Assembly (NCBI RefSeq): GCF_026210795.1
Contig: NC_089435.1
Location: forward strand, 620,001 to 684,000
Direction: 5' to 3'
DNA from: Rhizophagus irregularis
Taxonomy: Eukaryota
Length of the DNA: 64,000 nucleotides
A program made the position numbers and the translations under genes. The notes below the pieces were generated by a model. That model had not been told where the DNA came from, searched no databases, and saw only the letters and a program-made list of their open reading frames with translations. Positions 1 to 64,000 of the stretch are shown piece after piece. Each line of letters begins with the position of its first letter. Positions within the stretch are counted from its first letter, which is position 1.

Positions 1-1092
1 ATTTCTTGAATTAATTTATCGATCTGTTCATTTTTGCTGGTCCGGTTTGTATAATATTTCCTTAAATAATTTTTTTGACATACTTTACACCATTTATTCC
101 ATAAATTTGTATATTTATTACCACATTTTCTGCAAAAAACTTCAAAATATTGATCTAGGTTAAGAACTATAATGTAATTCTTCATAATAGGATTTTGTGA
201 TATTCCATATATTTTATATATTTGAAATTTATTATAATATTCTATAGTCTATTAAAAAATATGTTAATAATAAAAAAAAAATTGAAATTAAGTTTATCCA
301 ACATTCACATACCTCATTTAAAAATTCGTTAGTAATATTTTTAATTAAATATTTTAAAATAACTGTTTTATTTGCTGAATTTCTTGTATATTCGATTTTA
401 TAAGCGTGATCATATGTTAATGGACCATCCTTCCATCTTGCTGAATATGTTGTACTGTTTAATTCTTTAATATCATTAAACTGATTATATTGTATCCATT
501 CAATTATCGTATCGTTATAATCATTAATTTTTAATTGCATTTGCTGAATAAAGTTATTAATCTGTTTGTTTTCAATAGTACAAGTTGTGAAATATTCTTT
601 TAACCAATTTATTTGACATGATTTGCACCATTTAACATCTGTATATTTATTAGTACATTTATTGCAAAAATATTCAAAATACTGATCACTATTAAAAACT
701 ATAATATAATCCTTTGTATTCGGATTTTGAGATATACCACATATTGCAGCTTTATCATAATATACTCTACCCTATTAAAAAAAGAAAAATTTAATAAAAA
801 TAATTGAAGTTAAATTTACAGAAAATTTACATACCTCATCTAGAAATTCATTGGTGATATCTTGTGAATTAACTAAATATTTTAAAGTAACCGATTTATT
901 TTCTAGATTCCTAGTATATCTTTCTTTATTCCAAACCAATGGACCATCCTTCCATCTTGCTGAATATGTTTTATTGCTGAATTCTTTAATATCACTAAAC
1001 TGAAAATATGGTATCCATTCAAATATTACGTCTTTGTAATCATTAATATTTAATTGCATTTTTTGAATTAATTTATCAATTTGTTTATTCAT
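1..1092 (-). CDS. 5' part of a kinase-family gene made of tandem degenerate modules (CxxC-WCxxC knuckle + EWIxY/SARWKDGP N-lobe-like segment); runs off window start
   Basis: In-frame splicing 1092-835, 771-313, 248-<1 with GT-AG introns; module repeated (EWIPY..SARWKDGP..FLDE / GISQNP..CNKC..WCKSC / EWIQY..SARWKDGP / GISQNP..CRKC..WCKVC). Confidence 0.75.
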
Positions 1093-1269
1093 TTTGACAT
1101 ATAAATAATTATATGAATAAGATTTCCAAAAAAAATGCAAGTGCTAATACAATAAATGAATTTCGGCTTTTATTGTCATTTCGTATAACATGACATTAAT
1201 GAAGTTTGATATATGTAACATCTCACGAATTTGCCGATCATTTGCCGATCATTATTGATGACTTTTACA

Positions 1270-1650
1270 TAAAAATTCTACAGATCACGCAAGATAAAAT
1301 TATTACAGAAATATGATATATATACATATATTTTTGCAAAAATCGAACAACTTACTGATGATTTGGCATTGTTTATTAAATTTCATACCATTAATTTCGC
1401 AGAAAAAATTTATTAAATTTCATTATTTTGTAGAAATTTAATGGCGTAATATTTTACGCCTCATAACCAAAAAAAGAAAAATATTTTACGTTTTTTTTTT
1501 TAATTATACAAATTTGATTGTCATATTTAATGAATAGATCGTTAAATTTAATAAATTTTGTGACACAATTTGTATATTTATTTGTGGCACAATTTATATA
1601 TTGATTTGTGGCACAATTTGTATATTGATTTGTGACACAACTTACATATT
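1270..1650. repeat. Dispersed repeat, inverted relative to the copy at ~6310-6580
   Basis: aaaaattctacag...cttactga...aatttcgcag...aatttaatggcg and ttgtgacacaattt units match the reverse complement of 6310-6580. Confidence 0.75.
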
Positions 1651-3928
1651 CAGTAAAAAACAGACAATAACTTTTCCCTATTTGGTAATTTGTTGTACTC
1701 TTTAAAATACTGTATTACAATTTTTTTTATATTTTTTAAAATAAAGTGACCCATAAACTCCCGGGTAAACGATCAACAAAACACTTGCAACGTATACTCT
1801 TTTTTGGTTGTGATCAACATGAAAACTTTGCGAATTTAATATCTTGATTATTGGATTTAGGAATAAGAATAATGAATCCTAAATCTAAAAGTTTAACGCC
1901 CACCCCACCCCATTCCTTGTGAATGGGAAACATTTATATATTTTTTCATGAATCAAAAAAAAAATTTTTAATCTATGTTACGCAAAATTTCAGATGATGT
2001 GTGGTTTAAATAACAAATAAAAATAATAAATAAATCATGCTTCTGAAAAAAAATTCCAAAATAGATTTTTTTCACAACCTCCTTTATTTTATTATCAATA
2101 TTATTTTTACATTAATTAAAATATTCTATCAAAAAATATTTTCTCATATCAAATTCATGCAGCTTGCATTTTTTTTTTCTTTGATTAAGCCCTGATTATC
2201 ACTCATCATAGTATAAAAAACTTGATATGTTTTTCCTATTTTGTATTTTACTGTGCATTGTCATACAATTCTTTTAAAAGTCCACCTTGTGGCAGTGCCT
2301 TAATTATTAAAACCCATTGTAAATAAAAATGCCAAGCATGAGGTGTAAGTATTTTTTTTTCTTTCTTTCATACAACCAACCTGCTTTTTACTTGTAAGTT
2401 ATATGGGTTTATTTCTTTTTTTTCTATTTTTTTTTAATAACATCTTTTTTTTCGTATGATATTATATAATATTATTTTTCATGGATAAATAACATGAAAA
2501 AAAAATTTTCTTATTTACTAAATGTAAATAAAATATAAAATATGTATTTGTATTAAAAATGATAGTAATGATGAAAAAAAATTTCTATGAAAGAATTTAA
2601 AAAGGGTATATAAAAAAAGTACTGCCTGTTCAATTATTCACTTTCTAACAGAATTCTGCTAAAATCTCAACAATTACCTACGTACATGATTCTACAGAAC
2701 GTCTGGCTCAAGATTACATGGTCAAAGAAATCATAGCAGTTTCAAGAACTGATGATAATGATGTGACCAAGGTCATTTCAAGGCTTTTATTCCATCTGAC
2801 TGAAATATATCAACCCAAATTGACAATTTTGAAACATCATATTTTTAAAAAAGAAAGTTTGTGGGATGTTCTGGGTGACTATCCAAATTTTTCAACATGT
2901 GAATGATTATCTCTTCCTTTGCTGATTTCACCTCTTAATAATGAAGATAGATAGGCAACAGGAACTTCAGAATTTCCTCAGGTAAAGGAGAGAAGGGAAG
3001 GAAACCTGGTAGTAGATTTCTTACATGCTTCATAGGTAGGAACTCTTAAATTGTGAATGTTTGGGTTGAAGGACAAGAAAATGTTGAGTATGTGTAGTTG
3101 TAAAGGGTAAGTAATTGATGGTCGTGATATACAGTAATCAAGAAGCTTTTTCAGGAATTTATTGATTTTTACGTCTTAAACATAATAAACAATAAGTAAT
3201 GACTCTAATATTATAATTGTCTATTGCTTACAATCTTTATTTCTATTATTTTCAATTTTTATTTTCGATTTGTCTCATAAAAACTTATTATTACAAATTA
3301 TATATACTCTAATAAATTTGATTTTTTTTAATATACTCATTTTATTACTAATAAATTAAAATAAATCAAATAATGCACTACCTCTGACATAAATTGTCGA
3401 TCCACAACTTTTTTTATTAATACTTTCATATTAAATTTTCGTAACCTTCCTAGTATAATGTGCGTGACGTGAGTACTGGTGATAAAGTACTGGGTAGTTA
3501 ATTATATGGATTGGCAATCCAAATTAGAATCTACAAATTTTAATATTTATATCATATCTTTCTCAATACGTACTGACAATATTTAAGTAAAAAAAAATTT
3601 TACATAATAAAATTTTTTTTATTGACGCTAGATCTGTGGTACAAACAATAAAAAATGAAAAATACAATAAAAATAACAAAACCGAAAATACAAAACAAAA
3701 ATACAATAAAACAAAACTCTTTTTTGAAATTTGCGTAAAAATCCTTTAACGTTAATAAATGATAATAAAAGAGGGTAAAAGATCAAACTTTAATGAACCT
3801 AAATATTTAAAAAATTTTCATCAATAATGATTATATGTCACGTGAATTAAATCTCATTGGATCGCTAGTGTAGATCATCATGTGGGATCGAAATTTTAGC
3901 TGGCCATGCCTTCTTTCAGCAAATGGTA

Positions 3929-6042
3929 TTATTTCCTAATGGGAGTAAGACCAAATTTATTTAATAAATCATTACTCATTAAACCTTGAGGGTCAAATCT
4001 ACTGATTTGTTGAATAAATAATTCAACAGCATCTTGATCAAAAGAATGAAGAAGATATTCCCGATCTAGTTCCGGGTCTAAATATTGCCCCCAATGAAAT
4101 CTAGCATTATATTTTAAAGCTGTAGCAAATATTGGTTTATAAACTTTTTCATAATAAGCAATTTCCGTGTTCTAGAATATATAATTATCAGATAAGTATA
4201 AAGAAAATTATAAATCACTTTACAAAAAAACGATACCTGATACTTACATATACTAGGATCGGCATTTCAACATAGCATCTTGGTTCATCATTCGTATTAT
4301 AACCCATAGACATATACTGAGGAGAAGCGGCACTAAATCTTACGGCAATGGGACCGTTAATATTATAATTAAAATTAGTTCTTATTTCTTGTAGTGTTTC
4401 CCTTATAGCATCAATGGCCTTAATATGATTATCATCTTTCATTGAGAATGAACATTCCATAGCAATAACTTTGAAATCATTAACAAATCCAACCGAATAA
4501 ATCAAATTATAATCATCAACTATAGGAACACTATTATATTGAGTTTTTAAAGCATCTTCTATCATTGAAGGAACAATCCCTGGAAATAAATTTAATAATA
4601 GAAATAATATATGACCAACATCAACACTTAATTTAGTAGCAAGTTCTTTAATCATTGGAATTTCTGAAACTTCTTGTAACCAATGCTTTAGAGGCGATTT
4701 AGGATAACGTTGTTCATCATCTTTTGTAGCAAATTTTCTTCTTGTTATAAGAGCATAATGTGTATAGGGGCTAATCCATACTTCTGCGTTACGATATTTT
4801 AAAATATCATTTTCGTTGTAAGGTTGTTTTGATAAGATAGGCTTAACATCTTCCCAAGTTGATTCCTCCCTCATCGAAAGTATTTTGTAAAATGGTATTG
4901 AACTGATGGTTACCTGATATACGACCCCCATCGCTCCTAAATTTACTACGCTTGCATTAAACACATTATCTTCTTGAATTAGTTGAATATCTGGATGTTG
5001 CTTTGAAAATGATTCAGGATCCGTGATTCCATTTGCTGGTTCGATTCTATAAATTGTCCCTCCTGGTACAACAAGATTAACTGCGACTACAAAAGATGCT
5101 AAAGGTTGAAGCATAATTCCACATCCATGTGTAGATGTTGCATTACATCCAACTACTGATAGGCCATCAAATCCAGGTAAAATATATAAAGCTCTTTCAT
5201 CCTTTTTTAATTCATTCACAATTTCAGCAAGAGTAGTTCCACATTTCACATCATAATAAATATTATCTTTGTTTTCTTCCTTCAATATATTTGAATCCGT
5301 TTTGGTCACCCCACGATAATTATTGGTGTATAGAAGAAATCCGTTAGTTTCAGTAATCTCACTATAAAAAATGGACGGGTTAAAATATAATTATTGTAAA
5401 AATTGAAAGAAAAGAAGTAATTTTGATATTTTACTTGAACGCTTCAAAAGTTCCTACAGCCTTAACAGGTTTCTTTTTACTACCAGATTGTTTCATAATT
5501 TCTACGAGACTTTCCAATGATGTGATTTCTTCAACGTCAGCTTTGAACTTTATATTACCAAGTTTATTCGTCACTACCTCTAAATTCGAAAATTTAGAAA
5601 TTAACTTAACCATTGGTGCGACAGAATAATTATACAACTTCTTGAGAAAGTCATCATAAGAAGCTTTAATAAAAAAACTTGGTCGTGATTTGCCGTATTT
5701 ATCGAGATTGTGTCGATGAGCATTCTTAACCAATGATTCTATTTAAACGGTATATGATTTTTTTTAAAAAAAATTGAAAATAAAAAAAAAAAAGATTTTC
5801 TTTATTGCATATGCCATATGATTATATGATACCTAATTTCCTTTTATTCTCATCTTTTTCTTCATAAATTTTCGATAATTCTTTTAAATCCTCCCCATTA
5901 TAAAAATTTTCAGCTTCAGGTATCTGTTTGTTAAAAGAAAAAAATTCACTAAATCATTCTCATATGTTCATATATTATTACTTTACGAAAAAAATCAGAC
6001 ATTTTTTTAGTATTTGAATAAAAAAAGAAAAAAACCTACCAT
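3929..6042 (-). CDS. FAD-linked oxidase, aldonolactone oxidoreductase (ALO/GULO-like) family, ~584 aa
   Basis: Exons 6042-6040 (ATG only), 5923-5833, 5738-5435, 5361-4248, 4171-3929 splice in frame; motifs [51 protein letters not shown]. Confidence 0.85.
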
Positions 6043-6309
6043 TTTTTCTATTCAATTACACACAAAAGTGTCGACTTGAATTTTTCGGCTGATCTTTTAG
6101 CTTAAAAAATTGTTTGTTTATTGCGTGATCATTGATCAGCCTGTGCTACATGCAGATTTGATTGAGTTAATTTCACAAATATGAAATTTCATATGAAATT
6201 TCAATCTTACTCATTAAGATTAGCCTAAATGAACACACAAGGTAATGCATAATACATGCATTTATGTCATTTTAATACTAAAAAAAGTAATAAGTGTATC
6301 ATAAAATTT

Positions 6310-6580
6310 AAGCCAACAAATTAATATACATATTGTGTCACAAATTAATATAAATTGTGTCACAAAATTTATTAAATTTAGCGCCATTAAATTTCTACCA
6401 AAATTACGAAATTTAATAAATTTTCGCTGCGAAATTAATGAATGAAATTTAATAAACAATGCTAAATCACTATTTATATCAGTAAGTTTTCTATTTTTGC
6501 AAATATATATATATTTATATATCACATTTTTGGAATAATTTTAGCTTGTGATTAAATGTTCCTCTGTAGAATTTTTTACA
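6310..6580. repeat. Dispersed repeat, inverted copy of ~1270-1650
   Basis: Direct sequence comparison by eye. Confidence 0.75.
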
Positions 6581-7751
6581 CCCCATTCGCCTGATCTAAA
6601 AACGCATTAAATCATACACAAACATCATTTTCTTTTAATACAATCTATAAACGCAAATTAATTTTAAAGAAATCGAAATAAAAAATATTTTTTTTTTTAT
6701 CTTAAAAGAAATCATCTCTTAATTGGATGGGTTTAAAGTTGAATAGAGGAGAAAATTTTAGAAATCACGACCACTTTATCTCATTATTCTATTATGTACA
6801 TCGAAATCCTATTCTAATATTTATAATTAGTCATTATTTTTTACAATTTTTCAAGCGAATCTAGACCTCCAATTATATTAACCATACTTATACTGACTTG
6901 ATTTTAATATTTTTGTGAATCTTTATCTTTAGAAAAACAAAACTTTAAAAAAAATGAAAATCAAGTAGAGTATTTGTTATTTAAATAAATAAATAAAAAA
7001 CTTCAAAAAACGGGGGAGTGTTAGAAGCTACTAAAAAAAAACAGGATAAAAAACCATGGATTAAAACAAAAGTTTTACGAAAAATAAATAGAAAGAAAAT
7101 ATTTTTTAAAAAAAAAATAAACGAAGAAACTTTTTAGAAAGGGAGAGCCTGACGAAAATAAATTTTTTTTTAAAAAAAAAAGGAGGGAAAACAAAAAAAA
7201 AAAGAAAAAAAATTTTTTTAAAAATAAACGCGGGAGTGGGGAAATAATTTTATAATTTTTTTAAAAAGGAGTGCAGATAAGATTATTTTATTAAAAAAAA
7301 AAAAGAACGGAGGGGTGAATAATAAAATTTTAAAAAAAAACTTTTAAACGAAAAATAAACGAAGAAACAAGGAAATAAAGTTTTTAAAAAAACTAAAGAC
7401 TTTTTAAAGAAAAAACATTTTCTAATATGTTTTCCATTTTCTTTATTTATTTTTGACTGTACTTATACTTCCTGATTTTACAATTTTCACTTCTGCAAAT
7501 AGATAATTCGATTGAATTATTTATTCCGAATTTCACACGTACATAACTTAACTAATTTATTCAGTCAAGAATGACAATATTAAATTCAGTAGTTATCGTT
7601 CTACATTATTTTAACTATACAAGAAATTAAATAGTCTGAATAAAAATGGGGATGAGATAAAATGTGTCCCAACTTTAGAATTACGGTAAACATAATAATT
7701 TCTTCTTAAATTTTTATATTCTGTATTAAAAAATATTAAAAATACCAAAAA

Positions 7752-8053
7752 TGGTTTGGTACGAAATCTCGAAAATCATTTGAGTGACTGACACAAGACC
7801 GACAACAAAATCTCGAAAATCCAATATCTTGACAAGTCAAAATCCTGACAAGTCAAAATCCCGACAAAATTATAACACACTTAAACTAAATATTACATAT
7901 TGCAAAAATTATTTTATTAGAACACACATCACAAAATTGTCGATATAATGACTCGTCGGGATTTTGGATTGCCGAGATTTTGGATTGTCGAGATTTTGTT
8001 TTCGATCTTGTGTTAGTCGTGCAAGTGACTGTCGAGATTTTGATCGGATACCA
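7752..8053. mobile_element. MITE with long imperfect terminal inverted repeats
   Basis: tggt..aaatctcga..gactgacacaagaccgacaacaaaatctcga is mirrored by tcgagattttgttttcgatcttgtgttagtc..tcgagatttt..acca; TSD not clear. Confidence 0.75.
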
Positions 8054-9519
8054 TTAAAAATAATTACATATAATCGTTTCATTTGTTATTTATGATTAAT
8101 AAATTAATAAATCTTCGGGCTTATTTTATAACAAGCTCGAAGAAAAATTCCATATTAATATCCAGCTTTATCTTAGAGTGATTTAGAAACAAGGTAAAGT
8201 ATGGTTATAACGTCACTACTTTAATAATATTTTTAATTGTCTTTTATAACAGCTCGATTAACGATGTTCAAATCCACAAAAGAGATAACCACCTAAGCAA
8301 CGACAGTGCGCTTATTACATGCAAGACAAGTCAGAAGACTAGAGTCCTTCTTTCATTTTTAAATTCTGCAAATATACTAGGCTTCGTGCAAATGTTAATA
8401 TAAACGAAATAAAGAAAGAAAATGCAAATTCTAAAACAAAAGAAACTATACTAATAAGAATTAAAGAGTTAAAGGGAGTTTCCTTGCGGTGAACGCAGTA
8501 TACAATTCCACTGCACTCACCCCTGCATTATTCTTATTTCTATTTACTAGGGTTACTACAGATGTCGTGCTTTGTAACGGCAAAATTGAAGAAAATTTTG
8601 GCCAGAACTATAAAAATCTTAATTTCTGTTAGATGCGGATGGTGTTGAAATATTTTACTGCAAAATAATCTTTTGAATTTCGGATTTGTCGATGAGAAGG
8701 TGACATTCGAATTTTGATATTTTGATATTTTAAATTTTGTGATATTATCCAGGAAATTTTGAAAATCCTTATTGAAACAGTCGCTTCTTATTTTCCTAAA
8801 ATAAGACTATAACTATTATAGGGCGACAAAAAGTGGTAAAAATAGTTTACATATTATCTCAGCGGTCGGATTAGTAAATCGTGATTCTAAAATTTTTTTT
8901 TTATATTTATATATATATTGGCTAGTAAAATGATGATATTTAATATCATGTGATAGTTTGCAAAAAAAAAGTTTGATCCAGTACAGAAAGTTAATGAGTC
9001 ATAAACGTCATAAGTCTATAGATTTACGAGTTCATACATTCTTTTTAGGATATAATAATATTTACCACAAATTAATTATATTAATAAGAATTGCGCTGTA
9101 ACAAAAAATTTTTAACATATGAAATGGGTGGCCGGGTCGTGAAGCACAAAATGTTAAATATTAAATTTATTGATTGAGAATTTTTGTTTAAAATAAAAAT
9201 TTGAGTAGCCGTGTCATACAAATTCAATTTTAGATCCCTTTGCTGGTTAATTTTAATAATTTTTTTTAGCATGTAATAATTTTTTTATAAAAATTTAAAT
9301 TTAAATTCGATATAGTGAATTTTCAGAATATCGAACTTTTTCGCTGTATTAGACAACAGATAAGCCGGTTACTTTTAGTGAACTGATCGAACTTCACTAC
9401 CAATTAGAAGCATGAATTTTAAATTCTGGTCAAAATTAAATAAAAAAAAATTATTTAGAAACTAAGTATTTCTTAACTTCTGTATATTGAAAAGCTAATT
9501 AGGCCATGTGATTGTGATC

Positions 9520-10110
9520 GTATGGGTATTGAGTGTAATGCAAAACGCTTTAAACGAAATTTTAAATCATGGACTAGTGGTAATAATCATATTGATAAAC
9601 TTATTCGAGTTAATCAGTTATCGTTATCATATTGTTATCTAAGTAATGTGATGGAATGGATACCTTAAGATAGACTTTATAATATTAAATACATTGTATC
9701 TGGAAAAGTGTATAGGGCAAATTGGATTGATGGATATATACGTTATTGGGACCATAAAAATCAAAATTGGAAAAGAATAAGTCAAAATATGTTTGTAATT
9801 CTGAAAATTTCGAATAATCTAGCAAATATTACATCAGTATATATAAATAAGGTATAAAAAAAATTATTATTTAATGAAACTTTGAAAGATTTAGGTCTTA
9901 CTAATATACTTTATGTATATATATTACATTTGCAGATTGCAATGAACAACGAAGTTTATGGAATAACCCAAAATCCAAAAACAAAATGTTATATGGTGGT
10001 CCTGAATGTAAATATGCTATTATATATGTATTGCAAAACATTTTCAACAAAATTTTGAGAATTGGACTAGTGGTAATAATGTTATTGATAAATTCATATA
10101 AGATGCTCAG
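9520..10110 (+). pseudogene. Degenerate TKL-kinase N-terminal modules
   Basis: CNAKRFKRNFKSWTSGNNHIDKLI, MEWIP*(stop), GKVYRANWIDG, YGITQNPKT, NWTSGNNVIDKFI; stops and frameshifts present. Confidence 0.75.
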
Positions 10111-11159
10111 CTAAATTTTGGCTATGAAAATTCAATTCATCATAGGCAAATAAAAGGCGGCCTTTTTTATCTTTTTTTGGATCAAATCGACCAACAAATT
10201 GAAAAAATTCCGTTGGTATTGTATGTCAATGTCTTATGACCACATTTATCGATATGCCACAAAGCATCTGATAATTCTCTAACAAATCTTTTTCCTATAG
10301 GTATAGCATCATAAGACCATCCACCTCTATGAAATGATATGTAAGAAATAATGTCTAGTTTTAATTGCGTGATCATTTGTTTTTGGACTTTGTGAAAAAT
10401 CAAAAATAGGTAAATGACGTTCTTTAATAGCATTTTTTACATTTTTTAATATATCAAACGCGTTAACTGGTTGTGAATTATTTTCATCCGAAAAAAGTTT
10501 TATGTGAAATGTAAAAAGATTACCAAATATATTAATAACATCATTAGCTATACATTCTAGTTCAATTTCATCACCAGTTTGTTTTTTTGATACTGAACAG
10601 CGTACTATTATCTTTTCTATTACTTTTTCTTTTAGCTGCGGAACATAGTTTTATTGTTTTCCACAAAAACAACGTTATGTGGCTATGTAAATTTCTTGCT
10701 TTTGTGGCAGGCATATTTTCTTTGTGTAAAAAATCAAAATCAAAGTATGTGAGAAAGAGTGAAACGTTACTTATGATATAATATTGTTGATCATCTAATC
10801 AATAAATGGCAAATTAAAATTTAACAAATAAAAATAGAAAATAAATATATATAATCTTGGTTTCTAATATAAAGACTTTTTATAAAATATTTATTATCTT
10901 AAATAATATATTTTATGTTAATAATAAAAGTTATAAAGTGAAACGTTTGAGGAGTGTGAAAAATTAGTACAGTGTGTTGCAAAAAAAAAACGGAATTAAA
11001 AAATCGGCCATAACACCATGACGATCTCACCAAATTATACGTAAAATAGCTTATTTGAAAGATGGAAACCCATAGATTTTATCAATAATAAATTAATATG
11101 GAATTTATTTTAGTGATTTTTCTATGTATAAAACCAAAATAATTTTTATTTAACGCAAA

Positions 11160-11630
11160 TATTAATTTGGCCATAACTCGTGGATTACCTAAAATTAGTT
11201 CGGATTACTTCGGCCATTAGTTTTAAAACTGTTAAACTATAACCTATAAAAGTTTCAAGTTCCGGTCAAACCTTCTGTGGTTTCGACCGAAGCTTTAAAG
11301 TCACATATCACCAAATTACTATATGATCGGCAAATGATCGGCAAGGTGATGTAAAGCATGTCCCCCTGTTGGTTTTGGCGAAATAAATTGATTAATTTTA
11401 AAAACCTATATTTATTATATAAATTATTACAATATAATTGCAAATATAATTTCGGCCATAACTTTTGTGTTACCTAAAATTTCACTGTGTTATTTCGGCT
11501 AATAATTTTAAAGCTGTTAAACTACTATAACCCATAAAAGTTTCAAGTTTCGCCCGAAGCCTTAAAGTCCAATATCACCAAATTACTATATAATCAGCAA
11601 ATGATCGGCAAGGTGATATAAGGATGTCCT
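11160..11630. repeat. Imperfect tandem duplication, probably a DNA-transposon remnant
   Basis: ggccataact..tacctaaaatt..ctgttaa..cataaaagtttcaagtt..atcaccaaattactata..gcaaatgatcggcaaggtgat occurs twice (~11170-11360 and ~11453-11625). Confidence 0.65.
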
Positions 11631-11869
11631 GTTCAGTAAACCAAGGTAAAACCTTCATCGGCGAAATCTGCGGACTCTAACTGGTCTCTAGTTGAGTTTT
11701 GCACAAATAGTAAGTTACTTCTTCCAATGTACCGTGCGGACTATTATGATTTGGATTAATTTGAAAATGGCGAGAACAATCAAATTTACTGTTTTGATGA
11801 CATACAAATAGAGTAAACATGCAGATCAACGCACAATGCATTTTTGTCCTTCAATAAAGTACTTTTAAG

Positions 11870-12312
11870 TAGTGTTCCAATCCGATTAACCGCTATCCGG
11901 ATTTTTTGACGGATATCCGGATATTGGCGGTTATACGGATAACGGATAAATTAACGGATCGGATCACACGGATGACGGATAATAACGGATCGGATTTCTC
12001 GGATGACGGATAATGACGGATTTATAATGATTCGATCCGCCAAATCACGTGACGTTACACAATTCCAAAAAAGGAAATTTGATTTGGGAATTCTTGTTGT
12101 ACAAGGATCCAAAAAAGGAAATTCCGGTGCCGATCAGTTAATACCGGCTGGAATTATATCTTATACAAATTTTAATGGTATTAACGGATAATCCGGATAA
12201 TCCGGATGATACTTATGCGGATATTCCGGATGACGGATTTCTAATCGGATCGGATAAACGGATGGCGGATTCTAATCGGATCGGATAAAGATATCCTCGG
12301 ATTGGAACACTA
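11870..12312. mobile_element. hAT-type MITE (443 bp)
   Basis: TIR TAGTGTTCCAATCCGA/TCGGATTGGAACACTA; 8-bp TSD cttttaag/cttttaaa; many subterminal cggat repeats. Confidence 0.9.
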
Positions 12313-12436
12313 CTTTTAAATAAAAATCGAATTTTCCGTAGTACTATGGCGAATTCACCTTCTATTTAGCAGTTCATTATATAAAAATATAAATATGTTG
12401 AATTTTCCATACTCGTTCATACTGTAATATTATAAA

Positions 12437-15225
12437 ATGGAGCTTGTAAAATTAAATGATGAAAATTCTTTTGATCCAACACCAAAATTAAAATCTAGTC
12501 CCGTATCAATTTCTTTTGTTTCTTTTAATGAGAATGATAAAAATTGTATTCATTGTGGAGAAGAATACACAGAGACGATTATTAGATACCAAAAGTATTG
12601 CAAAAAATGTTTATCGTGTTATTTAACTAATATAACCGATAATAATATATACCTGGACGTATATTTATTCGCAAAGGACTTAGAATGTAATGAACATGAA
12701 ATAAGTAGAACAAAGGTACCACGAAATATTCAAGAATGCTGTAGAAATTGCCTGATAATATTATGTTTTAAACAAATAATTTGGTTTTCTTATCCTAATT
12801 ATCCGGATCTGAGAATTTTATATGAAAACGTGATTGAAAGTGAAAGATATTGTAAACTATGTGGAAAATTATTATATCAAGGAACAGAACATGATTTTAT
12901 TAATAATTTTATATTATGTTCAAATTGTTATCTAATATCTATCGGTTATATAGAATCAACCTTAACTGAAAAACTTATTTCAATCATTTATTTACCATGG
13001 TGGGACGATAGAAGTACTTGTTATTGTCATGAACGACTAATATTTACATCAAATTGTCAAAAGTATTGTGAGAATTGTTACATATTTTTTATTGGGTGTA
13101 GATATTGTTTAACAACAAATATTATTTTTGGAATTGCAAATCAATCGCAATGTAAAAAATGCAAAACAGTATCAATTATTATACTAGATAACAAAAAGAT
13201 TATTAGTTTTAACTGTGGGAACAATGTTTTAGATGATTTTCTTGTTAGTATAAGATCATATCAATCGGAAATAACTAAATTTACTGACGTTATAAAAAAT
13301 ATTGATAAGTATTTCGTTCCAAACAAAATAATACATGATAACTTTGAAAGCAATTACATTTTCCCAAGAAAATTCATGAAATATATGCCATTTTCTCAAT
13401 TTACGAATATAAAAAAAATAGCAGTAGGGGGATTTAGTATAGTATATCAAGCAACTTTGTTAGATAGTAATAAAACTATCATTTTAAAAAGATTTAAAAA
13501 TACTCAATACGCTGAAGAATATTTTTTGAGAGAGGTAAATACTTTAAATGTTAAAAAAATTCGTATTTATTTTATAAAAATTTTAATTTTAATCTTGAAA
13601 TTTTTAGCTGAAGTCGTATCATGATAGTTATGCAGATAACGAAGATTATGGTAATCCTATGGTGATTGAAACTTATGGTTTTACAAAAGATCCTCAATTA
13701 AATGGATTGGATAGTTATATATTAGTTATGGAATATGCTTCAGGAGGAAATTTACATGAGTATCTACAAAAGAACTTTACAAGAATTGGTTGGCAAGAAA
13801 AATTAGATATACTATTTAATATTATAAATGGGTATCTATATTTTAATTATATTAGTAAATAATTAATTTATAACACAAATTTATTAATTATTATTATTTT
13901 AGACTTCAGGGTATTCATAATAAAGAATTCATACATCGAGATTTTCACAGTGGAAATTTGTTGGTAAATTTGACAGCTGATTATTATCGCAATTGTAAAA
14001 TCGGAGATCTAGGATTATCACGACCTGCAAATGACACCTCAACGGATAATGAAATTTATGGGGTGATACCTTATATTGCACCAGAAATATTTAAAGGGTC
14101 TGCATTTTCTAAAGAATCTGATATTTATAGTCTGGGTATGATTATGTGGGAACTTACAACAGGTTGTAAACCTTTTGCTAACGTTGAACATGATATTTAT
14201 CTAATTATCAAAATTATTGATGGTGCGCGACCTGAAATTACAGAAGATACACCAGAATGTTATACTAATTTAATGAAAAGTTGTTGGGATTCTGATCCCA
14301 AAAGAAGACCTTCTATAAGTGTCATTAGAGATATTTGTTTTAAATTGTTTTGTCAATTATTCAATTCTACTAATCGATCATTTGATCAAGCTGATTTAAA
14401 AAGTAATACGTTAATAGATTCAAAGAAGCTTGGTCTTAAGTTTAGTGAAAAAACTCATCCAAAGGCTATTTATACAAGTAGATCATTAAACTCTTACATT
14501 TCTAAATGTTCATCTATATTTTCTAAATGTTCATCTATCAAATTTTCATCAAATGGTATGTATTATATTATGGATAAATCTAATTGTAACAGCCTGTTAC
14601 GCGTCTTATTTGTAACAACCCCCAATTTTATCCAATTAAAATTTAAGATCAGGCGTAATGTAAACAAAAACAAAAGATCAGTTGTGTAAAAAATTTCAAG
14701 AAACTGCTTATAACTTAAAATTTTGTCTATGAAACTGTCTTAAGTACATTAAGTAAAAGTTTTCCAAATTAAATTTTGCATATAAAAATTTTATTCGTGA
14801 AACACATATTAAATTTATTATTAAAAAAAAATAAAAAAAGGATGTTACAAATAAGATATGTAACAGGCTGTTACAAATACATTTTTTCTTATATTATTTT
14901 AATTAAAGTAATCTTTTGGATAAATAAATTAATTTTTTTTTTTCATAGATTACATTTCAAAAGAATTAAAATTTGACATAGATGCTGAGAGGTACTTTAA
15001 AGTTAAAAATATTTGTTATTTATAATTTAAATCTAACAACGGAATCTACAATTTTATATTAGCAATAGACTCGACTCATTTGTAATTAAGCGAAATATTG
15101 AAGAATCAAATATTAATTCTTGTGAAAATAATGGTAAATATTTTATTTAATTAAATGTTACCAAGATTTATTTATATTTTTACTTATTTTTATAATTTAA
15201 AATAGGAAAACGCATTAAAAATTAG
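12437..15225 (+). CDS. TKL-type Ser/Thr kinase with long Cys-rich (multi-CxxC) N-terminus
   Basis: Exons 12437-13534, 13608-13831, 13903-14555, 14949-14990, 15063-15133, 15206-15225 in frame; AVGGFSIVY, IILK, HRDFHSGN, DLG, YIAPE, DIYSLG. Confidence 0.85.
14584..14876. mobile_element. MITE inside kinase intron 3
   Basis: ~33-bp TIR ttgtaacagcctgttac..tcttatttgtaaca / tgttacaaataaga..gtaacaggctgttacaa. Confidence 0.8.
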
Positions 15226-16186
15226 TTCCAATTATTCAAGAAACCCTAAAAAAAAAACAATAATAAATGGGTGAAATTTTTCGTATAAATATAATAGTAT
15301 ATTTCTATATTTAATATTTTATCTATGTATATTTTTTTTATTATGCAAAATTATTCGATTAACTTTGGTGAAATGACTCATTTTTACAAAGTGAGAATTA
15401 AGACTCCATAAGGCGCAGTTGAAAGGTTAAAACCATAACTGATAAATAGATATAAAACCCTTAACGGTCAAAAGGACTTAGCCGGATAATTAAATCATAA
15501 CTTGAACCGATTGACAAATTTCCGAAAGAGTTGTCTCGTGTATAGAATTTAGACTTAATCATAAAGGCGCAGGATTTTGTAAAGCGTGCTAGATTTATAT
15601 AATAAACTTTATGAAGAAATTCATGGTGTTTTGTTTAAAAATTTCTAATTTTAAAGTAAATTAATGCCAATATTTGCGATTATATACATATGTCGTGCCG
15701 GCCTACATTATGCCAATATTATCGCATGATTTGGGCAGCATTAACATTAACTAGGCCAGCCGACGTCAGACTATTATATATAGGTATTCTATCTGCTGTG
15801 CATCGGTCAGTAATTTTTTTACCTCTTTGCCTAATCTCTTTGAAGAAATAGTGGATTATTCTAATTCACTTCTCAATTGCTCATTTTCGTTCACAAGCTT
15901 ATTACACGTATCATGTAATTTTTTACATTTTTCAATTAGAAAGAGACTATTGTCTATGGCGATTTCTAATTTTTGTGTCTGAGAAAGATCCTCACTACGG
16001 GATTGTTTCGTTTTAGTAGAGTATCTATCATGGACTGCCTAGTTTCTTTCCCTTACCTATCGTAGTCTCGTAGATGAATCCCATATAGTATATACATTTT
16101 CCATTTACGGTATATAATTGTTAACATGTAAAGTAAATACTAATATATCATCATATTTCGCCAAATTTTTTATTATCAATAATATG

Positions 16187-16680
16187 TTATACCACACTGA
16201 TAATACTAATAATACTGATATTTGGATCGATAATATCAATAATATCAATACTCACGTCATGCATCCACCAGTTCACTATGTTATTTAATTTGTTATTCCG
16301 AACCTTGTCAGTTTTTTCACCTTTAATATATTTAATGTCGTCATCTGTAAATGTTCCGATGAATGAGGCGGTAAATGTGGTCAAACGTATTTTTTTCATA
16401 ACTAACAACAGAAAAAATTTCTTGCGGTCCTAATTCTCTTTTTAATGACACTCGGAGAGAAATCATTTAACTTCTTTTTAATCTTCTTGCTCAAAATGTT
16501 ACGTGAACTTTTGGTTGGATGTATTTCTTTAATTCCTCGAGTCTCGTAGACATAACTTATCCAAACTTGTAATAACACCTGATTACTTCTTATTTCGAAG
16601 AAGTTCACGGCCTTTGTTTTTTGAGCAAGCTTCAGCTCGATCTATTTTCTTATTCAAGATGCGATACTCGACTGCATCTG
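16187..16680 (-). pseudogene. Frameshifted hypothetical-protein fragment
   Basis: Two overlapping minus-strand ORFs (IKKRIRTARNF.. / KIRLTTFTASFIGTFTDDDIKYI) read like one frameshifted coding stretch. Confidence 0.35.
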
Positions 16681-17629
16681 AGCTCTACTCACGAAGTGAA
16701 TTCGTGATACAACTGCAAGTTTACTTGGAATGACAAAAGAAAGTTTAAATATCATTTTCGACTTATTTTACAAAAACTCTTTTTTCGTTAAATCCTTCTT
16801 CTGCAAAGACGATAAAAATTAGTTTTTACATACTTGAATCAAAACTAGTATTAAAATTTCTTTTGAATTCGATGTAAACTTTTAGAGCAGTTAAAGATAC
16901 TTCCGTTAAAAGCTAGGAAAAAGGATTAATTTTTTTGAAAGGTGATATCATAAGGAAGTTTTTAGGTGGGTCGGTCCATGTAATTCCACGTGGGTTTGCT
17001 CAGAAATACGTGGAATTCCACACATTCCCAATATCCTACATGGATCCACACCGAATTTAGTGGATTTATGCCGAAAATACCACGTGTTTCGTCACAGGGT
17101 ATTCGGAAAATACTGGAACTATTTAGATTTCCACATATTTCCACAGTATTTGATGTGGATTTCCATGTGGATTTTAAACGGAAAAAAATTCCTGATACGT
17201 ACTGCACGTCGATCTTAGGGGTGCATACAAACAATTTCTGATTGAATTTTCTTGGCGCTTGTTTTATATAAAATATGAATGAAAAGAAATACAGTATATG
17301 ATTAGTACTAAAAATTAAGTTTCGGTCACTTTCTATATAAGAAATCAGACAAATAATATCTAAACATGATATTTTAACAATTAAAACTATTTTTTTTATA
17401 TAATTAATATTGAATATTTATTGTAACACTCTGTTTATTTTGTCGAATGATTTTATTTATATTAGATTATCTTTTTTTTAATTCTATCGCTAATATGAAA
17501 CGTCGCAAAAAAAAAATTACATAATACTTTTTTTTTTGGAAATTATGATTCGGACTCAATGAAGTTCACGTTATATTTGAAGGTAAAAAAATATTTTTTA
17601 TTTTATATATTATTTATTCATTGTTTCAA

Positions 17630-17890
17630 AATGATACTAATATAATAAATATGAAACATTATTAATACAATTATAAATAGTCACGTAAGCGCAAATTAAC
17701 TGAAAAAAGATATTAAAAGGCAAATGGTAATTCAAATATTTATCTTAAAATAGTAAATTTTATTGTACATCATACAATAGTTTATTAAAATTGCTCCTAA
17801 TGTATCACAAAAAAAATATTATTTCAATTTAACCTAAGCCAGAATCGGTTAGATTAGGCACTTTAAAAGATGCGATTTTTTTTTTATTTT
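17630..17890. repeat. Dispersed repeat, inverted copy at ~52750-52960
   Basis: aagccagaatcggttagattaggc..gatgcgatttttt and tgtacatc..caatagtttattaaaattg match the reverse complement at 52760-52920. Confidence 0.8.
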
Positions 17891-18782
17891 TTTATTTTAT
17901 AGAATTTTCTTAATAAATTTTCAAAAGATAAAAATGAAATTAGGGAAATACCAACATTTGGAGATACAATTTATTGCATTAAAATATTGCGGACGATATT
18001 TATACATTTTATTATCACACCTAGATGATTGTGAACAGTGTTCATGATCTATGACTGCGGCTAATTATTCTTTCCGTTTATATCGTAGGACACTAACCAC
18101 ACATATTCGATATCACTCTTACTTAACTTCGAAATTGATAATGCGGAAAACTTGTCTGTTGTATCAATGACTCTACCATATTACTATCTCCACTTTATGC
18201 CATTAAACAATTTATAAATCCTTCGTACTTTTGCATTATTCTTTTTAAGTGAGTTCTCATTATTTTCTGAGAAAGCTGTTTCCTGACCTTCTCGTTAACG
18301 AGCATTTTTTTCTGTATAAATAAAATATATAGATTTTTTGCGGGTAAAGTCTCCATTGATATATTGAGAGCTATCATCATATTTTTGTAAATCTACATTT
18401 CTATAATTGCCGACTAAGATACATGTTCAAATTAGTAAAGCTATTCTACACATTCATCATTCCCCTTAGTAATTAAGTAATGTGAGTAAAATAGCAACAA
18501 TGTATTACGAAAATTTATTTATTTCAATTTATGTACAATGATAAATGAAAAGTTGAATTTGTAATTTTGAAATAGGAATTTAAAATTGCATAAAAAATCT
18601 ATAACCACTATACTAATTTACTATCTATCAACCTCTCTATCTACAATATAAAATAATTTATCAATCTCAATTGGGAAAGGGATAGGAGTAATAGTCTAGT
18701 AAGTTGATTCAGAAAGGCTAGCATAAATGATAAATAAGTTTTATGATAATATTTAGGCGTAAAGTTGCTATTATAGTTGGCA

Positions 18783-19290
18783 TCCAAGTCATTTCACTAA
18801 AACCCATTTTTCTGAAGAAATTTCGCCAAAGACGCCATTTCGCCAACAAGCAATTTCCTGAATAGATATTTTCTCTAAATGGTTATTTTGCTGAAAGTTA
18901 TTTTGCCAAACCAATTCAGTGAAGGGACATTTGCCAAAGATATAGAACTTCTTAAATTTCCTTTTTTTTAAAAGAAAATGAATTATTTATACGTTATATT
19001 AACTCATTTTTTTTTATTAATTTTATTTGATTTGAAGTTTAAAAAAGATAATGGAATCATCATACTCAATTTTCTTTAAACAAGCGAAAAAAGAGAATTT
19101 ATTTTTGACCATTTACTATTTTCTTTGTATTAAATTATTTTTAATTAACTAGTATTTTAAGCAAAATGTCCTCCAACAAAATAGATAATTCAGATGAGGA
19201 GGAGTCAACGAAATGCCCATTTAGCACATTTGATGAAATGTCTCTTCTGCAAAACTTCCAAAACTTCCCTTTAGCGAAATGACTTTGGAA
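18783..19290. mobile_element. Degenerate MITE
   Basis: tccaagtcatttcactaa ... ttagcgaaatgactttgga inverted ends; tttcgccaa-type subterminal repeats mirrored at the right end. Confidence 0.55.
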
Positions 19291-19523
19291 AATAAGTTTC
19301 TTCGAAACAGACTTATGTTAAATGTACCATAATAATTATAATTTATAAGAAATAATGAAATAAAAATATTGTATAAACGAACATTACTATTCAATACTAA
19401 TTATTATACTTGTATTTAAAAGTATTTATTTTATTGCAAAAATTGTAAATTACATACATAATATAAATATTTTCTATATAATAAGTAATAACTGATAAAT
19501 AATCCAACAAATAAACAAAAATA

Positions 19524-20572
19524 TTAATCTTCAATTGCACAATCATAACCCTGAGTAGACTCTTCTTGAACTGAATATTCTTGAACTAAGATTTCAGTAA
19601 GTTTGCGACTTGTATAATATACTTGTGAATGAGATTGCATAATAGAAGTATTTGCTTGTAGATGAGATTGCATAATAGAAGTATTTACTTGTTCTTGTAC
19701 TGAAGTTTTGTCTGCTACTACAAGTTCAAACATATCATTTGTTAATTGATTATTAATTGCATGTACTCTAAATTGATAATTTCCATTCCTGTTTAATCTA
19801 TAATATTCATTAATACATTCAATCCATTCAGATATAGTATTTACAAGCATCATTATGGTTGGTCTATTAGAAGGGTTTGAATCCCAGCATTTTTCATTTA
19901 AATCTATATAACAATTTGGAGTACTTTTCATAATTTTAGGACGTTCTCCATTACAAATACTCAAAATCAGATCATGATCATGTGCTTCATGATTAAATGG
20001 GGGAATACCTGATGTAAATTCCCACATTATCATTGAAAAACTATAGATATCACTTGCTTGAGTATAGGGATTACTTCTTAATATTTCAGGCGCCATATAA
20101 GGTAAAACTCCATATATTTCATTATCAGAATCCTGTAAATCACTTATAGGTTTACATAATCCTAAATCAATAATAAATACCTCATTGTAATTATCTGATA
20201 TTAAAATATTACCATCATGGAAATCACCATGAGCTAAATTTGATTCATGAATTACTTTAAGTCCTGATACAATATTTTTTAACAATTGTAACCTGTCTTG
20301 CCACTTAAATTTAACTATATCAGACAAACGCTTTCTCAAACTTCCTTTTTTTGCATAACTCATTACGATCATATAATTTAAATTATTTGGATCTTGAGTA
20401 ATTTCAAAGAATTGAATAAATTTTGAAATGACTTTTTTTGACAATTATAATGATATTTCCACTATATAGATAATAAAAAAATTATTAAATTTTTTTGCAA
20501 AAGAAAATAAAATTTGCTATTAAAATAAATACTATACCTCATCCAGAAATTTACTATTCAAACTTGATGTAA
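19524..20572 (-). pseudogene. 5'-truncated, frameshifted paralog of the Sel1/non-RD kinase at 43319-47016
   Basis: Same intron and kinase exon (HGDFHDGN, IIDLG, YMAPE); 1-nt deletion near 20427 (TCATTTCAAAA vs TCATTTTCAAAA); homology stops near 20572. Confidence 0.8.
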
Positions 20573-21935
20573 CTCAAGAATGTCGCAATTTTTTTTTAAA
20601 AAAATTATACTAAAATATAACTTTGAATAACCTAATTAATGTGTTGAAGAAAAAATTTACTGCGCACATCAAAAATAATTGTAGACAAAGGCTATTAATA
20701 TTCGGTAGAGGTGTGTCGGTCGTTACAGACGTTACACGCCTGTATTTTCATACGTTAAAAATAACATCAAATCAGATCTTTGTTTTTGATTCTCACGTTT
20801 GCCCCAAAAAAATTTAAAGCTCGTCTGTTATAAATTGTACCAAAATGAAATTGGTGCTATTAAATTAATTAATTAAACTGAACATCTTTTAATAAATAGC
20901 GGCCGTTAAGTCGTAACTTAAGAAGAAATTAATGATTTCTTAATAGATTGTGTTCTTAGAATCACTACCTCGTGATATTATCGGATCAGCTGATGTTCCT
21001 TCCAATATATAAGATCATTTAGACAATACATCATCTTCTAATGATGATATCAGAAAATAATGAAAATGATGGGAAGAGTCATAAGTTGGATGATGATTGT
21101 GGAGGTGTAGATGGTGGAGTTCGTTCAATTGGAATAGTATTGATTTCATATTTATTAATTATAATAATAGATTGCGCTACGGAGCCTACAATTTTATTTG
21201 GACGGTAAGATAATTTGTAAGATTTGGAGAACATCTAGTGCGTTTCGTACATATATTTTTAGTAATTTTTTGTTATGTAATTCCAACATGCTTAATAGAA
21301 TTTTATATAAACTCAACATTACTGCATATATTTCTGGAAAATTTTACTTAATTAATTATTTATTTATTTAAAAATTGATTTTTTTTCATAGATTATCGTA
21401 GTATTATCATCATTCCACGGTACAAAATACGCCTTTCAATGAGTCGGTACTCAATAATCATCCTTAGCGACTTGCGTGACAAAGATTGAGCTAGCATTCT
21501 TGAAATTGTGTTGGTACGTTTAGTACAATTTAAATTTAGCAAATTTGTAATATTCTTAATACTGTGCTATCTTTATGTCATTAGGAAGGAGCCAGCAAAA
21601 ATGTTAATCCAATGCCTCATCAAGACGTGATTGAGCAATCGTTATGATACTATTTATCAACGACTGATAGTTCATTACAGAAAAAATATCAGGAAATCAT
21701 TCGAATATTTCAATAATATTTAAAGACCTTTGTAACAGTTTAATAATTATTATTTACATTAAAAATATCTGATATACGTACGTTAATTAGTAAGAAATTA
21801 GACTTATAAATCACTTTATAGGAGTGTTTAGATTTGTTAGGACTTAGGACACTTATTATTCATAATAAAGAATCATATTAGTTACTTTAATGGATAAAGC
21901 AACAATTTATTATTATAATCTGATAAACAAATAAG

Positions 21936-22188
21936 ACTAGGAAAACGGAAACTGTTTAAGTCCTTCGCATTGCATAACTCGCAAATGTTACGTGACCTAC
22001 GCGTCATTTATTTATTTGGCATATTTCAGGGGTCAAATAGGTACTAGTGTTACATAAATCGTGATACACATTCAAAAAAAGGAAATAAAATTGTTGATTG
22101 TGACAGGGACAAAAACGGGGGTAAAACAAATTTTGCTAGTTCGGTACTTCAGTACAGTAAATAGTCCTTCGCTAACGCTTCGGACAAT
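21936..22188 (+). mobile_element. Non-autonomous Helentron/HINE-like element, copy 1
   Basis: actaggaaaacggaaac...gtccttcgctaacgcttcggacaat (3' stem-loop); second copy at 58108-58336; no TSD. Confidence 0.6.
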
Positions 22189-23359
22189 TAAATTGAATTT
22201 ATACAAGTTTATCAAAAAGTTCTATTAATAAAGTGATTAAGTTTAATACTGTGATTAATAAATGAACGAATAATAATATGTAATATACTTTAAGGATAAT
22301 TGTCTAACTAAGTTTGCAAATAGAGATATAAACTTGGAATAGAATTAAAAATTAAAAATTTATTAATTGTAAATCTTTTTTTAAATTATTATCGTTAAGA
22401 ATTAAACTAAAATTTATAACACTTTCAAATATTTTTGCGATGAGATCGACTCAAGACGACTCACATTTTTAAGTCGTCAACTGAACGGAGGGTAAAGAAG
22501 CAAGAATCTTTTTTTGTTCAGTCGAAAACTTCATTCATTCAAAATCACTATTTTTTTTTTGGAAATCTTGGACTAAATAATAAAATTTTTTTAAACCAAA
22601 AATTAATAAAAAAATGAATATCATTATCCCGTTTTAATTAAAATCTGTGGCCACAAAAAATATTCCATTTATATTATAGTTAATTGTCATTTTTTCAATT
22701 AAAAAAAAAATGAGGTAAATAAATAAATCTATTAAATTTTATCTTCTATGTTTGTCGTTTGTGAGTAATAATGAAGTAGGTGAATATTCATAATTAACTC
22801 TGTATGAATCATTGGATTAATCATGATGATAAAATGACTCAATAAATTATTTAAATAGACTTATAAAAAATTTTTAATAATCAGTTTTAATATTTGATTA
22901 TTTTTCGTTGCAACTTAAAGGTAGGTATAGTCTATATAACAAATAAAATACTGCAGAAAAGGACCTCGGTTTATGAGTTTGGGTATTTTAAAGTTTTACT
23001 TATTAATACAATCCCAAGGCGTAATGATAATTTAGAAAACATACAGTACTTCATCGATTAGGATTATTATATAAATCAACTTTATTCTTTATTAATTTGT
23101 TTTATTACAGAAAAACAATCATTTGTTGACATTTCAAATTATAATTTCAATACCGTATTATAGCCAAGTATTATTTCGATTTTTTTTTCGCGAGTTCGAA
23201 GTTTTCATCATTTGACTAGTGACGTAAAATTTTGATAATCTCACGTGATTAATGATTAATTACTCATGCGAAAAAAAATCATAAATCATTCCATTACTTT
23301 TACGAAAAATTCTTTCTCTCTCTTTTTTTTTAAAAAAAAAACAAAAAATTCGTGAAAAC

Positions 23360-23824
23360 ATGGAAAAGAAAGAAAGTTATGAAATATCAGAAGATAATCC
23401 ACTCTTGGTAAATTTTTAACAAATAATAATATTATTATATATTTAAAAGTTTTTATTATACATGTGAATTATTACTTATAAATTTTGATTTTTTTTTACA
23501 TAGAAAACATTAGTAGTTTCTACCAAAGACTCTTCTTCCGAAGATATTCAACAAAATCAATCACTTTGCAAGATTTCTTCCTCTTCTTCACGTTCATCAA
23601 AATTTTCTAATAATATCGATAAAAAAATATTACAAAACGAAAGAAACGAAAGGAAAAGAATGCTTAACAGAAAGGCTGCCGCAAGATTAAGACAAAAAAA
23701 AAAGAAAGAGATAAAAGAATTACAAGATTCAAATATAGGTTTAAGAGATGAAATTGAGCAAGTGGAAAGTATTATAATGAAATTAAGACAACAAATTATG
23801 GATCTGGAAATAAAGGAGGAATAA
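23360..23824 (+). CDS. Small bZIP transcription factor (122 aa), absent from the ORF track
   Basis: Exons 23360-23407 and 23504-23824; basic region RKRMLNRKAAARLRQKK (N-x7-R) followed by an L/L/V/L/L heptad zipper. Confidence 0.85.
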
Positions 23825-25256
23825 TTTTTATTTTTTAATATATATAATATAAATTTGCTAATATTATCATATTGAAATATTATAACTTGATATCAATTAT
23901 TAACATGCATTCCGGGAATTGGGAATTAATTTTATAGAGAACGAATTATTATATTTTTATAATTAGGCAAATTTAACTTTATATATAATTACGCTAGCAT
24001 AGTATTTTTTGTATATTTAAATCTTATTATAAATAAAATTTTCGCCAATATAGCTATAAAATTATTTTCAATATGCAAGAATATCGGTTTTAATTTTTTA
24101 ATTCATGTAGGGTAATTTTAAAATCTACTGATCAAAATTCTATTTTAATAAAAAATGCAGAGCTATCGGACCTTTGTTGTTCAATATCTTTATCATTATC
24201 TGATATAATTTTTACCTAACCAATTATATTTTATTGTCCTGAGCGAAGAGAGATCAAAAAATTTGTGGTCACGGTCCACCCACGTGATCGTCAGCCAATA
24301 AAATTGACTCCCGTTTCCTAAGTTATACAATTTAGCCTTTATTATTTATCTTCATTATATTTCACCAATTTTTAACAAGCTATTATTTAAGCTTAAGACA
24401 AAAATATTAATAAGCTTATTTGAAAATGAGAACGAATAATTCTATCTGCACAATACGTAGAAATCAGAGTATTATTCACAGTATGACGTTATAATCTATT
24501 AGAGCGAGATGTTAGCAATCTGAAATGCGAATACAGTACATCGCTAATTAAATATTGTAATTAGTTATTAACACTTTATAATAATTATTCTGGAAATAAT
24601 CCATTCTGGAATCTGGAAATAATCAATTAATTTCTCATATCAGTTTTCTAGAAATAATCGATTGAGTGAAATATCTCTTCGTCAATTTCATTTAAATTAT
24701 TCTAGGATTACACCTTTTTAATTTATAATTTACTGCGCCTGCAATAAATCATAGAATGTTTCAGAGATTTTTTTTAGTTTTCTATTATTCCCTTCCACAA
24801 AGTATCGACTACAGTCTTAGCCTCAAAAGTATAAATTATTTTCATTTAAATAATAATAAAAAAATTAATTCTTAAATTATTTTTATATTTTGTTGTTTTA
24901 ACCAATATTTATCTATCAAATAAGGATTTATTAAACGAAAAAACTTTATTACATTATGTCATTATCTAAACATTTATTTTGTGATTATTAGCATTATATA
25001 GCCGAATTATTGAACGATTAAAATAGCATTTGGAATTATTTTTTTTTAAAAGATTTAACGCATGATTCCAGAAACAACTTTCTTGTACAATCACAATAAA
25101 ATCAAATAGACTAACCGTTTCTTAACAGTTGTTTCATTTTTAATTAGGATTTTTTTTTCTTTATAAGCTTAAGAATATATACAGTAATGTATTACATCAT
25201 GACATAATATAAATATACGGTACGATTAATATTTTACGTACGAGCAGGTACGATGT

Positions 25257-25946
25257 TGTCACGGGATATTTTTTTTATTTTTATTTTTTTATTTTTATTA
25301 TTTTTATTTTTATTTTATTCTATTTTTATCTTTTTGTTATTTTTGTTATTTTTAGTTATATTACTTGTAGTCGTTTTTAGTTGTTTATAGATTAGATAAA
25401 AAGCGGAAGCTTAGCGATATAAAGTGGCTGAATATAAGTGGCTGTATAGACAAATGTGCCCAGATCGCCACAATTGGCCGGGAGACGATTATGTCCGAAG
25501 GACAGAATCGTCCTAAAAATTTAATGTTATATAAAGGACCGGTGTTGAAATATAGAAGTTCTAGTTCAGTTAGAATTCGTCTAGTTTTTGTTATAAGATA
25601 GATATCGGGATATTACAGAGCGCCGGCTGAGGCAGTAATATCGTATTCTTTTATTAACGAATAAACCTGTCGATTTGCTTCCGAATTATTTATATACGTT
25701 TTATTACATTTTATTATATTGTCTATTATTGTTTCATATCATTTATTATCATTATATTTTATTATTATTTATTTCTTTTTCATTATACATCGTTGATTAT
25801 CCGTATCCATTATATTATCGACTGTTAATATATACACGTTTACCTTATCATTAGTTATTTATCGCCATATTACCCTACCACTAACACACCGATCCTTATT
25901 CTTCTTTCTGTTACTACCTACCAAACGTCATAAATCGGTGGTAACA
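25257..25946 (+). mobile_element. Solo LTR (690 bp), probably Ty3/Gypsy
   Basis: TGTCAC...GTAACA ends; perfect 4-bp TSD ATGT; internal TATATAAA (~25528) and AATAAA (~25660). Confidence 0.8.
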
Positions 25947-26724
25947 ATGTCAATCATGCTAAAATTAGAAAATTATTAAATATTGATGATGATAGAATTG
26001 AATAAGACAATCAAAGTAAGGAAAAATGGTTCAAAAAAAATTAATATAAGCATTTAGAGAAGTTAAAGTTTCAACTTCGAAAAAATGAATTGACTTAAAA
26101 GAATGCAACTTAAAAAAAATAGAGTTGGAGTTGAACAAGTATTAATAAATAATTTAACTATACCAAGTTTTAGAAACTTTTTTGATAAAAATAATGGTAA
26201 TTTTGTATTTGACAATTAGATAGCAAATTTTTGCATGCTTACATGCTTAAAATTATAATATCATTTGTAATAAAGTCAAATAAATAAAGTTTCAATTCAT
26301 TATTTCATCACAGATGAAAATGATCAACATTTTTAACATTTGTAAAGAGAACTTTATACTAAAAGTTTAATACATTTATAAATCATTCAAATATAAACAT
26401 GTAAATATTATATATTTATAATATATTATATAAATTTCGTATGGTGGTAATACGATATGATCAGTCAATGGATGATATCATAACTGTAATTGTCGGAACG
26501 TAACTATTTTAATAATACTGAAAGTTTGATCACCCTTTTAAATGAAAAAAAATTTTGTTTCTTTTAAAAAAAATTTTTTTAAGTCATAATTTGGTTTTTA
26601 ACATAACAAAATTAATAATATGCGAATAGCGAATAAGTAAAGGAATGAAAATGTAAAAACATCTGATAAGTGAAATATAAATCTTGTAAACTGAAGTTCA
26701 TCAAACTTTAGATAATGATTAAAT

Positions 26725-27154
26725 AGGACCCCGGACAATTATAATTAAGGTCATATCTTCTATGCTAAAAATTTACCCTTGTCATCCTGAACTTACTTTT
26801 AAAGCTATAGATACAAAACTTTGTAATAATAATTGCCCTCCTATTATCTATAATTTTGTTACTTAAAAAGTAATATTTAATAATAGTAATTTTTATTTTT
26901 TTGTATATTTCTATGTATACCGATGGTGAAAAAGCGTATATTTTTTTTGCCAAATTTTGCCTGTGTAACGATACTTATCTCAAATCTAATCAGTAGATTT
27001 ACAAGATTTTGGTATCAAAAGATTCTTCTCTTCAAAAGAAACATTTTTTTCTATGGTAAAAAATAATATTAACTTAATAAAATTACATGTTAAAAGAAAA
27101 ATAAAGTTTAAAACATAGTAAGATATGACCTCAATTATAATTATCCGGGGTCCT
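26725..27154. mobile_element. MITE with AGGACCC termini
   Basis: ~35-bp TIR aggaccccggacaattataattaaggtcatatctt; perfect 8-bp TSD gattaaat. Confidence 0.9.
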
Positions 27155-27629
27155 GATTAAATACTACGTTAATATTTAGATTCGCATATAATCATATATT
27201 TTGTCAAAAGGACTGTCTGAATTTTTTGGAATAACTTACTAGTATTTGAACCAGGAGTTTCTAGTAAAAATTGAACTTATGATAACAACATAACGAAACT
27301 ACTCTATCAAGCTCCATAATGTTCGTTTTTACGTTATTTGCTAGTACTGCACGTACTATTATTATCTAAAAAATTTATCTTTTGTTACAGATTTTAAAGT
27401 TTTAATTCTTTCGGAAAAGTATATAGCACAAATCACGGATTTAGTCTAAAAGAGTAATTCTCAATGCCGAATTATTTTGCCTTTAGAAGTGTGGAATTCC
27501 AAAAAATTCAGATCTTTTCGGCAACATTAAAAATTGCACTTAACAATTAGTAAATAAAAACAGTTGTCAACAAAAAATATTATTTATTTATTCATTATGA
27601 ATCCGTTTTAAATAAGCTATTAATGACCA

Positions 27630-27870
27630 CCCTATAAAAAATGTTTGTCTGATAAATATTCGGAATGGGGTCAATTATCCGAACACTCACACGTTATTAT
27701 ACAATATTTGTTACAATTTAATACAAGATGCAGAGATTGAGAATTTTCGACCACATAAAAAACGTACAATATCATGATAATTGTCCAATAAATGTCAAGT
27801 AAATGTTCGGAACGGGGTCAATTTTCCGAACAAAAAACCGAACAGCGTTTGGACAACTTTTTTTATAGGG
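27630..27870. mobile_element. CCCTA-terminated MITE (CACTA/CMC-like), copy 1
   Basis: ccctataaaaaa...ttttttataggg; 3-bp TSD CCA; near-identical to 31237-31475. Confidence 0.9.
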
Positions 27871-28005
27871 CCAATATCAGCAAACAATGCTATTACTTTA
27901 ATATACAATACTTTAATAAAATAAATAAGCAAAATACTGTTATAGAATTTATTTCATTTATTTCATTTGTTTTTTTTTTAACATTTAAACAAAAATATTC
28001 TCAAT

Positions 28006-30574
28006 TTACTTTGCATGAATTTGTTCTAATTTATTTTGAGCATATTGATTTCCTTGTAATGCAGATTTTTTATACCAGTAAATTGCTTGATTTATGTCTT
28101 GAATAATTCCTTTTCCATTTTCATACATAAAAGCAAGATTATATTGAGCTGCAATATTTCCTAAATCTGCTGCCTTTTGATATAATTCAAATGCCCTTTT
28201 TTCATCAATATCAGTTCCAATTCCCCTCCTATAACAATCACCTAGATTACTTATTCCATATGCATTTCCTAAATCTGCTGCCCTTTGATATAATTCAAAT
28301 GCCTTTTTTTCATCAATATCAGTTCCAATTCCCCTTCTATAACAATTACCTAGATTACTTATTCCATATGCATTTCCTAAATCTGCTGCCCTTTGATATG
28401 ATTCAAATGCCTTTTTTCCATCAATATCAGTTCCAATTCCTTCTCTGTAATATTTACCTAGATTATTTATTCCACCTGCATTTCCTAAATCAGCTGCCTT
28501 TTGATATAATTCAAATGCCTTTTTTTCATCAATATCAACTCCAATTCCTTTTATATAACAATTACCTAAACTATTTATTCCATTTGCATTTCCTAAATCT
28601 GCTGCCTTTTGATATAATTCAAATGCCTTTTTTTCATCAATATCAGTTCCAATTCCTTGTTTATAACAATATCCTAAATTAAATATTCCACCTGCATTTT
28701 CTAAATCAGCTGCCTTTTGATATAATTCAAATGCCTTTTTTTCATCAATATTAATTCCTAATCCTTTTTGATAACAAACTCCTAAACGGTTTATTCCTTT
28801 TGAATATTCTCTTTCAGCTAATTTTTTAAATAATTCAAAAGCTTTATCATAATTTTTATAAACACCATACTCATATAGATAACAGCAACCAAGATTATAT
28901 TGTGCTATAATATTTCCTGAATTTGCAGCTACCTGATATAATTCAAATGCCTTTTTTTTATCAATCTTAATTTCAATTCCTAAATAATTAAAATCTCCAA
29001 GTAAAACAATAGAATTTGAATGATTTTGATTATTTAATAACCAAATATAAATTTCCTGTGGAGTTATATTATGATTATTAAGATAATTATAAATGCATAG
29101 TCTTTCTAATTCTTCATCTTCTACGCTTAATTTATCAGAAAGTTCAACCATTTCATCAACTGTCACCATAAAGTTATTATTTGATGATATTGAAGAATCT
29201 ATTTCTTTAATATTCATCTTGTCAAACTCTTGAATAAATTTGGATAATTCTCCATGTGATGAATTATTTATAGGATCCTCAAAAGCATTCAAATCGAGTT
29301 GTTGTTTATTGGATAATTGGTTTGTATAAGAATCATTTGTCCGAAAATCGTCTATAATCATGTTATTATTATTCAGAATAATTACATTTAATTTAAAGAC
29401 CACCTGATTGATAGTTGGACGACTATCTGGTTCATTATTCCAACAATCTAAAAAAAATAAATAGAATTAATTTAATTAACATTAATATAAACATAGAATT
29501 AATTATTAATTATATTTACCAGTATAAATATTCACATAATCTTCGGGTGTATCAGGAATGGGTGTCTCTCTAAGGCCTTGTGATATATTAATTGCTAAAC
29601 AAACGTCATACGGTTTACCTTCAGTATAAAAAGGAGGATTGCCACTAGATATCTCCCATAAAAGTATTCCAATACTATAAATATCACTTTTTTTATTTAA
29701 TTTATAATCTTGATTACTGAAACTTTTTGGGTCAATATAAGGAATTACTCCAAATAATTTCGTTGAAGAAAGGTTGGATGATTCCTCAATTCTTTTTGAT
29801 AGACCAAAATCAGCTAATTTAACTATATTTTGATGAACTAATACATTTTTGGAATGCTATTAAATACAATAAATTTATTAATTACAATTCAAAAACATGA
29901 AATAATAAAATGTAAACAAATGAATTACCAGATCACGGTGAATAATTCCTTCATCATGTAAGCATAATATAGCACAAGCCAACTGAGATGCCATATTAAA
30001 TTTATTATTCCAGGTAAGATTATCAAAATGTTCCTTCAAATATTCTCGAAGAGTACCTCCATCTGCATATTCCATTACCAACCAATATTTTTTTGAATTA
30101 TCAACTTGATTTTCTTTGTAAAAGAAAAAAAATAAAATAAATTTAGATTTTACAATCAAATTATGCATGAAAAGAAAGTATATTATACCTGTTGCAATAC
30201 CACAGAAACGAATAATATTCTCATGAAAATCCACTTCACGCTGAATTTTAAGCTAAATAGAATTTTAAATTAGAAGTTATATAAATTATAGGGTAATAAT
30301 TATTTATTATTACCTCTTTAACTATTTCTTTAATTGTGACGTTGTTAAAATTGAAAAAAGATTTTAATGCCAAATAATTAGGAGAACTTTTCCAGTTCGC
30401 ACGGTAAACTTTCCCAAACCCTCCAAATCCAATTTCTTGAAAATTACTGAAATGATTGAGTTCATAATATTTAAAGTAATCTTTTGCAATGGCTTCTTCA
30501 ATCCAATTAATACACTCATTATTTGAATTTTCAGTAAAATTTACGGGTATATTAAACTCGGTGTTATTAGACAT
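28006..30574 (-). CDS. TKL kinase with C-terminal Sel1-like repeats (RD kinase)
   Basis: Exons 30574-30314, 30252-30189, 30113-29929, 29856-29520, 29447-28006 in frame; GFGGFGKVY, LALK, HRDLHSKN, DFG; ~10 Sel1 repeats of 36 aa. Confidence 0.9.
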
Positions 30575-31236
30575 TATTGGGTTTAATTTTCATTGACGAA
30601 GATAATATTTTTTTTTTTCATGCAATTTATGCAATTTAAGTTTGCTTATTAAAAGGACTGGTATTACCAAGACGTAATTGTGCATGGAAGTACAGTAACT
30701 GTCGATCACTTCAGGTGATACTTTAAAAATAGGTGTATGCCAGACACTATGGCTGTATATATCTATCTATTTGATGATTTTATATATGAAGCACACCCAA
30801 GATACTACTCAAAATGTAAATATTACAATAAAAGACATGTTTTCGTAATGCATCATTACATCATATTTTTTTTTTTTTTTTTTTCATCATTACATCATAT
30901 TTTCTTTGTACATTTTTTTTTACATTTAAAAAGTTTGACGTTTTTGGTAACTCAAAAAATTAATCTAACTTTAATTGGAATGATCAACGAATTGAAAATA
31001 TAACGGGATGATTGAAAATTACGGCCCGTATTTAGAGATAATTCTGGCTCGAATTAACTAAAATCTGATCTGCACAATATAAACTAAAACGTCCAGTCAG
31101 TCCTAAAAATTCAATGTTGTTTAATATTTTAAAATCATAAATAATATCGCATAAAATTATAAAATTGCAATTTTAATTTAAAAATTCTGGTCTGGGTACG
31201 GTTCAGACCATATCTTCATATTTTAATTAATAACTA

Positions 31237-31475
31237 CCCTATAAAAATGTTTGTCTGATAAATATTCGGAATGGGTCGATTTTCCGAGCACTTGCACGTT
31301 ATTATACAATATTTGTTACAATTTAATACAAGATTCAGAGATTGAGAATTTTCGACCACATAAAAAACGTACAATATCATGATAAATGTCCAATAAATGT
31401 CAAGTAAATGTTCGGAACGGGGTCAATTTTCCGAACAAAAAACCGAACAGTGTTTGGGCAACTTTTTTTATAGGG
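31237..31475. mobile_element. CCCTA-terminated MITE, copy 2
   Basis: Same TIRs and interior as 27630-27870; 3-bp TSD CTA. Confidence 0.9.
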
Positions 31476-31544
31476 CTATCATTTTTTTTAATCAAGGAAC
31501 ATATCGTCACTCAACCGGAGAAATTTAATTAATACAACACAACA

Positions 31545-32270
31545 CAGTTAAAGTTATACCGAAGAGTTCATGAAAATATCATACGATTTTGTGGAATCGC
31601 AAAGATAGAATTTATTATTTTAAAATATAAATAAAATTGATTAATTAGGTAAAATTTAAAAATATTCTTTAGTCTTAGAATACGCTGATAGCGGTACGTT
31701 AAATGCTTACTTATTTAATCAACTATTTTAATGAATTGAACTGGAATGATAGATCCCACTTAGAATTGCAATTGGCTAGCCGTAGAGTTTTTGCATGATA
31801 ATGAGTAATACTATATATTTTTTATATATTTATTCATTCTAATATCATTTATTTAAAAAAGAATACAGTATAATAATTGAAGCATACTTATACATCAGAA
31901 AAACATTAAATTAGCAGACTTTGGTTTATCAAAAAAAATTGTTGAAGCATTACCCTACCTATATGAACCCAAAGTTTCAATAACAAAGAAAATTATAAAT
32001 TAAATAAAAAGTCTGATGTATACAACATTGGAGTTTTATTTTGGCAAATTTTGTGGATGTAGACCTTTTCGTGAAATTGATTATGGTCCAAGTTTAATGT
32101 TATTTATATTAAATGGTAAAAGAGAAAAAATTGTTGATTGAAATAAATACAGTAAATTATATACAGGTAACATTTATATAGTCATTATTAGTAATACTTT
32201 TTTTTATGAGCATTATGAATACTAATTTTATTTACTAATTGATTAGCATATTGAACGCCTAAATATGCAA
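31545..32270 (+). pseudogene. Degenerate TKL kinase fragment
   Basis: HENIIRFCGI, YSLVLEYADSGTL, IKLADFGLSKKI, KSDVYNIGVLFWQI, interrupted by frameshifts and deletions. Confidence 0.8.
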
Positions 32271-32334
32271 CAGAGTGAGTTAAATTATTTTTAAATCCTT
32301 TATAAATGCCTCGATTAAAAGCTACCTTTTATAC

Positions 32335-33105
32335 TTAATTTTATTTATACAATATCTGTCTTATGTACTATACCTATTATTAGAAAAAAAAATTAAAAAA
32401 AAATTTCTGAAAGATTTTATTATATTTATACCGATCTATTGCTATTGGCATTATTAAAAAAAATCAGAAAATTTTATTTATACAATACGTACCCGTCTTA
32501 TGTATTATACCAATCTATTGTTATTATTAGAAAAAAAAATTTAGAAAAAATATTTTGTTATATCTATAATGATCTATTGGCGTTATTAGAAAATTTTATT
32601 TATACAATATCTGTCTTACGTACTATACCTATTATTAGAAAAAAAAATTTAAAAAATATTTCTGAAAGATTTTGTTAGATTTATTGATATTAAAAAAAAA
32701 TGGTTAGGAAAATTTTATTTATACAATATGTATTATAGTACCTATTATTAGAAAAAAAATTTAAAAAAAAATTCTGAAAGATTTTATTATATTTATAATG
32801 ATCTATTGCTATTGGCATTATTAAAAATAAATCAAAAGATTTTATTTATACAATACGTACCCGTCTTATGTTCAATACCAATCTATTTTTATTATTAGAA
32901 AAAAAAACTTTAAAAAAAATTCTGAAAGATCTATAACGATCTATTGGTATTATTAAAAAATAAATCAGAAAATTTTATTATAAAATATCTGCCATATGTA
33001 TTTTATTATACTATCTATTGTTATTATTAGAAAAAAAATTTTTAAAAAAAATTTCTGAAAGATCTATAGCGATCTATTGGTTATTAAAAAAATAAATCAG
33101 AAAGG
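32335..33105. repeat. AT-rich degenerate tandem array; further units at ~33840-34000
   Basis: Recurrent ttttatttatacaata..tattattagaaaaaaaa..tttctgaaagat..gatctattgg units. Confidence 0.8.
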
Positions 33106-34696
33106 TATAGTGACTTTTTATTATAAAATGATCGACATATTTTGTGTAACAGTATATTCCTTGCCCCGTACGAAATCTTTTACATAACAATACACTTTGA
33201 AATTTTAAACATATCTTTACAATATCTTGAAACTATCACACATTAATTTTTATTAAAACTATAAACTATTATTGAATTACTTTTATTAATAACAACATTT
33301 AAAGTCTTATATCTAATAAAAAAAATTATTAAATTAAAAAAAAATATAATTGTTATTGATTATAAGACCAAATATTCTTTTTATGCTATTAAAATAGAAC
33401 TTATTTATGTAATTTTTACAAGTTTAATATAAGCTAATTGGATAAAAAAGTAAAAAACTTGAATTTCTATAAAAATTAATAATTAATTTGCCTTTTATGC
33501 AATATGTTTTTTGATTCTACATAAAAATACATATATTTCATTATTAAATGATGTTTAGTTTTCATACAAACTTGCATCTCTGGGTTTAAGTCAACAAAAT
33601 AGGAGAAGTTAACCTAATATAAGTTTTTTATGCAAGTATTGTACTGTCAAAATAAACGTCAAAATAAGCAGAAAAAAGTCTAAAGAACAAAAGTTTTCTA
33701 AAGTCCGTATAAAGGTTGTTTGAGAGAAAACCATCATGTTATATTAGAAGCGTTTGTGCAGATCATTTTTTATTGCGCAAATTTTAATTTAGTAAAAATC
33801 AACACTTCCCATGACATGACCGAGGTTTGATATGTATTTTATTATACGATCTATTGTTATTATTAGAAAAAAAATTTAGAAAAAATTTCTGAAAGATTTT
33901 GTTATATCTATAAAGATCTATTAGCATTATTAGAAAATTTTATTTATACTATATCTGTCTTATGTACTATACCTATTATTAGAAAAAAAAATTTTAAAAA
34001 AAAATTCAAAAAAAATGTTTCAAAATGTTTTTCTATAAGTGTTTTATATAAAAAAAATGTTTTCAACATTTCTTATATTATTATTAATAAAAAACATAGC
34101 AAACCATTTTTTTATGTGTTTTAATATAAAAAATGGTTTGCAATATTTCATAAAATTTTGCTAGAGTTATCCTATAATCAAATTATTAGAAATTAAAATC
34201 CTTATTGGCTGAGATATGTCAATTTGAAGTTCTAATGCCAGTGTTCAATAACTTTCATTTAAAAAATCTTTAAAAGCATGTTAAGCTCCCCCCATGAAAA
34301 TGACCTCTTGTTAATTATTAGCAATTAACCTAGTGATAATTATTGGTAATTATCAAATTTGTTAATCATCGTTATATTTCTTACGATAAAATGTGATAAA
34401 TACCGATAGGGTGATGAACATCGATATTTATCTCCTGAAAAATTTTCCCGATGGTTAAAATCAAATAATCTATTGGTTAAATAAATTCTAGGAAAACGGG
34501 AACCGTCGTAAGTCCGGAGCGAAAAACTAAAATTTGTGATTTCATTGGGCGACGATCACGTGGCTGACAGAGAAATTCACGTGATCGTTTTTTTCATAGT
34601 GCGTAGACATATGGACAATAAAATATGACAAATAAAAAAAATTTTTTTTTTTAGCTAAATAACATAATAATTTAATGAATAATATAAAAAAAAATT

Positions 34697-37028
34697 TCAG
34701 AACTTATATTCATTACGAAATCTAATAGCAGCTTCGTAACCATTATAAACACCTAATTCTATATAATTCTTGGCTTTTTCTATATTTTTTTTACATCCAA
34801 TACCATTATAATACATATTTCCAACGTTGTACATTGCTACTACAACACCATCTTCAGCAGCTTTTTCAAAATATTTAAGAGCTTCTGATTCATTCTTATC
34901 AACACCTTTACCATTAAACAAACAAGCTCCATATCTTACTTTTGCATCAGGGTGTTCATTTGCGTCATCATCAGCAACTTCTTTAAATAATTCAGCAATA
35001 ATTTTATCTTTATTTGGAGGGCTCTCAGCAAATCCTCTTGAAATGTAAATTGCTTTATAATATTTTGCTGTGATTTGATTACGGTTTGCTGTACCTCCTG
35101 TATTACCAAGGTTTGCATAGGCTTCAAAACATTTATATGCAGTTTTTACATCTCCACTAGGCCTGCCATTTTTAAACATCTTATGTTGTTTCGCTGCATC
35201 AGCAAGTGTCATGTATTTAAATGATTCAAAATCTAAATTAATAGGAAGTGCATATGCATCTTGATCAATGCTGAATGCTCGTTTTTGAATAAACTTCGGA
35301 GTGGAAGGTTTTCTGTCTAGGGTTAAATTACAAAAACTTGATGGTTCTTGTGAATATTTCTTGAAACAATTATTAAGAACTTCAAACATGTTCGTGATTT
35401 TTGGCCTAAAATCTGGGTCATGATAAACGGCTAAAAAAAAAGAAACCAATTAAGTACAACAAATAAAATTGTAATTTAAAATATTTTCTTTTACATACCT
35501 TCAATTTCTAATCGTTTGAATTCTTCTGGCATTTGACTATTTTCAGAAAATGGTTCTCTATACGTTTTATTACGTACCTTATCAATTATATCCACAATAT
35601 CATTACTATCCTGATATGGAACTCTTTCTTCAGCAATTTCCCAAAGTAAGATTCCAAAACTATAAATCTCACATCTTTGATCATATTTATAATTTGGCGG
35701 CCTATCCAACAATTCAGGTGCACAATAACGAACTCGATCAAAGTCTGGGTTACCGCGTTCGCCGTGTTGGTAACGAATTAATTTGAAATTTGCAAGTTTT
35801 GCTGTCTCATTAAGTGTAATTAATATATTTTTAGCTCTAATATCTTGATGAAAAATCTAAAAAAAAAAAAAAATTAAAAAAAAATTTTCGTTAATTAAAT
35901 AAAAGCTGGTTATATAATTACCTCTACAGTTCTTAAAAAATTTAATCCACGAGCAATATCAAGAGATATACGTAATTTTGATTTAAGGTCGAAATCATTT
36001 TTATTTTGATAAAATTCACGTAAATTTCCACGTTCAGCCCATTCAGTCACAAAATAATGACATTTATTTTCATCAGAAATTATTCCATAAAATTTTATGA
36101 TGTTTTGCCAATCATGAAGTTCTTTAAGAATTGTAACTTTATTTTGTACAATCATATAGTTTTCTGCCTCAGAGATATTTTTAAAAGCAAATACTTCACC
36201 TTTATTTGTTGTTTTATACCATTTATTTACATGTCTATCATCACTTTCATAATCAGAAAATTTTAATGGATGTATCTGAAAGATATTATCAATTTTTGTT
36301 TGATTTTGAGAAGTTTCATTCATAAATTTTTTCATTGTATTATTCATTACATCAACTTTTACAACTGTTGAAAAAAACTTTTCACTTAAGACTGTGAAGC
36401 AGTCGTTATCATTAATACCAGCCACCATTCCTAATATATACTATAATTATTAAAATAATTTAAAATTAATTTTATGTTCAATTAAAAGTAAAATAAAACT
36501 CAATTTTTTTTATAATCTTACTTTAAATAAATCATCTTGATCGGATTTTAATTGTTCAAGTTCATCAGCAATTTCAACGTTAATAGAAAAAGACAATAAG
36601 TTAATACAACTGTCAGATTCCATACATAATTCTTTAAAAATTTTCTCAACACTTTTCTCTTTAAGGTATTTTATCAAAGTTTTCATTAGAGAGATTTCTG
36701 ATATAAATTTTTTAATTTGCGTTATAATAGTAGATAATTCTTGTAAACGTATATAATTTATTCTATTAAAGAAATCTTGTCTGTCTTTTTTTTTATCTCT
36801 AAGATCTCGTACGGCTAATTCTGCAACACGAACTCGATTTTTTAATATTTTACAAGTTCGTTTATTGTGTTCAGCAGCTTCTACTAATTCGATGATTTCG
36901 TTAAAAAAATTTCCAATTTCATTAATTAAAGGAAGAAATTTTGCAAATGGAACAACCATTAAAGCACTATCTTCCAAATTTTCAACGAAATCATCTTCTT
37001 TATTATTTTTTGATCCATCATCTCCCAT
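34697..37028 (-). CDS. MLKL-like protein: N-terminal helical bundle + pseudokinase + Sel1 repeats (~705 aa)
   Basis: Exons 37028-36522, 36440-35922, 35856-35499, 35430-34697 in frame (2118 nt); PFAKFLPLI..AEHNKRTCKILKNRV helical N-terminus; no Gly loop, FAFK, HQDIRAKN, KLANFKL, YCAPE, CEIYSFG; C-terminal Sel1 repeats. Confidence 0.85.
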
Positions 37029-38629
37029 TTCTAATAATTTATTTAATTAATAATTTAGTCGAAAAAAAGTTTTTTTTTTTTACGAAACTACAATCATCGT
37101 TTTTATTTATTCATGTATGTGCTGTACTACCATTGTGATCAGAAATCCCACGCACAATATATTTATAATTATATTATCAAAAAAAGACATCTATAGCTTG
37201 GTGTTACTAAATTATAAATTTATATGGGGTGATCAAATAGGAAATAAAGATTAATCGGAAGAGGGAGTAGCTATATCGGTCACAGGACCGAATGATTGGA
37301 TGAAAATGGGCCATGTAGTGACCATTTCATCAATCAATGAAGGTTTTTTTGATCATGTATTAATTAATATTAGCTATTTTTAATCCATTATATAAGCCTT
37401 ATTTTAACTTTTTCCTACAAAATATTCATTTACACCATATCCACTTTATTATATTATATTAATCATGTGTTATTACTATGCCTAATAAACTATTGGGCTG
37501 AACATAACGGTTACACGAAATCAAGAATACATTTCTTTTTGTATAGCTTGATAATAGCTCTACAGTGCAACATGAATATATGATATTTCGTGCTATTGTT
37601 TTAAAATATAAATTAAACGCAAACTATTATCATGGAGATAAGGAATTGTTATAAGTATTTTCTATCATTTAGTAAATTTTATATTAAAAAAACTATTTAC
37701 ATTAACGTGATAATTTTATGTTAAATCCATTGTTTATTCTGTTAACTCAAAATACTTCAGTTAAGTAGTATTATTTTATTTATTTCCTTATCTCAATATC
37801 TCACGTCCTTTTTTTCGATTACCAATATTATTAATTTTTTTCGTATTTCCCTTAGCATCATTCATTCTTTTTTTAAAAGAAACAATTAGATAGTAATTTA
37901 TTCTTTTCGTTCCCTTTTATTATTAAAGAATTTTTAAAAATTATTTAATTGCAGTTTATGGGTTTTTAATTACATTAGAATAAACCTTCAATGTGGACGA
38001 TCTAATTAATAGACCTTGATAAGTTTAGTAAATTTCATTTTCTTAATGATAATGGCAACGCTAACTACCTGCTAAAAAAAGTTGATACATATCTATTAAA
38101 AAATTTTTTTTTTTTTTTTTGAACTTAATCTATTCTTAACTATATTTTTTTAGTATTAATTCGTATTTTGTTTAATTTCTGTCGGAAAATCAGAAACTTG
38201 TGCGACATAAACAAAAAACAAACAAATCTTCGTAATATGTTATCATCCATTTGTATCAAGACAAACATTACATCATTTATATATCACTTATTTCGTCATG
38301 TATTCTGTATTTCTCCATGTATTTCGTCATGTATCAAATGGATTTATTCGGATTATTTAAATAATTATCATTTTAATTAAAATACCGAATTCAAAAAAAA
38401 GTTAGCATGGCGATTTAAAAGAAACTTACCATTTACAATAATGATTTTAGCGAAATCACAAATATTTTTTTTTTATTGTTGTAGCCTTAGATTTCTTTGT
38501 CTAACCAAATTATTAACACCAAAAAATTTGAAACATAATAAATTTTTTAAAAAAGAAAATCAATCTTTAATATATATTAAGAAATTCTTTGCTAACGAAA
38601 AATTATCAAACAATATAAACAATATTAAA

Positions 38630-38880
38630 TTGACAACATAGATCAGAGGTTTAAACAAAAAATGAAATAATATTTGAATGGATACCTTTTATGATATCAA
38701 AGTAATAGGTAGAGGTGGTATATTCAGCAAGATGACGGTATATCCCATTATATCAGTTGGGATAGAAAAGAATATACAAGAGATTTAAATAAGACAATGG
38801 CTTTAAAAAGTTTAAATAATTAAGAAGTTTAAATAATTTCCAAAATATTTCCAAATTCCAATAAATTTTTAAGTAAGGTA
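38630..38880 (+). pseudogene. Highly degenerate kinase N-lobe fragment
   Basis: FEWIPF, VIGRGG, WDRKEYTRDLNKTMALKSL pieces with stops. Confidence 0.55.
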
Positions 38881-39289
38881 TGAAAATTTTTTATAATTAA
38901 TTTGAATCGCTCAGTAATAATAATAACATTCCAAAGATTCAGATCCACAAAATCTTTAATTTCAGTATGCCTCTATTCTTGCATCAGAAAAGTTCCTTGA
39001 GATCAACGAGTCCAATGAGATGTGTAATTTTAAAACGATAATTGTTCTGTCCTCAACAATATTTGTACCAAGTGTTACTGGTTCCAGTCTAGATAACAAT
39101 TAAATGTCTATCTAAAAGATCCTTCTGTAAAGTATAAACATAAAGATATATTATAATTGAGAAGGTTTTTAGTTTTAAAGAAATTTGTATATTGTTACTC
39201 ATCCCTATTTATTAGTATTTTTTCAATATCTGTTGAATTACTGATATATTTTAAGTTTTTGGACTAAGCATATTTGTTTATTAATTAAG

Positions 39290-39740
39290 TACTTTGTGTC
39301 ACAAAATTTCTGTGTTCAAATGGCGATTAGATAAAAACCACACCCCATTCACTTTAGCGAGGCTGCTTGAATTATATAAGTTATTCATCTTCGCAGGACT
39401 CCTGCTTTACTGGGTGTTTTTCGCACCCGTTACCAATTTCATGCATAGAGTTCCTTCTCCACACCACATATATTTTCCTTTTTTTCTCCTTTTAGGGTTT
39501 TTCGGCGTCTTTCTTCTCTTTTGGATTCTTTTTGTTGTTCATTCTCTTTAGGGTTTTTGGGTTTGTTGGCAGATCAAAGGCCAGCATTCTGATCTCTTAG
39601 GTAGCATTAGATAGGCGGGCGGCTCCTATAGGGGTTTTTCATTTTACTAAATAGGCATATTAGTTTCTATATGTAACGCTTAGCTAGACTGTAAATGAAA
39701 CAGATCTGTCTTCATTCATGTTAAAAATAAAAATAAAATA
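39290..39740 (+). mobile_element. Possible 5'-truncated non-LTR retrotransposon 3' end
   Basis: Locally higher GC, T-rich 3'UTR-like tract, ending in an A-rich tail taaaaataaaaataaaataa. Confidence 0.35.
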
Positions 39741-41893
39741 AGAAATTGATAGATTATTATGTGTTCTATCAATTTAATAATAACTTTTTTTTTCATACTT
39801 CTCTTCTTAAAAACACGCTTTTTATTTTCAAGATCCAAAGAAATATGCAATTTTAAAAGTATGTAATTTTACAAGTTTTTGCATAAAAGGTAAAAAAAAT
39901 TCAGTTCCATTATTTCTTAATATTTTAAACATTCAGAGCATAATTTCATCACTTTAGTAAAGATAGTAACTACGGCAACTACGAACCATGATATTTTAAA
40001 AAATAATTGATAACGAATAGTTTGAAAATGAAATGATATTATAAAGTCATATGACCATATCATAATTATCATATGTTCAAAATTGAGGGAGTGGCCTTAT
40101 TATTATTATTATTATTAAATTATTAACATCACCTACTATCAGTTAAACATATCTGAACTTTACAAATAAGGAAAATAAGGTATCTCCCTTATACAATGAA
40201 GGTACCACGAATATTATATGTTTAATTTTATTTTCTTTCACGATTTGTACCGTATTTCTTTATAACAATCATCGGATCAAATTTTTTTTTTAAATTTACA
40301 ATTTGCATAAGTAAAAGAAATATATTTTTATATTTTACGATAAATGAGGTTTGTTAAAAAAAAAAATAATTATTTTTAGAAATCCAACACAATTAACTAT
40401 TATTTCTCACTGATACATATACACTGCACCGGTCAGAAAAATTTATAAATTCTTACCATCCTTTTATTTAAAATATCAAATTTGAATCCTTTTACCGTTA
40501 TTCATAACAGAAGTATTTACTCTTTTCTAAATAATATTTTGTGACTATTTTATATTTGTATATTGATTATTGATTATATATAATTTATAATAGTTCAAAG
40601 ACAAAAAAGTTAATAAACTTGCAGAAAAGTGCGGATTAGGTATGTAGAATAAGCAATTAAATTACTTTTACGTGAATTAATGTTGGCTTTATTTCTACGT
40701 CCAGAACCTCAAAATCTTCCGACTTTCTTACAAGATCCAACTATTGCTAAAATTGTTCTCCGCGAACTAAAAAAAAAATGAAATGCTGGGCTTAGTTTTT
40801 GATTGGAATGACTCTGGATTTAATAACGTCTCTACCGTTCCGAACTGTCATGGCCTAACCGGAGCCAGTGCCGTTAATCACGACAACATATTGTTCACAT
40901 TTCTGAAAGGTACGGCGAATGGTCCAGAAATATGACAGCGAACTTACCATGGTATGAAATACGTATTTACGTTTTGGATTCTTTAATGTTATCAGCTTAG
41001 TTCACCATCATTATATTATATTTGCTAAAGGGCCAAAAACAAAACCAGTGTCCCAAATATATGTAATAGCCTGTTAAGAATCAACAAAATTACTGCTAAT
41101 ACTGGAAATGTAGATATTGAAGATTATCTTACCGTTCTTGAATAATGCTTCCCGATTCATCTTCTGGAAACTATATCAAAAATTTTTTGATATAAAAATT
41201 TAAATATAATAAATATAATATACTATATCTATTTTAACAAGTAAAAACAACGAATGAAACACTATATATTAATTGCGCCTCTCATGGTTTATTTATTACA
41301 TGTTTTTCTGAGTAATAATAGATTGATGTATCGCAACTATCATTTTTTCGTTTTTGTTCTCCGTCCTCTTAGGAACGCAGTTCCTAGTTCCTCCAGTCCT
41401 GACTTCGTACACTCGATGAGTTGCTTCACTAACACCGAATAGATTGTATCTAAGTCTAGAAGTGATTTGAATTTTTTGTATTATCATGCATCACTAAATC
41501 ACGATTGTCGATGGCGATATCAGAACAACAATCTCTAGTCCCCAAATACTCAAAGTGCAACATTATACGTTTACTGACTATCTGCCTAAAAGCCATAGGT
41601 TGAGATAATCAGTTCGTGGGATAAATAGCGGATAATATATCTCGAAAGGAATATCAGAATTTTCGTCTAAGACTTAACCATGGCGTATATGTAACATAAA
41701 AAAAATCCTTTTTTTCTTTAAAATTTTAATTCATTTGTTATACATTGCGTAATTCAGAAACAATGTACTATGTACTATGTATTACATCATTTGATACAAA
41801 TTTCGATTCAACCCGAGATTTTTCTTTGGGGAAGAATTTAATAAAGAAAAAAAGGCAAAAAAAAAAAAAAAAAGTATTAAAAATAAATTTAAT

Positions 41894-42353
41894 AATTTAT
41901 TCGTTGCCCTTGGACAGGACCCAGAAATATATATATAGGGGTCAGGTGATGAAAAAATTTTTTATATGAGCGGTACGCATTTTTTCAGGGCCGGAATTAT
42001 GATAATGTCAGCCGGTTACTATAATAGGAATAAAATTCTGACTGGCATTATCAAAAATTATCTAAAAAAGGAAAGATTTTCATGACTTTTTTTAGTTCAA
42101 AATACGCAAACTCAAACCTGACCCTTATATATATATTTCTGGGTCCTCCTGCGACATCATCGCCTCCATTTTGTCTCTGTGTCACACCCCTCCCTTTTTT
42201 CATTTTTTCATATGTATTCCAGGGACTTTGAATTTTTTTTTTGTTGCAAAAAATCTATTTTTCACGCCCCGTTAAATATCACATGTTTTAATTTTAGCAG
42301 GCATTACATAATTTTGCCCAGAGGCGATGGTGTCACGGGGCGATAAATAAATT
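41894..42353. mobile_element. Older MITE whose left TIR is split by the 41916-42147 insertion
   Basis: Reconstructed left end aatttattcgttgccctgcgacatcatcgcctc matches the reverse complement of gaggcgatggtgtcacggggcgataaataaatt. Confidence 0.65.
41916..42147. mobile_element. MITE with AGGACCCAGAAATA termini, copy 1
   Basis: TIR aggacccagaaatatatatata..gggtcagg; imperfect TSD ccttggac/cctgcgac; inverted copy at 60904-61118. Confidence 0.85.
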
Positions 42354-42371
42354 TACTCTATTTATAAATAG

Positions 42372-42625
42372 GTTGCTTTAGATTAGGTTCAAAAAAAATC
42401 TGGCATTACCTCTTCTATAATTGGTGTTAGAGCAGTCACTATGCTTGAAGAATATTTTAAACCACTTGAATTTAAGTAAAATTTGACAATTTAAAATTTT
42501 TTTTTTTAAAAAAAATATGTTCACTAACGTGAGTTTATAACAAAAAAAAAAATATTATTTTCAGATTGACACCTGAACAAATGAAACGACTTGACGAAGC
42601 ATCTAAACCAACTTCCTTACTCGTC
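42372..42625 (+). pseudogene. Aldo-keto reductase C-terminal relic
   Basis: Spliced translation VALD*VQKKSGITSSIIGVRAVTMLEEYFKPLEFK|LTPEQMKRLDEASKP (intron 42476-42564), like the AKR C-terminal motif but with W replaced by a stop. Confidence 0.7.
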
Positions 42626-43318
42626 GAATGTTTGCATTTTGGATAAACATCTAGGAAAAACATTGAAGTTCCAAAAAAAATTTTGAACCTATCACAAGTA
42701 CATACAATTTGGAAGATAACAATAATTAATGAAAAAAGCTCTAGCTATTTTTATTTCCTTTTTAAATTTATTTTTAATTTTCCTTTTTTTTCAATTTATT
42801 TATATATAAATCGTTAAGATAAAAAAAAAATGAATATAAAAATAAATAAATTCATATTTTAAATAATACAAAACAAAAAAATTATATGATGCATCGACCA
42901 TGTCGATCAAATTTACAGTTTTGTAATATATAACGTAAAAGGGAAATATTTTTTTTGGTTAATTAAAATAGAAACTTTTTTGTGTAAACATCCAGATCAA
43001 CGTATCATAATGCATCTTTGCCCTTTGATAAGTATTTCCAAATAAAACCGAATTTTCCGTAATACTAGAATGAATTCACCGACAGAAAATTCTACATTCT
43101 ATTCAATGGTCCATACCTACATTTTTCAATTTTCATTAAATTTAGGCCGGAATTACGATTTTAGCTAGAATTAAGAAAATTTCGGCCAAAATTATATATT
43201 CGAAAAATTAATTTTTAGCCAATTTTGATCTACATATATATATAAGCTCTATATATTATGCTATAATTTTAATATGGCCAATCATAATAGAAAAAACGAT
43301 TGATAAATAACAGAATTA

Positions 43319-46300
43319 TTAATCTTCAATTATACAATCAAGACCTTGAGTCTCTTCTTGAACTAAAATTTCAGTAAGTTTGCGACTTGTATAATATGCT
43401 TGTGAATGAGATTGTATAACAGAGGTATTTGCTTGTTCTTGAAATAAAGCTTTATCTGCTTCTACAAATTCTAACATATTATTTGTTAATTGATTATCAA
43501 GATTAGGTACTTTATAGACATAATTTCCATCCCTGTTGAATCTATAATATTCACTAATACACATATTCCAATCAGATAAAATATTTTCAAGCATTTTTAT
43601 GGTTGGTCTTTTAGAAGGATCTGAATCCCAACAACTTTTCATTAAATCTATATAACATTTTGGAGTATTTTTTATAATTTCAGGGCGTCTTCCTTCTTTA
43701 CAAATACTTAAGGTAAGGTGATTATCATGTGCTTCATGATTAAATGGAGGGATACCTGATGTAAATTCCCACATTATCATTGAAAAACTATAAATATCAC
43801 TTGCTGGTGTATAAGGGTTTTTCCTTAATATTTCAGGCGCCATATAAGGTAAAACTCCATAAATTTTATTAACTTTATTGACAGAATCTTGTAAATCACT
43901 TATAGGTCTACATAATCCTAAATCAATAATAAATAACTCATTATAATCATCTGACATTAAAATATTACCATCATGAAAATCACCATGAGTTAAATTTGAT
44001 TCATGAATTACTTTAAGTCCTGATACAATATTCTTTAATAATTGTAACCTGACTTGCCATTTAAATTTAGCTATATCAGATAAACACTTTTTCAAACTTC
44101 CTTTTTTTGCATAACTCATTACAATTATATAATTTAAATTATTTGGATCTTGGGTAATTCCAAAAAATTGAATAAATTTTGAAAATGATTTTTTTTGACA
44201 ATTATAATGATATTTCCACTATATAAATAATAAAAATATTGTTAACCATTTGCATAAAAAAATAAAATTGCTACTAAATATGAATAATATACCTCATCCA
44301 GAAATTTACTATCTAAGCTTGATGAACTATTAAGTGTTTTAAGAATAACCTCATAACCTGTTTGAAAATTGCATCTATTCCATTGTTGTTTGTTAAAATT
44401 CCAACTATAAATAGGTCCATCTAACCAGATAGCTTTATGAATTTCACTAAATCCTCCTTTATCATAATAATTAATCTCTGACGAGTTATTATAAGGTATC
44501 CACTCTAAAATTTCATAACTACTTTTAGCATTTAGTTGTGCTTCTTGAATAAATTTATCAATAAATTCATTTTTACTAGTCCACTTTGAAAAATCTTGTT
44601 GAAATCGTTTAGTATTACATTGTTGGCACCATTGATAATCAGTATATGGTTGCATGCATTCATTACATGATTCAACTTCATTTTTAGGATTTACTTTATC
44701 ATTTTCTACTACTTTTTGATGCCAATAAAAGGCTTTTTCTAAATTCTTCTTTGTCCCTTCTCCATTATTATAACATGTGGCTAAATTATTCATTGCACCA
44801 GTATGACCATTTTCTGCTGCTTTTTGATACCAATGAAAGGCTTTTTCTAAATTCTTTTCTGTTCCTTTTCCATTTTCACAATGTATGGCCAAATTAAACA
44901 TTGCGTCAGTATACCCATTTTCTGCTGCTTTTTGATACCAATAAAAGGCTTTTTCTAAATTCTTTTCTATTCCTTCTCCATAATTATATCTATTGGCTAA
45001 ATTAAACATTGCTACTTCATAACCATTTTCTGCTGCTTTTTGATACCAATAAAAGGCTTTTTCTAAATTCTTTTCTATTCCTTCTCCATAATTATATCTA
45101 TTGGCTAAATTAAACATTGCTACTTCATAACCATTTTCTGCTGCTTTTTGATACCAATAAAAGGCTTTTTCTAAATTCTTTTCTGTTCCTTCTCCATAAT
45201 TATATCTATTGGCTAAATTAAACATTGCTACTTCATAACCATTTTCTGCTGCTTTTTGATACCAATAAAAGGCTTTTTCTAAATTCTTTTCTGTTCCTTC
45301 TCCATAATTATATCTATTGGCTAAATTAAACATTGCTATTTCATAACCATTTTCTGCTGCTTTTTGATACCAATAAAAGGCTTTTTCTAAATTCTTTTCT
45401 ATTCCTTCTCCATAATTATATCTATTGGCTAAATTAAACATTGCTACTTCATAACCATTTTCTGCTGCTTTTTGATACCAATAAAAGGATTTTTCTAAAT
45501 TCTTTTCTGTTCCTTCTCCATTATTATATCTACTGGCTAAATTAAACATAGCACTAGTATTACCATTTTCTGCTGCTTTTTGATACCAATAAAAGGCTTT
45601 TTCTAAATTCTTTTCTGTTCCTTCTCCATAATTATATCTATTGGCTAAATTAAACATTGCTATTTCATAACCATTTTCTGCTGCTTTTTGATACCAATAA
45701 AAGGCTTTTTCTAAATTCTTTTCTATTCCTTCTCCATAATTATATCTACTGGCTAAATTAAACATTGCTACTTCATAACCATTTTCTGCTGCTTTTTGAT
45801 ACCAATAAAAGGATTTTTCTAAATTCTTTTCTGTTCCTTCTCCATTATTATATCTACTGGCTAAATTAAACATAGCACTAGTATTACCATTTTCTGCTGC
45901 TTTTTGATACCAATAAAAGGCTTTTTCTAAATTCTTTTCTGTTCCTTTTCCATTTTCACAATGTATGGCCAAATTAAACATTGCGTCAGTATACCCATTT
46001 TCTGCTGCTTTTTGATACCAATAAAAGGCTTTTTCTAAATTCTTTTCTGTTCCTTCTCCATTATTATATCTATTGGCTAAATTAAACATTGCTATTTCAT
46101 AACCATTTTCTGCTGCTTTTTGATACCAATGAAAAGCTTTTTCTAAATTCATTTCTGCTCCTATTCCATTATAATACCAATTGGCTAACTTATTCATTGC
46201 TTTTTCATCTCCATTTTCTGCTGCTTTTTGGTACCAATAAAAAGCTTTTTCTAAATTCTTTTCTATTCCTTTTCCAATTGTACAACATATGGCTAAATTA

Positions 46301-47016
46301 AACATTGCACCAGTATGATCATTTTCTGCTGCTTTTTGATACCAATAAAAGGCTTTTTCTAAATTCTTTTCAGTTCCTTTTCCATTTTCACAATGTATGG
46401 CAAAATTAAACATTGCGTCAGTATCACCATTTTCTGCTGCTTTTTGATACCAATAAAAGGCTTTTTCTAAATTCTTTTCTGTTCCTTCTCCATTTTCATA
46501 ACATATGGCTAAATTAAACATTGCTTCTTTAATACCATTTTCTGCTGCTTTTTGACACCAGTAAAAGGTTTTTTCTAAATTCTTTACTGTTCCTTCTCCA
46601 TAATAATTACATACGGCTAAATTAAACATTGCTACTTCATAACCATTTTCTGCTGCTTTTTGATACCAATAAAAGGCTTTTTCTAAATTCTTTTCTGTTC
46701 CTTCTCCATTATAATAACATACGGCTAAATTAAACATTGCTACTTCATAACCATTTTCTGCTGCTTTTTGATACCAATGAAAGGCTTTTTCTAAATTCTT
46801 TTCTGTTCCTTTTCCATTATAATACCTATTGGCTAAATTAAACATTGCTTCTTTAATACCATTTTCTGCTAATTTTTCTAAAGAGTTAATACATTCTTTA
46901 CACCATAATTCTTCAGTAAACGGTTTATTGCAATATGAACAATTTTTGGTGTTTACTGTATCAGTTATATCAGTATGTTTATCATAGATATTTAAATTAC
47001 TAGATTTAGTTTCCAT
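43319..47016 (-). CDS. Sel1-repeat (20x) non-RD TKL kinase, ~1207 aa
   Basis: Exons 47016-44293 and 44218-43319 in frame; CxxC-WCxxC knuckle, 20 x 36-aa Sel1, second knuckle, EWIPY, KGGFSEI, VILK, HGDFHDGN, DLG, YMAPE. Confidence 0.9.
44710..46869 (-). repeat. Coding tandem array of 20 x 108-bp near-identical Sel1 units
   Basis: Counted from the translation; consensus AENGxxxAMFNLAxxxxxGEGTEKNLEKAFYWYQKA. Confidence 0.95.
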
Positions 47017-47236
47017 TTAGTTATTTTAAAATTTATTTATTGAAAAAAAAATCATTTTCTTTTAGACATTTTTTTTTTTTTTTTTTTTTTTTTTTTGTAC
47101 GTCATGAATAAGGAATATTTTAACCAAAAGTAGAGGTTACAATAAAAAAATAAAAATTTTTTTTCGGACAATCGGACCATATTTTTTCCGATGCACTGAT
47201 CTGCATTAAACATGTCGATAAGTAGTCCGATTTTTG

Positions 47237-47870
47237 AGTATATGATTATCCAGTACGGTACGAATTTGCAAACCTGTACGGTACGGTTGATCAATTTTTG
47301 TGATAATCATTTCGTACCGTACCGTACTGGTTCTATAATAATCTCTTTATATATAGAACCAGTACGGTACGGTACGAAATGATCAACCATAAAATTTAAC
47401 CAACTGTACCGTACCGTACTGGCTCTATAATAATCTCTCTATATATAGAACCAGTACAGTACAGTACGGTTATTGTTTTAAATGAACATTTTGAACATTG
47501 GTGTCCAAATTACAAAAATGAACATTTTGAACATTGGTGTCCAAATTACAAAAATGAACATTTTGGACATTGGTGTCCAAATTACAAAAATGAACATTTT
47601 GGACATTGGTGTTCAAATTACAAAAATGAACATTTTGGACATTGGTGTCCAAATTACAAACATGAACATTTTGGACATTGGTGTCCAAATTATTAAAATG
47701 GACACTGGTGTCCAATAATTATATGCTAAATGTATCGTACTGATTTTCTCTTTATTATAGTGTCAGTATGGTACGGTACGGTCATGTTGATCAAATTTTG
47801 TAATTTTGTATGGGTGATCAACCGTACCGTACAGGTTTGCAAATTCGTACCGTACCGATTATCCTACTAC
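47237..47870. mobile_element. MITE/foldback element with internal palindromes and a 36-bp minisatellite
   Basis: gtacggtacgaatttgcaaacctgtacggtacggttgatca is mirrored at 47815-47856; ~6.5 x aatgaacattttggacattggtgtccaaattacaaa at 47481-47716. Confidence 0.85.
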
Positions 47871-48577
47871 CTCCGATTTTTCTATAAAAAAAAAATTTTT
47901 TTTGCATTTAATTTTTAAAAAATTTTAAGATTATAAATCAGAATAAAATTAAATATAAATTGACAAATAAAACTCAATATATAGATGGGTGTACAAAATT
48001 ATTTCACTTTGGATTTTCAAAAATATGATAGTAATATTCAATAGTAATTTCCCTATTTGACGATACATATAATAAATTGATTATTATAGATTAAAAAATC
48101 CCGTTATGCTCATAAATACACATTATTATAAAATTTTTTAGGGATATAAATAATCTAATCAATTTTTTAAGCAGTATACTTTATTAAAATAGATTATGAA
48201 TATTATAATTATCAAGAAAATTAGATTCAAACTCATTCAAATTATAATTCAAGAATTTTCAGTCAACAAAATTAGTCTATATTGTTATAATATGTCATTG
48301 TAATATATACTTAAAAACCATATACTTAAAAACCCATTAAATTTCATAACATATATTGTTAAATTTATTTGTATTGTCTAAAGATCAAGGTTTCACGAAT
48401 AATTATTCGTCTAAAATCATTAAACTGTAAAATAAAATAATGATAATCAATACTAATAAAGGAGGTTCCGAACTTAACTTTGACATAAAAAGTAAATTTA
48501 TGCTCCAAATTCGGAAAATGATAGTCTTAAACCAGGTTATTGGTTCTAGACCTGAAACTAATATAATTTATGTTCCA

Positions 48578-50483
48578 GGTCATGATAAAAAACTCTTCCT
48601 TCAAAAATTAAAAAACATAACAATTCCGCAGTAAAATTTTAATTTTATTTTACTCAGTTTTTTATTAAAATGGAAGATACAAGAAAAATACAAATAGCCG
48701 AAAATAAGTTTCCTATGCTTATTATGGGTGATGAAAATAGGTTTTTAAAAACTACATATTTCCAATATATACAATATTGTGAAAGTCTTAGTGCTTCATT
48801 TTTTAAGGGACGTTCAACAGAAGTTCAAAATAATATTTTAAAAGCAAATTTTGGATTAACAAATGAAGACATACTCAGTTGGGAGAATAGAGCCTCTCGT
48901 TACCAAATGACTCCTCAAAGTTTCTCATTTTTTTTACATGTTGCTATGTACTCTGCTTCTCATGGTTTTAACGCAGTATATGATGGGATACAACAGAGAT
49001 ATGCTGAAAGAAAGCAAATAATGAATGTTGTGAGAAAACATGAGGATAAGTCTAAAAAAAGAAAGGCTAAAAAGAATAAAAAGAAAAAACACCAAACTGT
49101 TGATTCTGATTCTGATCCATTAACAAATGATGAATCAGATGATTATATGCGAAATACTGTTGATGATGATGATCAAATAGGTGATGATCAAGATGTTAAT
49201 ATAAATCGGTCGATTGCGGATGCCTCTGGATCTCAATCACATGTTGATCAACCTTTTGATATGGACGTCACACCAGTAGAACCAGTATCTAATCTGGATG
49301 TTACAATGCCTCAGCCGCAGCTATTACAACAACCAGATAATAATTTATCTAATTTGACAAAATCTTCGAATAAAAAAAGAAGTCAAATAAAAATATAATT
49401 CAGCAAGTTATTACAGGTCATAAACCAGGTGATGATGGTACATCACAAGTCAGAGACATTTTGGTTTATGATATCCCAGTATCCTGGACGCCAGAAGAAA
49501 TTCTGCAAAAGTTAACATTTTGGGGGAATACTATCTCATTACAAATGAAACAACAAAAGAAATACCAAACAGTTCGTTTGAAGATAGAATTAAATTCTTT
49601 GCGTCTTACCCAGTTCGAAGGTAATGATGATCCTGTTTGGACTACGGATTTAGGGGGGATACCGGTTCGATGGTTTCCAGCAAGGTGGACACTCAAAGAA
49701 AGAAAACAACGTGAGAAGTTCCAAGCTACAATTCGAAAAATTCCAGAATCGATGACGATAGCAGCCTTATGGAAAGACCATTGCCCACATTCATTCCTTT
49801 CTGCGATTAAGGGTTTGAAAAGCTTTAAAATTATACAGACTGCAAGGGGGGATCGTAAACTTATTGGTTATTTTGAAAAGTGGGTTGATATGCGTACAGC
49901 ATTAGATAATCAATTTGATTGGGAGCAATTGCACCTGTCTTGGAATCGACATGATTCTCCATCGCAACGAACAAGGTCATTTGGTAATAATACCAACAAG
50001 GACCGGCAACGAACTTCAGGAAGTCGACAGACTGATAAAAGTAAACAGAATTCTAAGAATTCTAAAAAGAAACCACAAGAGGCAAAATCTGAGAAGCATA
50101 ATAAGCAGAAGAAAGATAAGTCCCGTAAAACATCACGATCAAAGGTCTTAGCGGAAATTTTAGATGTTTTACGTAAATTAATTTAGGATATACTAAATTT
50201 TTTTAGGTTTTAGAATAATTTTCTTTTTGTTTTATAGTGTGTTTTTTTTTTAGAAAAATATTTTTGATCTAGTCACCAAAGGATGTACGAATACCGGTAG
50301 GGTGCTTATGCATGTGAAAGTATTTGGGCAGGCATGACGGTAGATAGTTCTTTTGAACATATATTCTTAAGTCACCATTTTTTTTTATTAGTTTTTATTC
50401 GATCTTGTATTTAAACTAGATTAGTTCAATTTTGTATATTTTTCTTTTATAATAAATATTGTCCTTTGTTTAAAAAAAAAAAA
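48578..50483 (+). mobile_element. Poly(A)-tailed retroposed element carrying only an ORF1-like coding region
   Basis: 16-bp TSD tataatttatgttcca (48562-48577 and 50484-50499); AATAAA at 50451; A-tail at ~50472-50483. Confidence 0.8.
48670..50186 (+). pseudogene. LINE ORF1-like protein (basic/acidic tracts, RRM-like region) split by a 1-nt frameshift
   Basis: The -1 frame continues KKSNKNIIQQVITGHKPG..RDILVYDIPVSWTPEEIL from an A-run at ~49372-49378; no RT or endonuclease motifs seen. Confidence 0.55.
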
Positions 50484-51010
50484 TATAATTTATGTTCCAA
50501 ACTCGGAAAATGATAGTCTTAAACCAGGTTATTGGTTTTAAACCTGAAACTAATAGTTTGGAGTACAAACCGAATTAGTCGAACAATTTATCATCCTTAC
50601 TAAAATCATAATTTTTTTATGAATATCTTTGAAAATTCTTTAAAGAATTTTCATTATATAAATATCCATAATATTATTTAATATTTTTGATGACATTGTT
50701 CGTTCGGTTCGGTTCAGTTAATTAAGGTTAGATCAAAGTTGTATAACATTTTTGTATTATCATGTAAAGATTAACAGTTTTGAGTTTATTTATTATGAAA
50801 CAAGGCGTTTATTTTAGGTTTCTTTTTCAGTACTTATAAAGTTAAAATATATATATGTGTAAAATTCTTACAACAAAAATTATTATTTTTTTTTTTTTGC
50901 AATTCGAATATTTCATTACAAAATAATACTTCATTCTATTTGACTTTATTAAAAAAATCTTTATACAAATAATAAATTTACCACAGATATTAAGAAAGTC
51001 ATACTTCAAT

Positions 51011-51955
51011 ATGAAAATAGTATTAAATCGTCTTAGAGAAGAAGAAACTTTTGACTGTAATTATTTTGCGCCAAGGTATTATTTTGAAACAGAATGGTGT
51101 CTTGATATGCATGGTTATATTGACAGGGAGGAATTAGATGTTCGTCTTGAAGAAATTAATAGAACAGTCGCTGAAAACCCACTACTGAGTCAAAGAGCGA
51201 AAAAGGGTCTTTTATATGTTTACGGAACTATTTCCTTTATTTTGCTTCTGTTTTTTATCTATGCCGCTTCACTTTTTGGTCGTGTTATTGCTCCCTCCAT
51301 TGTATCAATTATCAGTACTATCGCTTACTTTGGGGGTAAATATTTGGTCGACGAAGAAGCAAAACGTCGTTCAGGAAGATTTTCTGATGCTTTTAAACTA
51401 TTGTTCGATAAATATAATGCCACTGATAACCCAACTGCCAATTGGAAACTCAAGTGGCGTAACGTCCTCACTCATTATAAAGTAGAAATAAATTATACCC
51501 TTGAAAATAATAATAGTGCTAAAGGCAAGGGAAAGATAACGCCAAAGTATGCTGAGGAAGCTGAAATAGAGCTAGAAATTAATGACGCCCTCGCTGAAAT
51601 TACCGAATGTACCATCCGTTTGCACCTTTATAGAAATAATAAACTTAGAAGAATTACTAAACAGCAAGAGGAACTTGAGAGACTTCTTGCATCAAACGAG
51701 GACTACTCAGTTATTATCGATGATAAGAAATTGCCTAAAACTCCTCCCTCTAATTACATACCTGCACTCCAACCTGACAATACGCCTCCATTTAACAATA
51801 CACCATCTTCCAACAATACTGAGATTTCAATACCCTCTGTGAGGAATACTAATTCATATGAAAGTTTGAACTCTAATAATTATGCTAATCCTCTGAGATC
51901 GGCTAATTCTTCGGTTTCCTATAATCTACAGATGAGCTCTACATATACGGTATAA
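51011..51955 (+). CDS. Membrane protein with two predicted TM helices, possibly ERF4/GOLGA7-like, with low-complexity tail
   Basis: Intact 314-aa ORF; two hydrophobic segments (GLLYVYGTISFILLLFFIYAA; VIAPSIVSIISTIAYFGG); GYIDREELDVRLEEINRTV resembles the ERF4-like N-terminal motif. Confidence 0.7.
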   Translation: MKIVLNRLREEETFDCNYFAPRYYFETEWCLDMHGYIDREELDVRLEEINRTVAENPLLSQRAKKGLLYVYGTISFILLLFFIYAASLFGRVIAPSIVSIISTIAYFGGKYLVDEEAKRRSGRFSDAFKLLFDKYNATDNPTANWKLKWRNVLTHYKVEINYTLENNNSAKGKGKITPKYAEEAEIELEINDALAEITECTIRLHLYRNNKLRRITKQQEELERLLASNEDYSVIIDDKKLPKTPPSNYIPALQPDNTPPFNNTPSSNNTEISIPSVRNTNSYESLNSNNYANPLRSANSSVSYNLQMSSTYTV

Positions 51956-52749
51956 AATAAAATAATTTTACCTTTTTTGCGACACGATAATCATGTTTTA
52001 TTTCCTCATTAAAACATTTTTTTTTATTTTTAGAAATAACAATCAAAATTATTATTAAACGACTTCAGTATTTAAAATAAATATTATATATATATATATA
52101 TAAATCCCAATTTTGTATAGTAATGTGACAGATCATCGGGAACATTTGCTGGTCGAGTGGGTATTTTAGAGGTTTATGTTTATGAATACGTAGACTAATT
52201 ACCATAAATAAAATATCGATCCCTATGAGAGTAAATAAATATATATATATAATAATAATATGACCATCATTATAAATAATTAAAAGTTAAATAAATTTTC
52301 ATTAAAAAGAATCAACATTAAAGAATCCTGTAAATTTTGTAAATTATAGGCAAATTTTCTATTGCTTCTCTAAATTTTTGTTTGAAAATTTATTAAGAAA
52401 GTTCTATAAAATAAATGCTTAACTTGTCCCCTGAGTTAGTAAATAACTTGGGTTATATCACCCCCTAAAATTTATATTTTACATTAATATAATTTTTTTT
52501 AAAAAAAAAAAATTATTTGTGTTATTATTCATTTCACTTTATATAGATTTTATTTATTTGGATATTATAGAACATAATGACCAAGTTTTCTTACATTTTT
52601 GATGTCTCTCATTTTTTATTGTAATCATCAAAAATTTACATTTTTTTTTTTTGAAAACTTGAGCAAAATTATATAATTATATAAAATCGATTAATAGGTT
52701 AAGTCACCCAGGTTAAATTACCCTGGGTTAAAATTAGTCTCATACATAA

Positions 52750-52960
52750 ATAAATAAATAAAAAATCGCGTCTTTAAAGCGCCTAATCTAACCGATTCTG
52801 GCTTAGATTAAATTGAATAATTAATTAGATTTTTTTGTGATACATTACGTTACATTACGTTACATTACGGAACAATTTTAATAAACTATTGTAAGATGTA
52901 CAATAAATTTTACTATTTTATTGTTAATGTTTCATATTTATTACATTAGTATCATTTAAT
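52750..52960. repeat. Dispersed repeat, inverted copy of ~17630-17890
   Basis: Direct comparison; carries a local (tacattacgt)x3 expansion. Confidence 0.8.
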
Positions 52961-53487
52961 AATAGATGATATGTAATATCAAAAGTTGTAAAATATATAT
53001 TATCAGTTATTCATATTATTAGTATTATAATAAAATTATTAGATAATCATCAAACCGATAATATTATGGGAGTATTGAAGTAAGAACTTATCATATTTAA
53101 TACGTTTGACTCATTAATCACATAAATCTCATAAATCACATAATGACGCAATTGACAAATTACGACAAAATTACTCAAATTAATGTCATTTATCATAATT
53201 TTAAAATCATTATTGTTAAATAATTTAGGATTATGACAAATCTTTTAATGGTAGGTCATTTACTAAATACTTTTTGTTATTATATGTCATAACTTAATAG
53301 CGTCCTGAAACTTCAGAAAAGTGTCATGAACAAATATGGAAAGAATCGCCTCTGAAATGGTATATATATATTGCAATATTGTAATTATAAATTTGTTAAA
53401 AAGTATAAATAATTAATTTTTCTCAATCATAATATTTGGATATATATAAGTACATCGTCCGCGTTTCCGTCCCTTTTTAAAGAAAAA

Positions 53488-54894
53488 ATGGTGTATTTAA
53501 TTAATGACGTGCTTTACTCAATATTTGAAGAATTAAGAAATGACAAAAAATCTCTTTATTCATGTCTTTTAGTAGACAGGACTTGGTGTGTAGTAGCAGT
53601 GCCAATTTTATGGAAAAATCCTACACGAACTGATAATCCTAATTATTATTTATCAGAAAAAGTAGTGTGTGCATTATTTAATGTAATATACTCACATTTA
53701 CCTGTAGAATTAAGAGAATATGATATTGAAACATATCAACATCCTTCATTTAATTACATTAACTTCTGGAGACATTTAGACTTTGATCATTTAAACTGTA
53801 TAATTGAACGAAAATTGATTGGAACGTCCAACGACTCCATCGTGTCTAACATAAGAAATGAGATGTTAAAATTATTTATTAATAGGGATACAAAGTTTAC
53901 TCATCTTTCCATTTACATAAATTATGATTGCCAACTCTATCAAATTTCAGGAACTGAGCATTGTTTTTCAGAGCTTGAATCTTTTTGTTATACAGGCAAT
54001 AGTGATCAGAGTATTTTAGAAGGATTAGCTAAAATATGCAAATCAATTAAAAAATTAGTATTTGATATTATTCGTTACCCCACTGATAACTCCGGATTCA
54101 TTAAACTAATTGAAGTACAAAAAAATCTAAATGACGTTTGTATCTTCCATATATATGATGGAGATGATCCAAATAATTCATTTTACAAAACTCTTGAAGA
54201 AATATTGATTAAGCATGCAAATACTCTCAAATATTTGAGAATTGATTGGAAACCTATTACAAGATTTCTTTCATATCTTGTAAATTTATTAAGTTTAGAA
54301 ATTAGAATTCCTCACTTAGTATATTATAATGAGCCAGATAATTTAAAAAATTTATCATTTCCTAATTTAAGAATCCTCAAAGTTCGACAAATTCCTTCTA
54401 AAATTATAACAAATTTAATTGAAAGTACAAAAGGAAATCTTGTTAAAATTAAAATTAAATATTGTGATAGTGATAATATAAAAAGACTTATTCAAGCAAT
54501 TTATCAGAATTGTCCAAATCTTGAATATCTAAAATTATCATTATTATCTAATGCTGATTTAATTTTTCCGGAATTTGAAGATTTATTAATTAAATGTAAA
54601 TTTTTAAATGGATTAGTTTTTAATACATATGATGATAAATTTGATTGGGTTAATTTATTCTCAATATTAACTAAATCATCACCAATTAGTTTGATTAATT
54701 TTAAATTTTTTTCTATTAAGGTACAATATATAAAAGATGTAACATTATTTCTTAATAATTGGAAAGATAGGTATCCAATATCTTTAAGTTTAACTAATCA
54801 TAATCTAAATTACTATGAAGTAAAACAACAATTACAAGATTATAAAACGAAAGGTATTATAAAAAAATGTTACTTTAATAGCGGAGAAATTTGA
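53488..54894 (+). CDS. F-box / LRR(RNI)-like protein
   Basis: LINDVLYSIFEEL..SLYSCLLVDRTWCVVAVPILWKNP; Leu-rich repeats such as CPNLEYLKL. Confidence 0.85.
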   Translation: MVYLINDVLYSIFEELRNDKKSLYSCLLVDRTWCVVAVPILWKNPTRTDNPNYYLSEKVVCALFNVIYSHLPVELREYDIETYQHPSFNYINFWRHLDFDHLNCIIERKLIGTSNDSIVSNIRNEMLKLFINRDTKFTHLSIYINYDCQLYQISGTEHCFSELESFCYTGNSDQSILEGLAKICKSIKKLVFDIIRYPTDNSGFIKLIEVQKNLNDVCIFHIYDGDDPNNSFYKTLEEILIKHANTLKYLRIDWKPITRFLSYLVNLLSLEIRIPHLVYYNEPDNLKNLSFPNLRILKVRQIPSKIITNLIESTKGNLVKIKIKYCDSDNIKRLIQAIYQNCPNLEYLKLSLLSNADLIFPEFEDLLIKCKFLNGLVFNTYDDKFDWVNLFSILTKSSPISLINFKFFSIKVQYIKDVTLFLNNWKDRYPISLSLTNHNLNYYEVKQQLQDYKTKGIIKKCYFNSGEI

Positions 54895-55103
54895 AAAAAT
54901 GATAATAATTTTTTATTTTATGCAACAATAAAATTTTAATCTAATGAATTTCAATACAACTTGAATTTATCTGAATAGGTTTATTTTCTTAAATTTCTCA
55001 TGGACATGTTTAATATCTTCAAAATAAAGCAATAAAGCGAATAAGGCGTGTATATTTATGCATTTACACGCCCGTTTCCCTTTTCATAAGTATGAAAACT
55101 GAC

Positions 55104-55290
55104 CGGTTACGACACGATTTCCTGACGGATGATTTCCCGACAGGACATTTGCCGACAGGTTTGGGCAGAGTTATGTGCGAACACGTGATCAAACGGCCAA
55201 GCGTTTAGGCTATCGGGAAAATGTGCTGTCGGGAATGCGTTAGCGGGTTAGCGACTTGTCGTATTTGTCGTATGCAAGTTGAGTTGAACC
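55104..55290. mobile_element. Short degenerate MITE
   Basis: GC-rich island; ttcccgaca-type repeats at left mirrored by tgtcgggaa at right; ggtt...aacc ends. Confidence 0.5.
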
Positions 55291-55797
55291 GCGCCACTTT
55301 AATATGCATCGTCACATACTATGATTTTATCACTATGTGATATTGTGTGCACAATTAACTACGCGTCTTATATCTCTCGGATGCATGATAATCTATATTT
55401 GTCACTATCCCATGATTATTTATAGCATGATTATAAAATCCTAAATAAATAGCCAATAGCTATTAGATAATTTATTATGTTTATTTATAGATTTTAGGAT
55501 TTTTAATTACTACGCATCGGTAAATTTGGAGAAATTCTCTCGGAGGCTCTTTTTAACTATTTAACCAATTTAGTAAGTAAGCGCCAATTTCATTGACGTT
55601 TCTTTAGTATAATGCCGGTATCCTCCCGTCTGCTCGACATATTTTTATTCGTAAATAAAGAACGCTAATTTCATTGATAAATCTTTAGTATAATGATCCT
55701 CCCGTTTGCTCGACAGATTTTTATTCGTAAATCATAGTATTCAAAAAATATAAAATGCGCTAAAAAAAGTCTCTCTCAAAAATCTCAATAAAACAAT

Positions 55798-56202
55798 ATG
55801 AATCAATTTTTTCCTACTAGTAAACAAATACAAAATCTTGCTAATAAAGCAAGAAATGGTACACTTGTTCAAATATTAACTGGAAAAGATTTGCTCAAAC
55901 CGAACCTAGAGCGTAAATTGCTATTAAATAATCAACATAGTACAATCAATGTTGATGAAATTTGGGCACATTTGACTACGTCACAACAAAAGCGTCTTTC
56001 AGATTTTGCAGATGACATAAATAATATTCGAAATTCTTCCTTTATCGAGTTAATCGCTCGAATCAATACATCAAAAACCAATACCACTTTAGGAACTTTA
56101 GGAAATAATTTTTTTAGTGGAACAAATTTTCAAGAAAATAATAGTGTAGAATCTTTGATTTTACCTTTAGGTATGGTTTACTTACAATTCTCAAGTTTTT
56201 AA
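55798..56202 (+). CDS. Hypothetical protein, possibly a degenerate HMG-box
   Basis: 134-aa ORF with an A-rich start context; EIWAHLTTSQQKRLSDFA resembles HMG helix 3. Confidence 0.4.
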   Translation: MNQFFPTSKQIQNLANKARNGTLVQILTGKDLLKPNLERKLLLNNQHSTINVDEIWAHLTTSQQKRLSDFADDINNIRNSSFIELIARINTSKTNTTLGTLGNNFFSGTNFQENNSVESLILPLGMVYLQFSSF

Positions 56203-57022
56203 TAAAGTATTAAACACCATTTGTTTCATTATTACATTAAGGTACGATTTACGAAAGATCCTTTCAATGAATCATGGTTTATTAGAGAACCTTTTAATAA
56301 AATTTCACTTTTCGAGTTTCCGTTAAAGTATTCAAAATATCACCTTTTCACTATTACCTTTAGGCATGATTTACGAAAGATCCTTTAAATATTTCACTTC
56401 TCGATCAACTATCAATATATAAGAATAAGTTTTTTTTTTTTAAGAATATTATGTTTAACGATACTTTATGATTTATTGTGTGTATAACATAAAATTTTTC
56501 ATGTCTCTATAAAATTTAAGTTTTTATTCATAAGATTTCTTCTAAATATATATACGTAAATATATTTTAAAAATTTATTTGTATTTTCTTAATTTTCAAA
56601 TATTTTGTTACAAAAGGTATAATAAAATTATTATGAAATTATGAAAAATAATTGTTTTTTATTTATTCTCAAAGTATAATCAAAGTATGAAAGTATCTAT
56701 AATTAGTATTAATTACTTTACTTTTTTATCAAAGGAAAAAAAATAAAATATTATGATAAAGTATAAAAAAGGAACTAATTGTGTAACCTTTTTTAGTCGG
56801 GATAAGCACATTGTAACTTAAAAAAATATTTATATAATATAAAATTCAAACATTTATTAAAGCTTTCATCTTGAAGGTATATTCACAACATGTTCATACA
56901 ATATTCTAAAAAGAGCGACTATTTAAAAGATACAGGTTACAGAATTATTCAAAAGTTTATTGTCGATGTCCGTCATTTTTAATTGAAAGGACTATCATTT
57001 CCAATTTCAGATTGGAATTTGC

Positions 57023-57502
57023 TAGAGTTTGGAACCGGTTGCACCAACCGGTTTAAAAATCGGTTCCAACCGATTTTTTGACAATTCGGTTTGACCCGAA
57101 TTCATATTCTGAAACCGGTTTGCGTTTAAAACGGGTGCAACCGGATTTCCAACCCGGTTTGATATTGAAACTTTATAGTGCTGGCCCGAATTACGAATTA
57201 AATCACGTGACCACGGCTAAATAGTTTAGCCACCGGGTAAGTTATGTTACACAAAATTTTATTACAGATAATTGTGTCCCACAAAATTTCGTATTGTGTT
57301 ACACAAGGGTTGTAATTCCGGCCGGAATTATAACTTGGCCAGATTTACGCCGATCACATTTAATTCTGGCCGGAATCATCAAATATATACGATTCGGTTA
57401 TTCGGTTTCAATCGGGTTTTGCGAAATCGGTTTGAAACGGATCGAACCGGTTGCACCCGTTTTAAATTCGGTTTTCGAAAATAGAACCGGTTCCAAACTC
57501 TA
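57023..57502. mobile_element. hAT-type MITE (480 bp)
   Basis: TIR TAGAGTTTGGAACCGGTT/AACCGGTTCCAAACTCTA; perfect 8-bp TSD gaatttgc; aaccgg subterminal repeats. Confidence 0.93.
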
Positions 57503-58107
57503 GAATTTGCATCTTATTTCATCCCTTTTCGGGTATAGCGTCAACAACGCGAATCATACAATTTTAGTTCTATTATAAATGAAATTAATAAAATGTAAGC
57601 GTCTGAATCCAAAATCATCAAATATATGACAACAGGAAATTAATCAAAAGAAAGTTTGTACTCGGAGCGGGCATTAGCAGTTGGCACTCTCCGATTTCTC
57701 GTACTCCCCGAGTTCAAACTAGCCAAATTAATCACACACAAATACCCCTTTTTTTGATAAGGCGTAATAGATGAAATGATCTACATTTGATGATGATTTG
57801 AAATTTTGAATCAAAAAAAAATCTTCTAAAAAAATATTTTTGAAAGTAATTTTTAAATGAGTGATTTCCAGTTTCTTATCACATACGACATATCATGCAT
57901 CACCGGAATTACATTTAACCTGTCTAAATCGATGACCTAATTCCACTCATATCAAGTGAGATCATCGCTGCTTTTATATTTCAATAAAAGAAGTCGATTT
58001 TATTCACAAAAAAAAAAAAGTTTCTTTGTGGACATTTTTTTACGAAAATGATTTTGGCATTATACAACCATAAAGATGACCGAATATCTGATGCATAAGT
58101 ACGTATG

Positions 58108-58336
58108 ACTAGGAAAATGGAAACGTTTAAGTCCTTCGCGTTGCATAACTCTCAAGTGTTACGTGATCTACGTATTTATTTAGAGGTCAAATAAGTAGTG
58201 TTACATAAATCGTGATTCGTGATACGTATTCAAAAAAGGAAGTAAATTGTCGATTGTGACAGGGACAAAAACGGGGTTAAACCAAATGTTGCTAGTTTAG
58301 TACGGTAAATTGTCCTTCGCTAACGCTTCGGACAAT
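58108..58336 (+). mobile_element. Helentron/HINE-like element, copy 2
   Basis: Colinear with 21936-22188, same ends, different flanks. Confidence 0.6.
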
Positions 58337-60405
58337 ATGATTAATCGTCTTCTCAAATCTCAATATCTCCGTTATTGTTATAAAAATTTTTATATTAACA
58401 ACGTTATTATTTAATAAAAATAATCTTGTTAATTTGAAAAAAAAAAGATGTTATTCGATAATTTTATAATTGAGTCAGCCCAAAAATAAACGCTAAAATT
58501 AAATATAAATTTAAACAAGAATAATATGTCATAATGATACTGCCACATGTTCCGTTTTTTTTTCATTGTAATAAGTAATTCACTTCCGTATTAAAATAAA
58601 AATGCATTCAAGTGTATGTATTAATAATTGTCCATCGAATCTACGCACTACGTGATTGTCAGTGACCGTCCAAACTATACAAAACCTTCATCAATTTAGC
58701 CGGCTAAACAATTTCTTTAACAAATTAACCGATCCTAACTTATAGTATGCACATATTTTTACAAAAAAAAAAAATATTTGTACCATCCTTTTTTATATTA
58801 TTAAACGATAATTACGAAAGGTTACCGACTTGTCAATTTCCAGGTGTTACTCTAAACCAAATCCTCCGAAACATCTAATTTCGTATAAATTATTAACTTT
58901 TTACTCACCCAGTTTCCTAATAAGAAAAATTGATCACGCTCAGTTGTTCACAAGAATTTTTATATACGGAGTCTTCAGTCTAGATTGCAGTAAGACAATA
59001 GTATATTAATAACTCAAATTATTTTTATATATCTTAATTTGTAAATTTTATTAAATTATTCAAATTAATGATATCACTAACCAAATGTGGCTTAACATTT
59101 AGATATCGTCGAAATTTACTAATTACACCATTTCGGCATTTCGACATCCTATAAAAAAATTTTATCCGTTATTTCTGTTGATACATTCAAAATAACAAGT
59201 TGAAAGATGTATTGAAACAGGAATCTACTACTAATTTTTTGAAGTCCTTTTTATTATATGCTAAAATGGATAACGCTAACCTAACAGTTACTAAACGTAT
59301 TCAACATATGCCAGAAAAATATCTAGAATACAGTATATCAAGAATTATAAAGATGGCAAATTCTCCGTAAAATGATTGATGTGAATTAGTGAATCAATCG
59401 TGACCAGAGTGATCGAGCGGTGAACGGTGAACGGTTATGTTAACTACCATAGTGCGGGCCTAAACTATGGGTTTGACATGGCCGACTCTATAATTGTTCT
59501 GGCCGGCATTACATATCACGTGCGTTCGAGTCAAAAACCGAGCTCAACGTAATCGAATTTTTAATTTTTGAATTCACTTTTCATATTTCCAGGTGAAGTG
59601 ACGTAAGTATTTCGTAGTAAAAATTATGTACGCGAAATTGAAATATTAAATATAAAATGATCAAAGGTAATTAAAAATCAATTAATAACTAATAATTAAA
59701 AGCAAAGATATTTCTTATATTTATAATTTATTTATCATTAGGTATAATATTATTAAAAAATTGTAAAAATAACATTTTTAACAAATTATACATTCCTATT
59801 TATCTGTTATTATGCAATAAATTAAACGTTTCTCAAAGATATATATATATATTGTCTATGACCATTAACAAGCAATTTGATAATTATGTTACAGTAGTAA
59901 AGAATCTCCTGTATTTTTTTCAATTTCCAGAACGGCATGAAGATAAATTTAATTTTTAGAGATTGTACGCACTATATTCTTTGACTTTTCCCCAAAGCTA
60001 ACTGCATAAATTAGTAGAACATTTCTTTTTAGCAAAAATTATGAATTTTATTATGATAATCGTGATAATTATGTCATGGTAGTAAAGAATCTCATTTCAT
60101 TTTATATATCTTTAGGAACATCACGAAGAAAATTAAATTTTCAGGCATTTCGTTTCCATTAAGTGTATGAAATACTGTCATGTACTAAAGTTAATAGTTC
60201 AAAATATGATCAAATGATCTTTTTGGTTTCCATAAAAAGTGTAGTAAATTTTATTCACAGTAATATAAATGATTGTCGTTCAGAGTGGAAATTTCTATAT
60301 TAAGGTGACGCAAGGTCGGTAAATCACAAATCCGATTTTTTTATTTCTTATATATTTATATAATTGACCCATAAAAATGTATTTTATAATATCATGTGAT
60401 AAACC

Positions 60406-60681
60406 TAGAGATGCGAAAATTTCAATTTATAATGCATTATGCATAATACGCATAATCAGTCAAAAAAAAAAAAATGCAAAAAATTTATTATAATACACTT
60501 TCTTCATTTTTATTACAAATATTCATCTTTATAATTACTTTATCTGACCAGAATTACAATGTAATTTTTACTAAAATTATAATTTTGGCCAAAATAAAAA
60601 TTGAGTGCAATATTCACCACCTAATATCATGCGCATTATACGCATTATGCGATACTATATAATGCGTATAGCACATCTCTA
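60406..60681. mobile_element. hAT-type MITE (276 bp)
   Basis: TAGAGATG/CATCTCTA ends; perfect 8-bp TSD gataaacc; gcattat/gcataat subterminal repeats. Confidence 0.85.
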
Positions 60682-60903
60682 GATAAACCAGATAAACCGC
60701 ATTTGCTTTAATGACCCCCTAAATCTGACAGTTTGTTTTAGTTTTTTTTTTCTTTTCTTATTTCCTATTTCTATATATATGTACTTGGTGTTCATATGAT
60801 TAATAATGATTGCCGGTCTGCTTGAAAATTTTGCGATGTAATATGTGACAAGGCTTCCACGGGATAGTTTCTATGCAAACTTTTTATTTTCATTGGTATT
60901 TAT

Positions 60904-61118
60904 AGGACCCAGAAATATATATAAGGTTTGCGTATCTTGAACTAAAAAAAATCATCCTTTTTTAGATAATTTTTGATAATTCCAGTCAGAATTTATTTCC
61001 TATTATAGTAACCGACTGACATTATCATAATTCCGGCAATGAAAAAATGCGTACAGCTCATAGTAAAAATTTTTTCATCACCTGACCCCTATATATATAT
61101 ATCGTATTTCTGGGTCCT
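60904..61118. mobile_element. AGGACCCAGAAATA MITE, copy 2 (inverted relative to 41916-42147)
   Basis: Interior is the reverse complement of copy 1. Confidence 0.85.
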
Positions 61119-61175
61119 GTTACTCCTGTATTTATCAATCTTATTTCCCTAATTTAATTTCTTGTTCCGATTGAT

Positions 61176-61262
61176 CCCTATAAAAAAAATTCTCATTTTT
61201 CTAGTTTTTATTCCGAAGAAACTCGGTCACGTGATCATTTTTCTGAAAATTTTTTTATAGGG
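61176..61262. mobile_element. 87-bp CCCTA mini-element
   Basis: ccctataaaaaaaatt...aattttttataggg; 3-bp TSD GAT. Confidence 0.8.
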
Positions 61263-61565
61263 GATTTGGTAAATCTCTTATTTGCTACGCCGCAGAGGAA
61301 CTTTTGAAGATGTTTCGTATCATTCTCAAACTCTTCGTTTATTATTGTATATAAAGTAATTCAATTCTCTTGACTTCATACTTACAATTTCATCCTCTAT
61401 TACTGTAAGATTTGAACCGTAGTAATTTCTCAAGTGAACGAAGTGATCGACATGCATAAATTAATTGTGCAACAATATCGGAGTCGTAACTCCGAAATGC
61501 ATGAATTTAACCACAAACCAAACTTCAAACAAAAACCTCTCCTTCCCTTTCTCTTTTTACTTAAT

Positions 61566-63233
61566 ATGGCGTGCTCAAAAATATTTTCAGGAGAATTACC
61601 CGAAATATTGAGCGATATTATGCAATATTTTCGGAATGATTTTTCAACATTACATTCTTGTATCTTAGTCAATAGATTATGGTGTCATTTGGCAATTCCA
61701 TTATTATGGGAAAATCCATTTTCAATTATATCTCGTAAAAACAATTATAACATTGAATATCATAAAATTCGTTTTATTGAAATTTATTTGATTAATTTAA
61801 ATGATAATGATAAAATAAAATTAAATGAATTTGGTATAAATCATTTAATTCCTTTAAATACATTATTTAATTATCCTAGTTTTATTCAACATTTAGATGG
61901 ACGTTTGATTGGTGATTGTATTGAAAACTGGGCTGCAGCTGTTAAAAAGGAAAAATCTTTATTTTGGTTTGTTAAGAATATACAAAATTCAGATTTCATA
62001 AAATTTATTCATAAATCATTAATTGAAATATTCATTGAGAATGAAGCGAATTTATATACTTTTAATGTTACACATTATCATGATTATTTTGATATTGTTT
62101 CTGAATCAGTTTTACAAAATCCACATTTTATTCGTAATATTAAAATTCTTTATCTTAAAATTAGTACTCCTTTATTAAAAGTTTTAAGTTCTAATTGCAA
62201 TTCAATTTCATCACTTTATAATCCAAGATTTAAAGATAATACAGATATTGAATATTTATCACAATTAATTAAATCACAAAAAAATCTTAAAAAAATTTGT
62301 TTCGTTAAAAAATTTCCTCCAATATTATTAAATTCAAATTGTTTAAACACTTTAAACACAATTATATTTCTTTATATTAATTTTAATAATATAAATATTT
62401 TAAATGAAGTATTCGAACAATTAAATGTTTTAGAATCTGTTCATATTATGTATTGTTATTCTTTAGATTCTAATTTTATTCAACAAATAATTAATTTAAG
62501 TAAACCATTTAAATTAAAATCCTTATTTGTAGATGAAATATTCGAGTCAATAGAATTATTATTACAAAAATCTGGAGATTATTTAGAAAATTTTGGATTA
62601 TCATTTGAACCTAATACTACATATTATAATGATGTATCAGATTCACAACTCCTTGAAGCAAAATCACAACTACTTAAATTAATCACAAGATATTGTACAA
62701 AAGTTAAATTCTTTGAATTAATTGAATTTAATAATAATCAAAATATTTATTTAACATTCGACTTAATTGAAAGCATTAAACAAAACCTTAATTATCTTAC
62801 TATTGATATAAATTACGATTTTGGATCAGGTTTTAATAGAGATACTGAACTTAGCTCAATTGTACTACAAAATTTAGGTCAAATACTTCCTTTTAAATTA
62901 GAATATTTAGATTTGACTCTTGTTATGAATACTACTGATTTTGAAATATTTTTGATAAATTCTCAAGATACTTTTATCAAGAAATTATTATTTAGTAATA
63001 TAATAGATAGAACACGAGAAGAAGTTAGACAAGACAATTTGTTATATAATATAAAAGATCATATTATGGAAATGAAAAGAGTTAAATACTTTGCTTTTCA
63101 AAATCATTTTACTGATGATGGTGAAAATGATGAAGATTTATTTCATCTGATAGATGAAGTAAAGGAATATAATATAGTAATCCAAAATTACAATGATTTG
63201 AAAATTAAATTTATCGAATTTTTAGTAGATTAA
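61566..63233 (+). CDS. F-box / LRR-like protein (likely start MACSKIFSGELPE)
   Basis: LPEILSDIMQYFRNDFSTLHSCILVNRLWCHLAIPLLWENP; the ORF track start at 61434 is GTG, so ATG 61566 is preferred. Confidence 0.85.
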   Translation: MACSKIFSGELPEILSDIMQYFRNDFSTLHSCILVNRLWCHLAIPLLWENPFSIISRKNNYNIEYHKIRFIEIYLINLNDNDKIKLNEFGINHLIPLNTLFNYPSFIQHLDGRLIGDCIENWAAAVKKEKSLFWFVKNIQNSDFIKFIHKSLIEIFIENEANLYTFNVTHYHDYFDIVSESVLQNPHFIRNIKILYLKISTPLLKVLSSNCNSISSLYNPRFKDNTDIEYLSQLIKSQKNLKKICFVKKFPPILLNSNCLNTLNTIIFLYINFNNINILNEVFEQLNVLESVHIMYCYSLDSNFIQQIINLSKPFKLKSLFVDEIFESIELLLQKSGDYLENFGLSFEPNTTYYNDVSDSQLLEAKSQLLKLITRYCTKVKFFELIEFNNNQNIYLTFDLIESIKQNLNYLTIDINYDFGSGFNRDTELSSIVLQNLGQILPFKLEYLDLTLVMNTTDFEIFLINSQDTFIKKLLFSNIIDRTREEVRQDNLLYNIKDHIMEMKRVKYFAFQNHFTDDGENDEDLFHLIDEVKEYNIVIQNYNDLKIKFIEFLVD

Positions 63234-63639
63234 TCATTAACGGTTATTATTTGGCAGATTTTACATAATAAAGATATTTTATTTGTATACTTATGCATAA
63301 TAAAGCTACGACTCATCAAATTTTATTTATTTTTAATCAGATTTGTATTTTTTTCGCTAAAAGGAATATTCATCCAGATAATTTATTGATTAAAAGTTTA
63401 TTTCCTTCTTAAATATAAACTAATAACAGAAATAAAAAGATTACTAAATTGACAAATTCTTTCTATATAATTTCTTTACTACTAAGTAAATAAATCGGTT
63501 CAAGCAAAATAAGATAAATGCAGTTTAATATATAAACATTACTAAATTACAGGTTGTTATAATGTGTAATATCGCTTATTAGGCTAAATGAATCGTTGTT
63601 TGATTGTTAATACGAAGGGCTGTAGGGAAATTATGCAAA

Positions 63640-64000
63640 CCTATTAATGTATTTTGAATAATTTAAACTGTCCCATTTTATACCCGAATTTAAATACCAC
63701 CCAAATGCTTTTTTATCATCCTTATCTGTTCTTTTACCATATTTGCAACAATATCCTATATTATTTTGTGCTACAGCATCACCATTTTCATCCGCTTTTG
63801 TGTACCATTCAAATGTTTTTATTTTATCATCCTAGAATAGCTGATTTTGTATATACCATTCAATTGCTTCTGTTTCATCCTTATCTATTCCTATCCCATG
63901 CTCATATCAATATCCCCATTACTTTGACTCATTGCATCTCCATTTTCAGCTGATTTTAAATATCCTTTAAATGCCCTTGTTATATATTTTTTTACTCCTC
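63640..64000 (-). pseudogene. Frameshifted Sel1-repeat fragment running off the window end
   Basis: AFKGYLKSAENGDAMSQ, YEHGIGIDKDETEAIEWY, FEWYTKADENGDAVAQNNIGYC pieces in different frames. Confidence 0.65.

What the first reader, a model, noticed from the sequence alone, without database searches (positions are those of the whole stretch)
28006..47016. Candidate innate-immune / necroptosis-like module: three co-oriented Sel1-kinase architectures
Seen: three consecutive intact minus-strand genes, namely Sel1x20-non-RD kinase, helical bundle-pseudokinase-Sel1, and RD kinase-Sel1x~10. Known: animal necroptosis couples TKL-group RIPKs to MLKL; fungal NLRs use high-identity repeat arrays as sensors; Glomeromycotina have expanded kinase and Sel1 families. 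Inference: an NLR-independent sensor-kinase-executioner system. Caveat: these families are so abundant that adjacency may be chance.
Basis: inference. Interest (0 to 1): 0.8.

Follow-up and report, generated by a model that had tools for sequence, protein, structure and literature searches.

The report
Mycorrhizal-fungus MLKL relative among Sel1 kinases
The middle gene of this trio in an arbuscular mycorrhizal fungus matches the animal cell-death protein MLKL along its whole killer-domain-plus-pseudokinase length and likely acts as a membrane-rupturing death switch, but its two kinase neighbours likely sit beside it through gene-family turnover rather than as a fixed three-gene system.

Summary
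The three minus-strand genes are real and intact: A (20 Sel1 repeats + non-RD kinase, 1207 aa), B (four-helix bundle, brace, pseudokinase, Sel1; 705 aa) and C (RD kinase + 9 Sel1, 762 aa; spliced transcript seen). They come from a Rhizophagus-type genome. B is the real finding. Its bundle folds like MLKL (Z 12.7), and a family profile aligns in one stretch to full-length human and mouse MLKL (E 4e-55). The family spans three Glomeromycota orders.

The trio is not shown to be a module. A broken opposite-strand kinase lies between B and C, and the window holds seven kinase loci. None of 8 R. clarus MLKL-like genes shares a scaffold with A- or C-type hits. No RHIM core motif was found, and B's activation loop has no Ser/Thr for a RIPK3-type switch.

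A family-level link remains. C-type RD kinases stand upstream of the bundle in 21 of 154 bundle-bearing public models, and two of four other reference MLKL loci lie near Sel1 kinases. Glomeromycotina 'MLKL with Sel1' was noted once in print by transporter-database annotation, without testing the bundle. Verdict: new variant of a known kind; killing activity untested.

The parts
43319..47016 (-). Gene A: 20 Sel1 repeats, then a Cys-rich linker and a non-RD TKL kinase (HGD, DLG); 1207 aa; exons 47016-44293 and 44218-43319
   Evidence: closest PDB kinase is RIPK1 by only 6-8 bits; family of at least 50 hits
44690..46850 (-). High-identity Sel1 array of A: 20 x 108 nt, mean 88% identity, two identical unit pairs, variation concentrated at repeat positions 7-11 and 34-36
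   Evidence: pN/pS 0.96 between units
34697..37028 (-). Gene B: MLKL-like protein with a ~31-aa acidic extension, four-helix bundle, brace/coiled coil, pseudokinase and Sel1/TPR tail; 705 aa; exons 37028-36522, 36440-35922, 35856-35499, 35430-34697
   Evidence: identical to public protein P0225
36522..37028 (-). Exon 1 of B: four-helix bundle plus first brace helix
   Evidence: AF2 pLDDT 79.9; Z 12.7, rmsd 3.0, 135 aligned to the human MLKL N-terminal domain
35699..35784 (-). Activation segment of B (residues 365-390, coordinates approximate): NFK replaces DFG; no Ser/Thr; most divergent part among close paralogs
31542..32165 (+). Frameshifted, stop-riddled relic of a C-type RD kinase between B and C
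31237..31475 (.). MITE-like element with ~12-bp terminal inverted repeats and a 3-bp target duplication (CTA)
28006..30574 (-). Gene C: RD TKL kinase (HRDLHSKN, DFG) + 9 Sel1 units; 762 aa; exons 30574-30314, 30252-30189, 30113-29929, 29856-29520, 29447-28006; transcribed and spliced
27630..27870 (.). Second copy of the MITE (95% identical) with its own target duplication (CCA), so an independent insertion
   Evidence: dispersed family (20 contigs at one site in run X5)

Best explanation
Gene B encodes a Glomeromycota relative of MLKL that likely works as an autoinhibited death switch: the pseudokinase would hold the four-helix bundle shut until a cue releases it to oligomerise and permeabilise the membrane, likely sacrificing a stretch of hypha. 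Shown: the architecture, the fold, the collinear homology to animal MLKL and the loss of the DFG aspartate. Inferred: killing and autoinhibition. For B itself the cue is probably not RIPK3-style phosphorylation of the activation loop, which has no Ser/Thr; binding of a ligand or partner kinase to the pseudokinase or to its own Sel1 tail is more likely. At family level the likely upstream partners are HRDLHSKN-type RD kinases (C's superfamily), which recur upstream of the bundle in fused models. A and C are members of two large, mobile Sel1-kinase families; they likely lie here because such families are born and die in the same genome compartment, not because this trio is a fixed module.
For: Fold: human MLKL N-terminal domain Z 12.7 (rmsd 3.0, 135 aligned), mouse MLKL 12.5, AtMLKL3 11.1. 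A 40-sequence profile aligns as one stretch to residues 4-470 of human MLKL (E 4e-55) and to mouse MLKL, the top two PDB hits. B alone: best kinase hit MLKL at 88 bits against 79 for BRAF. Atlas top three clusters are chordate MLKL at 0.98. DFG Asp is Asn in 114 of 124 domains; subdomain-IX Glu, also seen in MLKL in the alignment, is in 113 of 124 against 1 of 79 C-type kinases. The pseudokinases form one clade, support 1.0. All 10 of 10 divergent members looked up are Glomeromycota, from three orders. An RD kinase lies upstream of the bundle in 7 of 52 (one search set) and 14 of 102 (one search set) models, from several branches of the kinase tree. Against a fixed trio: 0 of 8 R. clarus MLKL-like tags share a scaffold with 20 C-type or 14 A-type tags; seven kinase loci in 64 kb, several broken; C's closest relatives carry widely separated locus tags.
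Against: No functional data. The unrelated bundle HHM ties MLKL in the fold search (Z 12.8), and helical bundles reach such Z values without kinship. With the broad profile, MLKL kinase-only chains (151-154 bits) do not outrank ZAK (159) or CTR1 (155), so orthology is not shown. B's bundle is preceded by ~31 residues, and most family members have such extensions, which could block or change membrane attack. The catalytic Asp is kept in 116 of 124 domains, so atypical activity is not excluded. Fused models may be gene-prediction merges, and the set is biased toward multi-kinase proteins. Some co-location favours linkage: 2 of 4 other reference MLKL loci lie 5 and 17 tags from a listed Sel1 kinase, and a bundle-only fragment lies four accessions from a close C paralog.
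Confidence: 0.5

Rival explanations
1. A, B and C form a dedicated module: A's Sel1 array senses non-self, A and/or C phosphorylate B, and B kills.
For: Co-orientation and intact frames. A's variable high-identity array. A's kinase hits RIPK1 first in the PDB (80 bits against 75 for RIPK4 and 72 for IRAK4). One Rhizophagus-type model, P0273, joins kinase-Sel1 to bundle-pseudokinase. A bundle fragment lies near a close C paralog. A review states that fungal death pathways often sit in 2-3 gene clusters (PMC12881547, passage).
Against: No shared scaffolds in R. clarus. A kinase relic lies between B and C. No RHIM core motif. No Ser/Thr in B's loop. Nearest Atlas clusters for A's kinase are lineage-specific expansions, not RIPKs. 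C's PDB hits are generic TK/TKL kinases (using the 93%-identical stand-in P0257).
Confidence: 0.13
2. B is a non-lytic pseudokinase scaffold or decoy. Its fast-changing activation loop and Sel1 tail bind effectors or partner kinases, and the bundle serves oligomerisation or signalling, or B dampens killing by paralogs.
For: The activation loop is only 37% identical to paralogs that are 90-95% identical in flanking domains. It has lost all Ser/Thr, unlike 113 of 121 family domains. An acidic N-terminal extension precedes the bundle. Bundles also occur on RD kinases and in tandem.
Against: The bundle is 94% identical among those paralogs and keeps the MLKL register. Even distant invertebrate MLKL bundles kill human cells (PMC11476962, abstract passage).
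Confidence: 0.25
3. All three are near-neutral passengers of transposon-driven expansion of high-copy kinase and Sel1 families, with little current function.
For: Kinase and Sel1 families are enriched in methylated, MULE-adjacent regions (PMC8647823, passages). Relics and MITEs lie in the locus. pN/pS near 1 among A's repeats.
Against: B is intact with 97-99% identical full-length counterparts in other records. The architecture is kept across three orders. C is transcribed and correctly spliced.
Confidence: 0.12

Closest known systems
Animal MLKL (necroptosis executioner)
   Same: Four-helix bundle, brace and TKL pseudokinase in the same order, alignable in one stretch. Lost DFG Asp, KLAxF motif, Glu in subdomain IX.
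   Different: B adds an N-terminal extension and a Sel1/TPR tail, keeps the catalytic Asp, lacks activation-loop Ser/Thr, and belongs to a multi-copy family. No RHIM core motif in the neighbouring kinases.
Plant MLKL (AtMLKL3, PDB 6ka4)
   Same: Bundle fold matches (Z 11.1); bundle-pseudokinase layout.
   Different: Not among the top 60 sequence hits of the family profile or the 48 hits of B, so more distant than animal MLKL by sequence.
Fungal HeLo/HELL and basidiomycete MLKL_NTD (BaMLKL) proteins
   Same: MLKL-related bundle, often with an extra N-terminal helix (PMC9815663, passages). Some HELL-kinase fusions are known (PMC12881547, figure-legend passage). A Basidiomycota MLKL_N-kinase cluster ranks fourth in the Atlas.
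   Different: Those are mostly NLR- or amyloid-controlled. Here there is no NACHT/NB-ARC by Pfam and no RHIM core motif, and B carries a pseudokinase plus Sel1.
'MLKL family (TCDB 1.A.105) in Glomeromycotina with Sel1' (PMC8778642)
   Same: Same lineage and domain pairing (main-text passages).
   Different: It is a transporter-database assignment with 121-275 hits per R. irregularis genome (supplement row). The passages seen do not test the bundle, pseudokinase status, activation loop or linkage.
RIPK1/RIPK3 kinases
   Same: TKL-group kinases; A's best PDB match is RIPK1 by a small margin.
   Different: No RHIM core motif or death domain found; Sel1 arrays instead; both belong to large lineage-specific families.

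Membership tests
MLKL (animal necroptosis executioner) | N-terminal four-helix bundle plus brace | tested here: met
   (2msv TM 0.60, E 0.4)
MLKL (animal necroptosis executioner) | TKL pseudokinase lacking catalytic motifs | tested here: met
   DFG Asp is Asn and there is no Gly loop; HRD Asp and beta3 Lys are kept, unlike human MLKL in the alignment
MLKL (animal necroptosis executioner) | Activation-loop Ser/Thr for RIPK3 phosphorylation | tested here: not met
   B's loop has none; 113 of 121 family domains have at least one
MLKL (animal necroptosis executioner) | Bundle begins at the N-terminus | tested here: not met
   B residue 32 aligns to MLKL residue 1; extensions are typical of the family
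MLKL (animal necroptosis executioner) | Common descent with animal MLKL (orthology) | tested here: inconclusive
   Collinear alignment and shared motifs, but kinase-only rank is tied with ZAK/CTR1/BRAF under the broad profile; no animal sequences were held for a tree
MLKL (animal necroptosis executioner) | Oligomerises and permeabilises membranes | not testable with these tools
   needs expression assays
RIPK1/RIPK3 necrosome kinases (A, C) | TKL kinase domain with catalytic residues | tested here: met
RIPK1/RIPK3 necrosome kinases (A, C) | RHIM or death domain | tested here: not met
   no [IVL]Q[IVL]G core; no death-domain hit in Pfam on the exon ORFs
Fungal NLR with high-identity repeat sensor (A) | NACHT or NB-ARC domain | tested here: not met
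Fungal NLR with high-identity repeat sensor (A) | High-identity repeat array with a few variable positions | tested here: met
   20 units, 88% mean identity, variation at positions 7-11 and 34-36
Fungal NLR with high-identity repeat sensor (A) | Diversifying selection on the variable positions | tested here: inconclusive
   pN/pS 0.96 overall and 0.44/0.40 at the three most variable codons; units are not independent
Fungal 2-3 gene cell-death clusters | Adjacency conserved across species | tested here: inconclusive
   0 of 8 in R. clarus; 2 of 4 other reference loci within 20 tags; lists are partial and no genome was held
Fungal 2-3 gene cell-death clusters | Matching amyloid signalling motifs in sensor and effector | not tested
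   only the RHIM core was scanned

The most novel reading that the evidence does not exclude
Arbuscular mycorrhizal fungi carry a kinase-triggered, amyloid-free necroptosis system that shares ancestry with animal MLKL. Dozens of bundle-pseudokinase-Sel1 executioners with fast-evolving activation loops are paired with RD kinases whose Sel1 arrays act as diversified non-self sensors, and this locus is one working sensor-kinase-executioner set. MLKL would then predate the animal-fungal split or have moved between kingdoms.
Probability: 0.2. Interest if true: 0.88.

Novelty: new variant of a known kind. Interest (0 to 1): 0.56.

Why it matters
AM fungi are largely undivided multinucleate hyphae that host bacteria and meet non-self strains (own knowledge), yet no death executioner has been characterised for them in the papers read here. 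Their ~2,500 kinases (2,533 of 30,209 genes; PMC10234402, passages) lack an explanation. A full-length MLKL-like family gives a concrete executioner candidate and a testable purpose for part of the kinase/Sel1 expansion. It also bears on the origin of MLKL, which a 2024 paper calls unclear (PMC11476962, passage). The bundle can be tested at once by heterologous expression.

Tried and rejected
No genome is held for the window, so the permutation test could not be run. Complex prediction of B's pseudokinase with a C-type kinase was not available: no verdict. The full-length B model never finished.

Metagenome loci of B relatives were 1-2 kb, too short for synteny (7 loci). Four laid runs matched the spacers almost without differences, so they do not test other lineages.

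The direct repeats around C as a composite mobile unit or deletion substrate: rejected, since each copy has its own target duplication. The 27681-31380 joint fits an internally deleted copy of the repeat elsewhere, and the 31476-27900 joint is an edge effect of the stretch laid.

Expression of B: the run search listed no holder on record as RNA. No B or A splice joint was listed in the three guessed-RNA runs; this is no evidence either way. Perfect-match pieces cover A's 3' end.

No Rfam hit in 26-49 kb. The bundle alone finds no MLKL chain in the PDB by single-sequence search, and Foldseek gave no E<=0.001. Earlier scan findings: none. No exact public copy of A or C was seen, but short cluster representatives can hide them.

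Kwon et al. 2019 on pseudokinases was not held. I recall that it describes R. irregularis pseudokinase expansions; it may already cover this family.

Full report
Observation. The window is about 26% GC, and its proteins match Rhizophagus irregularis records. Three minus-strand genes splice cleanly with GT-AG introns and no stops: A (1207 aa), B (705 aa) and C (762 aa). Pfam finds 20 Sel1 stretches plus a kinase in A; MLKL_N (sub-threshold, E 1.1e-5), a kinase and 2 Sel1 in B; and a kinase and 8 Sel1 in C. C has 9 units by register. A 1270-nt contig from run X18 covers C's exons from the ATG with no mismatch. Three of C's four intron joints are listed in X18, X19 and X20 (two studies) and not in DNA run X1. 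The genes are not strictly consecutive: a frameshifted plus-strand C-type kinase relic and a MITE lie between B and C.

Gene B. AlphaFold2 on a 24-sequence alignment gives a helical bundle at mean pLDDT 79.9. Among 48,161 chains the best matches are HHM (Z 12.8), the human MLKL N-terminal domain (Z 12.7, rmsd 3.0, 135 aligned, B32-169 on MLKL 1-142), mouse MLKL (12.5) and AtMLKL3 (11.1). Sequence evidence is independent of the model. A 40-sequence profile aligns in one stretch across bundle, brace and pseudokinase of human (E 4e-55) and mouse MLKL. B alone ranks MLKL first among kinases (88 bits against 79 for BRAF), as does the narrow profile (115 against 102). The Atlas returns chordate MLKL clusters first. 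A C-type control ranks generic TK/TKL kinases first. Against over-reading: with the broad profile, MLKL kinase-only chains score 151-154, below ZAK (159) and CTR1 (155), so orthology is open.

The pseudokinase. Of 124 domains collected (near-duplicates included), 114 have Asn for the DFG Asp, 116 keep the catalytic Asp, 107 keep the beta3 Lys, and 113 have Glu in subdomain IX. That Glu is shared with MLKL and found in 1 of 79 C-type kinases. In a FastTree tree of 75 sampled domains (19 of 124 pseudokinases, 16 fused kinases, 19 of 79 C-type, 7 of 45 A-type, 14 of 111 others) the pseudokinases form one clade with support 1.0. B's activation loop has no Ser/Thr. Only 8 of 121 full-length loops lack them, and 7 of those are B, its near-identical copies and its closest paralog. 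The loop is 37% identical to paralogs that are 90-95% identical in the flanking domains. RIPK3-type loop phosphorylation therefore cannot apply to B as it does to animal MLKL.

The family. The bundle query returned 52 proteins, all named from Glomerales; 19 of 52 have B's exact architecture. The profile search of 50%-identity representatives listed 150 hits, 142 new, of which 102 carry the bundle. All 10 looked up are Glomeromycota: Rhizophagus, Funneliformis, Diversispora, Gigaspora, Acaulospora and Ambispora. Paralogs often lie in tandem (consecutive accessions). An RD-type kinase or kinase fragment lies upstream of the bundle in 7 of 52 and 14 of 102 models, drawn from several branches of the HRDLHSKN superfamily that also contains C. 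P0273 reads kinase-Sel1-bundle-pseudokinase. These may be true fusions or merged neighbours, and the second set is biased toward multi-kinase proteins; five of the seven in the first set are one closely related group.

Genes A and C. A's array is 20 x 108 nt, mean 88% identical, with variation at a few positions and pN/pS 0.96. This fits a recombining sensor array but shows no positive selection. A's kinase hits RIPK1 first by 6-8 bits, but its nearest clusters are Mucoromycota expansions. Searches with linker regions returned 50 A-type and 174 C-type hits. Neither gene has a RHIM core motif.

Linkage. No genome was held, so I used locus tags printed by the tools. In R. clarus, 8 MLKL-like genes on 7 scaffolds share none with 20 C-type or 14 A-type tags. 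In the chromosome-numbered reference set, four other MLKL loci lie 5, 17, 993 and 3795 tags from the nearest listed A- or C-type gene. Two of four within 20 tags is unlikely under a uniform null (P 0.0045), but the threshold was chosen afterwards and the null ignores compartments. A bundle-only fragment lies four accessions from a close C paralog, in a region where 18 of 24 listed C-type tags fall. The window holds seven kinase loci by HMM, against 2,533 kinases among 30,209 genes genome-wide (PMC10234402, passages). High-copy kinase and Sel1 genes are known to share methylated, MULE-rich regions (PMC8647823, passages). A toy model gives anywhere from 0.001 to 0.86 for such a trio, depending on assumed family frequency and local enrichment, so it decides nothing.

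Mechanism. Most likely B is an autoinhibited MLKL-type switch whose bundle attacks membranes once released (inferred from homology; untested). The release cue for B is more likely binding at the pseudokinase or Sel1 tail than loop phosphorylation. C-type RD kinases are the best family-level candidates for partners; A and C are not shown to be B's own partners.

Literature. PMC8778642 (passages and one supplement row) notes MLKL-family hits with Sel1 in Glomeromycotina. PMC12881547 (passages and section 18) has no occurrence of 'Glomero' or 'Mucoro' and calls for wider study of fungal bundle proteins. PMC9815663 (passages), PMC10197012 (passages), PMC11476962 (passages and section 5), PMC6123716 (passages) and PMC7928374 (passages; NLRs not found in Mucoromycotina) showed no analysis of this family in what I saw. 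Nine searches found no dedicated study. Subscription papers are not searched, Kwon et al. 2019 was not held (recalled only), and supplements other than that of PMC8778642 were not read.

Verdict. A real MLKL-like family with a new Sel1 tail and a variable activation loop; the three-gene module is unproven and probably incidental. Interest 0.56.

Noticed in passing
window 27630-27870 and 31237-31475: Two copies of a ~240-bp MITE with CCCTATAAAAA terminal repeats and 3-bp target duplications; CCC ends and 3-bp duplications suggest the CMC/EnSpm group (label recalled).
   Followed up: partly
window 19524-20574 (-) and 9534-10116 (+): Two more A-type kinase copies: one 83% identical in DNA to A's kinase with a degraded 5' part, one a relic.
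   Followed up: partly
window 47253-47855: Just upstream of A: 41-bp perfect inverted repeats 521 nt apart enclosing GTACCGTAC-rich palindromes and a 36-bp tandem array; looks like a non-autonomous element.
   Followed up: no
window 32340-34060: Very AT-rich degenerate tandem/dispersed repeat between B and C.
   Followed up: no
window 38731-38964: A GT-AG joint (88 nt skipped) in run X19 within the A-B spacer hints at a weakly expressed spliced RNA with no long ORF.
   Followed up: no
window 48487-50555: Two overlapping plus-strand ORFs (251 and 270 aa, no Pfam hit) between 78-bp direct repeats; may be a mobile-element remnant.
   Followed up: no
window 4215-5742, 12428-14689, 23504-23824, 53413-54894, 61416-63233, 63694-63915: Other genes: FAD-linked oxidase (ALO-like), Cys-rich kinase, bZIP, two F-box-like proteins and a Sel1 fragment.
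   Followed up: no
proteins P0013, P0037, P0041, P0043, P0363: Some MLKL-like models carry other N-terminal domains: a Tse2-like ADP-ribosyltransferase match and sub-threshold MACPF-like matches, suggesting swapped add-on domains.
   Followed up: no
proteins P0035, P0048, P0365: Tandem bundles fused to RD kinases rather than a pseudokinase, a second MLKL-like layout in these fungi.
   Followed up: partly

What the first reader, a model, noticed from the sequence alone, without database searches (positions are those of the whole stretch)
34697..37028. MLKL-like pseudokinase fused to its own Sel1 domain
Seen: an amphipathic helical N-terminus; a kinase fold with no Gly loop, the beta-3 Lys retained, HRD changed to HQD(IRAKN), DFG changed to NFK, and EIYSFG in subdomain IX; then Sel1 repeats. 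Known: human MLKL is 4HB-brace-pseudokinase with HGKIRSSN, KLAGFEL and SEIYSFG. Inference: a single-chain sensor plus membrane-permeabilising death effector. Homologs may already be annotated, but I know of no functional characterisation.
Basis: partly seen in the sequence, partly recalled or inferred. Interest (0 to 1): 0.85.

Follow-up and report, generated by a model that had tools for sequence, protein, structure and literature searches.

The report
MLKL-like pseudokinase family of mycorrhizal fungi
This spliced gene of the root-symbiotic fungus Rhizophagus irregularis belongs to a large, unstudied family of arbuscular mycorrhizal fungi that aligns end to end with the human cell-death protein MLKL and adds a short Sel1-repeat tail, so it is likely a switchable membrane-damaging protein, although killing is untested.

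Summary
A four-exon minus-strand gene encodes 705 aa, identical to R. irregularis XP_065993091.1: predicted four-helix bundle, brace, pseudokinase, then a short Sel1 module. The family profile aligns as one stretch to residues 5-469 of human MLKL, the top PDB hit (E 1.4e-49). The bundle model's best fold matches are MLKL (Z 13.5, 13.0). The kinase lacks the Gly loop, the alphaC Glu and the DFG Asp (Asn in 74 of 76) and shares MLKL's unusual subdomain-IX Glu, but keeps the catalytic Asp. Relatives occur in 13 Glomeromycotina genera. "Sel1 is the sensor" is poorly supported: that module is short, constant and conserved. The activation loop is instead the most variable part among close paralogues (25% identity versus about 90% beside it), and this copy's loop has lost every Ser/Thr. 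The family is transcribed; this loop variant is barely seen. One 2022 paper mentions MLKL homologues with Sel1 in Glomeromycotina in two sentences; I found no functional study. The scan noted the same layout earlier in another eukaryote genome (unchecked). Verdict: new variant of a known kind; death function inferred.

The parts
34697..37028 (-). Whole gene, 4 exons (37028-36522, 36440-35922, 35856-35499, 35430-34697), 705 aa
   Evidence: Splice model; identical to public protein P0055
36588..36953 (-). MLKL-type four-helix bundle, residues 26-147
   Evidence: AF2 helices; best VIA-align matches MLKL 6ux8 Z 13.5 and 4btf Z 13.0; Pfam MLKL_N below cut-off; Cys59 and Arg65 align with human Cys28 and Arg34
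36270..36587 (-). Brace helices, residues 148-226 (contains intron 1)
   Evidence: AF2 helices 156-175, 184-209, 214-223; collinear with the MLKL brace
36441..36521 (-). Intron 1, 81 nt, GT-AG, phase 0
   Evidence: paralogue reads join 36432 to 36522 with 8 other letters (5 and 4 reads)
35348..36269 (-). Pseudokinase domain, residues 227-489 (contains introns 2 and 3): no Gly loop, Lys256, alphaC Glu absent (Lys270), Asp347 kept, DFG Asp replaced by Asn365, subdomain IX Glu405
35857..35921 (-). Intron 2, 65 nt, GT-AG, phase 0
   Evidence: 68, 73 and 50 paralogue reads end at 35922 and continue into exon-3-like sequence
35728..35781 (-). Activation loop, residues 368-385: hypervariable among close paralogues, no Ser/Thr in this copy
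   Evidence: pLDDT under 50 at 369-378; RNA depth near zero
35431..35498 (-). Intron 3, 68 nt, GT-AG, phase 1
   Evidence: exact joint 35430-35499 in 5, 11 and 6 reads of three RNA runs
34700..35224 (-). Sel1-like helical module, residues 531-705: two Pfam Sel1 repeats plus two predicted degenerate hairpins and a cap helix
   Evidence: Pfam; AF2 helices; length constancy

Best explanation
The gene encodes a member of a Glomeromycotina-wide MLKL-like family that likely rests in an autoinhibited state and, when its pseudokinase switch is tripped, would release its four-helix bundle to oligomerise on and permeabilise a membrane. Shown: the layout, the homology to animal MLKL over bundle, brace and pseudokinase, conserved loss of kinase motifs, and transcription of the family. 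Inferred: in most members the trigger is phosphorylation of conserved activation-loop Ser/Thr by one of the fungus's many canonical kinases; the short Sel1 module is a fixed docking or restraining element, not a variable sensor; the output is local death or sealing of a hyphal sector in defence or non-self recognition. This copy belongs to a young R. irregularis subgroup whose loops have diverged. It has no loop Ser/Thr, so it would need another trigger (Tyr371, or binding or modification of the loop as bait).
For: Profile A2 (76 rows) vs PDB: full-length human MLKL top, one stretch over chain residues 5-469, 172 bits; mouse 165; MLKL kinase-only chains 146-152 vs best others 143 (a 1173-aa multi-domain tyrosine kinase), ZAK 140, BRAF 137. 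The single protein also ranks MLKL first among kinases, 88 vs 78.6 bits; so does the Paraglomus member. A canonical AMF kinase control has no MLKL in its best 60 of 542 hits. Fold: MLKL ranks 1 and 2 of 48,161 chains, AtMLKL3 rank 5; Foldseek prob 0.99, TM 0.63/0.75; full model ranks MLKL first and second. Subdomain IX Glu in 115 of 133 family domains and in human MLKL, Asp in 20 of 23 canonical AMF kinases. Cys59 (61 of 67) and Arg65 (65 of 67) match by spacing the Cys31 and Arg37 that rotifer MLKL needs to kill (correspondence is my inference). Loop Ser/Thr at +3 and +10 in 104 and 107 of 133 domains. The pseudokinases form one branch apart from canonical AMF kinases (SH-aLRT 100, quick tree). 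11 of 292 proteins join a canonical kinase to the bundle-pseudokinase unit in one predicted chain (may be merged gene models).
Against: No killing, oligomer or membrane data exist for any member. The N-terminal profile alone found no MLKL in PDB sequences, Foldseek E-values for the bundle were above 0.1, and Z 13.5 lies in the range the tool warns is common for helical bundles, with unrelated HHM at 11.2. The Geosiphon member ranks plant CTR1 (96 bits) above MLKL (93). By geometry the kinase does not single out MLKL (Z 25.8, rank 40, top 27.3), though its 29% identity is the highest of the 50 rows. The catalytic Asp, which MLKL lost, is kept in 72 of 76. The bundle is only mildly basic (median net +3 in 66 rows) and carries an N-terminal extension of median 37 aa. 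Plant MLKLs can act without cell death. This copy departs from consensus at 8 strongly conserved sites, including Phe138Ser in the bundle, and its loop has RNA depth 0-2.3 against 300-730 in the flanks.
Confidence: 0.52

Rival explanations
1. MLKL-like switch with a non-lethal output: the bundle drives signalling, ion flux or trafficking, as reported for Arabidopsis MLKLs.
For: AtMLKL immunity can be separated from cell death (bioRxiv 10.1101/681015, passages). The family is abundantly transcribed in four RNA runs (591-1343 reads on 271 bases). Lytic death would be costly in coenocytic hyphae (own knowledge).
Against: The isolated plant domains still kill on overexpression, as do invertebrate ones. 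Sequence is closer to animal MLKL: AtMLKL is not among the best 60.
Confidence: 0.2
2. The family is functional but this copy is a decaying paralogue under relaxed selection; the odd loop is drift, not a new trigger.
For: Loop without Ser/Thr in only 6 of 133 domains, all in this 90% cluster. Terminal branch 0.092 vs 0.0095 for its sister. Phe138Ser and seven other departures. Loop nearly absent from RNA reads. Kinase and Sel1 gene classes are highly methylated in this fungus (PMC8647823, passages).
Against: The frame is intact in all 6 full-length members of the 7-member cluster. Divergence among close paralogues is focused on the loop (0.25) while the bundle stays at 0.90 and the adjacent C-lobe at 0.92. 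The RNA runs share only a species label and may be strains without this allele.
Confidence: 0.25
3. One reading: the Sel1 repeats bind a foreign ligand directly and trip the bundle, an all-in-one receptor.
For: The three-domain layout is the commonest kinase-bearing one (78 of 292) and occurs from Paraglomus to Rhizophagus. All-in-one fungal receptors with HeLo-like heads are described (PMC12881547).
Against: Module length is nearly constant and it is not hypervariable (0.75-0.79 among close paralogues). 28 of 292 proteins have bundle and pseudokinase without it, although many of these are partial.
Confidence: 0.13
4. An atypical active kinase with an adaptor bundle, like the wheat kinase-fusion protein Pm13.
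For: Lys256 (67 of 76), Asp347 (72) and Asn352 (73) are conserved. Pm13 joins an MLKL N-terminal domain to a kinase predicted to be active (PMC10951266, passages).
Against: DFG Asp is Asn in 74 of 76 and Gly in 2. None of 108 bundle-linked Asn-type domains has a Gly loop. The alphaC Glu position is mostly Gln (54 of 76).
Confidence: 0.08

Closest known systems
Animal MLKL (human 6lk5/6ux8, mouse 4btf; necroptosis executioner)
   Same: Collinear bundle-brace-pseudokinase over residues 5-469; best fold match of the bundle; subdomain IX Glu; loss of the DFG Asp; conserved helix-2 Cys and Arg.
   Different: Extra C-terminal Sel1 module and N-terminal extension; catalytic Asp kept, alphaC Glu and Gly loop lost; many copies and tandem architectures instead of one gene; no RIPK3 partner identified; no function shown.
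TCDB 1.A.105 'MLKL family' homologues in Glomeromycotina (PMC8778642; passages read; supplements not read)
   Same: States that homologues were found only in Glomeromycotina among the early-diverging fungi studied and carry Sel1 repeats; probably this family.
   Different: A brief database assignment. The passages show no analysis of the bundle, pseudokinase motifs, loop variation or mechanism.
Plant MLKLs (AtMLKL1-3, 6ka4) and wheat Pm13
   Same: HeLo/4HB plus kinase-fold layout; AtMLKL3 Z 10.3; AtMLKL1 is tuned by activation-loop phosphomimetics.
   Different: Described as convergent with animal MLKL; not in the best 60 sequence hits; Pm13 keeps all catalytic residues; no Sel1 module seen in the passages read.
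Fungal HeLo/HELL effectors and HELL-kinase or pseudokinase fusions (PMC12881547, passages and section 18 read; Daskalov 2016 not held, recalled only)
   Same: MLKL-related bundle in fungi, sometimes fused to a kinase or pseudokinase.
   Different: Pfam reports MLKL_N, not HeLo, for this protein; no NLR or amyloid-motif partner was seen among the window ORFs scanned; the review has no mention of Glomero-, mycorrhiz- or Sel1.
Ordinary AMF tyrosine-kinase-like plus Sel1 expansions (PMC8647823, passages)
   Same: High-copy kinase and Sel1 gene classes in the same genome and window.
   Different: Those keep DFG/DLG, the Gly loop and subdomain IX Asp and carry long Sel1 arrays; the family here is a separate branch.

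Membership tests
MLKL | N-terminal four-helix bundle of MLKL fold | tested here: met
   AF2 model plus VIA-align ranks 1-2 MLKL, Z 13.5/13.0, rmsd 3.2/3.1 over 135/118 residues; profile alignment from residue 5 of human MLKL. Pfam MLKL_N is under cut-off for this copy (22 of 27 bits) but over it in P0001, P0013, P0020.
MLKL | Brace helices between bundle and kinase fold | tested here: met
   Predicted helices 156-175, 184-209, 214-223; linker median 95 aa in 77 proteins; collinear.
MLKL | Pseudokinase by sequence (missing catalytic motifs) | tested here: met
   DFG Asp, Gly loop and alphaC Glu absent family-wide. The pattern differs from animal MLKL: the catalytic Asp is kept.
MLKL | No catalytic activity in assay | not testable with these tools
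   Needs a kinase assay.
MLKL | Activation-loop Ser/Thr phospho-switch | tested here: inconclusive
   Family: conserved Ser/Thr at +3 (104 of 133) and +10 (107 of 133), and at +7/+8, the positions matching human 357/358, in 60 of 133. This copy has no Ser/Thr in the loop. Phosphorylation itself is untested.
MLKL | Activation by a RIPK3-type partner kinase | not tested
   No whole genome is held; related loci were too short for neighbourhood analysis. Canonical kinases are fused to the unit in 11 of 292 predicted proteins.
MLKL | Oligomerisation, membrane permeabilisation and cell death by the bundle | not testable with these tools
   Needs expression and liposome assays.
MLKL | Orthology: kinase domain in one clade with animal MLKL | tested here: inconclusive
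   Best-hit ranking and the shared subdomain IX Glu favour it; ranks CTR1 slightly higher. No tree with animal, plant or other fungal MLKL rows could be built.
Sel1-repeat variable sensor (all-in-one receptor) | Long, length-variable or hypervariable repeat array | tested here: not met
   Module median 163 aa, IQR 156-172, n=77; identity 0.75-0.79 among 9 close paralogues.
HeLo/HELL amyloid-controlled effectors | HeLo-type Pfam match and an adjacent NLR with amyloid motif | tested here: inconclusive
   No HeLo family listed for this protein at E up to 1; no NLR domain among 15 window ORFs scanned; small exons were not all scanned.

The most novel reading that the evidence does not exclude
The family is a true orthologue of animal MLKL, inherited from before fungi and animals split, kept and expanded in all arbuscular mycorrhizal fungi as a necroptosis-type killer. 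In R. irregularis a young set of copies has turned the activation loop into fast-changing bait, giving single-chain decoy-and-kill proteins against endobacteria, viruses or non-self hyphae.
Probability: 0.22. Interest if true: 0.88.

Novelty: new variant of a known kind. Interest (0 to 1): 0.6.

Why it matters
The origin of MLKL and its relation to fungal and plant look-alikes is called unclear in print (PMC11476962). A full-length fungal homologue whose kinase part also points to animal MLKL makes common descent testable. It also gives a concrete candidate for regulated cell death or damage containment in arbuscular mycorrhizal fungi, partners of most land plants, where my searches found no described death effector. 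It would explain part of their puzzling kinase and Sel1 expansions. The domain can be tested in yeast, tobacco or human cells without transforming the fungus.

Tried and rejected
No whole genome is held, so copy number and neighbourhood in this assembly were not measured. The N-terminal profile A1 against PDB sequences gave one chance hit. Complex prediction of three copies of residues 22-228: no verdict, score 0.28 against a mark of 0.32; no evidence either way. Run search: no RNA holder listed; raw-read runs were laid instead. Metagenome scan: 80 loci, about two dozen family-like, mostly 1-3 kb, none close enough for dN/dS or synteny. ESM Atlas on the kinase part gave generic kinase clusters only; on the N-terminal part MLKL_N clusters at 0.90 or below, a lead only. 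The careful tree did not finish; the quick tree is quoted, built from 69 domains I picked from 292 proteins. A Pfam scan of all A2 members exceeded the size limit. One regex count (canonical kinases) matched nothing and was redone. Rejected: chance ORFs or a pseudogene at the DNA level (intact frame, canonical introns, public protein); bacterial reading (introns, 24-28% GC, AMF homologues); HQD as the inactivating change. Daskalov 2016 was not held. Supplements of PMC8778642 were not read and may list this family's members.

Full report
Gene. The window is AT-rich fungal DNA (20-30% GC). The feature lies on the minus strand in four exons, 37028-36522, 36440-35922, 35856-35499 and 35430-34697, with GT-AG introns of 81, 65 and 68 nt, giving 705 aa. 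The product is identical to P0055, R. irregularis XP_065993091.1, named only 'uncharacterized' or 'hypothetical'. In three RNA runs with the same species label, intron 3 is joined exactly in 5, 11 and 6 reads, and paralogue reads support introns 1 and 2. Most reads come from paralogues: only 49 of 902, 61 of 1064 and 19 of 539 are 99% alike or better.

Domains. Pfam gives a kinase at 256-479, two Sel1 stretches and MLKL_N at 43-160 with 22 bits, under the cut-off of 27; three of the 12 homologues scanned pass the cut-off. AlphaFold2 with 76 rows (mean pLDDT 81, pTM 0.63) shows a disordered first 22 residues, a helical bundle to 144, three brace helices, a kinase fold, a disordered linker (490-524) and about four helical hairpins with a cap. 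A separate model of exon 1 (pLDDT 64) matched MLKL best among 48,161 chains: 6ux8 Z 13.5, 4btf Z 13.0, then HHM 11.2, HIP1R 10.7, AtMLKL3 10.3. The margin over unrelated bundles is modest. Foldseek gave the highest TM-scores of its list to MLKL chains (0.63 by query) but no E under 0.1.

Sequence link to animal MLKL. The family profile aligns in one stretch to residues 5-469 of 471 in human MLKL, E 1.4e-49, the best of all PDB sequences; mouse is second. MLKL kinase-only chains score 146-152 bits, ahead of ZAK (140) and BRAF (137). The single protein and the Paraglomus member also rank MLKL first among kinases. The Geosiphon member puts CTR1 three bits ahead. A canonical AMF kinase has no MLKL among its best 60 hits. 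The normally invariant subdomain IX Asp (own knowledge) is Glu in human MLKL and in 115 of 133 family domains, but Asp in 20 of 23 canonical AMF kinases. Geometry alone does not single out MLKL, yet horse MLKL has the highest identity, 29%, of the 50 rows. In the bundle, Cys59 and Arg65 align with human Cys28 and Arg34 (counted) and are kept in 61 and 65 of 67 rows. Rotifer MLKL needs Cys31 and Arg37, with the same spacing, to kill (PMC11476962, parts 1-2 of 5 read). This favours common descent but is not a tree test.

Pseudokinase. In 76 rows chosen from the hits (near-duplicates included), the DFG Asp is Asn in 74 and Gly in 2; the catalytic Asp is kept in 72, the beta-3 Lys in 67, the catalytic-loop Asn in 73. 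The alphaC Glu position holds Gln in 54. None of 108 bundle-linked Asn-type domains has a Gly loop. The domain is therefore predicted to be inactive, by a different route from animal MLKL, which lost the catalytic Asp.

Family. All 120 listed hits at E 1e-30 or better carry Glomeromycotina names, from 13 genera including Paraglomus, Geosiphon, Ambispora, Entrophospora, Gigaspora and Diversispora (a word-limited search). The N-terminal profile finds 580 clusters at 50% identity; 10 divergent ones that I looked up of the 150 listed are all Glomeromycotina; the other 430 were not shown. The pseudokinases form one branch apart from canonical AMF kinases (quick tree). Of 292 proteins, 78 are bundle-pseudokinase-Sel1, 28 lack Sel1 (many partial), several repeat the unit, and 11 add a canonical kinase, which may reflect merged gene models.

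Where the variation sits. The Sel1 module is about 163 aa (IQR 156-172, n=77) and as conserved as the bundle, whereas ordinary kinases in the window carry 8 and 20 repeats. Among 9 close R. irregularis paralogues the activation loop has 0.25 mean identity, against 0.92 just before it, 0.82 after it, 0.90 in the bundle and 0.75-0.79 in Sel1. At 80-90% flank identity, loops average 0.32 within this young group (57 pairs) and 0.70 outside it (158 pairs) (pairs are not independent, and I defined the group after seeing the alignment). Family loops keep Ser/Thr at +3 and +10 in 104 and 107 of 133 domains. This copy's cluster holds the only 6 loops with none. In four RNA runs the flanks have depth of hundreds while 35740-35759 has 0-2.3, so expressed copies mostly carry other loops; the strains may differ.

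Mechanism. Most likely (0.52) a dormant MLKL-type switch: a change at the pseudokinase loop would free the bundle to damage a membrane, with Sel1 as a fixed dock or brake. Every step after anatomy is inferred. Rivals are non-lethal signalling (0.2), decay of this copy (0.25, compatible with a functional family), Sel1 sensing (0.13) and an active kinase (0.08).

Prior knowledge. PMC8778642 says in two sentences that MLKL-family homologues were found only in Glomeromycotina and carry Sel1 (passages). PMC12881547 notes HELL-kinase or pseudokinase fusions in fungi (passages and section 18). PMC11476962 names a Basidiobolus MLKL and calls the origin unclear. PMC10197012 and bioRxiv 2022.03.16.484565 (passages) do not treat this family in the passages shown. 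Eight searches found no structural, evolutionary or functional study of it; the library lacks most subscription journals. If right, the architecture is older than fungi.

Verdict. Real and correctly described; a new variant of a known kind, with a one-line precedent; interest 0.6.

Noticed in passing
window 43319-47016 (-): Canonical kinase gene with an N-terminal array of 20 near-identical Sel1 repeats (108-nt period, 20.2 copies, 89% matches), the kind of array expected of a variable sensor.
   Followed up: partly
window 28006-30589 (-): Canonical kinase (Gly loop, HRD, DFG intact) followed by 8 Sel1 repeats; the nearest kinase gene, about 4 kb downstream on the same strand. A partner role is untested.
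   Followed up: partly
P0165, P0168, P0169, P0039, P0040, P0042, P0045 and others: Reversed layout: canonical kinase first, MLKL-type bundle at the C-terminus (10 of 292); also bundle repeats before canonical kinases (P0035, P0104, P0107, P0181).
   Followed up: no
P0004, P0006, P0053, P0025: Mosaic paralogues: P0004 and P0053 are nearly identical but carry different activation loops; P0006 switches affinity after the kinase; P0025 shares its last Sel1 repeats with P0053. Suggests gene conversion or recombination.
   Followed up: partly
P0013, P0041, P0043, P0036: Family members with extra N-terminal domains: Tse2 ADP-ribosyltransferase-like (P0013, above cut-off) and fungal MACPF-like (below cut-off). 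Possible integrated domains or merged gene models.
   Followed up: no
P0028 (Funneliformis mosseae): Bundle and Sel1 module with most of the pseudokinase missing; 4 such proteins of 292.
   Followed up: no
window 12428-14689 (+), 19524-20444 (-), 232-1143 (-): Further canonical-type kinase genes and fragments of the AMF high-copy class.
   Followed up: no
window 53413-54894 (+), 61416-63233 (+), 4215-5390 (-), 23504-23821 (+): Two F-box-like genes, an FAD-linked lactone oxidase-like gene and a bZIP fragment.
   Followed up: no
window 47480-47704 and 32809-33103: Tandem repeats: 36-nt unit x6.2 (95% matches) upstream of the Sel1-kinase gene; 132-nt unit x2.2 in the AT-rich gap next to the finding.
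   Followed up: no
window 48643-50186 (+): Two overlapping ORFs without Pfam match; they look like a mobile-element gag-like region (own impression).
   Followed up: no

What the first reader, a model, noticed from the sequence alone, without database searches (positions are those of the whole stretch)
44710..46869. Twenty 108-bp Sel1 units with two hypervariable cassettes and signs of shuffling
Seen: the scaffold is nearly invariant in DNA. Variation concentrates after AENG (IKE/YEV/DTD/HTG/DEK/YEI/YTD/NTS) and after NLA (NRYYN/VCYYN/ICYEN/IHCEN/ICCTI/NWYYN/SRYNN/NRYNY/TCYNN). Units 10-12 recur as 13-15, unit 9 recurs as 19, and cassettes recombine (YEV with VCYYN, SRYNY or NRYNY). The array sits between two Zn knuckles. 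Known analogues are the concertedly evolving WD40 repeats of Podospora HNWD proteins and TALE repeats. Inference: a recombination-diversified recognition code, possibly varying between nuclei.
Basis: partly seen in the sequence, partly recalled or inferred. Interest (0 to 1): 0.75.

Follow-up and report, generated by a model that had tools for sequence, protein, structure and literature searches.

The report
Reshuffled Sel1 array on fungal kinase
Twenty near-identical repeats form the front half of a protein kinase gene in a mycorrhizal fungus; the repeats were copied and mixed recently and differ mostly along a predicted binding groove, so the protein is likely a sensor whose target specificity is being retuned, much as in fungal immune receptors.

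Summary
In detail: 20 in-frame 108-bp Sel1 units (44710-46869, minus strand). Units 10-12 and 13-15 differ at 1 of 324 nt; units 9 and 19 at 1 of 108. Its kinase exon is identical to a Rhizophagus irregularis protein, and 47 of 50 relatives share the layout with 2-13 units. The two 'cassettes' are the two ends of one helix, which lines the concave groove in solved Sel1 structures. A site model gives omega about 3.3 (p 0.006-0.015) at codons 5, 7, 14, 15 and 17. Two of three recombination tests are positive. The kinase has Gly instead of Arg in its HRD motif (non-RD), a trait linked to immune kinases. Against a standing shuffling system: only 4 of 34 relatives have such homogeneous arrays; two paralogous arrays are unchanged between records that look like different strains; no unit is shared exactly between genes; omega above 1 in wider relatives depends on the model. 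Variation of this array between isolates or nuclei was not tested, and only units 17-20 have independent support. Verdict: a new variant of the known fungal repeat-sensor pattern, on a kinase rather than an NLR.

The parts
44293..47016 (-). Exon 1 (908 codons): N-terminal leader, C4 motif, 20 Sel1 units, second C4 motif, kinase N-lobe (Gly loop KGGFS at 44460, catalytic Lys in VILK at 44349)
   Evidence: relatives begin with the same METxxS leader
46891..46941 (-). First CxxC-x9-CxxC motif (aa 26-42), possible zinc site
   Evidence: translation; the same motif is in P0002, P0003, P0015, P0022; low model confidence over residues 1-40
44710..46869 (-). 20 x 108-bp Sel1 array (aa 50-769). Units 1-7 and 20 are 4-15 nt from their nearest neighbour, units 8-19 only 0-1 nt
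   Evidence: helix 1 = unit positions 6-18, helix 2 = 26-38 in the model
45250..45897 (-). Three-unit block duplication: units 10-12 (45897-45574) and 13-15 (45573-45250), 1 nt apart
44617..44667 (-). Second CxxC-x9-CxxC motif (aa 784-800), start of the extension that precedes the kinase in this family
44219..44292 (-). 74-nt GT-AG intron
   Evidence: skipped by one contig of run X8 (RNA is a guess; 20 letters on the short side); public proteins P0156 and P0265 read ...KFLDE/WKYHY... across it
43319..44218 (-). Exon 2 (299 aa): rest of the kinase, with HGDFHDGN (non-RD) at 43987, DLG at 43924, YMAPE at 43846
   Evidence: Pfam PF00069/PF07714; 100% identical to R. irregularis DAOM 197198 protein P0156; motifs
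47253..47855 (.). MITE-like insertion about 240 bp upstream of the start codon: 41-bp perfect terminal inverted repeat, internal 36-bp tandem repeat, GATTATCC on both sides
   Evidence: no effect on the gene was tested
19509..20574 (-). 5'-truncated paralogue (83% nt): the last codons of exon 1, the intron and a frameshifted exon 2; no array upstream

Best explanation
The array is the N-terminal Sel1 solenoid of an intact 1,207-aa protein kinase gene of Rhizophagus irregularis, likely a cytosolic sensor kinase whose predicted binding groove has been diversified by selection while unequal crossing-over and gene conversion likely multiplied and homogenised the units. Shown: gene structure, unit relationships, the Sel1 fold of the model, the position of variable codons in helix 1, the non-RD catalytic loop, and no hydrophobic segment for a signal or membrane anchor. 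Statistically supported but model-dependent: omega above 1 at helix-1 codons and recombination within units. Inferred: a partner protein, most likely a non-self or danger signal, binds the concave groove, which at 7-8 units per turn would be about 2.5 superhelical turns long; binding brings kinases together or relieves inhibition through the C4 linker; swapping, adding or losing units changes specificity. In this family the process looks episodic: a gene undergoes a burst of amplification, as here in units 8-19, while most paralogous arrays are older and stable.
For: Gene and family: (47 of 50 relatives have Sel1 units before the same kinase). Fold: pLDDT 90, 13/7/13/3 helix-loop pattern, best matches are Sel1-repeat structures 6ok3 and 4bwr. 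In 4bwr the first helices form the concave face (PMC3851747, passages). Unit positions 5, 7, 10, 14, 17, 18 map to TPR positions 34, 2, 5, 9, 12, 13, the hypervariable ligand-binding positions (PMC1261162, passages; mapping by my alignment of conserved L/A/Y residues). Selection: M2a vs M1a omega2 3.3-3.4, p 0.006 (MG) and 0.015 (GY); still p 0.012 without codons 16-18. With positions fixed beforehand from TPRs omega was 2.7 (p 0.002, MG) and 2.0 (p 0.055, GY); scaffold omega 0.3-0.4. The same positions (5, 6, 7, 10, 14, 17, 18) are the most variable in 239 independent metagenome units. Recombination. [quoted passage not shown] No hydrophobic stretch (max KD19 0.85). Contigs of runs guessed to be RNA match both ends of the gene without differences.
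Against: No ligand, substrate or phenotype is known. Helix-1 variability is general in Sel1 proteins. The codon tests are my own script on a single FastTree tree of 16 short sequences; recombination and multi-base codon changes (GAA vs ACT at codon 6) can inflate omega (established caveats, recalled). In 60 of the 239 metagenome units omega was 1.4 (p 0.004, MG) but 0.8 (not significant, GY). The PHI-like test was not significant. Only 4 of 34 relatives reach 85% internal identity over 100 aa. Of 14 same-cluster pairs compared, two with 2-6 differences behind the array had 0 of 360 array differences, and an R. irregularis / R. diaphanus pair kept the unit order with only 9 of 30 differences at the 8 variable positions (6.7 expected). 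10 of 11 metagenome loci with Sel1 units before a kinase motif are HRD, so non-RD marks this clade, not Sel1-kinases at large. Codon 16, a conserved core Tyr in the family, varies here (5 of 20 units), which may be decay.
Confidence: 0.55

Rival explanations
1. Neutral burst: a member of a large, fast-turnover, transposon-associated gene family whose array expanded by ordinary unequal exchange. Helix-1 codons differ because they are exposed and unconstrained, because old divergent patches resist conversion, and because the TAT/AAT run at codons 16-18 mutates easily. There is no selection for new specificities.
For: Synonymous divergence is also higher inside the cassettes (pS 0.21 vs 0.08 in the scaffold), as expected for older patches. 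The within-cassette count test is borderline (p 0.056). Omega is below 1 for metagenome units under GY. A decayed paralogue lies 23 kb away and a MITE-like element sits upstream. Kinase and Sel1-like genes are high-copy and more methylated than core genes (PMC8647823, passages).
Against: Omega stays above 1 in the window under both codon models and without codons 16-18. The 2.7-kb frame is intact and the scaffold is under purifying selection.
Confidence: 0.3
2. The number and order of units 8-18 are partly an assembly artefact; the real array is shorter or differently ordered.
For: Records of one strain differ by whole units at paralogous loci with no other change: +1 (P0022/P0299), +4 (P0026/P0301), +4 (P0002/P0274). 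Short-read assemblies fail on such arrays in Podospora (PMC12222747, abstract). No other record holds units 1-16.
Against: A second record (P0265) reproduces units 17-20, the linker and the kinase letter for letter. There are 16 distinct units, the duplicated block carries a difference, and the frame is unbroken. The selection and recombination tests used distinct units only.
Confidence: 0.1
3. An ongoing somatic diversification system: nuclei within one mycelium carry different arrays, giving a repertoire of receptors in a shared cytoplasm.
For: Identical units in register are substrates for mitotic unequal exchange. Unit-number differences among same-strain records could be real. Sel1 domains differ in number between haplotypes of heterokaryon A4 (bioRxiv 10.1101/2023.01.15.524138, passage).
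Against: No recombinase, donor cassette library or signal sequence was seen at the locus. Nuclei of DAOM197198w were reported nearly identical. Paralogous arrays are mostly stable. Same-strain differences are more simply assembly or annotation error.
Confidence: 0.05

Closest known systems
[quoted passage not shown]
   Same: Same domains and lineage. 47 of 50 relatives have Sel1 units ahead of this kinase.
   Different: 20 units against 2-13 in the relatives found, and 99% best internal identity over 100 aa. The passages read describe copy-number expansion only, not repeat evolution, selection or the non-RD loop. One public model of this gene (P0156) starts after the array.
Fungal NLRs with high internal conservation: Podospora HNWD (het-d, het-e) and TPR/ANK NLRs (PMC4986451 passages; PMC13449251 abstract and section 12; PMC12222747 abstract)
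   Same: Near-identical repeats, hypervariable concave-face residues with positive selection, repeat shuffling.
   Different: No NACHT or NB-ARC domain; the repeat is Sel1, N-terminal, and joined to a kinase. Allelic repeat-number polymorphism and inter-locus exchange, shown for NLRs, are not shown here. Sel1, Rhizophagus and Glomeromycota do not occur in the main text of PMC13449251; Sel1 and Rhizophagus do not occur in that of PMC4986451.
Ectocarpus LRR-ROCO and NB-ARC-TPR candidate receptors (PMC3341825, abstract and outline)
   Same: Shuffled repeat units under diversifying selection fused to a signalling domain, with high gene turnover.
   Different: There each repeat is an exon; here all 20 units lie in one exon, so exchange must be between coding repeats.
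Non-RD immune kinases (plant EFR, PMC8463890 passages; XA21, FLS2 and animal IRAK/RIP recalled)
   Same: Arg of HRD replaced (Gly here; Gly, Cys, Ser or Asn in relatives), kinase fused to a variable repeat domain.
   Different: No signal peptide or membrane segment; no immune role shown.
TALE repeats (recalled, not tested)
   Same: Near-identical tandem repeats with a few variable residues.
   Different: Five to eight variable positions along one helix rather than a di-residue; Sel1 fold; kinase output; no evidence of nucleic-acid binding or a one-to-one code.

Membership tests
Sel1-like repeat (SLR) proteins | 36-aa helix-turn-helix repeats matching PF08238 | tested here: met
   20 stretches, 759.6 bits
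Sel1-like repeat (SLR) proteins | Superhelical alpha-solenoid with 13/7/13/3 geometry | tested here: met
   model of aa 1-445; best fold matches 6ok3 and 4bwr, TM 0.71-0.74; same geometry in PMC3851747
Rhizophagus N-terminal Sel1 + kinase family | Sel1 array, C4 linker and kinase in one frame | tested here: met
Active protein kinase | Catalytic Lys, HxD Asp, Asn, DFG Asp and APE present | tested here: met
   VILK, HGDFHDGN, DLG, YMAPE; activity itself not assayed
Non-RD kinases | No Arg before the catalytic Asp | tested here: met
   HGD in the window; 42 of 44 relatives
HIC repeat proteins (Dyrka 2014 criterion) | 85% or more internal identity over 100 aa | tested here: met
   0.99; criterion
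HIC repeat proteins (Dyrka 2014 criterion) | Positive selection at concave-face residues | tested here: met
   met for this array; model-dependent in wider relatives
HIC NLRs (HNWD type) | NACHT or NB-ARC nucleotide-binding domain | tested here: not met
   Pfam scan of both exons finds none
HIC NLRs (HNWD type) | Repeat-number polymorphism among wild alleles | tested here: inconclusive
   no other allele of this array found; paralogues: one 12 vs 13 unit pair, two unchanged pairs, and counts are unreliable
HIC NLRs (HNWD type) | Repeat exchange between loci | tested here: inconclusive
   no identical unit among 273 distinct units of other genes; nearest are 3-9 aa away, and for unit 4 another gene is nearer than its own; the family sample is incomplete and protein-level
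HIC NLRs (HNWD type) | Role in allorecognition or regulated cell death | not testable with these tools
   needs genetics or heterologous assays
TALE-like code proteins | One repeat reads one base through a variable di-residue | tested here: not met
   variation spreads over codons 5-7 and 14-18; fold matches are Sel1 and TPR solenoids

The most novel reading that the evidence does not exclude
Arbuscular mycorrhizal fungi have a non-NLR class of variable intracellular receptors: Sel1 solenoids fused to non-RD kinases, diversified by repeat shuffling, which recognise non-self (other strains, endobacteria, viruses or plant proteins) and signal to the Glomeromycotina MLKL-like proteins; arrays like this one differ between isolates and set compatibility.
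Probability: 0.15. Interest if true: 0.8.

Novelty: new variant of a known kind. Interest (0 to 1): 0.45.

Why it matters
Kinase and Sel1 genes are among the most expanded families in mycorrhizal fungi and have no assigned function in the passages read. This gene shows three traits of known recognition receptors together: homogenised repeats, selection on the predicted binding groove, and a non-RD kinase. That gives a specific and cheap test (long-read typing of one locus across isolates) of whether these fungi diversify receptors the way Podospora does with NLRs, which bears on strain compatibility in a largely clonal, multinucleate symbiont. It also shows a practical gap: public gene models of this locus lack most or all of the array. 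If alleles turn out invariant, it is an ordinary recent repeat expansion.

Tried and rejected
No whole genome is held for the window, so genome-wide family counts and DNA-level unit sharing could not be done. A homologue search with the array found no allele of this gene; 120 of 1,034 hits were listed. The metagenome pattern scan gave 51 loci, none allelic (nearest unit 9 or more nt away in the part of the output that was shown; best kinase 83%). All laid runs were contigs, and family-shared words dominate depth, so expression level, copy number and strain differences cannot be read; the array itself has no read-level test. Uncovered stretches in those calls are not taken as absence. Shares of words (at most 0.66) are not interpreted. 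The PHI-like test was negative. Earlier scan findings: none by sequence or by the first word set; the 8 returned are bacterial envelope systems and do not bear on this. Rejected: TALE-like DNA code, NLR membership, a secreted or membrane receptor. Literature: ten searches. Searches addressed novelty and listed no paper on repeat evolution or non-RD status of Rhizophagus Sel1-kinases; two searches listed only 20 of 645 and 15 of 429 hits. Tisserant 2013, Chen 2018 and Morin 2019 were not read, no supplements were opened, and those of the bioRxiv preprint are closed; they may describe this architecture. No complex prediction was run because no candidate partner exists.

Full report
Observation. 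The array is real and sits where stated: 20 units of 108 bp from 46869 down to 44710. Units 10-12 and 13-15 differ at 1 of 324 nt, units 9 and 19 at 1 of 108, and 10=13, 12=15, 14=17=18 are identical, leaving 16 distinct units. Scaffold identity is 95.0% and cassette identity 62.9%. Units 8-19 each have a neighbour within 0-1 nt, while units 1-7 and 20 are 4-15 nt from their nearest. A homogeneous interior with divergent ends is what unequal crossing-over is expected to leave (inference).

The gene. The array lies inside an ORF starting at 47016. After a 74-nt GT-AG intron (44292-44219) the frame continues into a kinase exon ending at 43319, giving 1,207 aa. The intron is skipped by one contig of a run guessed to be RNA and by public gene models. 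Exon 2 is 100% identical to a protein of R. irregularis DAOM 197198 (P0156), whose model begins after the array. A second record in the same cluster (P0265) matches units 17-20, the linker and the kinase exactly. C-terminal fragments with 1 and about 8 differences exist in other R. irregularis records, so the locus is probably not strain-private, but their arrays are not on record. Contigs of runs guessed to be RNA match the 3' end (X8, 43000-43416) and the 5' end (X9, 46922-47010) without differences; this is weak evidence of transcription. The two Cys motifs are CxxC-x9-CxxC; the second begins the extension that precedes the kinase in relatives.

The family. Searching with the linker and kinase N-lobe gave 50 hits among 103 candidates, all named Rhizophagus or Glomus cerebriforme. 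Of these, 47 carry 2-13 Sel1 units before the kinase. Units are more alike within genes than between genes (nearest unit in the same gene 0.41, shuffled mean 0.034, maximum 0.065 in 200 shuffles; 262 units in 31 genes). Only 4 of 34 relatives with four or more units reach 85% identity over 100 aa, against 99% here; the 34 passed a motif filter out of 79 and include a few duplicate records of one locus. This gene is therefore the longest and most homogenised member seen.

Where the variation lies. A model of residues 1-445 (pLDDT 90) has helix 1 at unit positions 6-18 and helix 2 at 26-38, and matches solved Sel1 solenoids. The two cassettes are thus the two ends of helix 1. In the 4bwr structure the first helices form the concave face, which is the less conserved one, and a turn takes 7-8 units (PMC3851747, passages). 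By my register, unit positions 5, 7, 10, 14, 17 and 18 are TPR positions 34, 2, 5, 9, 12 and 13, the hypervariable ligand-binding positions (PMC1261162, passages). In 239 of 323 metagenome units kept after removing stops, frame breaks and duplicates, and in 273 distinct protein units, the same positions are the most variable. I did not measure surface exposure on the model; the concave assignment rests on homology.

Selection. On the 16 distinct units, a random-site test favoured a class with omega 3.3-3.4 (p 0.006 MG, 0.015 GY), with codons 5, 7, 14, 15 and 17 assigned at over 0.9; dropping codons 16-18, which lie in a TAT/AAT run, left p 0.012. With positions fixed beforehand from TPRs, omega was 2.7 (p 0.002) or 2.0 (p 0.055); scaffold omega was 0.3-0.4. 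In a random 60 of the 239 metagenome units omega was 1.4 (p 0.004) under MG but 0.8 under GY. These are my own implementations on one fixed tree; recombination and multi-base changes can inflate such tests, and synonymous divergence is also raised inside the cassettes. The evidence is moderate for this array and weak for the wider family.

Recombination. A Sawyer-type tract test (p 0.0025) and a test of tree conflict between unit halves (p 0.005) were positive. 62 of 136 site pairs fail the four-gamete test, but incompatibility did not rise significantly with distance (p 0.16). No window unit has an identical copy in another gene; the nearest are 3-9 aa away.

Does it vary between strains or nuclei? 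Not tested for this locus. For paralogues I compared 14 same-cluster pairs. Two pairs with 2-6 differences behind the array, which I read as different strains, had 0 of 360 array differences. One such pair had 12 vs 13 units. An R. irregularis / R. diaphanus pair kept its unit order, with 9 of 30 differences at the variable positions (6.7 expected). Two pairs were too divergent or truncated to call alleles (P0038/P0320, P0039/P0157), and one had only about two units in common (P0274/P0275). The other seven were records labelled with one strain; several differed by whole units and nothing else (also P0002/P0274), so unit counts in public records are unreliable. Lin et al. found nuclei of DAOM197198w more than 99.97% identical in the aligned genome (PMC3886924, passages). 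Short reads fail on such arrays in Podospora (PMC12222747, abstract).

The kinase. Catalytic residues are present, but the loop reads HGD. Among the hits, 42 of 44 with a readable motif are non-RD (31 Gly, 7 Cys, 3 Ser, 1 Asn) and 6 had none. [quoted passage not shown] Against over-reading: 10 of 11 metagenome loci with Sel1 units before a kinase motif are HRD. There is no hydrophobic segment, so the protein is likely cytosolic.

Mechanism. Most likely (0.55) a cytosolic sensor kinase: a partner binds the Sel1 groove, the kinase is switched on, and unequal exchange plus selection on helix-1 codons retunes specificity in episodic bursts. Binding, activation and the nature of the partner are inferred. 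Rivals: a neutral expansion with relaxed exposed residues (0.3), a partly misassembled interior (0.1), somatic diversification between nuclei (0.05).

Comparison and novelty. It works like the high-internal-conservation NLRs of Dikarya (PMC4986451, passages; PMC13449251, abstract and section 12) but is not an NLR, since it has no nucleotide-binding domain. Expansion of kinase and Sel1 genes in Rhizophagus is known (PMC8647823 and PMC6123716, passages), as are Sel1-bearing MLKL-like proteins in Glomeromycotina (PMC8778642, passage). PMC9815663 and PMC12881547 (passages) added nothing on Sel1-kinases; PMC3341825 was seen as abstract and outline. My searches listed no study of repeat evolution or non-RD status in these Sel1-kinases, but several genome papers were not read. 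Whether R. irregularis has NLRs was not tested. Verdict: observation confirmed, interpretation partly supported, new variant of a known kind, interest 0.45.

Noticed in passing
window 28006-30589 (-): A second Sel1-kinase with the opposite layout (HRD kinase first, 8 Sel1 units last). Units 3-7 are 4-16 nt apart and vary mainly in helix 1 as well, so a separate array shows the same pattern.
   Followed up: partly
window 34697-37046 (-): MLKL_N-like domain (PF22215, E 1e-5, below the curated cut-off) + kinase-like domain with HQD and no DFG + 2 Sel1 units: an MLKL-like protein about 6 kb from the gene studied; a possible cell-death effector. Such proteins are reported for Glomeromycotina.
   Followed up: partly
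window 19509-20574 (-): Truncated, frameshifted paralogue of the kinase; a public 279-aa model (P0203) covers its remaining frame.
   Followed up: yes
window 47253-47855: MITE-like element with 41-bp perfect terminal inverted repeats, nested GTACCGTAC palindromes and a 36-bp x 6.2 tandem repeat, just upstream of the gene.
   Followed up: partly
window 48643-50186 (+): Two overlapping ORFs (251 and 270 aa) with no Pfam match; the second ends in a basic, low-complexity tail. They resemble a retroelement gag-like region by my recall only.
   Followed up: no
window 232-1143 (-), 12428-14689 (+), 53413-54894 (+), 61416-63233 (+), 4215-5742 (-): Further kinase-family fragments with Cys-rich N-termini, two F-box-like proteins and an FAD-linked lactone oxidase-like gene: a region rich in expanded families.
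   Followed up: no
proteins P0051, P0053, P0077: The same Sel1 unit type is fused to other C-terminal parts: a domain without Pfam kinase match, repeated C4-linker modules, and a different HRD kinase. The array seems to move between gene types.
   Followed up: no
L036:66-1831: Closest metagenome relative: kinase 83% identical, HGD loop, five whole units with scaffolds 93-96% like the window's but different cassettes.
   Followed up: partly
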